A stretch of 64,000 bases of DNA from Eledone cirrhosa (taxonomy: Eukaryota), in the NCBI GenBank assembly GCA_964016885.1, contig OZ024742.1, positions 119,164,001-119,228,000 on the forward strand, written 5' to 3'. The notes beneath the pieces were generated by a model, which saw only the letters and a program-made list of their open reading frames with translations, did not search any database and had not been told where the DNA came from. Position numbers and translations under genes: made by a program. Within the stretch, counting starts at the first letter, position 1. Every line of letters begins with the position of its first letter. Positions 1-64,000 of this stretch are shown here, piece after piece.

Positions 1-200
1 CCATTCTCACGGTCACACCACCATGGGTGTTGTTGGTTTATTTTTGCAATCTATTTTTACTCTGGGCATGTGTGTTTTATGTTGTTATACGCTGTATTTG
101 TTTTGCTATTACTTTGTAGTTTTCCTACTGGAATTTGAAATGACCGTTAGAGTCACACATCATATGTCACGTGTTCACGATGTTTTTATGGTGTTCATAT

Positions 201-280
201 GGCTAGTACTATACTGAACTACCTCCCCGTGGTGCCAGCTGGGTGGTCTAAGATTACTCCTAGACCAGCGAAAAGTTCGG
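201..280 (+). ncRNA. HDV-like self-cleaving ribozyme at the RTE 5' end
   Basis: P1 GGCTAGT(201-207)/GCCAGCT(234-240) with one mismatch; P2 CTGAACT(214-220)/AGTTCGG(274-280); P3 ACC/GGT with L3 TCCCCGT; P1.1 CC/GG(241-242); P4 TGGTCTA/TAGACCA; J4/2 GCGAAA with putative catalytic C269. Confidence 0.8.
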
Positions 281-1165
281 CGGCAGTGCCTAAGGACGTG
301 GTGGGTTTATGCCTGGCAAGCGTTCTCCCTATAAAAAGCCACAGATGTCCGCAACAGCACTGTGACGTGGCGAGCATGACCCGCCACTAAATAGGGTCAC
401 TGCCCCCATCCTGTCTCACCCGAGGCATTGTATTCCAGAAGAGGCGGAAGAACCATTTGGTCAACGGCTCGAATGGAACTTCGTGAGCATTGGGACCCCG
501 GTTTGGTTAACGACCAAGCAAAGGCGTATGAACTGGTCTACTGGTCATCGTCTCCCAAATGGGTGCGACTCCCTGATCTCGCTCCGCTGCCTTGTGGACA
601 GACTTTTTAGTCAAAGGCTCCGGGTGGAGTCCCCAAAGTAAACCCCCTACTTCAGCCTAGGCAACCGGGTAGTATTACGCCTTCTGGAGAGGGAAACTCC
701 GACATCAAACCTACGGCCCGAGGACCTCGCTGTCACCGTCCCAGCTCGCTAGGCCATGGCAGATGAACCTCGTGCTTAAAAGGTGGGGCCAGTTTGCGCG
801 CACTGCACTTCACCTTAAAACTCCTCAGCGCAGGCCGAAGGACACGTCCACGTTCTATGACCAACCATTCCCAAAGCCCTGCAGTGATGGGAAAGGGGCG
901 AAAGCGGCAGGTGGGAGATGTCACTGGAAGCCGTTGTCTCGATCCTACATGTAGGCGGCTCAGGACTTTGGTCGCTTGGTTGTCGATCCGGTAGCGACGA
1001 CACCACTCGCCAGCATCCTGAGCGACCAGGCAGCTCTATTTAGGGTGAGCACTGCCTGCTCCACATGGAGAGAGGCGGTAGAAAAGGTTCGCCTAAACAA
1101 AGCTGTCTCCTCTATACCCAGTTGGCTATCCGCGGTCAACGTGCATCTTCAGCGGTCGAACAAAT

Positions 1166-2149
1166 ATGGAAACAAAACTAAAGAAAAGTAAGCAGGACTT
1201 GTGGAATGTCAGGACTATCCTTGACAAGGCTGAGAGCAGCCGCCCGGAACGTCGTTCGGCTCTCATATCCCATGAACTCTCCCGCCTCAACATCGACATA
1301 GCAGCTCTCAGCGAGGTCCGCTTCGCTGACGAGGGCAGCCTCAAAGAACGCGGCGCTGGCTACACCCTTTTCTGGTCCGGGAAACCATCATCTGGAAGAC
1401 GCCTGTCGGGTGTAGGACTCATGGTGAGGAATTCCATCGCCTCCAATCTGGAAACGTTACCCACGAGCCACTCGTACCGCATCATATCCATGCGCCTACC
1501 ACTGGAGAGCAAACAACATCTCACGCTCTTCAGTGTCTATGTTCCAACGCTACTGGCAGATCCTGCGGACAAAGACAGTTTCTATTCTGATCTGCGCAGA
1601 CTCTTGAACAACACCCCTGCAGACGACAAGGTCCTGATCCTTGACGACTTCAACGCAATAGTTGTGAGGGACTCTGAGGCCTGGAAAGGAGTTCTTGGAA
1701 GACACGGCGTTCGTGGCTGTAACGACAACGGGCGCCTCCTGCTCGAGTTCTGCACAGAGCACCAACTTGCCATTACCAACACAATCTTCCAACAGAAAGA
1801 CCGCCTGAAAACAACTTGGATGCCTCCTCGGTCCAAACATTGGAATCTACTTGACTATGTGCTTGTGCGCCAACGGGACCTGAAAGATGTTCTACACACG
1901 AGAGTGATGCCCAGTGCAGAGTGCCACACTGACCATCGCCTCGTCCGCTGCAAGCTCAAACTGCAGTTCAAACCCAAACCCAAGAAGAAAGGTAACCCCG
2001 TAAAGAAACTCAACATCGGCAGCCTGTGCCGAGAGGAAGTGAAAGTCAAGTTCCAAGTAGACTTGCAGCAAAAACTAGACGAATCCCCTTGCACTGATGA
2101 CCCCCAACCCAGACACCTTGTGGGAGAACCTGAAATCAGCCATCCTTAA
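1166..2149 (+). pseudogene. RTE ORF, APE-type endonuclease domain
   Basis: Motifs WNVRT, DIAALSEVR, DDFNA (GDFNA), LDYVLVR, TDHRLV; frameshift near 2100. Confidence 0.93.
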
Positions 2150-2425
2150 GACATCTGAGGAAGTTCTTGGGCACACAAAAAGGACGGGTTTGATGAAAAT
2201 GACAAGGAGATCCAGGACTTACTATCAAAGAAGAGGGCAGCTCATCAGGCCCACCTTGCACAACCAACCTGTCCTGTAAAGAAAGATACCTTTCGACGCG
2301 CATGCAGCACCCTACAGCGCAAACTCAGAGAAATACAGAACGAGTGGTGGGACCACCTGGCGTGGAGAACCCAGCTCTCCGCTGACCTCGGAGACTATAG
2401 AGGCTTCTATGAGGCTCTGAAAGCA

Positions 2426-4400
2426 GTGTATGGCCCCACCCACCAGGTCCAGAGTCCCCTGCGCAGTTCAGATGGAGAGGACCTCCTCACCGATAACACC
2501 TCCATCCTCGCTCGCTGGTCCGAGCACTTCCAAAGCCTCTTCAGTGCTGACCGCACCGTACAGGACGCTGCCATCCATCGCGTTCATCAACTTCCACTCA
2601 AAGAGGAGCTCGACGAACCACCTACCCTCGAAGAGACGACTGAAGCCATAGAACAACTCAAGAGTCGCAAAGCAGCAGGAGTTGACAGCATCGCACCAGA
2701 AATCTGGAAGAATGGAGGTCCGACGCTCCACGACAAGCTACACGATTTTCTTGTCTGCTGTTGGGAGCAGGGTAAGCTGCCACAGGATCTTCGCGACGCC
2801 GTCATCATAACCCTGTACAAGAACAAGGGTGAAAAGTCTGACTGCTCCAACTACCGGGGAATCACCCTACACTCCATCGCTGGGAAAGTACTTGCCTGGA
2901 TCCTACTCAACAGGCTCGTACCAACCATCGCTGAAGAAAACCTCCCCAAGAGCCAGTGTGGCTTCAGAGCCAACAGAGGCACGACGGACATGGTGTTCGT
3001 CTTCCGCCAACTCCAGGAGAAGTGCCGAGAACAAAACAAGGGACTCTATGCTGCTTTTGTCGACCTCACAAAAGCTTTTGACACAGTGAGCAGGACAGGA
3101 CTATGGCTCATCCTGGAACGACTTGGCTGTCCCACCAAGTTTCTACAGATGGTGATCCAGCTGCACGAGAACCAGCGCGGCCAGATCAGACTCAACGGTG
3201 ACCTGTCGGAGCCCTTCCCCAACTCCAACGGCGTGAAGCAGGGTTGTGTCCTGGCACCGACTCTCTTCAGCATCTTCTTCAGCATGATGCTCAAGCATGC
3301 AACTGAGGATCTGGATGATGGGGATGGGGTGTATGTCAGGTACCGTATGGATGGCAGCCTCTTCAATCTACGGCGCCTCCAGGCCCATACCAAGACCCAG
3401 GAGAGGTTGATCCGAGACCTTCTCTTCGCAGATGACGCTGCCCTCGTCGCCCACACAGAGCGAGCTCTGCAGCGCATCACGTCCTGCTTTGCGGACCCTC
3501 ACGGCTCTTTGGTCTGGAGGTTAGCCTCAAGAAGACGAAGGTTCTTCACCAGCCTGCCCCCCAAGAAGAATACCGCTATATCACTATCTGCGATACCGAG
3601 CTGAAATAAACACAGCAGTTGACATACCTGGGCTGCATCATCTCATCAGATGCAAGGATCGACAAAGAAATTGACAACAGACTCTCTAAGGCAAATAGCT
3701 CCTTTGGCAGATTGTACAAACGTGTTTGGAACAACAAAAACCCGAAGAACAAGACAAGGATCAGCGTCTACAGGGCCGTGGTTCTCACCACTCTCCACTA
3801 CGGCTCGGAGACCTGGGTCACCTACCGCAGTCACATCCGTCTCCTCAAGCGCTTCCACCAGCGATGTCTCCGCACCATCCTCAACATTCGCTGGAGTGAC
3901 TTCGTCACAAACGTTGAAGTTCTGGAGCAGGCCGAGATCCCCAGCATTGAAGCCATGCTGCTGAAGTACCACCTCCGATGGGCAGGGCATGTCTCCAGAA
4001 TGGAGAACCATCGCCTTCCTAAGATTGCCCTGTTTGGCGAACTCTCCACCGGCCACCTAGAGAGAAGAGCCCCGAAGAAACGCTACAAAGACTGCCTCAA
4101 AAAGTCTCTCACCGCATGTCATGTTGACCACCATGTTGGTCAGACCTGGTTGCGGACCGTGATGGCTGGCGCCACAGGATCTTCAACGCGGTCAGCGAGT
4201 TTGAGGAAGACAGAAGAGACGCGCAAAAAGACAAGAGACGCAGAAGGAAGGCCCGAGTCGCCTCTGACACCACACCGGACGTTACCTTCATCTGTGGACA
4301 CTGCTCACGGACCTACCTTTCCCGCATTGGACTTGTCAGTCATGAGCATGCCTGCAGACGACGTGGACAACCTTCCTAATCTTCGTTCGCGAAGCCAAGC
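2426..4400 (+). pseudogene. RTE ORF, reverse transcriptase and C-terminal region (broken)
   Basis: [52 protein letters not shown]; frameshifts near 3495 and 4130, stop near 3607. Confidence 0.95.
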
Positions 4401-4689
4401 TATGATGATAACTATACTGAATATAGATGTTGGCACCAAATTGCGGTATAAGTATTGTTTCCATGATTAACCACTTATTGTTGTTCGGTATTCTATATAA
4501 TTGTTTCTACTTTTGGCACAAGGATGGCCATTGCACGATATACCATTATTAATAATTCTCAATTAATTCTATCGTGCAATGCCTGTGCATGAAGATATTT
4601 TTTAAAGTGAGGAAAGACTGTGCACTGAGCCAATCCCACTCTCTGGGCGAAAGAAAAAAAGATCAACACTATCGGTAACTAGTGAGCCG

Positions 4690-5075
4690 CAGGTTTTATA
4701 TCGGAGTTATCCCAGTTTCTTGAGTCGCCTTCTCCTAGAAGAATGCCCTGACAAAGGCTAGGGTCCTTCACTCCCAGTGGTTTAACCGCGCGACCGCGTG
4801 TCCAGCCCGACTATTTCTATGTCCCCGCACATATACACACACATGCACCCATGTATATACACATATACATACATATGTACGTGTGTATATACATATTTAC
4901 ACACTTTTGGATGGCCGTTGACTCTTATGAGTTCTTCCGACCTTTGTCAGGTTTTGTTATTTTTCTTGCAGGGTGTCCAAAATCACCCTCCTCACTAAGT
5001 AAACTTGGTGGGGTTGCCGGTTTAGTCGCCGACGACCCAACCATGCGACAGGTTGAACTGAGTGACTCGACATAC
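4690..5075 (+). mobile_element. Non-autonomous retroposon with (CATA)n tail, same family as 8314-8580 (-)
   Basis: Shared blocks CCTTCTCCTAGAA..TGACAAAGGCTA and TTTTGGATGGCC..CTTGGTGGGGTTGCC..GACAGGTTG, followed by CATA repeats. Confidence 0.7.
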
Positions 5076-5341
5076 ATACACATATATACATACATATATA
5101 CATATATACATACATACATGTATACATACATACATATATACATATATGTATGAACTTGGATTTGCGGACAAAGAGCGCAGATCCCTAATTCATGGTCTAC
5201 AAATGGTTGCGATAGCTGGAACCTTCAAAATTTGCAAAACATTCTTGCGATTCAAGGGATGACAATTTCTTTTCTTTTACAACCTTGCCACCAGGAAGGT
5301 GGCCGGTCAAAAATACACTCGAAATTAAGAGAAAGAGATAA

Positions 5342-5396
<55 letters not shown>

Positions 5397-5740
5397 CATA
5401 TATTTAAATATATAATCGTTGCAAGATTTCTTTCCTGAAAGAAAAATAACTAGTTATGTAAGAGTCACCTTAGACTATATTTATATAGGACAAAACGATG
5501 ATGAAATATCACATTATGTTTTTCTATTGTTTACAACAATGAACAGTATTCATGGCAATTACAGATATACAATACTTAGGTTACTTTTTTTCTGACTTCC
5601 CAGGATTTTACTGTGAGTCTCAGTCTATTTCGTGTTTTTGATTAGCTCAAGCTAAAGTTGAAATGCTATAGAAATTTGAAAAAGTACACTTATCAATACA
5701 ATATTATCAAAAGTAAAACAATATATGTATATGTGTGTGT

Positions 5741-5904
5741 TACGGCCCTTTAGGTTCTGAGTTCAAATCCCGCGGAGGTTAGGTTAGCTTTACTTTTCAT
5801 CCTTACGGGGTCGATAAAATAAAGTACCAGTAATGCACTAGGGTCGATTTAATCGACTTTCCCCTTCCCGAAAATTGTTGGCTTTGAGCCTAAAGTAGCA
5901 ATCA

Positions 5905-5905
<1 letters not shown>
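5741..5905 (+). mobile_element. tRNA-derived SINE, family A (5' truncated)
   Basis: B-box GTTCAAATCCC and conserved core TTTCATCCTTACGGGGTCGATAAAATAAAGTACCAG. Confidence 0.85.
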
Positions 5906-5937
<32 letters not shown>

Positions 5938-5984
5938 TGTATGTATGTATGTATGTATGTATGTATGTATGTATGTATGTGTGT

Positions 5985-6052
<68 letters not shown>

Positions 6053-6104
6053 TCTGGTTTCATAATTTTACAAATTTTTTGCCAATAGAGAGAGAGTCGG
6101 TTTC

Positions 6105-6159
<55 letters not shown>

Positions 6160-6174
<15 letters not shown>

Positions 6175-6270
6175 GACACACATATATGTGTGTGTGTCTG
6201 TGTGTATTTAAAAGGTAAACAGATATAACAACACAATCGGTACAGTATATGGAAGGAATATATTAGGTTA
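6160..6270 (-). mobile_element. 3' terminus of PLE-like family (same as 35045-35105), inverted partner of 7448-7555
   Basis: ATACTGTACCGATTGTGTTGTTAT.TCTGTTTACCTTT shared by three loci. Confidence 0.7.
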
Positions 6271-6293
6271 TATATATATATATATATATATAT

Positions 6294-6476
6294 AACGAAG
6301 GAAGTGTGGTAAAGAACCAGGTGGACCATAACGCACCAGAGTACTCGATATTTAGGGTTGTAGAGTGGGTAATAGGAAACTGTTCAAGACCCCGACGACA
6401 GAGCTCAAACCATTTCGACGACTATTTCTGGACTGAAATAGCCGTCCAGAAATAGTCATCGAAACGGCTTGAGCTC

Positions 6477-6481
<5 letters not shown>
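6294..6481. mobile_element. Asymmetric palindromic insert in (TA)n, same family as 16559-16732
   Basis: Arms 6397-6433/6444-6480, several mismatches; long arm extends to 6294. Confidence 0.75.
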
Positions 6482-6516
<35 letters not shown>

Positions 6517-6520
<4 letters not shown>

Positions 6521-6615
6521 ATAATAATAAATTTGAAGACCAAAATCCAAAGAGGTCTCGGTTAAAGGGTGAAAGCAGCGATTCTTTGCTTAAACTTTAA
6601 TCTGTTATTTTAATA
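6517..6615 (+). mobile_element. About 100-bp (TA)n-embedded repeat, also at 44214-44321 and 62871-62958 (opposite strand)
   Basis: AAGGGTGAAAGCA.CGATTC.TTGCTTAAACTTTAATCTG shared. Confidence 0.75.
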
Positions 6616-6630
6616 AATATATATATATAT

Positions 6631-7447
6631 ACTAGCAGTAAAGCCCGGCGTTGCTCGGGGTCGCTCAGTAGCTGTGTTAAAGTTACAATGTTAAGTTTCT
6701 TTTTTGGCTTAAAAACTGTAGTGTCTACTGTGCAGACTTGCATGTGATGTTTTTGATTAATATTCCCTCAACCAACAATATGCCTTATGAAGTTAAGAAA
6801 ACATAACGATAACCCGAATGTTATAACAAAAGAGGATGCTGGGGATAAAAACTGCACTGGTTATTTATTAACAAAGATCGAAAATGTAAACACTGCAACG
6901 CAGAGAAAAACATTAGCGTAACCAAATTATCAGTTATGTCTGTCTGCACGCCTATATCACCTCTCTGCACGACTGTCTGTCTGCACGCCTGAAATATTTG
7001 CTTGTTTTACGTAGTCTTTAAATAGACTTGTTTTCAAGTAAAAATATTGTTTTAAAATGCTTTTAAATGGAAATGAAGCAAAACGGAAGCTTAGTGTTCG
7101 AACTGATGAATTTTGCAGGTCAATATTTTGCTGGCTCGACAACTGTTCGTGTATTGTGTTAATGTCATTTTAAACGCTGAGAAAGCCAGCGTAATTTTTT
7201 ACGTAAGACGCTCAATGTAAACAGAACAAAGGGAAATAACTGATAACTTACGCTCAAAAGTCGATACATTATATTCGATTTCGTCACATAGGGTGGGTCA
7301 ATTTGAAATATTTTTTTTCCGATGTCTTCGCTAGGGCTCAATGTACAAGTATAGCAATTTCGGTGCAATTCCGTGAGAGATTCTAAGAGGAGATGTGTGC
7401 CAAAAATCGATAGACAGACAGACAACCACAGTTTTATATATATAGAT
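6631..7447 (+). mobile_element. Non-autonomous Helitron/Helentron-like element
   Basis: Begins ACTAG with GC hairpin CCCGGCGTTGCTCGGG; ends (GACA)n..TTTTATATATATAGAT, an architecture typical of Lep1/DINE-like elements. Confidence 0.55.
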
Positions 7448-7914
7448 AACGTAATATATTCCTTTCTGATACTGTACCGATTGTGTTGTTATATCTGTTT
7501 ACCTTTAAATACACACACACATATATATGTGTGGCTGTGTGTATATATATATATGAGAGCGAGAGTCAGTTTCTAACAAAGACACAATACTCTCTCATTG
7601 GAATTTACTCAACATCAACTAGGTAGATATGAATGCATGTCTGCATGCATGTGTGTGCAGGTATGGATGTTATTGTATGTGTGGATGTGGATGTTTTGAG
7701 TTCTATGTGTGCATGTGCATACGCTTTGTATCTGTACAAGTGTATATGCAGTTATTAGATGCAGAATGTTTGGAATATTTTACATATTTTTACTGTTTTG
7801 GATTGTGCTTGTAATTTCATAACTAGCTGTGTTATGTATGTATGTATGTATGTATGTATGTATGTATGTATGTATGTATGTATGTATGTATGTATGTATG
7901 TATGTATGTATGTA

Positions 7915-8918
7915 TGTGACAATTATTGACACAGTGCTGAGCCCATGGTACCATGTGACGACAAGTGCAGAGAGATCTCCAGATATAAAGCAATGCCTGT
8001 GCCGTGAAGCTTTTATAGTGAGCAAAGGCACTGCACAGAGCCAGTCCCACTCTCTTAACCAAGATGATATTTACCAAAAAGAAGAACAAGTCAACATCAT
8101 TGGACACAATCAGGGTTGCAGGTGTTATATCAGAGCTTTCCTTCTCCTAGAATTGTGCCTTGACAAAGTGTAGTGTTTGTATCAGAGTTTTCAAGTCGCT
8201 GGCTGGACTAAAAAGTCACACTCGTTCAGCGCATCGGTAGGGGTTCTCCTACATGGATATAAAGTAGTGGCCGTACTCGAAAACGAGTTGGCAGCCACTA
8301 TGTATGTATGTATGTCAGGTCACCAGTTGGTGCTACTGGTAACATGTATCCCAGTACAACCTGTCTCATGGTCGGGTCGTTGGCGACTAAACTGGCAACC
8401 CCACCAAGGTTTCTTGGTGAGGAGGGTGACTTTGGACATCCTGCAGGACTAAAAACAAAACCTGTCAAAGGGCAAAGGAGCTCTTAAGAGTCAATGGCCA
8501 TCCAAAATCACCGGGAGAGATAACTCCTTAGCCTTTGTCAAGGCAGAATTCTAGGAGAAGGAAAACTCTGATATAACACCTGCAACCCTGATGGTATCCA
8601 ATGATGTTGACTTGTTCTTCTTTTTGGTAAATATCATCTTGGTTAAGAGAGTGGGACTGGCTTTGTGCAGTGCCTTTGATCACTATAAAAGCTTCACGGC
8701 ACAGGCATTGCTTTATATCTGGAGATCTCCGCACTTGTCGTCACATGGTACCATGGGCCCAGCACTATGTGTCAATAATTGTCACAAGTGTAGTGTTTGT
8801 ACCAGAGTTTTCAAGTAGCTGGCTGGACTAAAAAGTCACACTCGTTCAGCGCATCGGTAAGGGTTCTCCTACATGGATATAAAGTAGTGGCCGTACTCGA
8901 AAACAAGTTGGCAGCCAC
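7915..8918. repeat. Compound inverted plus direct duplication between (TATG)n tracts
   Basis: 7915-8168 is the reverse complement of 8533-8786; 8166-8298 is a direct copy of 8786-8918. Confidence 0.92.
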
Positions 8919-9339
8919 CATGTATGTATGTATGTATGTATGTATGTATGTATGTATGTATGTATGTATGTATGTATGTATGTATGTATGTATGTATGTT
9001 CTCTCATTTTCTTAATGTTGAGTTTATTCTTGACCGACCACCTTCTCGGTAGCAATGTTGTAAAGAAAAGGAAATTGTCATTGTTTCTTGTGTAAGTATT
9101 CACCCTTGAATCGTAAAGAATGCTTTTAAATTTTGAAGGTTGCAGATATCGTGGTTATACTTTGGTTCAGGTAGGTTGTACGTGCGTACGTATGTACGTA
9201 TGTGCGTATGTGCGTATGTATGGTTGCCTGAATGTGTGGTTGTCATCAATAAAGAAAGCATATGCAACAAATTTCTTCCAGATAAGGAAAGAGTGAGAGA
9301 ATGGAAGTGAGAAAGAGATATAGAGGAAGAATTGACCTC

Positions 9340-9625
9340 AGTACTAGACTGGTACTTTTTTTTTATCGACTTTGAATAGATGAAAGACAAAGCTGACCTC
9401 GGCGGGATTTGAACTCAGAGAACAAGAGATTCGAAACGAATACCGCAAAGCATTCTATCCGACGTTCTAGCAATATATAGATAACTGTACTAACAATAAA
9501 TTAAATTGTTTCTACTTTTGGCACAAGGCCAGCAATTATCCTAGTTCATTACTGGTACTTTATTTTATCGACCCCGTAAGGATGAAAGGCAAAGATAGCC
9601 TCGGTGGGATTTGAACTCAGACTGT
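9340..9625 (-). mobile_element. Two partial family A SINEs
   Basis: GGTACTTT..TATCGAC..GATGAAAG.CAAAG..CCTCGG.GGGATTTGAACTCAG twice. Confidence 0.85.
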
Positions 9626-9959
9626 AATAACAATACTAACATTGCATTAATAATAAAAATATATACATTATATATATTTCTAGTAAATTATTTGTTTTAG
9701 TATAATGTAATTATTTAACTTAATTTTCTTTAACCACTTTACTCTCTCTCTCCCCCTATCTCCACCTCCCTCGCCCCCTCTCTCTCTGCTTCCCTCACTC
9801 TCTCTCTCTGCCTCCCACTCTCTGGCTCTGCCTCCCACCCTCTCTCTCTCCCTCTCTCTCTGCAGCTCAGTTTGTAAACGCACGATAACGTTTTTGGTGT
9901 CATTTAAAATCAACGTCTTCTATTTACCGTATAATTATATAGCACTTTTAAGTCATTTT

Positions 9960-10148
9960 AATTGTTTCTACTTTGGCACAAGGCCAGCAATTACCCCAGT
10001 GCATTACTGGTACTTTATTTTATCGACCCCATAAGGATGAAAGGCAAAGTTAACCTCGGCGCGATTTGAACTTAGAATAAAGGGCCATAACTCTATACAG
10101 CAAAGCATGGTGTCTGACGCTCTACCGATTCTGCCAATCTACCGCTGT
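9960..10148 (-). mobile_element. Near full-length family A tRNA-SINE
   Basis: A-box-like TGGCAGAATCGG, B-box GTTCAAATC, core, 3' end GTAGAAACAATT. Confidence 0.88.
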
Positions 10149-10423
10149 CAGTCATTATAATGTGATGTTTGGATGTTTTTTCTCCAGATTTCATACACCT
10201 ACAAATCTCTGAGGATACATGGGTGGTGTGAAATTTAGTGTTAAAGGTAATTTCATTAAATTAATGATCAGATTATAGACATATCTCTATATATTAAAAT
10301 GAAGCTTAAAATAAACTCTTGCCATTTCCTTATTTCATATTTCTCCCGTTGAAACTGTGTAAGACACTTTAATTGTCTTCATCATATTTGACTATTATAT
10401 ATATATGTATAATGTATATATCT

Positions 10424-10514
<91 letters not shown>

Positions 10515-11051
10515 TTAATACAATAACAGAGATAGCTTAAAGCTAAACTCCGACTGGTAACCATCTCACTCAACAAACATTAGGTTTATATGTTAGTATA
10601 AACCCAATTTAAGTGTTTGGGTGCTAACTATATGTATTTTGTGGAAAGCTAGTTGTATTATTTTATGAGATATATATATGTGTGTGTGTGTGTGTCTGAT
10701 GGTAGCTATGATGCTTCCATAGGCGGTATGCCGGTTGAGCACTCTATGTTCTTACAGAGCAGAGTGTGATAAAATATAAAACGAAAAATCATGTATAGCG
10801 GGAGTATATGCGTGCGGATGTTGTTATTTATATGATTATGTATGTGTGTGTGAGTGCGCGCGTGGACGTGTGAACTACCAAACCCAGCAGGGATTCATTG
10901 AAGTGTGACAGAAAGAAGGACAGCTGATGGTCAGTGTGACAGTACCTGTTGGTCAAAATTTATGATGACGTAGCCAATAGCAGGACGAGTGAAGAGGATA
11001 TTTTTTGACGCTAACACCCCAGTGAGAAAATTTGATCCCAAATTATTAGAA

Positions 11052-11124
11052 GTGTCCGACGAACCTGATAGATCCACACAATGATCGTGTCTCGAGCTGT
11101 CTGCCGGCGAAACAATTGTAACAC
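11052..11124 (+). ncRNA. Degenerate type I hammerhead ribozyme
   Basis: Stem I GTGT/ACAC; core CCGACGA (one change from CTGANGA); GAAAC-AATT-GTA; about 40 nt upstream of (TA)n. Confidence 0.6.
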
Positions 11125-11162
11125 AATAAATTGAGTTCAGATCCATCACTGATTTTTCGTTT

Positions 11163-11198
<36 letters not shown>

Positions 11199-11416
11199 TT
11201 TGAGTATGTGTTGGTTGTTTACCGACACATCAGTATGCAGGTTGGAGCACTCGACGAAGTACGCAGGTTGGTTCGTTTATCCGGAGGAACTGGAATCATA
11301 TGATTCCAGTTCCTCGTAGGACTAACAACACACCCAGGAGCTGGACATATCGATGAATTGACAGAGTGGAACACATTTTAACACCATGTTTACCTGTTCT
11401 TTCTACATTAATTCGT

Positions 11417-11470
11417 ACTGCCTGAAGAGGTCACAGCCAATAATAGCAGTCACTGAATCATATATAACAG
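11417..11470 (+). ncRNA. Degenerate hammerhead, same family as 16897-16951
   Basis: ACTGC-CTGAAGA-GGTCACAGCC..GCAGTCACT-GAAT; downstream flank also aligns with 16850-16896 (-). Confidence 0.55.
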
Positions 11471-11515
11471 AGAATTTATAATAAACGAAGCCAAATTTAA
11501 CATGTTTGACTTACT

Positions 11516-11561
<46 letters not shown>

Positions 11562-11736
11562 GATAACAAGTTATCGTTATAGGTAATCCAGTTAGAGGTA
11601 ATCCAGTTAGAGTACTCCGCGTAGTGGATAGTTTTAACATACGGCTTTGTTTGACCCAACAAGATGTTTCCATAGTTATGCAGAGAGTTCGCGGTCATTT
11701 CTATGCAGGTTATACTTGGAGTAATAATAGTTAAAG

Positions 11737-12184
<448 letters not shown>

Positions 12185-13464
12185 CAATAATTTGATACTC
12201 TCTGCAAAAGAGTTTCACTCGGTCAATTAAGCGGCTACCAAAAATCTTGATCTCCAAATGACATGGCAGAGCAGAGTCTCTTTATCTCTGGTTGGTGCCA
12301 GTGGTCTGGAGGGACTGGCAAATTTGGGGTTAAATGAGATAAGTTTTTTTTCTAAGTCATTCTACCCTGGTTTCTCGGAAGATAAGGACATACTTTGAGT
12401 TGCTCAAGAGTAGAGAGATGTAGCGTTTAGCCAAATGCTCCAACCCAGTCGACAGGGTTAGACTACTTCTATAAAGGTTAGATTACTATTACATTCACAC
12501 AAACCAACATAACACACAATTCATTCAGCTCTTTGTTGTTTTATTGTCTTATCGACAATAGCTTCGAAGTAAATTCTTTATGTAGAGACCATGTTTTACT
12601 TGTTCATTCCTCAGCATCTTCTCCACAGCTCTTCCATATGGGAGATTTTTTTACCTGCTTCATTATCACCCAGCACGCCAACAATACCAACTACTACAAA
12701 CTCTGCCACGCTCAAATAAACAACAACAATCTCAAGCCAAACCTTCGATCACTACATCCACTCAACTGCGCCACATTCAACAACTCAACATCCACTTGTA
12801 CTACACTTCAATTTAACTAGATATCTTTTCGTTACACACACACACACACATATATGTATATAAGCGGTGACATCGCAGCTTACTAAAGATCTTGTAGAGG
12901 CTAAACAGATGTTTATTATACATAGATATATGTCTCCATATATGCTTCCATACAACCCTATTACACACACACACACACATATATACATGTGTGTGTGTGT
13001 TTGTGTGTGTTTGTGTGTGTGTGTTTGTATATAATAATTAAATATGCGCTAAGCAAGCGAAGTTTACAATAAATCTATATCTGTATGTATGTATATATGC
13101 ACAGTACAGAGGTAATCGAGACAGCGTAAATGTGTTTATAAATTTATTCATTGCGTAAACGACAAATTTTATGTATTTTCCTGTAAATCGAAAAAATAAT
13201 AAATATCTAAAATCGATTTTCGAACGTTTTAGGTATGTATATCATCTACAAACGATAGGGAAATAGGTAAGAGAGAAGTTTATACACCCTGTAACTTAAT
13301 ACAGTAATAGCATAGAAAAAGACGTAACAATTTGTAATTATTAGAGCTCGTGTTGGTAGTTTTCGTAATATATGTTATGTTGAGCATTAGGCAGCCGAAG
13401 TATACAATACATTTATATATATATAAATATAAACATATACAGTGCAGACCTAAATCTAATATAC

Positions 13465-13602
13465 AATTGTTTCTACTTTAGGCACAATGCCAGCAAATAC
13501 CCAGTACATTACTGGTACTTTATTTTATCGACCCCGTAAGGATGAAAGGCAAAGTTAACCTCGGCGGGATTTGAACTCAGACTGTAAAGGGACGTAACTA
13601 AT
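13465..13602 (-). mobile_element. Family A SINE (partial)
   Basis: Core and B-box as in other copies. Confidence 0.85.
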
Positions 13603-14929
13603 GATTGGAAGACTGCGAGACTGTGTCAGGGATATTTTTTCTGAAAATGTTATTAAAATAAGTTGGATTACTTTGAATAAATCATGAATGAATATTATGT
13701 AAATTCTACAAAATTTCGTAGCCCTTGATTAAACATAAATATTGTTATATATAATGTATTGCTTATTTTAAGATCCACTTCTTTCCGGTTAACGTCCGTT
13801 ATATCATAACACCTAGCCGTACGCTATATATCGCTTATATAAACGTTTATATATTTGCATCATAACGTTTATACTTCCGTTGCTAATTTTCTCCTTTTTC
13901 GTTTTCATAACATTTTGCCGTAATGCAGTTTATATATAATGTCGTCTTTTTTAAATGTATTACTTTACTGATTACAATTTCTGTACATATTTCTGTGCAT
14001 ATTTCTGTGCATATTTCTTTACATATTCTCAATTACGATTTCATTTGACGTATCATATCTACATGCATATTTGCGTATAATATACACACTGCACATGCTA
14101 GCAGAAAACCACCCGAAGGAGGTTATTTATGGAGTATAATAATTTATATATCGAATATATATACAAGTATTTATGTCAACGTTTACGTATTTTCTTGCCT
14201 CATATTTTTAACTAGTGTAGCACGAGCTAGACAAGTATTTTGCAGAAATGTTTAAGCCTCTAAAGGTTGACGAGCCGCATAAATAAGATTGGTGCGTACA
14301 TATCAACTCAATCTTTTTCTTCTTTGTAACTTTACTCCCAGGAAAAGTACATGCTAAATAGATAATACAAATGCAACTATAAACACACACATACATCTGC
14401 ACATAAATCCACACACACATCTGCACATAAATCCACACACACACACAATGGCATCCAAGTGGCTGTATAAAGTTTCCCATTAATTGCAGATGCCATTCTC
14501 TGTTTCAAGTGTTTGATAATCAAGCTAGAAATCTACTATATAATATATAACGGAATGTTAGTGACCTTTGAATAGTGATTTCTTTATTGTATGTTATCTA
14601 TCTAAACTGGTATTGCTGCTAAGCAAAAAAAGATTTTTTAGGTATAGTAACTAAAGTAAGGTGGAATATTACTTTTAGTTCATTCTTAAAAACAAGCGGG
14701 GGCGTGTTTTAGAAAATGTTAGAGGACTGGAATAAACAGCTCTTACACTCTAGGTTGAAATTCCGCCTGGTCAGCGTATTGTTGGGAAGTTGACGTTGCC
14801 TCCTGAGCATCAGACCCGGTGTTTCTGCAGGCCGCTTGTTGGCTCCATCAGAAGATGAAATAGAAAGATAGAGATTGAGAATGGAACATTTTTTTTAGAT
14901 AAAACGTACGCGTGGTGTCAACCATATAT

Positions 14930-16085
14930 ATAAAGAATTAAAGAAATGAAAAGTGGTGAGAACGCTGGATCGTGAGAAATAGTCGCTGAGATGTTAAAGG
15001 CATCAGGAGAAGTAGGAACTAAACTAGTTACACGCATAAGTCAATCAAGTTATATATGGTGGAGTCATACCCAAAGACTGGTGCAGCAGTATACTTGTTA
15101 ATTGTTACAAAGGTAAAGGGGATGCTCCTGAGAGGAGCAATTATAGGGGTATAAAACAGATGGATCAAGTTATGAAAGTGACAGAAAGAGTGTTAGCACA
15201 ACTAATTAGAGATAGAGTCAAATTAGATGAGATGCAGTTTGGTTTTGTGCTCGGGAAAAGTACAACAGATGCCATCTTCTTAGTGAGACAACTAGAAGAG
15301 AATTACTTAGGAAAGAATAAGCCACTATACCTAGCTTTTGTTAACCTAGAGGAGGCCTTTGATAGAGTACCTCCATCTGTCATCTGGTGGTCCCTAAGGA
15401 AACTAGGTTTAGAGGAATGGCTTGTGATGACAGTGCAAACTATGTATAGAGGAGCTGTCAGTAAAGTGAGGGTAGGAATGGAGTTTAGTTAGGAATTCCA
15501 GATACAAGTAGGAGTTCATCAAGGTTCGGTCCTCAGCCCACTTTTATTCATTATAGTTCTCCAAGCCATAACAGAGGAGTTTAAGACTGGCTGCATATCG
15601 TCTTTATGCTGACGATCTGATACTTATAGCGGAATCAGTAGAGGAGCTGGAGAATAAATTCCGGCTATGGAAACAGCAGTTGAAATCAAGGGCACTGAGA
15701 GTGAACCTAGCAAAGACTAAAGTGTTGATAAGTAGAAAAGATGACATGACTCTCATTCCACCAGGGAAATGGCCATGCTCGATATGTAGAAAAGGAGTTG
15801 GCATAAGCTCTATAGAATATACATAATGCAGATCTTGGGTACACAAGAGGTGTAGTGGGATAGCAGGCAAACTAACAGGAAAGGAAAATTTTGTATGTAG
15901 TTGATGTTCAGGGAAAATTGATAGTAGAAGAGTCAATGATAGGCACATTTTTCAAATGCAGGTAGGATCTATAGAGGTGGTTGAGCGCTTCCTAGTAGAA
16001 GGAAGTCGCAGTAGAGGACGACAAAGAAAGACCTGGGCAGAAGTTGTACAACCGTGGAAAAACCGGACACAAAAACGATGATGAT
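14930..16085 (+). pseudogene. Decayed RTE-like LINE fragment (RT plus Cys-rich insert)
   Basis: MQFGF..STTDAIF..AFVNLEEAFDRVP, GVHQGSVLSP, YADD, WPCSICRKGVG..WVHKRCSG; (ATG)n tail at about 16078. Confidence 0.88.
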
Positions 16086-16476
16086 AATATATATATATTC
16101 ATAATTATACACACAGTATATAAGGAAACAGGCAAGTGTCAATTATCATCAGAAATAACGGTACATTTCTACGTCGTAGAAATTTAATTTTTCTCATAGG
16201 GCCATTCGTTACTTCAATGTATTTAGCTACCACTTTTATGTTTTCATCTGATTAAAGCTTTCAAACTTGTTAGAATTAAATATCTAAAAATAATTAATCT
16301 CCCGGAAAGGAATGCGTGAGAAAAAAAGCCCAGTTAGGGAAATAGCACGCAATTGCTCTACTATTTCAAACCTTGTTAAATTTGTATTACAATGATATTG
16401 TTAGTCACATGTTGACAACAATTGAGTAACATCCACCCACAGAGAGAGAGAGAGTGAGAGAGAGAGAGAGAGAGAG

Positions 16477-16522
<46 letters not shown>

Positions 16523-16558
16523 GGGAGAAAAAAGAGAAAGATGTATATATATATATAT

Positions 16559-16846
<288 letters not shown>

Positions 16847-16896
16847 AAATAAAGTTAAATAAAAAGTCAAATGTTTAAAATTTAGCTTCGTTTATT

Positions 16897-16951
16897 ACTG
16901 CTATATATATTTCAGTGACAGCCATCTTTGGCTGTAACCTCTTCAGGCAGT
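16897..16951 (-). ncRNA. Intact-looking type I hammerhead ribozyme
   Basis: Stem I ACTGC/GCAGT; CTGAAGA; stem II ACAGCCA/TGGCTGT; GAAA; self-complementary TATATATA stem III; ATA cleavage triplet. Confidence 0.82.
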
Positions 16952-17098
16952 CCGAATTAGTGTGGTATATATGTTGGTATACAACCAACATATACTCAAA
17001 ATCTATGTATATATATATATACACACACACACACGCACGCACGCACGCACGCACGCACACACGCACACACGCACACACACACGCACACACACACACAT

Positions 17099-17208
<110 letters not shown>

Positions 17209-18461
17209 GGAGAGAGTGAGAGAGAGAGGGAGAGCTGATGGTATAAGGAATTCACGAAAATGATGGAGAATATGATAATATATAGTTAATATAATAATTA
17301 GTTTCGTTGAGAAGAACTTAACACCACCCGTTTCAAGGATTTAATAACATGTTTGGTATGGAATAATTTAAAGATATTTTACGAAGTCAAATACTTGCAT
17401 TTGTTAAGATCCTAGATGTGATGCTGCATACAAAATATTTTAATATTTTTGTTTTTCTTATCAATCATTGGTTAGCAAACAATACATTTCAATATTTAAA
17501 AAAAAGCCTCAATTTTATAGTAAATTATTCATATATAGACACACACACACACACAAGCACAGACACATATATCTCTAGTAAATATCCTTTTGAAACATAC
17601 CTAACATAGAACTTGGCACACAACACCTAACAAAGAAGGCCACTGGACTCTACACATAGGGTTACACATGGGCCCGCATACGAGCATATTATTTATCTGT
17701 GAGAAATTTTCTATATGAATTCATGTGTTTACAGGATTATATCCATGCATTTAAAAAAAAGTAAGTTTTCCTGTGTGAGAAGAATTTAAACAGGGAATGT
17801 TTCTTGGTTGAATGGGATACCAGGGACTAAAGACGTCCAAATAGTGTGTCACAATACAGTACTTTGTGAATCCTCGATTCCAAGAAAGGAGAGAGTGACA
17901 GAAAAATGACTTGTCCGTTGAGGAAAACAGGTAAACTAGATGGTGTGACACTTGACTTGAAGAATAATATATAAATACAAAAAAAGAATCTCATTTTTTT
18001 TTACTGTTGAATATATATTCATTTATATATTCATCCAATTGCATGTATTTACTTCATTCTATTATTTTTACCTAACCCTAACCGCATCTCCTATAATTCT
18101 TTATCTTAATTTATTTATTAACCTTATCTCAATTTATTTATTTGTATTTCCATAATTCCCATTTTGTCATCATCTTATTGTGCGACCATGCTCCTCTGTG
18201 TAATCTTGGTTTCACTTTAACATTCACTTCTTCTTCTTGACATCTCTCTCTCCACCTCGGTCTTTTATCATGTTAGATAAGCTTCGCTCTCTGACTTTCC
18301 CTCTCATCTCTTATAATTCTTGTATATCTGCCCACAACAACAATACTACACCGTTCTCCTTTCTTTCACTTCGTTTTCTCTGTTCCCGCCACTCCTTCAT
18401 CTTTCTTTCTTTCTTTCGCTCTCTCTCTTACTATCTGTATATTGTTATTAATAATTTAGCG

Positions 18462-18598
18462 TAGAGTTACGGCCCTTGCCATTCTGAGTTCAAATCCCGT
18501 CGAGGTTAACTTTGCCTTTCATCCTTAGGGGGTCGATAAAATAAAGTACCAGTAATGCACTGGGTAATTGCTGCCCTTGTGCCGAAAGAAGAAACAGT
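18462..18598 (+). mobile_element. Family A SINE (5' truncated)
   Basis: B-box, core, 3' end. Confidence 0.85.
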
Positions 18599-18876
18599 TA
18601 TTAATAATTTAGCGTTAAAAAGCGTGAAAAACATATATTGCCACGAAAAAAGCCATAAAATATCACGGAAGATATTTACGATTCCTCGAATATGTGGTGG
18701 TTTCCATGAACACTTTTTAGTTAGGTTCTAACGAAAATTCTGCGAATGACCGAGACCGCCAATTTCGGGTCGCGAATGCCGGGGGTACACTGTATTTTGA
18801 ATAAAATCTTCAGATTGTGTTTGAAAAAGCGGTAATGCGAAAGTCGGATTAATTATTATAAATACGTATAATGATA

Positions 18877-19450
18877 ATGTCAAGAGAGAAAAGCAAAACA
18901 TTGACCTTGAATGTTGCTTTTTTTAAAGAACATTGGAGCGTAGAATATTTTGTAATTGTAAACAACAATAAGTAGTGTATGTAATATACAGTGAGACTAT
19001 TGCAGTGCTAAATAACTAGATTATAGGTCGGCATAGCCTACGTAGCATTCATTTCACTATTCGCAGCTAACAGGAAATTACGTCATGAGAAATTCGAAGG
19101 CTTGAACAGAGTATTTCATGACAACAATCATTTTTCCCCAGGATAAAATGTTAATAATTCTTTCTAATGTTGGCTCAAAGCCAGCAATTTGAGGAAAGAG
19201 GGAAGTCGATTATATCAATTCCAGTATTCAGTACTTAACTGGTACTTTATTTGTTCAGTGTTTTTCAGATCCCAGTCATAATGTAAAAACATTACAAATC
19301 GTTTCACTGCATTATCAAGGAACTTGCATCAGATCTTCAACCGGGAGTTTTTTCATTTGCAGTCATATAACATGTTAAACGTCAACGACGAAGGATATAC
19401 TTCTTTAAATCCTTTTTAAAGTTGAAGTATATTAAATCCGTTTATAGGTC
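18877..19450 (+). pseudogene. Relic of hAT (Buster/Charlie/SPIN-like) transposase, interrupted by a SINE at about 19160-19252
   Basis: Broken translation IDLECCFFKEHWSVEYF..SETIAVL..RH..YSQLTG..RHEKF resembles the N-terminal zinc-finger region of GTF2IRD2/SPIN-type transposases. Confidence 0.62.
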
Positions 19451-22400
19451 AGGAACAACAAAATTTGAACTTCAATTTGACAATATTATAAATTTAGTAA
19501 AAGGCAATTTGAAATAACAAAATATATTAATCCCACGGGATTAATTTGTTCTATATACATAATTTGATTTTAAAAACTCATGGCAGACCTCTTATCGGCA
19601 AAGTGATTTTGTCACAGCATTTTCTATTTAATTTAACCACTTAAAAACCTTCTCGGTTGCATTACTCTTACGTTGCATCATCATTCTCATCTTCAGACCG
19701 ACCTCACAAATTATGTTTTTTTCCTTCCTTTCTTGGTTTCATGAAACGAAACTAATATTTTAGAGAATCATTCGAAGTAAAATAAGAGAAAAATTACCCC
19801 TAAATAACATAAAAGGGCGACGTTTATCAAGGCATGTTTGACATTAAGATATTTTACTATTATGTCTATTGCTTTTATAGATAAGATTGAATTAACATAG
19901 CAGTATTTGGTTTTGTGTCACAGATTTCTCAGGTCTTACAAAATGTACACCCTGCGTATAATTCAGGAATTTTAAAACGCTTTTGTAGAAATTTCACAGC
20001 GATATCTAGTATAGCTGATAGCTACTATTTGTCACGTGTCTGGTTTTGTGAGAAATTTAAGTGTGAGAATGTGTTAAAACAATGTTATTAGATTACAGTC
20101 ATGTGTTTAAACAAACTGTCTTTGTTGTTGTGATTTAGTCCTATGTCAATGCTAGTTTAGAAGATATATGATGAAAGTCATCTCAACCATCACCATCCGT
20201 CTTTTTGTGGCCTTCTTTTTTTTAATACAGTGAGGTTGTGAATTTATGAAATTTATCTATTATTTCTAGCAGGTCGAGTGATCGCCCAAGAAGTTCCCTT
20301 GTTGACTCGATGGTTTTGTTTGTATGAAGAGTTGGAGTATTTATAAATTTACGAATATTTACACTCAGCTAATCTTATTGAATTTATTTAGTGGTATTTT
20401 TTCATTATGTTTTTCCAATTCCTTATCACCCTTTTCTTGATTAGGGCTCATTTAGTTATGTTTATCTCAATATTAAACATTGAGGAGTGTTTTAATTATG
20501 GTCAATTACTCTGAATTTAGTTTCACTTACTCTCTCTTTTTCTCTTACACACATCACACATCGCACACACACAAACACATACACACTCACAAATACACAG
20601 ATTATGAGAGTACCTTTTAAGAAAAACCACAAACAAAACAATAGAGATAAGAAAATGAAACATACTTCATTCAGACATCTCATTCAAGAAGGTATATACA
20701 AACATATACTATACTCCCATCTTTATACATTCACACAACCCTCCGCTAACTACTAACCCTCTATAAGTTTTATTTGAGACGCACAATAGATCACATCTGA
20801 GACAGTGTTGCAGTTACATGGACATTCCAGGACCCCCCCCCCTCAAAAGATAATGCGACTTAGTCGTAAGAAGTTGCCCACAAACATACTCCAACCATTG
20901 GTTTACAGGCGTATTGACTTCTCTCCATGACATTTCTAACTGTACTATACACTTCAGACCTGGGAGGGATCATATTTCTACCCCAACCCCTACACTTGAC
21001 ACACTCATTTCTCGCCCCTTTATTCACTACCGCCGAAAGCCACACTAACCATTAGCCCCAGGTTTTCTCCACCAGAACGTCGTCTCCGAAATTTTCGCTT
21101 TGCAGGTTTTTTTCAACAGCAGTCGACTTATAACTAACCAAGTAAATCGTTAACTACGTGGGTGTGACTGGTCTCGGAAGGCCAGCGAAGGCTATTTTCA
21201 CAGCATCCTTCCTCTCAACCAATCCAATAAAAAAGAATCTGAGACAATCTTCTGCTTTCGAGTGTAGCTTATGAACCTAATGAAACAAGTCAAACTTAAA
21301 CTCGGCAAAGTTACCAGCCTGATATAATTCAGCAAACGCCACGAAGGTATGTTAAAGATATATATCCTCCCTCATATGTCAGCTGTTTCACATCTGCTTT
21401 ACTTGTGGTTTATTTCCAGTGGAAGATATTTATTCATATGTATGAATATAGAGTCAATCCAACAAAAAACAGCTTGTATCCTTGCTCTGATCCATCAATA
21501 CAGTAAAAGTACTAGAATTACATAAACAAATGCTGGGACACCCGTTAGAAAAATAAACTAATTCCGAGTAAACAATTTAACTTCCGACCAAATCATAATA
21601 TAGTGAACCTTCTCTTAACATAGAACAATTACTTAATATAGGCCTCGGACATCAACAAATCTGACACAATAGACTCAACGTCAAAATGAAATTCAAGCTA
21701 GAGAGTTCTTCTGTGGCTTCTAAAGTTACATTATCATCCCAATAATGCAAGTTTGATCTATCAAAGTTACTTTTTGATGACAATATTCAGATCCGTCAAC
21801 CATACATGTATCGGTTCTACAAAGGTTAATACCAGATTCGTTTCTATGCTCTGTTTCCATAGTGAATTAGAGCAGCAGTACCTTCAGATTAATACCTCAG
21901 CATTATTTCTACCAATACTGTCAGCAATTAAAGGTAATCTTGTATCAGTTACATTACATAAAGAAACTGGAAGGTGGTATTTGATCCGTTAAAATGAAAA
22001 TCAATGGTTTTATCATGACACGGCAAAGCGTTTCCAAAACATTTAATTGCTTGTTGGGAATTGTGCAAGCAATCGTGGGAAGAACTATCTTTAACACAGT
22101 TAGATATATTATTACACGGCTAAACTCCCTACGGGAGGAAGATCCATCATTTACAAAGCACACATCTGAAATATTATAGATGAATGCTTTAAAATCCAAT
22201 AAACTTATTTCAATCAAAACGAAAATTCTCATGATCATCACAGCTTTTGAAAAAATGTTTCTCTAGCAGACGATAAGTTGCTGCATCAACAATGCACAAA
22301 ACCATCGCAATTTAGAGATAGGCTGCTATCGCAGTATAAATGACGTCGTAGTATGAGATCTAATTCTTTCACGTTTTCTCACAAAATGTATTAAAGTGAC

Positions 22401-24533
22401 TCGACGAACAGCTGGATCTGTCCTACACTCTCTAACAACTGTTTGATATAGCATCACAGACCAGCAATATTTCAAAACAGTACAGTTTAGCTTATCTCCC
22501 AGCATGCCGGATGAACCAAACTGACGGCAGACCCGAAACATTTTAACCAGAGCGTTGATTCAGAGACAGCGTGAACATGCCTCTCCAGCCGCCGAATTTT
22601 AAGTTCATTTAGTTAGTGAGTGCTCCTGTCACCACCTCATATTCATCAGTATAGCATCAACCACATCGCTACGCGTTGTGCCAGATAACTGTACAGTTGA
22701 CGACGTCAACGTCTACCGACACGGCTGTTCTCCGCCACAGTACGAGCGGGGTGTTCTTCAACATTTTCAGGTTCCACAGCACTCGTTCAGGAGCCAAAAT
22801 GTATAGAAGCGATGGGAAAAGCGCACGATACCAATCGGTTCCGATAGTTGGCCATTTACCAACGAATAGTTTAATAAAACGCTACTGAAAGGCCACACGC
22901 ATCCGGTTGGAATTGGATATTAAATGCCCTCCATAGTCCGTCAAAGACTGTTGTAGATCATTTACTACGATTTACACCCCCCCCCCCCCCCGGGCTCGAC
23001 GAGCGACGTTTGTGCCTTCAGGCTTTAACGCAGGGGCATAATCTGCACATTGTTGCTTACGTATTTAACATTAAAGAATTAATCCAGTACTATTCTTGTT
23101 ATTACTTCGGCGACGAATTCCTTTTTGCAAGCCTCTTGTATTTCAGCTTTTAATCTAGCTCTAGTCTAACATTTTCTATTGCTATTTTCTTACTATCTCT
23201 AACAAACACTACTTTGTTTTCTTTTCAAACTCATCCACCATCTGTTATTTGTAATTGTCCGCGTCAATTCTCACCGAACGAGCTGTCTAATCCGTTCTCT
23301 GTACGTTTTACGTGTCATAAGCGACGAGATCAGATTCCTGACAACTTATAGACAACTTATACCTACCAAATACACTATCCTAACAACTACTTTTTCTTTA
23401 CATTTATTTTCCTCTTTCAAAAAATATATATATATATATATATATATTTCCCCTTTTATTTACATTTTTATTTCATCTCTACGTTTTGCTTAAAAAAGCA
23501 CAATAAAAAAGCTTAAAGAGAAGTTTACATGAATAAGCGCATAAATGAATGAATAAGTGCCGTTAAATCTTTTACAATGGCTAATAAAAACTTCTGATTA
23601 CTAATAAAACAAAATTACGTTCAAAAGCTTTTTCTCGACTGATGTACAGTTTCTTTTCAACTCATTACATTTCATGATGGCTAGACGACTCGTTAATGAC
23701 CATAACACGAAACAAATGAATAAGAATAATAATTATGATTATGAAAAGTGAAGAAGCATCAAGAAAAATATTCTCTCATCGGTCAGGGACTGCTTGAGAA
23801 TACAAAAATACCCCCCCCCCCCACTGTACTGTCACTCATATCTAAATAAGGTCTCTACAACCCGCTGTGATTTGCTGTTTGATAGATATAAAAGTCTTAA
23901 AAGATTTCAGGGTCTTTCGCATTCATCTTTTCAAAGAGCTAAACCTAAATGTATCTAACTTATCATTTCAGTTGCCCACCAATGAGTTAGGTGCACAGAA
24001 AAATGCCTCCAGACAGCTAAAACATCCAACTGTCTTGATCTCGTTCGGGCATTGACGGCCACCAATCTCAGGGAACAACCTTTGCTTACATTTATATCTA
24101 GAATAACCGATCTACCGACTGGGTTCCGAAATATTATTCTTACCCCAAGACGTAGGTAAATCCTAAACAATACAGCTACCCTATACAATCTGGCTCGACT
24201 GAAAGAAATCTACACTTTATTGTTGGCTCGTAGAAGTGTGAGTGACTGCAAGTCGGAAAACTTAGTCTGAGTTACGGCTACTACATCCAAATAAAGTAAG
24301 ACGTTGAGCAGGTCGCTCTTCTTCCTGATACCAAAGGCTACAAAAATCCAAACATTGAACCATAAATCACGTTATTGTTTCTGTTGGAAAAGAGAAGAAA
24401 ATGAAAAGGGTTAAGTTGTACTTACTTGCTCGGTGTTATTTCTTTCGGGCTCACAAAGAGGGTTGTAGTGTTTCGAGACTTTGGTTTTACAACGAAATGC
24501 TTTGGAAAAATATTTATTTATTGTTTATTTGAA

Positions 24534-24650
24534 GGCGTGTGGCTGAGTGGTTAGAGAATTGGATTCACAATCTTGAGGTTGTGAGTTCGATTCCTGGACC
24601 GAGCGATGCGTTATGTCCTTGAGCAAGACACTTTATTTCACGTTGCTCCT
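24534..24650 (+). mobile_element. tRNA-derived SINE, family B (degenerate minus copy at about 51380-51490)
   Basis: A-box TGGCTGAGTGG, B-box GTTCGATTCC, then TGTCCTTGAGCAAGACACTT. Confidence 0.8.
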
Positions 24651-27169
24651 TCTACCTGGAGTTGCGACCGATAGATAGTATTAGCAACTGGAAGATCGAC
24701 GGAAACATTGTTTCCTCGGTCCGATTTGACGAAAGTCGATCGATCCTTTCCTTTTTTGTGTGTATTGTTTTTACTAACAGCCTATCTTTCTGGAATTTGT
24801 TAGGATATTGTTTTGCATCCCTTTTACCTATTTTTTTCATTTGTTATTTTCCTTGCTTCTTACACCCCTTTCACCTAACTTTTCCATTTGTTTTTTTTTC
24901 CACTAACAGTTTTGTGTAGTCCCGTCTAAAAAACATGAAGTGCGGAAATGTTTATAGCAAATAAAGTGTTCAGGTACCTTTTGCAACTCCCCATTACCCC
25001 TTGCAGAATTGCCAATTGTTTCATTTCTACTCCACGTCAACACAAACAGTGGACTAAAAACGTTGCCTGGAACCTCGAGATAACTTTGTACTGGAATAGG
25101 AGACTTGTCTATCATACCATACATCCCATTAGTGATCACTTACTGATAATGAGGACGAGGTGATTTTATTTTTTCTGATCATCCGCGGATCGAAGAAAGT
25201 TGGTACTCTAGCAGGAGCAGCAGCCTTTTTCGATGTCACTGTGGTTTGTACGTCAGAAACCGATCGTTGTTGTTGCCATATTCTCCTTGAGATTAGTATA
25301 TAGGGAAAAGAGGAGTCAAATGATTATTTAATACCTATTACTTGCAGCGACAGGCTTCTGACATTCATGTAATAAATAATTATCCTTTTTAACACCCAAT
25401 TCACTATAAACGTAAATTTATTGTAGAAGGCCAAATTTCTATACACACAGTAGAATATCTCATATAGAAAACATAACGTAGAAGAACAATTCCAGAAATG
25501 TGGAACATGCTTTATTGATAAATGTTCAATTCCTCATAGCAGGATTATAGGAGGATCACAGTAGGAGTTATCCTGTAGTAGGTCTTTTCATCTCGCTGTC
25601 CAAGAGAGTTATCTCCCTGATGAACCAGAAGGTTTTATAATGAGGCGGCAACAATGTATTCATACGCGATCTAAAACGATTGGTTTGTTTAACCAAATCC
25701 CGTATGAAACATTGTTGCTGCGAGGTATGAAATAGTTCCGGTACAAGCACATTTCATCTTCAAATATGCAGGAGCACCAATCTATGAATCGGCGTTTATC
25801 GCACGAGTGTCCACTGTCTCCATGTCTGTTTTCAGCACCAGGCTTACTGTTCCATACCTATAACTCGTCCAACATAGTAAGCCTCTTGCAACACACAGGA
25901 ACGGGTCTCTGCCTCCGGAAACTTTGATTCATTCCTTGTTCGTTTATGAAGAAGAGTTATGTGGCCACCCTCCTGCATCACTCCTATGCTATGATAGTGT
26001 GGCGTGGTTCTTGGCTACATAACTCGCTCATCTTTTTTCCTTGCTCGAGATCTTCACATTTTCTCACACTTATAAGTTAGGATGTTATTGTTTTATGTTA
26101 TGTTTGTGTCTTTGTAGCTGTTGTTATTGCTGTCAACATTGACCAAGTTCCGGACCACCACCACCACCACCACTACCAACAACAACAACAACAAAAACCA
26201 CGACGTCGACAACAACAATAACAACAGATGGAAGTGACAAAACAGCAGCAACAACAACAACAGCAACAACAAAAACGACTGCAACAACAATAATGTCAAA
26301 CAGCTTCTAACATTGCTAAATACTTTTACCCGGTTTCAATTAGTTTTGTATTGTCACCCGTAGGAATCTTAATTCCTCTCACCTCAAACAATTTGTCCCT
26401 CTTCATAGTAAGGATACTTCCCTTATTAAATGCCGTATTTCATTCTCATGTCCTCGCTGAATACTTGTTTTTCTTTCATACTAAATAATTTCAGGTCAGC
26501 CATAATAGGTGGCTGATGTTTTGTTAAGATTTCTCTAATTCATATCTTGCTCTTACCTTTCTCAAGATATGGGTCATAGGGTTAAGACTGATTAAACAAA
26601 TAAAACTGATAAACTAACCCCGTGAAATATATATTTTTTTATCTTTACTTTTCCAAATTTCTCACCGTCAGACTTGAGTTGTCTCTCTTAGTGGCTCATA
26701 CTGTTTCTGGGGGAATGACTTCAAGTCATCGGCTACTTTGAATATACCCAAATATTCAATAATCCAGGAATACGGGACCATATCAGGTGCCTTTTTATAA
26801 TCAAGGTCATAATATGTATTCTTCTGGGAGACAGTCCCTTTCCTGTGTTATTTTCATGGAGCAGACATGTATCTAGAAATTCTTTGTGGCTCATCTCTCT
26901 ATCATAATTTATATTACTGCTATTAACAAGTTTCTTATTTTTCGTTTTACTCTTTTTTTCGTCGGCGCCATGTTTACAAATATTAATGAAAACTTCATTG
27001 ACAACAAAAATGTTTCACTGTGAAACGTGAAAACACGGAAAAGGATACCGTTTCTCTCCACGTAATCGATCCACACAAACACGAAACAAAATATCCATTG
27101 TGTAAAGTAATCCAAGATGTTTTTCTCAAATAAAAGAGCTTGCATTTTGATTCAACTCAAAACACAGCA

Positions 27170-27870
27170 ATAAGAAAAACAATAGCAGCAACAGTAACTA
27201 CAACAAAAACAGAAACAATAGAAGCAACAATAACTACAACAAAAACAGAAACAATAGAAGCAACAGCAAATACAACAAAAACAGAAACAATAGCAGCAAC
27301 AGAAACTACAACAAAAACAGAAACAATAGCAACAACAGCAACTACAACAAAAACAGAAACAATAGCAACAATAGCAACTACAACAAAAACAGAAACAATA
27401 GAAGCAACAATAACTACAACAAAAACAGAAACAATAGAAGCAACAATAACTACAACAAAAACAGAAACAATAGCAACAACAGAAACTACAACAAAAACAG
27501 AAACAATAGCAGCAAATACAACAAAAACAGAAACAATAGCAGCAACAGCAAATACAACAAAAACAGGAACAATAGCAGCAACAGAAACTACAACAAAAAC
27601 AGAAACAATAGCAGCAACAGAAACTACAACAAAAACAGAAACAATAGCAACAACAGCAACTACAACTAAAACAGAAACAATAGCAGCAACTACAACAAAA
27701 ACAGAAACAATAGCAGCAACAGAAACTACAACAAAAACAGAAACAATAGCAACAACAGTAACTACAACAAAAACAGAAACAATAGCAGCAACAGCAACTA
27801 CAACAAAAAACAGAAACAATAGCAACTACAGCAAAAACAGAAACAATAGCAACAACAACAAAAACAATGA
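27170..27870. repeat. 36-bp minisatellite (about 18 units, with shorter variants)
   Basis: Unit ACAACAAAAACAGAAACAATAGCAGCAACAGAAACT. Confidence 0.95.
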
Positions 27871-27871
27871 T

Positions 27872-28053
27872 AATTGTTTCTACTTTTGGTACAAGGCCAG
27901 CAATTACCCGGTGTATTACTAGTACTTTATTTTATCGACCCCGTAAGGATGAAAGGCAAAGTTAACCTTGGCGGGATTTGAACTCAGAATGGCAAGGGCC
28001 GTAACTCTATGCGTCAAAGCATGGCGTCCGACCCTCTACCGATACTGCCAATC
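27872..28053 (-). mobile_element. Family A SINE, near full length
   Basis: Nearly identical to 46887-47070. Confidence 0.88.
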
Positions 28054-28819
28054 CAATGATAATGACAAGAAAGAAGTCAAGTTGTTATACAAGTGGACGA
28101 ATGTTTTAAAAATATAAAATTAAAATGTCTATATTTACTTCACGCGAAAGTAAATGGATTCTAATGCAGAAATAATATTTTCATTCAGTACAGACGACTT
28201 CTTAATTTGAACCATTTAGGGAGCCGTTTAAACACTTCTTCGAGAGAATAGGGAAACCATACTTACCGTTTCAAAAACAGGCTTATCCCCTTCTTCCTCG
28301 CCTTTTCCTGGAGTGAAATTTCTCTATTCTTTTACACACATCTCTGTTTCCTTCTTCAGCTAATTCATATCAGGGAGTTCTTTAGGAACCATAATATTTA
28401 CAAAAGATGAAATAATGTTGCAGTTGTATTGTTTATTCTGTTTTCTCCCATGTAAATTAATGTTTTCAACATCATTGCCTTGTCTGTCTGTTTAATTTCC
28501 ACAATGTCTGTATATATTTAAACAAAATTATTTTCGTATTTGGAAATAATCCAGCGGGTGTGTTTGTTTACGTTATAAGGCTACTAATATCACAACTTAG
28601 CTGAGAACCTCTTCATACGACTTATGAAGTGATTATCTTGCAATAAAAGTGTCGATGTAAATATATAGTTATCAAATATATGTAGTCAGTTAAAAATACC
28701 AAAGGACGAACCTTTTTCCCACTCTAGGTGAAAAAAATTATAACAAAAAATTAGCACTTTTCTGTAAAGTAGACATACACATAGTCGCCCATTTACTTGA
28801 TCATTCAATAGTAATAATG

Positions 28820-29004
28820 GTTTAGGCACAAGGCCAACAATTTTGGGGGAGGCAAAAGTCGATTAAATCGACCCCAATGTGTAACTGGTACTTTATTTTA
28901 TCGACCCCATAAGGATGAAAGGCAAAGCTAACATCGGCGGGATTTGAACTCAGAACGTAAAGCGTCTTAACTCTATACTGTAAAGCATCTTGTCCGACGC
29001 TCTA
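28820..29004 (-). mobile_element. Family A SINE (long-tail variant)
   Basis: Core, B-box, extra GTCGATTAAATCGAC hairpin. Confidence 0.85.
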
Positions 29005-30136
29005 TGAAAATACCACTATTTGGCACTGCATACATATTTACTCTCAATATAATAGAAACAATAGCACCAAAAAAACAACACTGTAAATACCCAACCCGCA
29101 CAGAGCTGTGCTCGATAATCAGTTACGACACAGACATGCTCACACATTATAGATAGGACTTTGTGAATAAAGAGCGAATGCTTATTTTTTAATTTGTAGA
29201 AGAGAATTATTTATATATTTTTTATTCATTTATTGTTTTTATTTAATTTTCGTATATTTGTTTTTCTATTTTTATTCATACAATGATTTCAGTATTTCAT
29301 TTATATAGTGAAAACATGGCTCAATTAAAAATGTTTTATGTTTTTGTAAAATTAACCCCTGCCTTCATTATCAGAGTATTGTTTTTATTGATAACATATA
29401 TTTATTGCAAATACACAAATAAGGAAAAGAAAAAATTCTCATTTTAAGTTAGTAGCTATTTTATTGTCAATATTAGTATTTTTTTTTTACTTTGTATAAG
29501 CTACATGAAAATATAATTATTTTATTTATGTTTATTACCCGATGTTATCTACTGTGGCAAAAGTATACTCCCAAAATTACCTAATATATAACGAGTCACA
29601 TTCTAGTATAAAATAAAAGACGAAATTGCACTAATTTTCTTAAATTCAAACTTCTATTCCTACGTAATATTTTACGTCATTTAACTTTATTGAAATAATA
29701 TTTAGCCCACATTTTTTGCCGACGGCTAGTCATGTTTTGTTAGCGAGCAATAAATCTCCCCTAGTAGTTATTTTCATAAAGCGACTCTAACAAACAAATC
29801 TTGAACAGATTTATTTCTTTTCAGGATCAAACTTCGAGATAAATCGTGATTCAAAAACACAAATAGATTATTTTAGAAATAGAATAGTAATGATTTTTTC
29901 CTAAAGCAAAAAAATAATATATATATATATATATAATTTTTTTATATATGTATATATCTATATCTATATGTATATATGTATATATCTATATCTATATATA
30001 TGTATATATCTATATCTATATATGTATATATATATCTATATCTATATCTATATATCTATATCTATATATGTATATATCTATATCTATATATCTATCTATC
30101 TCTATATATATGAATATATATATATATATATATATA

Positions 30137-30357
30137 CGTAGGTCCCGGGTTGAGTCGGGGATAACCACAGTAAGTAAGGTACTCAATACATGGCAGAGTA
30201 AAATTTTTTTTATTTTATAGAAGGAGCTTCTACAGGACTAGTACTGTTTCATTCAGATGAAATCTTCAGGGTGTGTGAGGGTTTTCCCCCCTTAACTGTG
30301 CTTCCTGAAGATTTCATCTGAATGAAACAGTACTAGTCCTGTAGAAGCTCCTTCTAT

Positions 30358-30401
<44 letters not shown>

Positions 30402-30411
30402 AAGGAGCTTC

Positions 30412-30459
<48 letters not shown>

Positions 30460-30670
30460 AAGGAGCTTCTATATATATTATAGAAGGAGCTTCTATATAT
30501 ATATATATATATATATATATTTTATAGAAGGAGCTTCTACAGGACTAGTACTGTTTCATTCAGATGAAATCTTCAGGATGTGTGAGGGTTTTCCCCCCTT
30601 AACTGTGCTTCCTGAAGATTTCATCTGAATGAAACAGTACTAGTCCTGTAGAAGCTCCTTCTATAAAATA
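30137..30670. mobile_element. Duplicated hammerhead-bearing palindromic insert in (TA)n
   Basis: Hairpin 1 arms 30211-30270/30304-30363; hairpin 2 about 30518-30670; long arm (minus) to 30137 matches 35855-35915 (plus). Confidence 0.9.
30300..30348 (+). ncRNA. Type I hammerhead (second copy 30607-30655)
   Basis: Stem I GCTTC/GAAGC; CTGAAGA; stem II T-TTC atct GAA-T; GAAA; stem III CAG/CTG; GTA triplet. Confidence 0.8.
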
Positions 30671-31687
30671 TATATATATATATTATAAAAGAGTGATACT
30701 GTCGACTGAATGAGTCTCAATTTATTAAATGGTATTTGTTTATATCGACCCAGAAGGAATAAAAAGTAAAGCCGATTCTTATGTGTACAACGTATTTAGT
30801 TTCAAACATTTCTCAAAGAAGAAAGAAATAGTGATGGCAACAAAAACAATAATATTGCATATTTTTATTTAACTGTTGATCTTTATTCATACATACAAAA
30901 CATGAAAAGGTAAAAAGATACTTACAAAGATGTCTAGGGTGAGAGAAGTTATGTAAAAACGAAGGGAGGGTTAGAAACATTATACAATAAATGTAAGCAC
31001 AAAATGTATAAATAAAACATGTAATTACATAGAATAATTAAAAGAATATAATAAAACATGCAGTAAGTAAAAACAGATTTAAATAAGAAAAAAAGGACAA
31101 ACAGCATACGTTGATCAAGGCATTTTCATAGCATCTCTCCTCCAATTCCTTCATGAAGTATTAAATGTTGGAAAGTAAAGAACTTGGAGTCAGAATGGAC
31201 GTAGTCTCGAAAAATTTCCCGTGCTACCGAAGGAATTATTTTATTTAGCTTACACACGCAATTTGACATTTGCAAGAAAGAAGTGGGAGATGAGCTCCAA
31301 AAAACTTATGCTAATGCTTTTTATGCTTTTTTTTAGGGATGATATTTTTTGGGGTGTGTGAGGGTTTTCCCCCCTTAACTGTTTGCTATCTCTATTGGTC
31401 TTCTCACTGAATGTTTCAACTTCTCCTTAAGAAACATTTTATTTTTATTTTGGAAGGATAATTTAAGTGTCGATTAAATTCCCGTCGGTTATCACGGTAG
31501 TCTTTCACCATTTCCCAGGTGATACTAATTAAAATTTTATATTCAGGAATTTTCCATTTTTAATAACATTTGCTCTGACAAGCAAATTTTGTGTGTAATG
31601 TACATAGTTCACATTTTGTCACTACAACTGAGCTTTGAGCATTCTTCATACTTCTTACGTTATTGTACAGTATGTAAGCACCTGCAA

Positions 31688-31917
31688 ATATTAGCTGTTT
31701 ATTTATTCAGTATGAATTCACATTATAATTTGTTAGACATTAACTTATTTCTTGCTGAATACATTTCTTTGCGCTGCACTTTCTTCTGTAAAGAAGAAAG
31801 TGCAGCATGTTGAGGCAAAAGTATATTGCAGCGCAAAGAAATGTATTCAGCAAGAAATAGGTTACTGTCTAACAAATTATAATGTGAATTCATACTGAAT
31901 AAATAAACAGCTAATAT
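31688..31917. repeat. Fold-back element: 91-bp inverted arms with nested 15-bp hairpin
   Basis: 31688-31778/31827-31917; inner 31773-31787/31792-31806. Confidence 0.9.
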
Positions 31918-34900
31918 CTATTTGGCACTTCTATCTATTTGGAAAGTTTGATGTCTAGTCTCACCATTTTCTGTGGGAATTATATTTTAAAATCCAGCAG
32001 TTACTTCATGAAACACATCAGATTTAATTATTATTCAGAATGTAAAAAAAACAAAAAACAAACAAACAAAACGTGTTTGAACTATTTCTTTATGTTGCAG
32101 TCACTTTTGTTTTATAAAGAACGGAAGAAATAATTCTGCCTAATAACCTGCTTCTATTTATTAGTATGGGATTAATACAGTAGATTCATATGGGTCACAT
32201 TATCTCTGCAGATTTATCTTATTCAATCGATAATTGGAATTCTGTAAAGATAATTATATATTTTTTCATCTATAAAAATTGTCATTGGAATTTTATTTTC
32301 ATAAATAGTTTAAATAACGGAAAGATTCGTTTTTGTGTCGGTCGCCATTGAAGTAATTTTGCCCGTCGATTAGTCATTTTCTTTTGACAAACCAGAAAGA
32401 TAATCGCAGTTGAGGAAGGAACTCTGTGAGTTGGAATGACTGCTAGTTGTTCTTCACAGCAATGCTTTCTCTATCTTGTTTGAAGAGTGCAGTTGAGATA
32501 TAATCTCCAGCTGAGGGTGTAGGGCTTCGTCCTCATTTGCGTTAACTTTGTTGTTTAATTTTATATTGACAATCCATTTAGCAACAGGTTTCTACAATGC
32601 AACAAATATAGTATGAATGTATAATCTGCAGTCTATTATTACACCATACAAGTATGAAAATTAATTACACGTTTTTCTTTTCTTTTTTGTAGGTATTTTC
32701 ATTAGTGCCATTACAGAATGTCACCAATTATCATATATATATATATATATATTTATACATACACTCACACAACATATACACATATACTGTATATATATAA
32801 ATGTGTGTGTGTATGTATGTATGTATTGGTCTATAACTCTCTCTCTCTCTCATATATCTTATAAAGCTGTTTAGCTTCATAGATCTGGTTTTAAAGTCGT
32901 GAACTGCCGAGTTGATAACATAGCAGAAAGCCGGCAGAGACGTCGGTGATTTATATTCTGCCGCCGGCGCTGCGTGTGTCCAAGGCTAATAGACTTAGTT
33001 CTCCATAGACAAGTTTGTCATTCTCTCTGCAGGAACAGTACTTTGTTTAAAATATCAGCTGATGCCAGAGGTACAAACCAAACTAAATAAAAAAGAAAAG
33101 AAAATATAAAGCCCGAAAGAGTGAAATAACATCTACAATAAAGTAGAGTAAGTGGAATAGTTCAAGCAGTTTACGGGTTCAATATGATCAGATTTCAGTA
33201 AAAAAATCTAGTAACTGCATAACTATTTTTTGTTGATCTTATCTGATACTAGGACACATAACCACTAGTTTCGTATATGAATGTCACTTGACACCCATAA
33301 GTATATTTTATTAGCTGTTATAAACACACGCACAAAAAAAATATACACTTAAAACCTAGATTATGACAAATTATCATTGAAACTTGTAAGTTCCAAATTC
33401 TCGTGATGTGTTTCGAACAAGTGAAATGTAACTAAAGCTAAGACAGCATATGTTTGTGGCAAATTAGCTTTCGGTGCAGGCTTCGTAGCTATCATAGTTT
33501 CAGTTTGACCATGTCTTTTGAGTGAAATTTGGTAGACAAAAATTATATGGAGGCCAGTCGGAAGGACTATTCATTCGGTTTAGCACCAGCACCTGGCCTA
33601 TGGATGCCTTTAGAGAATGTACTCTCTCGTAAGCATTTGGGCCAGGGCTTCGGGGTCATGATAATTTCCTTATTTAATCCTGCCAGTTCCAGAGGAACAG
33701 AAAAAGTTCAAGGACATTGTCCTTTCTCATTTAATTAAACCACGAAAACATGTATTATTTTAATTAATTAAAAAAATATATTCACTATTATACAATACAT
33801 TAATCTGCAAACAGTTGGTCAGCTGTTTACAAATATAACATTGATTTGTAGTTATAGAAGTTAACTTAACATTTATTTTCCTTTCTATATTAGTTGCCAT
33901 TTGAAATATAATTCGTTGCTTTATATGTTTTTAAGCAAATGTTTCTGTATAAGGTGAGGGGTAGGCGTTACTCTCAAATATCATGGTTATACACAACAAA
34001 ATACAATACGTAATCTAACCTCAATAACTACAGCTACCAAAAGATTCGCTAGAAATGTTATGGTGTTAAGAAAAGGGAAGTGTTGTCTTTGGGTAATAAA
34101 TTGCAAGTTATAAAAAAAACAATAAAGTGCTGATAGCAAATCAAAACATGATGCAAGCCTTGAGAATGAATGAATCAACAATGCGGACAATTATATGAAA
34201 CAGTTAACTATAATAGAAACCATAAAGCTACACCAATAACAGAGATAAAACAACAAGGAATAGAAGCATTATCATGCTTGAAATCGATCGCCTTTTCTCT
34301 TTGTGAATGGAAGATTTCAAACAAAAACAAATCCCCATAAGTACCATGACGATTAAAATAAAAACTTTAAGTACCTTCTCTACAATCAACGACAAAAATA
34401 AAACAAAATGAGATTCTAGCAAGAACTGAATGCTAATCCCAAGCCTTTACCACAAGTTCTGGTAGGTTTTATAGGAATTGCTAATGTTCGTATATTAGGT
34501 AAACTTGCAAGCGTAGGCATTCAACAGAAAAATATCCTGATGTTTTGAAAAGCAATTGATAAAAAGAGACAATTATTATGACAAATAAATATTAACTGTT
34601 AATAAAACAGGCCCATTTTGTAAAAGAATAGCTTAAAAAACTTTTTTTTATGTTAAAGGAAAACATCAACAACAAGTACATGGATTAGAAAGAACGTTGA
34701 AGGTAATTTTACTGTGTACATAATACCAAGGCTTTTCAAGAGTATAATGAATGATCACCACCAGTATTTTAGCATTTTATCAACAAAACTTGTTTGATCA
34801 ACCCCCTTTTTGTAGATTGGTTATCAACCTATCTCTACACCGCCCCATAAAAGTATTGTTAGACGAGTTTACTTTCATATATATAAAGATATGTCAACAT

Positions 34901-34984
34901 GAATGGACCTGTTATTTTTATCTAAAGACATTTTTTCCAATTCCATCTCGCCCGTCCCCTCAATCTATTTTATTTCTCATTCTT

Positions 34985-35020
34985 TCTTCTGATGAAGGAC
35001 TAGCGTCCGAAACGTTAAGA
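34985..35020 (+). ncRNA. Minimal type I hammerhead of PLE pseudo-LTR type
   Basis: TCTT-CTGATGA-A-GGAC tagc GTCC-GAAA-CGTT-AAGA; palindromic AACGTT stem III; about 85 nt upstream of (CA)n. Confidence 0.8.
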
Positions 35021-35101
35021 CCATCTTCCTGCTATATCAAGCGTTAACCTAATATATACCTTCCATATACTGTACCGATTGTGTTGTTATTTCTGTTTAC
35101 C

Positions 35102-35195
<94 letters not shown>

Positions 35196-35365
35196 ACATA
35201 TATATATATATATACACAAGTATAGACATACATATGTGGGAGTCCAACCATGTCCAGTTTTGCTTAATGAAGGAATTAATGAGAATCAATTATTCAGAGC
35301 ATAATAAAATAATATGTGGGAACAGTAAACAAGATAAAGAAAAAATTACCTATTCACTTTGAACA

Positions 35366-35412
35366 CCCATTGCAGTTTCGTTGAGCATTGTGAAAACCTC
35401 AACTCATCAGGG
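35366..35412 (-). ncRNA. Type I hammerhead, slightly decayed
   Basis: CC-CTGATGA-GTTGAG..CTCAAC-GAAAC-TGCA-AT-GGG. Confidence 0.7.
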
Positions 35413-35577
35413 AACGTTTCAATCAAGAAAATATTCCTCTACGTTATTCGCCACCAGCGATAATTTCGAATGGGAGAATTATCACGTGATTTACGGTCAA
35501 CAGAAGGGTAACAGTAGATAGCTGAATTTTTGTTTATCTAGTTTACTTTTCTGTTTACTTTTTAAACACACACACAC

Positions 35578-36025
<448 letters not shown>

Positions 36026-38252
36026 CATATCGGAGTAGCATGGCCGAACAAAAATACTTAATAAAGGATCCTCAACATGATTGATCAATCTGTTAGAAAC
36101 AAGAAATAAATCACCTTCAAATCAAACCACATCCTTTTAAAATGTACGCTTAGATACACCAAAAGATGATCAACGCTGGAATGCTTTTGATCATAGATCA
36201 GCTCTATCAGGAGTATCTTGGAGCTAAGAAGCAAGTACATCATCATCAACAACAGCCCTGTAGTATTTAGTTTGAGTTATGTCAATTTCTGCCAATTTAT
36301 ACGTAGCTATTCGTATCTTACAGGGTTATCGAAATAATTACGAGATTAGACCAGACAAAATAATGTTGTGGATATGATTGTCTAAATTTCGTGAAAGCGA
36401 TGCCCCAACATGGCCTAAGTCCAAAAATGGATACCAGAAAAATATTACATCCTGTGGCTAAAATATTGCTTTCGAGTTCATGCTGTGTCTTCGACCAATG
36501 CATGCAGTCAGGACTACGTATCTCATCTTACTACTATGACCTATGACCAGCATTGCAAACTTGTGATAAGCAGGAAAGTCATTTCAAAACAAATAATTCG
36601 CATCGAGTGACTTTCACACTGATTATTTAAGTTCACAATGAAACAAGTGACAATTAAATATTCAGTATTATCGTGAATGTGTAAGACTATCTTGCGCTTG
36701 ACGAATTACAATTGCGTCATGAAAAGATAAAAGAAGATGAAGAAATACTTTTAAAGGATTGCTTTTTTATGTAATGTCACTGCAATGTAGATTGCTTCAT
36801 TGCAGTTATTTGAGAATAAGTATGATAATTTGAAAAGATCTTTTCGAAGTAAGAATGCATGTATGCTTTACTCTGTAGGCAAACTGATGCCATTCCCGAT
36901 GAGAAACGAGGTTTTCTTGTCTCTGTATACCCCCTTGTATATCTCCGGCCCACGTGATTTCATCATTTACTAATTGACTGTCAAAAAACTGTGTTAAAAG
37001 CAGATAACTTCTACATTGTATGAACACAGCTTGCCAACTAACTTACTCATATTTAAGAATCTGAAAAAAATATGCACAGTCAGTAGAATCTATCACTGCA
37101 TACTCACCACCATTAATAACCATCACCCTGAAACTACTTACTTATAAACCGCACAAATACATACACATGTATCCACATCGGTAGTATTTATTAGGTCTAT
37201 TATGATTAGAGCGATTTATTAAATCCTGAAGACAGTAACCAAGATTTGACAGGAGCAAATGGGCTCTAAACATTCACATTGACTATATCCATGTTTGGAA
37301 AAGGATGTCTATCCAGATAAATGTTAGCTATGGAAGTTACCCTGTCTCAATATCCAAGTTGTATATGTCAATCTACCTCTACTGACTATATTTTATACTT
37401 TACGACAATCTCTTCAGGAAATACATAGAGAGCGACATTGATCTAGTCTATAATTAACAATATTTGGCTCTGTTGTGGTAAATGAAAGTCTGTTTAATAT
37501 CTTAGATTCTGAAAAGTTTCAAAATGTTAATTAGAATTTGTTTCCTTTACAAAAGTATCATTTTTGTGCGCTTCGATTTGATAGTGTGATTGTAAAGTAT
37601 ATCAAACTGCCCCCAGCCTATTTTTGAATTGGGGGATTAATTTCATTGATTTTATGAAAACTGATTCATCCAACCACAAGTACCTATTTTGGATTGTGAC
37701 GTGTATAGGAATGACACTTAACGTTACTTGCTTCACATTCCTTACGTCCTACTCATGTTTAAGGTATCGTGTCTATCATGAAGACTGCATACCAAAATGT
37801 CAGAATTATCTAATCTGTACTCCTCTTCGTTTCAATTATGCTTATGAGGAACAATAGATACTGAAAAGGAAAAATAAAACACATTTAGCGGCTTATTGAT
37901 TCAGATATTGGATAGAGAATTTATATTTTGAAAGACCAATATTTAATCCTAGCAATTAGACATACGCGCGTTAACATGATGCACTAAAATGTATGCAAAT
38001 AATTGTATTTCTTGTTCACTAAATTGAAAAGTTATAATATAAAGTAACAAATGCATTAGATCCCACTCAGCATTTGTTTTCTAATTATTCTATTACCCCA
38101 GTGGACCCCCTCCCCCTTTCGTTATACCCTAGCTGTAGATGAACTAACGAATCATTTGTCAAATTTTATGGTTACGCTGTTATTTTAAGTGAGGCGGAAA
38201 CGACTATTAGGGGAAAAATCGTTCAGAGCCAGGATACAAACTCTCACACTCT

Positions 38253-38336
38253 TGTTATTTGTTGCTCTATCTCCTCAATTCAATATCAATATTTTGATAT
38301 TGATATTGAGTTGAAGAGACAGAGCAGCGAATAACA
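38253..38336. repeat. 84-nt hairpin, 40-bp arms, 5 transition differences
   Basis: TGTTATTTGTTGCTCT..CAATAT tttg ATATTG..AGAGCAGCGAATAACA. Confidence 0.85.
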
Positions 38337-39757
38337 GAGTAATAGAAGGTTATAAAATTATGATATCTGAAAATTTAGTTTCGAGTGAAAACATAAAATC
38401 AAGATTTGATAGCTTTGTATTAATTTATTCAGATTAAATATATTAATGTATTGCTTGAAGAATCCTGATATAAACTGATTTAATAATTTCCTAATTTCAT
38501 TAATACATTACCCTACGATTTCTTTTAATATATCTTTACTATACATATTTTATTCATTAATACAGTTGGCTGTTTTAATGGAAAGTTATGAATCTATAAT
38601 TTAAAAAAAATCAATTCACAATTTTGTTCAAATAAGCTTTGATATTATACATTTTACTCTTTCCAACGCCGCGGCTATTATTGTAAAAACAAAAACAAAT
38701 ATAAATATAAATGAAATCTCACAGAAATCTTTATATTGTACACGCTTTATGTAACCCCATAAGTAATGACTTTTTCACAGAAATGAAATTAGATTTGGAA
38801 TAGATTTTCAACAACGTTTATAAAACGACTTATACAATTGAATAGCTCTGAATAAAAAACAAAACACTTTAAAGCCAATGATTTAATAGTATTTTAGCTT
38901 AAAGATCAACTTGGTTACTTTAAATTTGACCGACCTTTTTACTACTGCCATTTTAATCACATTACTATCTGTATCAACAAAATGTTTAGTCATTATAGAG
39001 AGCATCCAGCTATGTTGAGCCCATTAAAAAAGGAGGAATATGAAATAAACTTAAATAAAACAAAATTGCACCCCATTGATTAATAGAATAAATTAAATAT
39101 AAACACTCGGTGAACTCGCGGTCAAGCTTCTAAACCTGGTTGTATTTATTTTCATTTACTTCGTCGCTAATGATTTGAACATCGCAACGTCTATATTTTG
39201 AATACCTGAAAATCTCAGGAGTCATGCTTACCCAGGGTAAACGACTTGAAACCGTTCCAATAGGCTAATTGCAAACCATGCATAGGATAAAATAAGCAGC
39301 AAAGGGAAAAATACATAATTAATATATTAGATTATACTACCCCGTATCAGATAATCACCTTATCAGACTTATTATTGTCTGATTAAAAGTTCTGTCCCAC
39401 GTGATCCATTATTTAATTCTGTTTTTCAGTAGTTATATGGCTTTGTTGGTAAAGGTTATCAACCAAATGATAGCGCTTTATAAAATAGAAAGTTAATTCA
39501 AGAATAAAGTGGATCCTTGGTTTCTAGATGAAAATTGATGTTTATACTAAATTTTTTTCATAGATTGATATCGTTATTATTGAATAATTTATAGCAATGT
39601 ATGACACAGTGAGCGCAGAGAGATTGATCTAGTATCTTATCTTATCTACTTACATCATTTTACATACTGAATTGAAAAATATGTTGGGCTTCATATCAGT
39701 CTTTATTGGTAAAATCATATATTGGTATTGGTTCTCTGACTTGGTACCAACGCTAAG

Positions 39758-39970
39758 GGCAGATTGGTAGAATCGTTAGAATATTGGACAAAATGTTTTG
39801 AAGCATTTAATTAAGGCCCTATACGTTTTGAGTTTAAAACCCGCCGAAGCCAGCTTTGCATTTCATTCATCCGGGTCTATAAAATAAAGTACCAGTAATG
39901 CACTGTAGTCGATGTAAACAGATTTCTTCTCCCCTCAGAGTTTTGGCTTTTTGCCTAAATTAGAAATCAA
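39758..39970 (+). mobile_element. Family A SINE, diverged, near full length
   Basis: Head GGCAGATTGGTAGAATCG, core, tail TTAGAAATCAA. Confidence 0.8.
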
Positions 39971-40506
39971 TATTATGAAATAATTAATGTAACTGACTTA
40001 AATAGATCTAATTTATAGGTTATTCAATTCATGCTTATGGATTTCTTGCTGTTCAGTTTAAGACGACCATTCATTATTTTATAGATAATACTTTTAGAAT
40101 TAAAAAAACATTCCCGTTATTCATTTCTATATTCATAGCCCTGAACATGTTGATCAGATTCTCACACAATCATAAAGTAGCTTTTGTTCACTCTATCTTA
40201 GATTATTTTATTGACGTCATTTGTCGTTGTCCCGCTTCGATATCAAGCATGTTTTCCATTATATGTCGTCCCTAGATCTTCATATAATATTGAGAGACAT
40301 GTAATCTGCTGATTATCTCGTTATGATAAACAAGTACCTTTTGTGATACTGATGAATCATACTAATGTTTCACACAGAAACGTATCATTTTGGTGAAAAT
40401 GTTCACCTTGACATTGTTTTCTATAAAATAAAGATGAGGCCTTAAATAGAGTTTTATTTAAACTCATCATACTTTCAAGTGGATAAAAGCCATCAATCAG
40501 GTTTTA

Positions 40507-41115
40507 ATTATTACAGGAATACCTCAGTTCAAATCCCGTCGAGCTCAACGATGCGTTTCGTCCTTCCGGGATCGATAAAATACAGTACCAGTAACGTACT
40601 GGGGGTCGATTTAATCAACTTTCCCCTCTCCCTAAATTACTGGCCTTGTGCCTATACTAGAAATCATTATTACAGGAATACCTTGGGTTGTGGATTAGCA
40701 GAGTCGTTAGAGCGTTGGGTAAATGTTTAGCAGTATTTGTTTGGGCTCTCTACGTTCTGAGTTCAAATCCTGCCGAGTTCAACTTTGTTTTCCAACCTTA
40801 CAAGCTCGATAAAATAAAGTACCAGTTAACGCTGGGGTCGATATAATTGACTTTCCCTTACTCTCTAAATTACTGGCCTAGTGTCAAAATAGAAATAATT
40901 ATTACAGGAATACCTCCTGGATGGCATCATTGGGAAATTGTTGGACAAAGTACCTTTCAGTATTTAATTACATTGTTTTACGTTCTGAGTTTAAATCCCA
41001 CCGAAGTCTACTCTGACTTTCATCCTTCCGGGGTCGATAAAATAAGTACTGTGGTCAATATAATCGACTTTCTCCTTCCATCAAATTGTTGGTCTTATGC
41101 CAATGTTAGAAAAAA
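40507..41115 (+). mobile_element. Tandem array of three family A SINEs, each preceded by an identical 18-mer
   Basis: ATTATTACAGGAATACCT at 40507, 40666 and 40898. Confidence 0.85.
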
Positions 41116-43477
41116 ATAAGATTATAACAAGTATTCTGAAAGTCCTTTAAATCACTAAATGAAGTCAGACCTTCAGGTAGTGAATGATTTGGTAGTAGAG
41201 TATTACTGTTATAAAAATATTTTATGGTGGAGATGGCTGAATTCATAAAACGTCAGCCTGGATGTATTATCATAACTTGTTAATTCAAAATCTCATTGAA
41301 TAGAGTTTACTACTTCAAGTATGGTAGCATTAATTTTACTATCAAGTTTTCAGGTAGTTGTTCTTGAATATGATTCTCTAGTGATTTCTGAAAGTTATGA
41401 CGTTCTTATGTGTTTATTAAGAAGTTATTTATATACTCCTATAGTAATCTAATGTCTACAGAAATGGCTACACTGTGCGTCACTGAGGAGGACTAATAAG
41501 ACCAAAACATACCTGGAGTTGTCACCGTACTGCCCTCTCCGTAGTATATTCTATATTTAATTACTTTTAACTAATTGAAATTTCTGGGTTATCTCTCTAA
41601 TTTCCTTTTCTTTTATTGGCTATTAAGATAATAATCGTTCTTACTAAAGATGTCATTTTAAATACTTAACATGACTGGCTTACTACATAAAATGTGCTAA
41701 TTCTAACTTTACTATACGGCAGAGGATCGACTTTGCCTTTCATTCTGATCGTTTCACTAAATCCACAAAAAAAAACTTAATAAAAATATTAATTGTTTTT
41801 TATTCAATGCAAATAATCCTTACTGGCATAAGTGAGATGAAATGGCTTCTTATGGAAATTCAAATCACTTGCCAAAAATTTACTTCTTTCACTACAGCAA
41901 TGAACATTATAATGAAAAATAGTAATAGATTTATGAAACCTTTCTATTTCAGAGATGACACTCGAAAAGCAGATCAATTCGATTAATCATAGCCTTCTTG
42001 TTTTAAACCATGAGTAGAAGGACCGAGTATTGTGTATCTACAGGTCAACTTTATTCAGCCGACACACACACATGCTGCAATCCAAATATATGAAACTTGA
42101 TTATCATGAGGGATTTCATGAACTATTATATTGGTGGCGGTATAAACGAATAAAAGTAGTTTCATTTCATTAGATACGATGCATTTATTATAAAGCATTA
42201 GGAGAAGGTTTCAATCGAATCACGAGAGAATTGTCTAGAAGGAAAGGTCAAATAATCAGGTTTATATTAAGTAATGAATTAATTCTATAAATTGTTATGT
42301 GCTTATCCATTAAGCAAAACAATTACAAACAGATTAATTTAACACCATCGGTCAGAAAAAAGATAATGAAAAAACTTAGTAAAGAGGATACAATGTCTAT
42401 CGCATGGTCGTAATTGATGAAGGCGCAGAGATTTAGATGAAATACGACATACTATAAAGGTGATCGCTTAGTATTTGGAAATTTTGTGTATATTGCATTC
42501 ACATAAATATTAGTTCATCTTCCATGTGTATATATTGGAGCAATTTAAAGAAATATTTGTTGCTGGAAATAACCCATAACTCAAGAAAAGATTGCGACAT
42601 AGTGTTAATTTCTTTGTTATTAAAAACAGAGTGGATATCAAAGCAACGGAGAAGAACTAGAGAGCGCTCAAAAGTAAAACGGCGTGACAATCTGATCCGG
42701 TACCTCGGCCCCACATGGCCCATTATGGCGGGATAGGAAGTGGTGGAGGTCAACCAGGGAGGGAATCCTCTAGCAATAGTGAGAATGTTCTGGATTTGGA
42801 ATAAGAAATAAGTAATTTAAAACATTGATTTAATTCCTAAAATAAGCAAGATCCGTTGTTTTAAGTTTGGCCTGAAATTATTACAGCCTTACAGGGTACG
42901 TTGCTATTTTCCTTTTTAGTCTGAACTACTTTCTCGTTAATAGTCTGATGATGATTAGTCTTCCGTCAGTTTCGACAATGAGCATTCAGTTGTTCCATCA
43001 GTTGAACTACCTACTTGCTAAATTTAGGTGTAAATGGCAGAGTGTTTTACAGACACAAGTACCTTCAATATAATTCTTAGACCGAATTGTTGTTTTGTTA
43101 TCACATTTATTACAGGTATCTTCTAGGTGTTCTATTAATGCGATAGCAACCATGTATAAGCAGTTATATCCAGTTATATCCAGCGATACCATGAATAACT
43201 TTTAACAGGAAAGCGGTTAGCTTCTTCCCGACTCTCATGAAAAACAGCCTGTCATTCAACGACAGCCTACAGAAACTGTAAAAAATATTTTCAAATTGTA
43301 GTCTTGAAATATTTTGAAATTGTATATATTTTGATAAATTTAGATAATTATTATTCTCATCACCATCGGTGCAATTTTGATAAATAAAAATATGCGAACA
43401 AGCACATTATTAAAATGTATATAGTCTACCTGACAAGTCTCAAAATCTATCATATTCACTTTCGTTTATCTATTACC

Positions 43478-43580
43478 TGCCGAGGTTAACTTTGCCTTTT
43501 GTCTTTACAGGGTTGATAAAATAAAGTACCAGTAATGCACTGGGATAATTGCTGGCCTTGTACCAAATGTAGAAATAATT
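43478..43580 (+). mobile_element. Family A SINE 3' part
   Basis: Core and tail. Confidence 0.82.
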
Positions 43581-43832
43581 ATCTATTATGAAATATTTTG
43601 AAGTTTCACAGTAATTCTGGGACCATCTACGGACACAATTCCACTACATCTCATGAAACTGCGTCAGTGATCAGGTCGTAGAAGTACGTCAAAATCTGTC
43701 TGGTGCTGTAGTAGACAATTTTATTGAGAAATAAACGAAAGTAAAGGAAATATTTTTCATGTGAATTTAAATGGCTGAAACCAATCTTCCATGATGTAAA
43801 TGCTACACATACTCAAGCAAACACACACCCAT

Positions 43833-43942
<110 letters not shown>

Positions 43943-44318
43943 TTGATTAACATATAAATAAACATATGAAACAATCACAGGGGATAATTTTTACAAGTGT
44001 ATAAGCACACATAGCTAGGTAGGTAACTAAATAAAGTTAACTAGAACTTCAAAAATAGATACCTATTCATTAGAATCTTGGAGCTTATTTTACGAGTGAT
44101 ATGGCGCATGCCTTTCTGGCATGACACCCATAATTTTGATTTAGATTAAATTCATTTTGATTTATCTTAATTTTGGATATATATATATATATATATATAT
44201 TAAAATATATATTTATTAAAATATCAGATTAAAGTTTAAGCAAAGAATCGGTGCTTTCACCCTTAACGGGATCTTTATCGAGCCCTCTTTGGATTTTAGT
44301 CTTCAAATTTATTATTAT

Positions 44319-44379
<61 letters not shown>

Positions 44380-44413
44380 TATTTATTAAAATAAATTAAA
44401 GTCTAGTCTTCAC

Positions 44414-44450
<37 letters not shown>

Positions 44451-44922
44451 ATATATATATATGTATATAATTTAAGTCCAAATCGCACTTTGTGGGGGAT
44501 ACAGTCAAATTGGCTAAATGAAGCCAATTCTAACCTACATATGGCCCCAAACATGGTTTCAAAAACTCAAAGAAACAGCATTTGGAATTTCAAAACAGGA
44601 ATAACCAATGCTGGAAAAACTGAAGTTTTACCGCCAGGAGGCGAATTCTTCATAATAATTGTTTCTAATGGGACAAGTAGAAAAATTATGATACATACCG
44701 AATCACTGCTAGATCATATATGTGAACAAAGTGTTGTATTGAATTCTCGTATAAATATCTCCCCAAAGGGTCTATATGAATGTATATCATATAATCATAC
44801 CATGTAAAAACCCCATGGTACAGCAGCATTACACAACTTTAATACTGTATGAAAATTAATTATCTACCCGGTGTATTAGGACAATACGACGGGCTTATAT
44901 TGAAATAGCAGCTAATATATAT

Positions 44923-45015
<93 letters not shown>

Positions 45016-45113
45016 GAGGTAGACCACTGTAAGGTAATATCCGTAGTGGTAGAACACTCAGTCCATGGGACGAGTTAGGTAGAGGTGGTTACACAACAGT
45101 TAGTTCACCATAC

Positions 45114-45151
45114 CGAGAACAATTGTTTCACCATAGCGGATCCTCAGCTCG
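45114..45151 (-). ncRNA. Minimal type I hammerhead
   Basis: CGAG-CTGAGGA-TCC gctat GGT-GAAAC-AATT-GTT-CTCG; about 100 nt upstream of (TA)n(TG)n on the minus strand. Confidence 0.8.
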
Positions 45152-45353
45152 TAATGGTCATGGCTATACGGAATAGGAAGAACAACCGTATGAACGCGCA
45201 TGCGCAGAAACGGTCACTTCACCCAGGCAATACAAAACTACGGGCGAAAGGTGTAAGGGAGATAACTGCGAAAGTCCGAAAGGTTCTAGTTGATAAGAAA
45301 ATTAGGATGTTGTTGTTATTCAATCCGGAGCTTTGTATATATATATATATATA

Positions 45354-46288
45354 CAGTGGCGGATTGGCCAGGTTGCCCAATGGCAAGTGGGCCCCAGGGG
45401 GCCCACGGTAGCATTGAAAGAGCTCACAGTAGCATTGCAGAGCCCACTGTAGTATTTTAGGGGCCAATGATTTGCTTTCAAAGCAAATCTAACAGAAAGA
45501 ATAACATAAAAAATAAATAAATAAAAGAATTAAGCAAAGCATTTGGTCAACCAAGGAGGTGTAGAAATGAGGTGGAACAGAAATGAAACATGGATTGCAG
45601 GTTAAAATGTAGTCTAGCTAGATGAGAAACAAAATGAGGATGTAGTTTATGGAAGACCCAAATGATTTAGAAGTCGACCTTAAGTAGGAGCAATAACATT
45701 AAGAAAGACATGAACGATACCACATCATTTTGTTTTGAAAATTTTGAAAGTAGGTTTAAAGTATGAATTTTCATAAGATTTACGTAGTTGTCTCTGTGGC
45801 CTAGTGGTAGGTACTAGAGATCCTGTCCTTGGGTTCAATCCTGGTCAAGAGGTGCATGTAACCTTTTTCAGTTTTTATTTTACAACCCATAGAAAAAAAC
45901 TGAAAAGCTTACTGGGAACCCGACAGGGATTGAACTTCGGACCAGGATCACCACCATCTATGATTCCTCCAAGTAGGCCAACGAGCCAGCTACAAAAGTA
46001 TAATGAAAATTGATAATTATAAACCTACTTTGAAAATCAAAGTTAAAAAGATGTGGTTAGAGCTATTAGTAATATTTAGGGTCGACTTGATTTCGCAAAA
46101 TACATATTTTTTATTGGAGAAGGCAACATATTTTTCCGCAAAAATTTGATTGCACTGTTTTGTTTTCACTTAAGTATTTTTCGAAAATGTTATTTATTCA
46201 TTATAAAAATGAAATGATAGCATTCTATATGCAGGTGGGCCCCATTCATCTCCTGGCAACCAATATTTTTAGACCCAGTCCGCCACTG
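45354..46288. mobile_element. Non-autonomous DNA transposon (hAT-like MITE) in (TA)n
   Basis: 14-bp TIRs CAGTGGCGGATTGG / CCAGTCCGCCACTG (1 mismatch), subterminal GGGCCC motifs, TATATATA on both sides. Confidence 0.85.
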
Positions 46289-46299
46289 TATATATATAT

Positions 46300-46853
46300 A
46301 TAAGGAAAAGAAAATCGAAAATGCAACTGGAGTCTTTTTAAGAATATGTTACAAAGTTCTTATTGTGTTTGCCTTTAAAAATGTGGCTCAAATTGTTTTT
46401 TTTTATTTTTTATATATAAGTGAAATTTGATTGGTTGATAACTGTTACGGGAATAAGTACATAAAATTTCGCGCCAGTTCGTATTTTGTTTTTTTTTAAG
46501 GCAAACACAATAAGAACTTTGTAACGCAAACTGGCGCGAAATGTATTATACTTATTCACGTGACAGTCAGTAATCAACCAACCAAATTATTTTTGAAAAA
46601 AACCCCTCGCAATTCGAGCCACTTGTTTCCACATAAAACAGAAGTAACATTCGAACACCAACCAGATGTGAGAAAAACCACAAACCCTCCATCTCAATTC
46701 TACTTTTGAAAAGCATAAGAATTGTGAAAACAGTAAAGGAAACAAATACATATTCTTAAAAAGACTCCAATTGCATTTTTGATTTCTTTTTCTTATACTT
46801 TCACACGTGTAGGGCATCTCGTTTTTTTTCATAAAAAAAAACTAATTTTCTTT
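46300..46853. mobile_element. Multiply inverted insert, same family as 52208-52570
   Basis: Inverted pairs 46300-46349/46748-46797, 46348-46376/46496-46525, 46425-46480/46529-46586. Confidence 0.82.
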
Positions 46854-46886
46854 TATATATATGTATGAGATTGTGTGTATATATAT

Positions 46887-47070
46887 AATTGTTTCTACGT
46901 TTTGGCACAAGGCCAGCAATTACTCAGTACATTACTGGTACTTTATTTTATCGACCCCGTAAGAATGAAAGGCAAAGTTAACCTCAGCGGGATTTGAACT
47001 CAGAATGGCAAGGGCCGTAACTTCTATGCGTCAAAGCATGGCGTCCGACCCTCTACCGATACTGCCAATT
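46887..47070 (-). mobile_element. Family A SINE, near full length
   Basis: Head, B-box, core, tail. Confidence 0.88.
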
Positions 47071-47414
47071 CACCAATGAAATAGAGATACATTTTAGCGA
47101 CTAGTTTAAAAATGTAATTACATTAAGTGAAACAAAACGTTTTTACTGGTAAACAATAGGGTAATTCAGATAGTAGAAATAATAAATATGCTGTGACTTA
47201 AAGTATCAATGCTACTTGCATTAAATATATAACAGTAATTTGTCCAGTTTGTTTTTAATGCATTAATGAATTACTTAATCTCTAAATAATGCTATTTTCA
47301 ATGTTATAAATGTATATGATATTTGATATTTCCTTAGGGAGTTTTTCGTCACTATTCCAGAAACGTTATGCTTCGGTGAATAAGACCGAAAAATTGTTAG
47401 CCATAAAATTCACT

Positions 47415-47544
47415 CTTCTTCTTCTTCTTCTTCTTCTTCTTCTTCTTCTTCTTCTTCTTCTTCTTCTTCTTCTTCTTCTTCTTCTTCTTCTTCTTCTTCT
47501 TCTTCTTCTTCTTCTTCTTCTTCTTCTTCTTCTTCTTCTTCTTC

Positions 47545-47588
<44 letters not shown>

Positions 47589-47710
47589 TATCATCATCAT
47601 CATCATTTCCGCTCCCTTATTCCTGAGAGGGTCGTGGGGGAAGAGTCCTCAAACACACCTTCCAGCCGGCCGTGTCAGAAGCAACCGCCTCCAACCGACC
47701 CGGCTGGATC
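47415..47710 (-). mobile_element. RTE 3' end with expanded (ATG)n(AAG)n tail
   Basis: 47607-47700 (minus) aligns with 49330-49410 (plus); (CTT)n 47415-47546 and (CAT)n 47547-47606. Confidence 0.7.
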
Positions 47711-48106
47711 CCCAAGCGTGACCAGCCAAGCTCATGGATGTCAGAACAACCCACACCCTACTGAAATCTGCTAGATAAGTATCCCTCCTCTTCTAAAATA
47801 TCCGAGGTGCTAGGAGTAACACGAATTCTTGTTGTCAATATCGTGGATTACTGGAGAGACAGTCCTGTTAAAGTACTTGAGGTCTGGTTTCTGTGAAAGT
47901 ACTTGAGGTTCAGTTCCTGTTAAAGTACTTGAGGTCTTCGACAAGGCTGCGAGCAGGATAGAAATATTCTTCTTCTTCGTCCACTTATTCCAGTAGGTCC
48001 TGTCTGAAGTAACCGTCTCCAACGTTAATACTAACTTCGGTAGATTGGCAGTATCAGTAGAGGGTCGATTAGTAAATGCTGAAGCGTGTCATCCTGCCAT
48101 AGTTAA

Positions 48107-48248
48107 TGCCAGCAATTAACCAGTGCATTACTGGTACTTTATTGTATCGACCCCGTAAGGATGAAAGGCAAAGTTAACCTCGGCGGGATTTGGACTCAGA
48201 TCATTATGCTGCAACGCATGGCGTCCAACCCTCTACCGATACTGCCAA
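48107..48248 (-). mobile_element. Family A SINE with inverted head copy at about 48040-48068
   Basis: Core on minus strand; TTGGCAGTATC.GTAGAGGGT present in both orientations. Confidence 0.8.
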
Positions 48249-48759
48249 ATACATATATATTACATTCAGGAAGGCCCCCAAAAGCATAAATATATAAAAA
48301 GAGCCTTGAAGATCAGAAACTTAGACTTGCAAAAATTTACAAGTGTCAAGCAGAAAAATCCGGTATTTCAGAATCCTAATCGTTATTAAATTATACTAGC
48401 TCAAATGTTATTGAAACTATATTTTCCACTCCCCTCAATCGTGTTTCACTGCCTATGCAGCAGATATTGTGTACATTGTTGTTACTTGATATTAAATTAA
48501 TTAAATTACTCTACTGTTGCCGTAAAAAGATGATTATTTCAATTCATGATTTTTAGATTCAGTTTAAAGCTTATATTTATTAAATTTTCTTGTTGGGATT
48601 GCTAATATACAACAAAAATCGTAAAGTTTATTAAACGTGAATAGAGTTTCAAAAATCACTAAGCAAATATCCACCAATGATTTTTTTTTATTTTAAAAGA
48701 TTATAAATCATTTGTTTGAAAGGTATGTCTTCCGTAGATAATCAGTGTAGCAAAGACTG

Positions 48760-49430
48760 AGACATTCATTCTCCCGAGAAAATCTGCACAGTTCACTCTA
48801 CATATGAGTTGAGTTACACTGAAACAGGTGGAGAAGTTCAAGTAACTCGGGGCCGTTTTCACGAATGATGAATGAGGAATATAGGAGGCAGACTAAAATA
48901 GAAAGAATTGCTGCAGCTGGTACACTCGGTTATTAGAAGAAGGGAAGTAGGTGTAAAAGCCAAACTTGCTATCTTCAATTCAGTGTTCGTGCCTCTCTCA
49001 CCTATGCACATGAATGGTAATAACCGAAAGAATACGATCGCCAATACAAGCGGCCGAAATGGAAATCCCCCCAAAGCCTTCGGAATAACTTATTTGGTGG
49101 GGTCCATGGCTCGGAGACCAGGGAGTTGCTCTTAGTAGAGCCGCTACTTCTCCGCATCGTGAGCTCACAAGTCTGTTACTACGGACATGAGGTGAAAATG
49201 TCTATGGAAAGTATCGCTGGATAGGCAAACCCGACCGACAGGAGACCTAGGGGTAGACCACGACGAAAATGGTTGGATAACATCTATAAGCTCGGTTGTT
49301 CTCGCTTAGGAATCCAGCCGGATCATTTGGAGACGGTTGCTTCTGATAAGACATCTGGAAGCTGTGTTTGAGGACTCTTCCTTGAACGACACTACCAGAA
49401 ATAAGTGGGCAAAAAAGAAGAAAAAGAATA
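48760..49430 (+). pseudogene. Decayed RTE 3' fragment
   Basis: LKQVEKFK.LG, AKLAIFNSVFVP, RRPRGRPRRKWLD-like motifs. Confidence 0.75.
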
Positions 49431-49918
49431 GAAGAACAATTAATTTACATTTTTAGACTTAATTTAAGATTGAAAGAATGATACAAAGTATTTTTTGATG
49501 TGTTTGGATACGAAAATGTATTGAAAAACATAATGGTGTTTTAAGGTGTCATTTCTAAACAATAAATCTATCAAAAATGCATTTAAGCGTTTCTGAAAAT
49601 TTTACACTCTTAAATTAAATCATACGCATGTACAAAATATATATTTCAAGCAAATAACAATGTATCATTTCCCAACAATAAATTTAACCTTAATGCATTT
49701 TTAATATTTTTACTGTACATTACTACACAATATATCTATCATCTCTCGCCTCTTACTCCACCGGACAACGTTTGGCTTATGTCAAGCGCTGTGACCCAGG
49801 GTGGACCAGCACTACCGTTAGTAGGGGTCGAAACTGCCAAAGTCCATCTCAAAGACCGATGACCCTGGAGTTCTGTGCTCTTTGTTTGTATGTTTATTAA
49901 AAAAATAAATTTCAAGGT

Positions 49919-50004
<86 letters not shown>

Positions 50005-50052
50005 CGAAATTGACATATAATATTACAAAGAACGTGATATATATATAAATGA

Positions 50053-50093
50053 CTTCTACTAGAACTGGTTCATTCGTATGAAATCATCAGGAA
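50053..50093 (-). ncRNA. Decayed hammerhead, family of 30300/35790
   Basis: TTC-CTGATGA-TTTC atac GAAT-GAAC..TA-GAAG between (TA)n tracts. Confidence 0.6.
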
Positions 50094-50110
50094 TGTCAGT
50101 ATATATATAA

Positions 50111-50159
<49 letters not shown>

Positions 50160-51829
50160 TAAGTATGTATGTATGTATGTATGTATACGTACAACTATAT
50201 ATGTATACAGACGTACAGTAGTATGTATATATATGTATACAGACGTACAGTAGTATGTATATATATACATACATGCACACATATTATATATGCACGTATC
50301 GGTCTACCGAACATTTATTATAATGCTCGGTTTGTTTGTTTGGTTGCCGGTCAAGCAGAAATTGAAAATTAGAATTGTTGCTCTGAAATAGCTATATATA
50401 TATGAATGTATATACAGTGTATTTTGCAATACACTGTATGCTCAATTAAAAGCATTTCGAAGACCTTATGCTATTATTTTAGAGTAGTGACAGACTCACT
50501 TACTTTAATTTCAGCAAACAGGGGGAGATAAAGCTGACAAGGCCTTGTTTCGCATTTATTGATGTTTATCAAAGCCAACTACTCCTCCTGTTTGCTGAAA
50601 TCATGAATGTTTGGTTCTTATAGAATTCTAGTAATAATCAGGCAGAAATTCCCGACAGATGGAATGGCTCTTCCAGCGCATCTCCCCCATCCTCCTCCGG
50701 GGAAACGCCTTCTCGGCCAGCACGTGGGATCCCATTTGCTCACAATACAGAGAGTACGGCTCTTCCGTGTTTGGACACATTGCATCTGTCATGTGGATCA
50801 TGTGATAATTTCATTATTCTGTCCCCCACCCCCCTGTACTATCAACTTATAATCTCTCTCACTAGAATAAAAGTTATTCCATTCGTTAACACGTTTTATT
50901 GTATAGTAGGCAATATGTTGTCCAATATATTCTTTATTTAAGAAGGTAGGGTGTTATTTAAAGGAAATTTACAGTGGTTGCGTAGAAGCTTCCTGGTCTC
51001 AAATATTGTCCAGCAGCAACAGAGAAGACTACATTTTCATCAGAAAATGTAGTCTTCTTCTTTGTTTCTCTCTTTTATATTTTTTAAAGTTCTTCAGTGC
51101 GGTGCTTAGTGTAACTCCAAAGAGATGGCTAGTATAAGAAACGATGTGAGGTATAGTATAAGTTACTGGTATAGGTGATGAGATAAAGAGATGGCAATGT
51201 CTTAGTTACATAATAGATATATTTACACAACTCCAATATAATAAGGATTATGGATTATTTAAATCATTTTAATTCAATAAAATAACATCTGAATAGTATT
51301 ACAGAAAAACGAGGGCGTGGACCGAACCACAGAGGCAGAATTGCTAATACTATTTATTGGTTGCAACTCCTGACAAGAAGCAACGTGAAATAAAGTATTT
51401 TGCTGAAAAACACAGCGTGCTGCCCGGTTCACCGGTTCAAGAAACGAACCCACGTAATTATGATCGTTAGTTCAACACATTAACCATTAAAAACTATAAT
51501 TTTATTCTAAATACACTTAACTCAATTTTCATATGTCTTAATTGAAAAATGGACATAATTTCATTGTAAATATTTTCATTGTAAACGAAAGATGGTACAT
51601 TGGTACTTCACGTAAAGTATAATCAAGATGATTGAAATGTTTTACAGTATTTTGAAATGAAATACTTGGTAGATGCTTGATAATATAATTATTAATATAT
51701 TTCTTTATTTCGACCTTACGACTTTCCTATCTTAGGAATTTCTGTACTAACTGATGATTGTTGATAAATATGGATAATCAAGGTCTAAGTTGTGATTAAG
51801 AAGTTTGTTACGAAACCATAAGGTTTGGA

Positions 51830-52019
51830 TTCGCGACTTGGCGGTATATAGAAGTGCCTGGAGGCGGGGTTTCCCAAGGATCACCTGGCGACGAACAATC
51901 AGGAAGGACCTGATGGTGGTCAACGTCACCTGGCAAGGTCTCGGAAAAGTTGCCGCTGATCGTGACCGTTGGCGAGTACTTACTGCTCGATGCGCCGAAC
52001 GGCGCGGAAGAATCTAAGA

Positions 52020-52021
<2 letters not shown>
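51830..52021 (+). pseudogene. RTE C-terminal fragment
   Basis: RRGFPRITWRRTIRKDL..W..AADRDRWR. Confidence 0.75.
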
Positions 52022-52102
<81 letters not shown>

Positions 52103-52207
52103 ATATACCCTATTGAGAGCTTAGCTGCACACCGGGACTGCATTCGTTAGCTTGGCTGCAACCAGAGCTTCGTTGATGCTGTACTAAATTTTGTATATAT
52201 ATATATA

Positions 52208-52564
52208 TATAAAGAAAAAAAGATGAAATCGAAAATGCAACTGGAGTCTTATTTTAAAAAATATATATATATTTATTTGGTTCCTTTACCGGTTTCGCAG
52301 TTCTTCTGCTTTTCAAAAGTAGAGTTGAGATGGAGGGTCTGTGATTTTTCTCACATCTGATGTGAGAAAAACCACAGACCCTTCATCTCAACTCTACTTT
52401 TGAAAAGTAGAAGAACTGCGAAACCGGTAAAGGAACCAAATAAATATATATATATTTTTTAAAATAAGACTCCAGTTGCATTTTCGATTTCATCTTTTTT
52501 TCTTTATACTTTCACTCGTGTAGGACACCTCGGTTATTTTTCATTTTGTAAAAAAAAACCTCAC

Positions 52565-52570
<6 letters not shown>
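52208..52570. mobile_element. Asymmetric palindrome in (TA)n: 150-bp arms, 1-nt spacer, about 3 mismatches
   Basis: Centre T52358; contains GC-GAAAC-CG-GTA (hammerhead 3' half with palindromic stem III); plus arm extends to 52570. Confidence 0.92.
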
Positions 52571-52613
<43 letters not shown>

Positions 52614-52674
52614 TATATTATTCAAAATATTAATAAATGAAGACGTTCACATAATCAAAATATATGTTTTATTA

Positions 52675-52722
52675 TATATATTTACTGTGCTGTTTTTTCA
52701 GTACGTCCTCATCAGATAAAAT
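52675..52722 (-). ncRNA. Possible degenerate hammerhead at the 3' end of the split PLE
   Basis: CTGATGA-GG acgta CT-GAAA; stems I and III weak; about 70 nt from (TA)n. Confidence 0.4.
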
Positions 52723-52925
52723 ACATAAATTGATGTACGACATACCTCAACTGTCTTGATGGTTTAATTTCAGTCTTGGCAGTGATTTATTACAACAAAA
52801 CTCTATGTTTATATGCCACATGAAGGAATAACATGACAAACTAAATATGATGAAGAGAGGGAAATAAATAAACACATAAGTACATAAATGTTAAAATATT
52901 TAAATATTCATGTCAGAGAAGAAAC

Positions 52926-53004
<79 letters not shown>

Positions 53005-53912
53005 TGCTAAATAGAAGAGAGGAGGGAAATTAAATAAAATGAAGATAAAAAGGAGGGAGAGGGAGATAAAAGAGAGGATGGAATACATAACTGCAACAGG
53101 AAAGAAAGAAAGAAAGAAGAAAGGGACATGATGCGTGACAATTGTTTTCAAATATTAAGTCAGGTAGAAGCGACCAATTAAATAGCGTTAAAATTATTAC
53201 TATCTATTGTTATGTTTGAGCGAAATTATACTAATATAGTAAATCGAAATAAAACAATATGAAATATTTTCAATGATAATCAGAAGTATAGTTAAATTAA
53301 TAAATATATTCAATATTTTGTTACAAAATTCAAAATCAGAAACATTTAACCTACAAATAAAGTTTACAAATATAGTAAATATGTATGAGTATATTTATCA
53401 TAACTTAATCGCATATCACCATCTGTATATGCATTTTATATAATGTTTAGAATTATTAACATTATAAACATTACAAACCGTTTAAATCAATAGTTGTCAA
53501 TTACATATAGGATTAATTAATAGTTATATTTCTTGAAAGTATTATTATTTCGAATCAACCCAATCCTACTACAGTATAAATTATGTTAAATATACATTAT
53601 TAATCGATTTGGATAAAAACGAAAATTCTATACGATAAATGTAAACAAATGAGCTCCGTACAACATATCTGATCTTTTAAATTAGCTAAATGCTTTGAAA
53701 GCTAGGAGATATTTCAAATCACAAATTTAGAAAATTCCAGTTATACAAAGACGATTTTAAAACCGAACTAAAGGTATTTAGTCAATCATGAAATTAACTC
53801 ACCATATAAAAGAGCCAATATGCAATTTCATAAGGTAAGGTAAAACATTATACATAATAACAACGGTAGCATTTCAAGAATTATTAATAAAAGTCAATAT
53901 TTTTTCACTCAT

Positions 53913-54360
53913 TCAGGGTTTTTTTCTAAATTTAAATGATGCTTGAAATGATTTTCCAGATTTATGGAGGCAAGTTGCAAATAATTCATTTTTCTTATTA
54001 ATTAAATTACCATAATTAGTAATTATTAATAGAGTTTCCAAATTGCAAAGATGGCAGATTGGCGAGATGGAAGCATTCCGATATGATTCAGACTTTCTAA
54101 GAAATTGAGTATTTTATATTTTTTTCTTTTAAAGACCATATTAATTGTGATAACGAAGTAGAATATTTTTTATGTGGATTAGAGAAATAATGTTTATGAT
54201 TGGAAAAGCCAAGTCTAAAGTTCGATGAAGTTGCACCTATGTAGTTATAAGTAATATTATTATTTGTTTTAATGGTACATTTATATACTAAATTTTTATC
54301 AAGGCAATTATTTTGTAAAGGGCATTTAGATTTCCTTCTACAGTTACAGTTCGATTCAAA
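53913..54360 (-). pseudogene. GIY-YIG endonuclease domain of a Penelope-like element (Hydra-clade-like), absent from the ORF track
   Basis: Manual translation: CNCRRKSKCPLQNNCLDKNLVYKCTIKTNNNITYNYIGATSSNFRLGFSNHKHYF..STSLSQLIWSLKEK, stop and frameshift, then CHLCNLE..LINKKNELFATCLH. Confidence 0.88.
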
Positions 54361-54461
54361 GATTTCGATAACCTAAACTGTTCGTATTATCATTGTTAAT
54401 GTTTCTATGTGTTCCACTATATCTGTTTAAATGATTGTTATTGTTATTCGCATTAAATACT

Positions 54462-54527
<66 letters not shown>

Positions 54528-54528
<1 letters not shown>

Positions 54529-57500
54529 AGCTGCATTTATCTTGCTTTATGTTCATACGAGTTATCACCAAGTATCAACCAGTGACCTCAAGAGACAACA
54601 AGGTCCGCCATGTTCAAGAAAGAACATACATACTCACACATGCATCTTTAGTGTTTAGACTTGTGATGTACTTATATTGACAGAATCTTCCTTAGTATAT
54701 GGGCAGTTCCCATTAGTACTATCTTTTGTATTTCTCCTATACGCGGGTTTCCTGGGATTTGCGATAAGTAATCATTAGACCCCTTAGGTATCATTCCTAG
54801 AGCGCCTACAACCACTGGTATTGTTTTAGTTCTCAATTTCCACATTTTTCCAATTTCTATCTCCAGGTCCTTATACTTGCTCAATTTTTCAAATGTTTTT
54901 ATAGATACATTCTTGTCTATTGGAACGGACATATCAATTAGCAGGCATACCCTCTTTTTAAAGTCCTTCAATATTATATCAGGTCTATTTGCATCTATTT
55001 TTCGGTCTGTTTGGATGCTAAAGTTCCACAAGATTGAGATGTGATCTTTTTCAAGTATGGGAGGTGGTTGATGCTCCCACCAATTCTTTTGATGGGGCAG
55101 GTCATAATGCTTACACATTATCCAATGCATGTATTGTGCAGCTCTGTCATGCCTGTTTAGGTATTCGGTTGGAGCTATAGGACTGCACATTGAAATTATA
55201 TGGTCAATGGTCTCGGGTTGTTTTTTACATACACGGCATAATGGGCTGCATCCATTTTTTATTATGTTGGCTTGGTAATTTTTTGTTGGCAGACACTGAT
55301 CTTGTGCTGATATAATCAGTCCTTCAGTCTCCGATTTCAGTCCAGAAGATGCCAACCACTGATGGGTTAAAGTTTTGTCAACATCAGGATTGTTAGCTCG
55401 TTCTGGGTATTTTCCATACAGAGGCTTTTCTTGCCATTTCTTAGCCAGTTTCTGTAGCAGTTCTTTCTTTGCAGTTACTTTTACCTGCTTTGCTTTTTCT
55501 GTGTTTTCCATTTCAGCAGTAAATGGGACTTCTGAAATTTGTAGTCCATTACTGTATCGTTGTGCATCTTTTGTAATGGAGTATGATCTTTTGATGCTTT
55601 CGTGTTTCAAAACGAGTTTGATCATCAAATCATGTGATTCCCTTAGATATGTAGATAATCCAATTGTTGCAGTTTTCAACGCAATGTCTAACTGGATTAA
55701 CCCACGTCCTCCTTCTTTCCTAGGGAGATATATTCTATCTATATCTGCCTTAGGGTGATGCATTCTGTGCATGGTTAGGAATTTTCGAATTTTTGTATCG
55801 AGCCTACGGATCTCTGTGCTTGACCAGTTGATGACATTGTAACTGTAGGTTACTACTGGTATGGCAAGCGTGTTTATGGCATCGATCCTATTCCTTGCAT
55901 TCAATTCCGTTCTTAAGATTGCTCTTACTCTGCGGTAACATTCCTTCCTTATCCTTTCCCTCATTGTCGAGTGCTTGATTCCGTCTCCTTCACAAACACC
56001 TAGATATCTGTAAGTTTCCTCTTGATCAAGTTCTCTTATCACGTTCCCTCGATGAAGATTAATGTCTGAACTTTTCAGCAGCTTTCCTCTGGTGAACGTT
56101 GCTTTGGCGCATTTATCTAGTCCAAACTCCATTTTAATGTCATCACTGAACTGCTCCACAGTGGATAATAGCCCTTGCAATTGTTCATCATTTTTTGCAT
56201 ATAGTTTCAGGTCATCCATTTAGAACAAGTGATTAATGGTTTTGTCATAGACTTTATATCCATGTTTTGTTTCATTGAGCATTTTACTTAATGGTATAAG
56301 TGCGATGCAGAATAAAAGCGGTGATAAAGAGTCACCCTGAAAAATTCCACAATTAATATTAACTTCTCCAGCTTCCAGTGATTTTGTTTCACTATTCAAA
56401 AGGAGTGTCGTTTTCCATGTCTTCATACTGAATGACAAAAACCTCCTGACAACGGGGGATATTTTGAAAATCTCTAAACATTTTTCAATCCAACTGTGTG
56501 GCAAACTATCGAATGCTTTTTTATAATCTATCCAAGCAATCGATAGATTTTTGTGTCTATTATGACAATCTTCCAGTATCATTTTGTTAACCAGAAGCTG
56601 ATCCTTACAGCCATATGAGCCTCGTTTACACCCTTTCTGCTCAATGGGAAATAGGTCATTTGTTATCAGGTGGTCATATGTGTATTCAGTTAGGACTGAT
56701 GTTAAAATTTTATACATTGTGGTCAAGCAAGTTATCGGTCTGTAATTTTTGGGATTGTTTGTCTCATCATTCTTCGGAAGCAGGAATGTAATGCCGTTAA
56801 CTAGCCATGATGGTATCTTTTCTGGCTCCTTAACTATTTCATTGTAAAGTTGGGCTAACAGCTCATAAGACTCTGTGAAGGCATTTATCCAAAAGTTTTG
56901 TATTTTGTCTTTTCCTGGGGATTTCCATTTGCTGGTTTTTCTTAGAGCCAAGCGCAACTGTTCAACTGTTATATTTCCCATATTTGTTCCTCAAGGTGAG
57001 CTGTATCTTTCATTTGTCTGTCTATCCTTGGGGCATGTATGTTATGAACTTTTTCTTCGGCCCAGATCTTTTCCCAGAATTCTTGCACTTCCTCCTTGGG
57101 TGGTATTGATTTAGCAGTTATTGTTGACTTACCAATTTTTCTGTAGAAGTTTCTTTGGTTGTTTTTGAACATATTATTGTCCTTATAGAATCTAGATCGT
57201 TTTTCAAAGCGCCTTATACGAGCAGCTTTGGCCGACACTTTTTGTTTGATTATTTCTATCAGCATGTCTATGTCACTTGTTGATTTTATACTGTACTTTT
57301 TTTTCAATTTTCTAAGTTTAGTTTGTTTAACATGTTCACCTACTTTATAGTTTGTTAAAATTTCTATGTCAGATCGGAGAAGGTTTATTTGGCGGTTGAT
57401 GTTCTCTTGCCAAGTAGATTTCTTGTGCGAATTCCTTTGTTTTTTCATCTTCACTCCACATAAGTGAGTGGTGACTTTAGCCGATGCATAATAGAGATGA

Positions 57501-58417
57501 TTTAAATCAGTAATGTTTAGTTTGTTTGTGATGATAATGTTTTTGAGAATTATGTTAGTCTTGTGTATTATCTTTTGGTTCTGTTTGGAGTTCTGGATCT
57601 TAGGGAGGGTGTCTGGTTGCCCCATGTCAGATTCTTTCATTTTCATCCATTCGATCATAATTTCATCCTTCAAGTTGGCAAGTTCATTCTCATTCATTTC
57701 TTTATCATTTACGATCTCATTATTTTCATTTTGAGTTTCATCTTGAGCATGCACTCCCTCCACTTTTTCGATCCTTTCTTTAATTTGTTCTGTTGCCAGT
57801 GATTCCGCCCCAACCCTGGGATTCGAAGTGTTACAATTTACCTCGTTTTCACTGACACGTGTTTCATTTTCCCTTCGCTGACTTTGTGCTAATAGCTTGA
57901 TGTGATCAATTTCTATATCAGTTAGTAACTTTTTTCTTACAATATTTCTTCGTATATTGGCTAGTTTGTTGCTGTCAATATAGCCTCTGTTTTCGGGATG
58001 TTTCTTTTTCCAGTTGATATATGTCTGTTCTGTATTCGATGTATTTGATGGGTAGTACATGGCAGTGTAGAAAGCCTCAAGGACTTCTTTATTATCTTCC
58101 CTTGACCATTTTTCTCTCTTTTTCTTTGGATTTCTTGGTGGTGAGCATGGAGGGCCAACAGTAGGAGTATTCCGGTTATGGGAGGTCTCCAGCTCCGAAG
58201 TGATGGGAAGGTTTGAACCATTAGCTGATTTTTCGGCCCCAGTCTGGTTCCTCTCTGAGGGACGCGGCCCTTTTTTACCCGGGTGACGGCCGATCCAGTA
58301 TGAGATTTTATCATTAGACATTTACTTTATTTTGTCGCGTTTTATCCTTATCCGCCAAGGGGTAATCATTTCGTGTTACCACTTCTAGAACGAGTGTCAA
58401 CCAAGACTAGAGGGGTC

Positions 58418-58418
<1 letters not shown>
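54528..58418 (-). mobile_element. Apparently full-length R4/Dong-type RLE non-LTR retrotransposon in (TAA)n
   Basis: Single long ORF with RT, CCHC knuckle and PD-D endonuclease; (TTA)n at 54463-54527 and 58419-58454. Confidence 0.92.
54672..58321 (-). pseudogene. R4/Dong ORF with one frameshift (about 56975) and one nonsense codon (56220-56222, Y of YMDD)
   Basis: WKSPGKD, NYRPITCL, WIDYKKAFDS, GIFQGDSLSP, LF*MDD, CRVC..HIISMC, RPDIIL..IDMSVP..KLSKY. Confidence 0.95.
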
Positions 58419-58454
<36 letters not shown>

Positions 58455-58455
<1 letters not shown>

Positions 58456-60049
58456 AGTTGCATTTATCTTGCTTCATGTTCATACGAGTTATCACCAAGT
58501 CACAACCAGTGACCTCAAGAGACAACAAGGTCCGCCATGTTCAAGAAAGAACATACATACTCACACATGCATCTTTAGTGTTTAGACTTGTGATGTACTT
58601 ATATTGACAGAATCTTCCTTAGTATATGGGCAGTTCCCATTAGTACTATCTTTTGTATTTCTCCTATACGCGGGTTTCCTGGGATTTGCGATAAGTAATC
58701 AATAGACCCCTTAGGTATCATTCCCAGAGCGCCTACAACCACTGGTATTGTTTTAGTTCTCAATTTCCACATTTTTCCAATTTCTATCTCCAGGTCCTTA
58801 TACTTGCTCAATTTTTCACAATGTTTTTATAGATACATTCTTGTCTATTGGAACAGACATATCAATTAGCAGGCATACCCTCTTTTTAAAGTCCTTCAAT
58901 ATTATATCAGGTCTATTTGCATCTATTTTTCGGTCTGTTTGGATGCTAAAGTTCCACAGGATTGAGATGTGATCTTTTTCAAGCATGGGAGGTGGTTGAT
59001 GCTCCCACCAATTCTTTTGATGGCGCAGGTCAAAATGCTTACACATTATCCAATGTATGTATTGTGCAGCTCTGTCATGCCTGTTTAGGTATTCGGTTGG
59101 AGCTATAGGACTGCACATTGAAATTATATGGTCAATGGTCTCTGGTTGTTTTTTGCATACACGGCATAATGGGCTGCATCCATTTTTTATTATGTTGGCT
59201 TGGTAATTTTTTGTTGGCACACACTGATCTTGTGCTGATATAATCAGTCCTTCAGTCTCCGATTTCAGTCCAGAGGATGCCAACCACTGATGGGTTTTGT
59301 CAACATCAGGATTGTTAGCTCGCTCTGGGTATTTTCCATACAGAGGCTTTTCTTGCCATTTCTTAGCCAGTTTCTGTAGCAGTTCTTTCTTTGCAGTTAC
59401 TTTTATCTGCTTTGCTTTTTCTGTGTTTTCCATTTCAGCAGTAAATGGGACTTCTGAAATTTGTAGTCCATTACTGTATCGTTGTGCATCTTTTGTAATG
59501 GAGTATGATCTTTTGATGCTTTCGTGTTTCAAAACGAGTTTGATCATCAAATCATGTGATTCCCTTAGATATGTAGATAATCCAATTGTTGCAGTTTTCA
59601 ACGCAATGTCTAACTGGATTAACCCACGTCCTCCTTCTTTCCTAGGGAGATATATTCTATCTATATCTGCCTTAGGGTGATGCATTCTGTGCATGGTTAG
59701 GAATTTTCGAATTTTTGTATCGAGCCTACGGATCTCTGTGCTTGACCAGTTGATGACATTGTAACTGTAGGTTACTACTGGTATGGCAAGCGTGTTTATG
59801 GCATCGATCCTATTCCTTGCATTCAATTCCGTTCTTAAGATTGCTCTTACTCTGCGGTAACATTCCTTCCTTATCCTTTCCCTCATTGTCGAGTGCTTGA
59901 TTCCGTCTCCTTCACAAACACCTAGATATTTGTAAGTTTTTTCTTGATCAAGTTCTCTTATCACGTTCCCCCGATCAAGATTAATGTCTGAACTCTTCAG
60001 CAGCTTTCCTCTGGTGAACGTTGGTTTGGCGCATTTATCTAGTCCAAAC
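58455..60049 (-). mobile_element. 5'-truncated second copy of the same R4/Dong family
   Basis: Aligns with 54528-56128 with scattered substitutions, a 6-bp deletion near 59293 and a frameshift near 58816. Confidence 0.95.
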
Positions 60050-60090
60050 TTATTATTATTATTATTATTATTATTATTGTTATTGTTATT

Positions 60091-62458
60091 CCTTGAATCT
60101 CAGTCATTGATGTTGGTTAACTGGAAAGTCCGTTGGATTGAATATCAAGCCACTACCTGCAGCCTCAGATATTCAGGACGTATCGGTGGGTTCTTGCTGT
60201 TCCCAGCAAGCATGCCTTTTGAAGCGTTCCAAAAAGCGTGAAGGGGCCGATTTTCTTTAACCATCCTTGGAAACTTTTTGAGATAGTACCTAGTGCACCT
60301 ATGACAATCGGGACCAATTTGACTTCATGGCAGTTCCAATTCCTTTTTACCTCCCACTTTAAGTCCTGGTATGGGTTAATTTTCTCCCTCTCCTTCTCTT
60401 GCACTCTCGTGTCGAATGGGCAGGCCACATCCACAATCAGGCACGATCTTTTTTCTTTGTCCACAACCACCAGGTCAGGTCTATTGTGTTCCAGTTTCTT
60501 GTCCGTCTGTATCCTAAAATCCCACAGCACCTTCACCTGATCGTTTTCTATCACCGACTCTGGCTTATGCTCATACCACTTCTCAGCATGTGGTAAATTG
60601 TTTACTTTGCATAGGTGCCAGTGGACCACCCTGCCCATCACATCATGTCCCCAGCCCTTATAGTGAGTCTGGGCTAGGTGTTTACACTCGGATACAATGT
60701 GAGCCACAGTCTCCTCTCTCTCTCCACAGATCCTGCACAGTGGGATAGCCTCCTCCTTGTAAATATGGTGTTTCAACCACTTCGTTTTGTGGGCCTGCTC
60801 TTGTGCAGCCATTAACATTCCTTCTGTAGCCTTTTTAAGGTCTCCTCTTTTCAACCAGTTCCATGTCTGTGGATCTCTGAATTCAGTTTTCTCAAAGAAG
60901 GTACTAAGAAGGGATTTTTCCTGAAGGCTGCTCTTTCTCCTTGTTATTTCCTCCTTGGACATCCCCTGGTTTATTGTCCTCTCCTTCAGTACAGTTCTGA
61001 GCATTGGCTCCTTACTATCAGTCACGTATTTGTGTAGGTTGTTTTTCTCCATCTGAACACAGTCCTCTATGCTGATAAGACCTCTTCCACCTTCAGATCT
61101 CCTTAAGTAGAGTCTATCGACATCACTCCTCTTGTGGAACGTGTTGTAGATACTCAATAGCTTCCTAGTCTTCCTATCCATTTCTTTTTGTTCAGCAACA
61201 TTCCATCTCAGAATTCCCGCACTGTACCTAATAATAGACACAGCTCGGGAATTTACTGCACTTATGGCATTCCTACTGTTCAGATGTGACTTTAATACGC
61301 TCCTTACTCTCCGAATGTATTCAGTTCTTATCAATTCCTTCATTTTTTTGTTCTTGATGCCATCAGTCTCCAGAACACCCAAATACTTGTATCCCTCCTC
61401 AGTGTCAATCTCCTTTATCATCTCACCTCTTGGTACCTGGATTCTGTTATTTCTGCTCAATTTACCCCTCTTCATCACAAGGACTCCACACTTACTAATA
61501 CCAAATTGCATACATATATCATTGCTGAAAATACGGACAGTGTCAACAAGCACATCCAACTCCTTCTCACTCTTCCCGAAGAGCTTAAGATCGTCCATGA
61601 AGAGGAGGTGATTGATAGTAAGCTCTCCCTTTCCCAACTTGTATCCTGCTCTCACTTTTCGCTGTATAATGGTCAGGGGCATCAGGGCAAGGACAAACAA
61701 CAGAGGGGACAGACTATCTCCCTGGAAGATACCTCTCTTGATCTTCACGCCTCCCAAGGATTCTCCAGCTGATGTTAACTCTGTTTCCCAGGACTTCATA
61801 TTTTTGCCCAACAACTGTCTGATGTTATCTGCCACCCTGAAGATCTCCAGGCTTTTGGTGATCCAACAATGGGGCACCATGTCAAATGCCTTTTTGTAGT
61901 CTATCCATCCCATGGCAAGACCAGTGTGTCTCCTCTTGCAATTCCTCATTACCATCTTATCAATAAGTAACTGGTCCTTTGTACCACGGGACTTCTTTCG
62001 GCATCCTTTCTGTTCGTCCGGTAACAAGTTGTTTGTGTGGAGGTGATGGTAGATTTCCTCAGACATAATGCTTGTCAACAGTTTCCACATTACGGACAGA
62101 CATGTGATAGGTCTATAGTTGGTAACATCATTACCCTTGATTCGGTCTTTCATTATCAGAACTGTGGTACCTTTTGTCAACCACTCTGGCACCTCACCTG
62201 ACATCAAGCAGTCATTGAACATGGTTGTCAGTTTCGGGTGGAGGGATGTTATATTTTTAATCCAATACCCCTGTACACCATCTGGGCCTGGTGATTTCCA
62301 GTTGGTTAGTTTTTTGGCCTGCCCCTTAAGAGTTTCAACTGTGATACTCAAATCAGTTTGTTGGTGTGCCTGTTCACTAATCTCCTTCTGTACTGTCTCA
62401 ATCCACACTGCCTGGTGTTTAACATCCTGCTCCCATATTCCTTTCCAGAATGTTTTAG

Positions 62459-62462
<4 letters not shown>
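60091..62462 (-). mobile_element. 5'-truncated R4/Dong element of a second family
   Basis: Different 3' UTR and protein; (TTA)n at 60050-60090 and 62463-62532. Confidence 0.92.
60165..62408 (-). pseudogene. Uninterrupted 747-codon RT-RLE frame of the truncated second-family element
   Basis: WKSPGPD, GIFQGDSLSP, LFMDD, CRIC..HIVSEC, RPDLVV..VDVACP. Confidence 0.93.
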
Positions 62463-62532
<70 letters not shown>

Positions 62533-62745
62533 GAATATTGTGTTTATAATTACTATTATTTTTATCTACATATTCAATATTATTTTTATATCCTGCTTTA
62601 TGTAACGCTTCATTATAGTATCCAGCATTAGTATTAAAAATAGATTTGTTAGCAGATAATCTAGTTATACTTTGTTGAACACTATTGACTATTAACACTT
62701 TTAGGATGATTAGAATAAAAACTAACATAATTTAGGTTTTCATTA
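62533..62745 (-). pseudogene. Penelope-like RT C-terminal (thumb) fragment
   Basis: NENLNYVSFYSNHPK, frameshift, then SITRLSANKSIFNTNAGYYNEALHKAGY, matching the PLE pattern Y..SNHP..RLS..F..Y..AL..GY. Confidence 0.78.
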
Positions 62746-62763
62746 GATTAAATATATATATTG

Positions 62764-62877
<114 letters not shown>

Positions 62878-62973
62878 TAACAGATTAAAGTTTAAGCAAT
62901 GAATCGCTGCTTTCACCCTTAACGACGGGATCTTCTGGAACTAAAAAAGTCAATCTGTATATATATATATATG

Positions 62974-63830
<857 letters not shown>

Positions 63831-63873
63831 AAATGAGGGTTTCTTAAATGAAAAAAAACCGGATGTCCTAGAC

Positions 63874-64000
63874 CACAGGTTCTCAACCCATTTAGGCCAA
63901 ACGCCCCCTTTTGTCCCTCGAAATCACGAAACGCCCCCCTTCCCACCCTATTTTTCCATTTTTAAATATACTACTGATTTTTATATCAGTAGATTACTAA
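63874..64000 (+). mobile_element. Probable left end of a hAT (Charlie-like) MITE
   Basis: CACAGGTTCTCAACC after TCCTAGAC, repeated subterminal AAACGCCCCC; other end outside the window. Confidence 0.45.

Follow-up and report, generated by a model that had tools for sequence, protein, structure and literature searches.

This locus raises the question of whether an HDV-like ribozyme predicted at the 5′ end of an RTE-type retrotransposon copy is encoded by the element itself or is partly assembled from the host DNA into which the copy was inserted and, if host letters take part, whether they came to lie there by guided joining or by accident. In the window, as we call the whole 64,000-nucleotide stretch of DNA that was analysed, the fold occupies positions 201–281, and its letters and coordinates agree with those of an earlier note on this DNA. 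Its parts are the following.

201–207/234–240, forward strand: P1, four Watson–Crick and two G–U pairs with an A205–C236 mismatch
208–213, forward strand: J1/2 of the chimera, supplied by the target-site duplication (TSD)
214–220/274–280, forward strand: P2 of the window copy, six Watson–Crick pairs and one G–U pair
221–223/231–233, forward strand: P3, three Watson–Crick pairs
224–230, forward strand: L3, UCC..CG-type
225–226/241–242, forward strand: P1.1, two Watson–Crick pairs
244–253/258–267 (region 244–267), forward strand: P4, nine Watson–Crick pairs and one A–C mismatch
268–273, forward strand: J4/2, containing C269

Together these parts provide a P2 of at least 5 bp, a 3-bp P3, an L3 of the UCC..CG type, a P1.1 of 1–2 bp and a P4. 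The pattern that the earlier note had described as a complete double pseudoknot is present at that place, but 'complete' overstates P1, which contains the A205–C236 mismatch; the imperfect helices P1 and P2 are the two built with letters of the flank. C269 is aligned, as a matter of alignment only, to the J4/2 cytosine of the Rfam HDV model, and we take it to be the equivalent of the catalytic C75; G201–U240 is a canonical first pair. The 13-mer that spans P3 and L3 occurs a single time in the window.

Three Rfam families match here, all within 199–281 and all below their gathering scores, in searches that scored the window copy: drz-agam-1 (RF01787) with 31.4 bits against 37 (E 1.2e-4, or 0.0024 when searched in 6 kb), HDV with 27 against 50 and HDV-F-prausnitzii with 13.5 against 44. 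The drz-agam-1 alignment of the fold begins exactly at 201. Minimum free energy folding of 201–300 was not distinctive (z −0.36), as is to be expected because the fold is a pseudoknot.

The element that follows is organized as listed here.

216–4410, forward strand: RTE-type non-LTR retrotransposon copy of 4.2 kb, 12 nt short at its 5′ end, with a 5′ UTR of about 950 nt
216–281, forward strand: element-encoded part of the ribozyme, comprising a remnant of the P2 5′ strand (216–220), P3, L3, the 3′ strands of P1 (234–240) and P1.1 (241–242), P4, J4/2 and the P2 3′ strand (274–281)
1166–4379, forward strand: broken single ORF for an APE endonuclease, a reverse transcriptase and a C-terminal CxxC...H motif
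4401–4410, forward strand: short 3′ tail of the (ATG)n type

Pfam recognizes the endonuclease (APE, PF03372 and PF14529) and the reverse transcriptase (RT, PF00078) in this single ORF, which has no accompanying ORF1; intact relatives are about 1,059 amino acids long and at most 89% identical over the RT part. A tblastn search with the best intact relative (P0001) spans three frames and crosses three stop codons, so the copy is dead and cannot move by itself. It has both a 3′ microsatellite tail and a TSD, as expected of the RTE clade, and we use the RTE label provisionally, on the strength of this architecture and of the earlier note; among the relatives listed, no name says RTE. Because one relative (L002) ends in the same (ATG)n repeat at the same place, the 3′ boundary of the element can be placed with confidence, and with it the point where the TSD begins. 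No second copy of the element was found within the 64-kb window.

At the left junction, host and element letters meet as follows.

99–215, no strand assigned: left flank (host target DNA) with the P1 look-alike, matched by a contig of sequencing run X4
201–207, forward strand: stretch of flank that resembles the P1 5′ strand, not part of the TSD and in no element copy of the four runs compared
208–218, forward strand: 5′ copy of the TSD, which in the chimera gives J1/2 (208–213) and P2 positions 214–218
216–218, forward strand: GAA microhomology, the final three letters of the TSD as well as positions 13–15 of the native ribozyme
4411–4421, forward strand: 3′ copy of the TSD, the exact 11-mer

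The 11-mer at 208–218 and its exact repeat at 4411–4421 are its sole two occurrences in the 64 kb, and it is the longest repeat common to both boundary regions, the next longest being 6 nt; an exact shared 11-mer arose in 133 of 200,000 random 40 × 40-nt pairs from the same window. The earlier note placed the 5′ strand of P1 upstream of the TSD, and 201–207 does lie outside the duplicated stretch. Its derivation of J1/2 and most of the P2 5′ strand from the TSD fits the chimeric pairing, but 216–218 are also the element's own letters. The T207/A208 boundary suits the Tn-TA insertion signature of RTE elements (PMC6007223 and PMC13295347, both in excerpt), but the run of five Ts lies 21–25 nt upstream, against about 10. 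By eye, the inferred empty site also contains a small inverted repeat (209–213 with 4422–4426) around a 5-nt loop, and the second nick would fall at the 3′ end of this loop.

The 5′ ends of other copies bear directly on the origin of these strands. Positions 1–600 of the window were compared, at 80% likeness, with four sequencing runs (X1, X4, X23 and X8, of 24 listed), and homology within the family starts at 216, neither at 201 nor at 219. One contig (record 3 of X1) covers 216–380 with a single differing letter, and its unaligned end before 216 consists of a TA run followed by AGCTGGC-AT-GCC, which supplies a native P1 5′ strand (AGCTGGC), a native J1/2 of just 2 nt (AT) and a native P2 5′ strand (GCCGAACT). 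With these letters P1 has seven of seven Watson–Crick pairs and P2 eight of eight with 274–281, so the P2 noted earlier has to be extended at its end, from 280 to 281. In this contig the family head has a P1 of 6–7 bp that starts with a purine–pyrimidine pair at the cleavage site. The presence of AGCTGGC-AT-GCC in an intact relative, together with full P1 and P2 pairing, implies that the element carries its own complete ribozyme, of which the first 12 nt are gone from the window copy; the head of the family can be shown to encode all five predicted helices itself.

The full native 12 nt come from this one contig. Seven X4 contigs also have unaligned ends at 216, and their consensus, which ends in TGGAATGCC, agrees with the X1 head in eight of the last nine letters; overall agreement is 0.53, with departures at −6, −10, −11 and −12 that may reflect variable junctions or ties. 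The first native base, an A, may belong to the flank, or may be G.

Sequencing depth tells the same junction from the other side. In the bin 201–220, depth amounts to exactly 5 positions in X1 and to exactly 27 reads × 5 positions in X23, arithmetic by which 201–215 is uncovered in either run; at 201–215 depth is zero in X1, X23 and X8, and in X8 it is absent before 401. The earlier note had made its TSD reading depend on whether 201–218 is present in all copies, and since 201–215 is not part of other copies, that reading stands; the P2, P3 and P4 strands are kept in other copies, as the note had anticipated for a genuine ribozyme. An X4 allele, 251G, with 579 of 608 in depth, closes the mismatch in P4. 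Covariation is limited to this one-sided change (251 A>G), and no alignable head was found among the 37 related loci listed.

The flank itself appears in a further X4 contig (depth 18.1), which covers 99–216, stops there and does not enter the element; among the differences listed for it, six lie at 152–186 and none at 187–216. This suggests that a related organism has the P1 look-alike in its flanking DNA, on a contig that ends two letters before the end of the TSD. As a separate observation, X1 (organism A) yields element contigs about 98–99% like the window and none on the flank 46–215, whereas X4 (organism B) yields the flank 46–215 at about 95% likeness and many more diverged element contigs (216–600) rich in C>T and G>A changes. 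The contrast could stem from a gap in coverage or from recent transfer of the family. X23 reads at 290–407 come from a diverged sister subfamily, with at least seven differences per read.

As read from these comparisons, the anatomy is host flank at 201–207, TSD at 208–218 and element from 216, with 216–218 common to target and element. The likely explanation, in our judgement, is that microhomology joining clipped a normal predicted RTE ribozyme by 12 nt and that the flank resembles P1 by chance. Self-cleavage, if it operates as in RTE and R2 ribozymes, would free the element RNA from read-through transcripts and set its 5′ end. During target-primed insertion (TPRT), staggered nicks would leave an 11-nt 3′ overhang made up of 208–218, and the cDNA would extend to native position 13 or beyond. 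The overhang could then anneal to the cDNA over 8 nt, with six matches of which the last three are exact, and prime the second strand, and the first 12 nt would be trimmed as a flap or never copied. The earlier note had offered slight truncation with a chance P1 match as one of two possibilities, and it is the better-fitting one: the copy is 12 nt short, and the flank does not have the sequence of the native head. Its other proposal, homology-guided joining, is supported within the TSD only, where the match is 3 nt exact and 6/8 imperfect; energy estimates speak against a working reconstituted ribozyme.

These estimates concern whether the chimera would cleave. A full double pseudoknot can be drawn for the chimera, but it is predicted to fold weakly. 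Stacking energies fall from −16.4 kcal/mol in the native form to −8.9 in the chimera for P1 and from −16.7 to −11.1 for P2, and the helix-sum margin over the best nested alternative, pseudoknot penalty excluded, is 1.3 kcal/mol for the chimera against 10.0 for the native form. The TSD letters 208–212 are able to prolong P1 into the 3′ strand of P3 and into L3, and with upstream flank included (151–300), the look-alike letters 201–205 pair instead with 210–214, within 208–214. ViennaRNA cannot score a pseudoknot, and its probabilities for P2 and P3 are 0.03–0.06 even for the native form. On such modelling the chimera would cleave poorly or not at all. Among R2 elements, as excerpted in PMC3774820, a one-mismatch P1 accompanied absent cleavage in the horseshoe crab, and about a quarter of the ribozymes have one or two mismatches at the top of P1; in drz-Agam-2 constructs a J1/2 of 3–7 nt supported activity (PMC4908430, in excerpt). 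Given the tolerance of P1 mismatches in R2 and the G201–U240 first pair, the chimera may cleave, but measurable cleavage seems to us doubtful on these models.

How much of the resemblance chance can supply depends on what is asked. Positions 211–218 match the native head in six of eight letters with the final three exact, and a match of this kind was found, in any register within the first 20 nt, at 1,188 of 90,640 random window ends (1.3%) and, in the same register, at 136 of 90,640; among ends finishing in GAA the share was 7.0%. A P1 heptamer at least as good as the one at 201–207 lay within reach in 1,092, 3,533 and 6,873 of 90,492 non-simple random flanks when J1/2 was allowed up to 6, 20 and 40 nt (1.2, 3.9 and 7.6%); with the 2-nt extension of P2 added, these rates fell to 0.3, 1.0 and 1.9%. 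Set against the native 12 nt, flank positions 201–215 match in 7 of 12 letters, or in 8 with G as first base; the alignment contains a single 3-nt gap, and its mismatches are all transitions. A gapped alignment as good arose by chance in 26, 2.4 and 8.3% of cases under three scorings if the first base is A, and in 3.7, 0.5 and 1.2% if it is G (4,000 flanks each). All these p-values for resemblance of the flank are post hoc and concern a single copy, and only complete-looking copies get flagged. Since a joint P1 and P2 resemblance appears in just 0.3–1.9% of flanks, the chance reading needs this very selection effect.

The same low figures keep alive, as an improbable alternative, a more extensive form of guided joining in which the 3′ end of the cDNA paired with about 15 nt of target, the TSD plus 201–207, across a 3-nt bulge and with displacement of the bottom strand. 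The P1 resemblance would then be the cause of the junction, and the host sequence would rebuild a cutting ribozyme. The gapped flank-to-native alignment (7/12, or 8/12 with G, transitions only), its chance of 0.5–26% depending on the setting, the scarcity of flanks offering both P1 and the P2 extension (0.3–1.9%) and the cDNA/target heteroduplex model for R2 (PMC3774820, in excerpt) all favour it. However, the R2 model is built on perfect homology of 9–36 nt, whereas here, as DNA, just 4–5 of 7 positions past the bulge would form Watson–Crick pairs in competition with a perfect target duplex. The first nick falls at the start of the 5′ repeat (according to the excerpted text of PMC13295347), so presumably only 208–218 becomes single-stranded and 201–207, outside that overhang, stays duplex. 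The post hoc p-values from one copy and the small fold margin of 1.3 kcal/mol weigh on the same side. Microhomology at such junctions has precedents: it is the norm in 5′-truncated L1 insertions, nearly 80% of which show it (Kojima 2010, PMC2912911, in excerpt), and R2 elements whose ribozyme cuts exactly at the element's 5′ end have been proposed to take this route as well (PMC3774820, likewise). We give very little credence to the most far-reaching version, in which the 5′ joint of a non-site-specific APE retrotransposon would be set where cDNA from the ribozyme head pairs with similar host DNA lying past the TSD. The element would thereby exchange its P1, J1/2 and P2 5′ strands for host sequence that still permits cleavage at 200/201, as a route to new heads and a shifted cleavage site.

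Resemblance by ancestry can be imagined in two ways. The target might be what is left of an ancient element with a ribozyme head, oriented like the new copy that was inserted into it, and under transition-tolerant scoring the inferred empty site is indeed co-linear with about 65 nt of the native ribozyme; but 13.8% of 3,000 random stretches match that score, as do 46% and 85% under two other scorings, and the right flank lacks similarity to the UTR that should follow (36–75% of 500 random stretches are equal to it), which leaves a relic target very improbable. Alternatively, 201–218 would be the element's own head, decayed or belonging to a variant subfamily, and the 11-mer at the 3′ side a coincidence. 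Differences by transition only look like decay, and the drz-agam-1 alignment of the fold does begin exactly at 201, but this reading requires 12 nt to have taken up 4–5 substitutions together with an insertion of 3 nt, against one difference over the next 165 nt, as well as a boundary 11-mer of the kind that arises in 133 of 200,000 trials, and the X4 flank contig crosses 187–216 with no listed difference. We find it hardly credible. Microhomology joining of a clipped element remains our preferred account: this is probably an ordinary RTE-type predicted HDV-like ribozyme in a dead copy, next to a fortuitous P1 look-alike.

HDV-like ribozymes at RTE 5′ ends were reportedly described by Ruminski 2011, the study that PMC3774820 and PMC5786205 cite for them. 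That such ribozymes are already known is stated in the excerpts of both of these papers, and PMC3774820 adds that RTE ribozymes cleave at the 5′ junction of the element. The present family shares with the RTE ribozymes and drz-agam-1 the same five-helix double pseudoknot, encoded by the element at its extreme 5′ end, and the P3/L3 core of the RF01787 consensus is nearly identical to that of the window element. It differs from them in a native J1/2 of just 2 nt, and the window copy differs further in being without the native P1 5′ strand, J1/2 and 3 nt of P2, in its sub-cut-off score and in that cleavage is predicted only.

The earlier note had also drawn a parallel to R2. Target-derived P1 is known there, in elements whose P1 is supplied by 28S sequence (Eickbush et al. 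2013, PMC3774820, in excerpt), and non-element sequence likewise takes the 5′ position of P1 here, but the parallel is loose, since P1 is encoded by the family itself, in the element-encoded head seen in other copies. In R2, the excerpted text has the fixed rDNA target giving P1 in every copy of the lineages concerned and being copied into cDNA; here, by contrast, the target is not fixed, the match of the flank is imperfect and one copy is involved. The same excerpt already foresees, for R2, a chance 'de novo P1' approximated by junction sequence. Perere-3, a non-site-specific element of the RTE clade in Schistosoma mansoni, offers another comparison (PMC8501958, in excerpt): its TSD is part of a helix of a twister T-variant and may set its activity. 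That ribozyme is of the twister class, however, and by its design a TSD located 5′ to the cleavage site provides P1 in every copy; the TSD here is on the 3′ side of the predicted cleavage site, and it is by accident that it takes the place of an element strand that was lost. Closer in form are the 5′ junctions of truncated L1 copies (PMC2912911, in excerpt), where the end of the TSD likewise overlaps the first retained element bases, although here the truncation is merely 12 nt, falls inside a ribozyme and affects an element that is not L1. In the literature consulted, we found no description of flank-rebuilt HDV-like ribozymes in RTE elements; the 2011 study of RTE ribozymes and its supplement may show such junctions.

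Searches for relatives reached further than the ribozyme did. Scans for the pattern of the ribozyme core gave no match in viral contigs or in prokaryote genomes, and scans for the element protein gave no locus in viral contigs, one distant locus in prokaryote genomes and at least 37 in metagenomes. Among the 37 metagenome loci listed, the HDV-like head is absent, with blastn similarity in the UTR beginning at window position 581 or beyond; a ribozyme descriptor scan over the same loci matched the window only, and Rfam gave no match on 17 of the 37. Two loci (L001 and L008) are about 75% like the window UTR at 686–1163 without carrying an HDV-like head, a hint that related families swap 5′ modules.

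As a side observation, a motif of the form CTGCTAC-hairpin-GTAC..CC precedes the ORF, close to where the 5′ end probably lies, in four of the 37 loci listed, at the places given here.

L001, 30–61: CTGCTAC-hairpin-GTAC..CC motif
L006, 108–139: CTGCTAC-hairpin-GTAC..CC motif
L007, 20–51: CTGCTAC-hairpin-GTAC..CC motif
L008, 354–385: CTGCTAC-hairpin-GTAC..CC motif

A fifth match, in L010, lies inside the ORF. The consensus stem has five pairs, one of them with a two-sided change, and no Rfam match; the motif may represent a 5′ processing RNA that is undescribed or of a non-standard type. The right flank of the window element contains short dispersed repeats: a piece of 25–31 nt (4494–4523) is found elsewhere in the window seven times or more, and one of 70 nt (4576–4644) recurs at 7990 and 8711. 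Rfam microRNA matches at 4827–5977 (mir-297 and others, all below cut-off) were rejected as composition artefacts because they fall on TA/TG microsatellites.

The locus adds one more RTE-type family with a compact predicted HDV-like head, and it carries a warning: ribozyme predictions at the 5′ ends of LINEs that are made from single copies may borrow strands from the TSD or the flank, and must be compared with further copies. Were the bolder reading true, second-strand joining in a dispersed LINE would draw on imperfect homology that reaches further than the TSD overhang allows. 5′ ends defined by a ribozyme would provide a fixed ruler for a genome-wide test of this kind, one that bears on how the 5′ ends of LINEs become attached.

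Follow-up and report, generated by a model that had tools for sequence, protein, structure and literature searches.

Here we describe a locus within a 64-kb window (the whole stretch of DNA analysed) at which pieces of a Penelope-like element (PLE) and three R4/Dong-type elements lie together on the minus strand. Along that strand the order is (TA)n, PLE RT thumb, (TAA)23, the three R4/Dong-type elements, (TAA)21, an Asn-rich linker, a CxCx5C motif, an endonuclease (EN), a 3' region and again (TA)n. An earlier, sequence-only reading had proposed this anatomy, including the (TA)n flanks of the PLE, and the parts were found in the order and on the strand described. The (TA)n runs occupy 62752..62872, at the 5' truncation point of the PLE, and 52571..52618, at its 3' end, where (TA)n is the target microsatellite. 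The R4/Dong stack measures 7.9 kb and comprises two families arranged head-to-tail, with TAA runs flanking each element.

Three minus-strand elements, each with RT, CCHC and RLE, fill 54528-62462. Element A (54528..58418) is near full length, retaining its N-terminal domain as well as RT, CCHC and RLE, and carries a stop at 56220-56222 and a frameshift with a gap near 56975-57020. Element B (58455..60049), a 5'-truncated member of the same family with one frameshift, differs from A by 25 substitutions and 2 indels in 1594 columns (98.4% identity). Element C (about 60091..62462), also 5'-truncated, represents a second family; its 765 open codons span RT, CCHC and RLE, and it is 36-58% identical to A at the amino acid level with no blastn match. 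RVT_1 matched A with an E-value of 1e-17 and C with 8e-24, the CCHC, RHD/GHD and RPD..D..P motifs were present in A, B and C, and the best PDB matches of the Dong-type elements were R2 proteins. The R4/Dong clade is not known to carry N-terminal C2H2 zinc fingers such as R2 has; a pattern search for such a finger found none in the N-terminal ORF of A and none in 86 of 86 full-length homologues. From architecture, target and motifs, all three would belong to the R4/Dong clade. A search for relatives of element C in viral contigs returned 32 pattern matches, none of which was confirmed.

Perfect TAA runs lie at 62463-62531 (23 units, upstream of the truncation point of C, in the post-thumb linker and in poly-Asn frame with the thumb), at 60050-60076 (9 units, followed by imperfect AAY repeats to about 60090, the tract 60050..60090 separating C from B), at 58419-58454 (12 units, separating B from A) and at 54465-54527 (21 units, which constitute the 3' tail of A, the target, or both, and are in AAT phase with the PLE linker). 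All six ends of the three elements abut TAA runs, as the claim of Dong-type, TAA-flanked elements entails, and four of the five runs of at least six TAA units in the 64 kb lie at these stack junctions. A TAA run immediately precedes the start of element B, which corresponds to an internal point of A, as expected of an independent insertion that was truncated. The idea that B is a slippage-made tandem duplicate of A was rejected: A has no TAA run at the point where B starts, and the two differ at 25 sites. TAA microsatellites have been described as the target of Dong (PMC3812793, PMC3774820), an HDV-like ribozyme has been described at the Dong 5' end (PMC3774820), and Dong-R4 reportedly abounds in O. 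vulgaris, with recent activity, 5 families and 1129 insertions (PMC13282606). No Rfam match to an HDV-like ribozyme was obtained at the 5' end of A in a search of 50000-64000, and the MFE fold of 58320-58420 was no better than that of shuffles (z +1.2), a measure that cannot test a pseudoknot.

The PLE itself is represented by two pieces. On the thumb side lies a 5'-truncated RT-thumb piece (62532..62751) with SNHP..RLS..AGY and a frameshift near 62690. On the other side are the Asn-rich pre-CxC linker (54352..54464), with a 2-nt frameshift near 54360; the CxCx5C linker motif and N-terminal half of a putative GIY-YIG-type EN (54097..54351), ending in a stop and then a frameshift; and the C-terminal part of the EN (53913..54098), with CxxC..E..N..CxH. 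The CxCx5C motif is contained in the ORF 54097-54372, its cysteines being invariant or nearly so in a 60-sequence alignment; the YIG, H and helix motifs of the EN are conserved, and CHLC..E..N..CLH in 53913-54113 aligns with homologues. These features are those of the Hydra clade of C-terminal-EN PLEs (Craig et al. 2021), which includes Hydra-1_Obim of Octopus bimaculoides and for which PMC8557442 describes CxCX5C before the C-terminal EN, (TA)n insertion, a hammerhead about 100 nt from the 3' end, and the RT motifs RWK and DKT with no IFD. The proposed Hydra-clade assignment was thus borne out against that description by the CxCx5C motif and by CxxC..CxH around E and N. This 5'-truncated copy has no RT core; the full-length homologue P0127 has RMRWK and DKT motifs.

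Homology searches with the EN, which the sequence-only reading had called for, gave 2626 homologues of the CxCx5C/EN piece at E<=1e-3 with HMMER. Word-based protein searches matched no protein of greater or similar length, which is weak evidence given the 2626 HMMER relatives. The Pfam GIY-YIG family did not match the EN piece and matched the homologue P0085 weakly (E 0.0023), and a profile search of PDB sequences found nothing. A structure model of the N-terminal half of the EN reached a pLDDT of 91; its structural matches, at background level only, include the GIY-YIG nucleases T4 EndoII (Z 3.6, rmsd 3.1, 65 aligned) and Hpy188I (Z 3.1). The EN piece also gave a below-cut-off Pfam match to NTNH_C (E 0.005), which was taken as compositional.

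A profile built from 12 homologues, with the window sequence excluded, was used to assess collinearity. Model positions 58-125 match 62686-62477 (iE 1e-6, the part beyond about position 100 being the Asn run only), positions 184-274 match 54360-54088 (2e-34) and positions 282-324 match 54071-53946 (2e-5), so that the three matches are collinear on one strand, as had been proposed for a single C-terminal-EN PLE. The PLE pieces have a GC content of 22-27% versus 38-44% for the Dong elements, and a GC3 of 0.14-0.21 in thumb and EN versus 0.37-0.53 in Dong. Identity between homologues and either flank is 23-51%, a distance at which membership of one family cannot be proved; among named homologues, the nearest seen was the partial Argonauta hians protein P0085, with 37% and 48% identity to the two flanks. 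From order, strand, phase and composition, the two pieces are likely to be one copy. The PLE copy has decayed much further than the Dong elements: four coding lesions were counted in about 0.8 kb of PLE, whereas the Dong coding sequence has three in about 7.4 kb; the PLE copy was therefore likely dead when it was hit.

Removing the stack in silico gives no intact PLE ORF. A conserved WFNPP...SYSC block of about 70-80 codons is absent from the whole 64-kb window, and none of the motifs W[FY]NPP, KxSYS and KIFN was found in any of its six frames, in keeping with the earlier caveat that part of the thumb-to-EN segment is missing. The block is in place in 14 of the 16 thumb-bearing homologues. P0082, an unrelated singleton, is without the same block (model 100 to 182) and has no Asn runs, which shows that a deletion of this kind can arise repeatedly even where nothing points to a poly-Asn run. 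The thumb-to-EN model of another homologue, P0120, was of low confidence outside the EN (mean pLDDT 60).

For the right-hand flank, further copies were available in the contigs of organism A, which share 35% of the window's words and may derive from a relative, not the same species; the comparison skipped 54430-54488 as repeat. The region 53005-53912 is multi-copy there, and contigs bridge the stop region (e.g. 53879-54016). Related copies have differing loose ends at 54348-54352 (records 7, 8, 16 and 24 for the loose end behind 54352), and one contig type (records 7, 16 and 24) departs from the window sequence at 54398 and continues for 161-174 letters. The frameshift near 54360 was considered as the junction of a large deletion and rejected: at that point other copies stay in frame and the window lacks 2 nt, a small indel. 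These genomic copies identify the right-hand linker as the native pre-CxC linker. Since it is pre-CxC and the intervening conserved block is absent, the left (thumb-side) and right TAA runs lie in two different linkers. The claim that a single poly-Asn run of the PLE ORF had simply been split is therefore not supported: two runs are involved, and about 70-80 conserved codons have been lost at the insertion point.

The AT-rich 3' region of the PLE (52619..53912, including an (AG)37 run at 52929-53002) is 1.3 kb long, compared by eye with a few hundred bases in six published Hydra consensi. The weak hammerhead that had been noted here is present as a core, CTGATGA...GAAA, at 52696..52715, 97 nt from the 3' (TA)n and hence at the Hydra-typical position. 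It is degenerate: its stems form improperly, it fails the type I hammerhead descriptor, its fold is at the level of shuffles (z -0.07), and it is unlike the other hammerheads of the window. Rfam gave no hammerhead at E<=10 in 50000-64000, where the matches were hairpin or TA-repeat artefacts below gathering scores. A sequence link between the PLE 3' region and those other hammerheads was sought and none was found, leaving the suggestion that this PLE type mobilises the hammerhead fragments plausible for the clade and unsupported for this copy.

The reading that we favour, with moderate confidence, is that the two collinear pieces are one dead, 5'-truncated Hydra-type copy, that its AAT-rich linkers provided the (TAA)n target for three successive insertions, and that the middle block was lost between its two Asn-rich linkers. 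The PLE would have entered (TA)n, been 5'-truncated in the thumb and then decayed. AAT codons of its low-complexity linkers would have grown into, or already been, a (TAA)n run, and the roughly 70-80 codons between the post-thumb and pre-CxC linkers would have been deleted when two AAT-rich stretches were joined, either ahead of the first Dong insertion or in the course of it. The Dong RLE would then have nicked the run and primed reverse transcription; new copies are bounded by TAA repeats, so the target would be renewed and further copies could stack. Most likely, Dong behaves at this locus as an element that targets microsatellites in general and not as a specialist on this PLE, and what is seen most probably reflects ordinary nesting by insertion into an Asn-codon microsatellite rather than a dedicated parasite-of-a-parasite. 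Because the PLE copy was likely dead when hit, the parasite-on-parasite relationship suggested by the sequence-only reading would be incidental unless it is family-wide.

Such a family-wide relation is the substance of an unlikely alternative, in which one or both linkers of an active Hydra-PLE family rich in AT contain in-frame (AAT)n that encodes poly-Asn. Such a family would act as a mobile landing pad, planting TAA targets at (TA)n sites and being repeatedly hit by Dong stacks that kill the copy and remove the block. Both outer runs (23 and 21 units) read as AAT (Asn) codons in the frame of the PLE sequence next to them, a 1 in 9 chance if independent, and both linkers are Asn-rich outside the perfect runs (4 of 12 and 13 of 34 residues). 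In organism A, related copies have loose ends that are Asn-rich beside the CxC motif (54348, 54351), and the left run precedes the 5' truncation point of C, so it is likely older than that insertion. However, no poly-Asn longer than 4 occurs among 150 homologues, in which 4 is the longest run; where linkers were measured, the maximum was 2 in post-thumb linkers (n = 12) and 3 in pre-CxC linkers (n = 45). The pattern (AAT)4..WFNPP had one match in metagenome contigs and none in prokaryote genomes, both animal-poor collections, and that sole match (L001) is a chance one in a non-PLE contig. The published Hydra-1_Obim consensus, by eye and for another family, has no such Asn run and keeps the block. 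The organism A contig type that leaves the window sequence at 54398 and the probable prior death of this copy also count against an active family.

About as unlikely is an origin of the flanks in two different PLE copies or families, inserted in tandem or side by side within one (TA)n region and then joined by deletion across TAA runs. Organism A has several related Hydra-type families with different linkers (the loose ends at 54348-54352), tandem and partial-tandem PLE insertions are described in PMC8557442, and the homologue P0128 is such a permuted junction; yet the flanks show exact collinearity without overlap, share strand and composition, and enclose no further EN or 3' end. In a last alternative, of about the same low probability, Dong inserted twice, once into each AAT run of a complete copy; recombination, either among Dong copies or among TAA runs, then took out the PLE segment between them. 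This would account both for the mapping of the loss to the stack and for the derivation of its sides from different linkers, with the closely similar A and B as recombination substrates. It requires, however, that a single copy carried two long runs, would leave a chimeric breakpoint that two copies alone cannot show, and is weakened by the loss of the same block from P0082 in a lineage without Asn runs.

On the favoured reading of one dead, nested copy, the locus is a clear case of nesting among microsatellite-targeting retrotransposons: the PLE targets (TA)n, and the Dong elements that struck it target (TAA)n and form a self-renewing stack. Repeat annotation should benefit from the Hydra-type family rich in Asn and the two families of Dong type that the locus contributes. 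The locus would carry more weight if the Asn tracts belonged to the active PLE family, since the codon usage of one element would then supply and spread the target of another; were the mobile landing pad real, codon usage would have created a family-wide dependence of one retroelement on another.

Hydra PLEs, Dong-R4 and TAA targeting are already published; for Dong inside a PLE ORF, we found no report in the open-access literature that was searched. The window PLE shares with the Hydra clade the CxCx5C motif, a C-terminal EN, putatively of GIY-YIG type, in which CxxC and CxH surround E and N, the (TA)n flanks and the thumb motifs. It differs in being very AT-rich, 5'-truncated and decayed, with Asn-rich linkers, a longer 3' region, a missing block and a degenerate hammerhead, and by eye it falls outside the Hydra-1_Obim family. 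With the Dong/R4 clade (Dong of Bombyx mori, DongAg, DongBg and cephalopod Dong-R4) the stacked elements share a single ORF with RT, CCHC and PD..D..EK RLE, and TAA repeats at both ends; what differs here is that a single run inside the former ORF of another retroelement holds a stack of three copies from two families. Tx1 is an example of a non-LTR element that targets other transposons. Sequence-specific non-LTR elements with other transposons as their target form a known class (PMC4640811), with which the present locus shares the placement of one mobile element inside another through sequence preference; here, however, the preference is for a generic microsatellite, with no sign of specificity for this PLE.

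On the minus strand, the locus opens with a (TA)n tract (from 62752) on the outer 5' side of the PLE, followed by a 220-nt PLE piece (62751-62532), (TAA)23, element C (62462 to about 60091), TAA/AAY repeats, element B (60049-58455), (TAA)12, element A (58418-54528), (TAA)21, an Asn-rich linker (54464-54352), the CxCx5C motif and endonuclease (EN; 54351-53913), a 1.3-kb AT-rich PLE 3' region and a (TA)n tract (52618-52571) at the PLE 3' end. This is the order and placement that the sequence-only reading had described. The window contains no N letters, and four of its five runs of at least six TAA units are junctions of the PLE/Dong stack. GC content is 22-27% in both PLE pieces versus 38-44% in the inserted elements.

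The EN piece has 2626 homologues, one of them from Argonauta; the analysis used the best 150. That Argonauta homologue and the abundance of microsatellites in the window would fit an octopod source. Twelve of the homologues went into a profile that left the window sequence out. It gave three matches in the window, and these bore out the proposed collinearity of the flanks: thumb (model positions 58 to ~100, with an envelope to 125 that covers only the Asn run beyond ~100), linker motif plus EN (184-274) and EN end (282-324). Structure comparison of a modelled N-terminal EN half (pLDDT 91) gave background-level matches, among them the GIY-YIG nucleases T4 EndoII (Z 3.6) and Hpy188I (Z 3.1), which leaves the piece a candidate GIY-YIG domain.

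Elements A, B and C, assigned to the R4/Dong type by architecture, TAA target and motifs, share a CCHC knuckle and RLE motifs, and Pfam RVT_1 is present in A and C. A, interrupted by one stop and one frameshift, is nearly complete in length; its sister B is 5'-truncated (25 substitutions and 2 indels over 1594 columns). C belongs to another family and has 765 open codons; its best match among solved structures was to R2 proteins (E 1e-30), and among 8000 scored candidates 1928 homologues were found at E<=1e-50, up to 68% identical and almost all unnamed. An N-terminal C2H2 finger was found neither in A nor in any of 86 full-length homologues. Another R4-like RT fragment (26302-26805, minus strand), 28-37% identical to element C homologues, adjoins a (CAA)n run at 26177-26290 and may be a related element using another target.

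PLE homologues carry, after the thumb, a short linker of variable sequence, then a conserved block (WFNPP...KIFN...SYSC...HN), a further variable linker and the CxC motif. In the 12 proteins that were measured, WFNPP and CxC lie 72-185 residues apart, in most of them about 75. Of 16 homologues covering the thumb, 14 have the block in place; the other two are one with a permuted junction and one singleton without the block. The block's motifs occur in no frame of the window. That singleton, P0082, an ENA protein from an unrelated Hydra-type ORF, lacks model 100 to 182, with break points close to those of the window's PLE; this inter-linker segment may be prone to deletion.

Where the block was lost was clarified by other copies in organism A, the source of contig sets X1-X3 (one sample) and reads X5, compared on the right flank only, over 53005-54488 except 54430-54488. 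With 721, 662 and 688 matching contigs and 346 matching reads, the right-flank PLE is a multi-copy family there; since the best run contains just 35% of the window's words, organism A may be a relative. Details come from the best-supported 24 of about 2090 records and 24 of 443 loose ends. One loose end behind 54352, seen in 5 X3 contigs, has the window's SLGYRN codons in the same frame as the CxC motif and exceeds the window by 2 nt; among the best-supported records, 7, 16 and 24 cross this site with 2 gap letters and 8 extends to 54420. Because contigs cross 54352 in frame with 2 nt more, three points follow: the frameshift near 54360 is a small indel, ruled out as the site of block loss; the linker on the right-hand side is the one native to the position before CxC; and the block was lost at the run and stack. 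The post-thumb linker holds the left run; therefore, excising the stack, as had been proposed, would yield a thumb-Asn-EN fusion and would not restore an intact ORF.

The PLE copy was likely dead before Dong struck, judging from its four coding lesions in ~0.8 kb, versus three in ~7.4 kb of the Dong elements, and from X1, where letters other than the window's prevail at 35 of the 40 listed places (a comparison confounded should organism A not be the same species). We favour, with moderate confidence, a history in which a single, already dead PLE copy would have provided its AAT-rich linkers as the Dong target, a deletion between the linkers would have preceded or accompanied the first insertion, and Dong copies would have stacked because each is bounded by TAA repeats.

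A stronger claim, that Asn runs are a trait of the PLE family and so a family-wide landing pad, appears unlikely. Both outer TAA runs keep AAT phase with the PLE frame, Asn is frequent in the linkers even outside the runs (4/12 and 13/34 residues), and Asn-rich loose ends occur among those listed for the related organism A copies. However, the longest Asn run among the best 150 of 2626 homologues is 4, inspection by eye of six published Hydra consensi (PMC8557442), that of octopus among them, revealed no such run, and pattern scans, of collections poor in animals, gave no example. Moreover, the right run is perhaps partly Dong's own tail, and the PLE was probably dead beforehand. Comparably unlikely are an origin of the two collinear flanks from two PLE copies and, ranked just below it, a recombination between Dong copies sitting in two runs.

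A weak hammerhead had been suggested at 52715. This core lies 97 nt from the PLE 3' end, similar to the roughly 100 nt of published Hydra hammerheads (PMC8557442), but it fails the type I descriptor, has no Rfam match and shows no special fold stability. The rest of the window has 12 CTGANGA..GAAAC cores where 0.69 would be expected. The descriptor accepts five (0-1 in each of 20 shuffles), and four of these take the Hydra-style tGAA-ACA.. form. The passing core at 16946 was dismissed on inspection as a TA-repeat artefact. Since a PLE origin of animal hammerhead repeats has been proposed (10.64898/2026.07.22.740005), the Hydra clade is a fair candidate source of the window's hammerheads, as had been suggested, but blastn found none of the other cores to resemble this copy's 3' region. 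Well-formed, Hydra-like type I hammerheads lie at 30246-30328, 30553-30635, 35762-35816 and 45125-45147, three of these sites being fold-back pairs near simple repeats, and probably remain from the pLTRs of a further PLE family. Further cores at 63165-63189 (-), 34989-35013 (+), 35375-35410 (-) and 40349-40381 (+) fail the descriptor; the one at 63189 is part of a different TA-flanked element that runs past the window end.

Among other repeats, a near-perfect fold-back just outside the PLE 3' (TA)n (52217-52505; repeat also at 46665-46887 and 46289-46349) causes spurious Rfam miRNA matches. A short TA-flanked family, 80-88% identical (6481-6631, 44177-44386, 62833-63044), has one copy directly past the PLE 5' (TA)n, and ends at 44309 and 44416 look like the PLE's final bases (GTCTTCA..TTTATTA). 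APE/RT LINE remnants at 1097-4470 (+) and 15040-15573 (+) are RTE-like by their motifs. A minisatellite (27177-27834; 36-bp unit, 18.6 copies) is open in several frames.

In the open-access literature we found no paper on Dong nested in a PLE; supplements or Repbase entries may describe such nesting. The PLE itself resembles the Hydra clade as defined in PMC8557442 in its CxCX5C motif, its CxxC and CxH around E and N and its (TA)n insertion, which upholds the earlier clade assignment. TAA repeats adjoin every end of A, B and C, and TAA is the target reported for Dong in PMC3812793 and PMC3774820; according to PMC8967140 and PMC13282606, Dong-R4 elements occur widely in cephalopods and have been active there recently. 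PMC4640811 names transposons as well as microsatellites among the target classes known for sequence-specific non-LTR elements.
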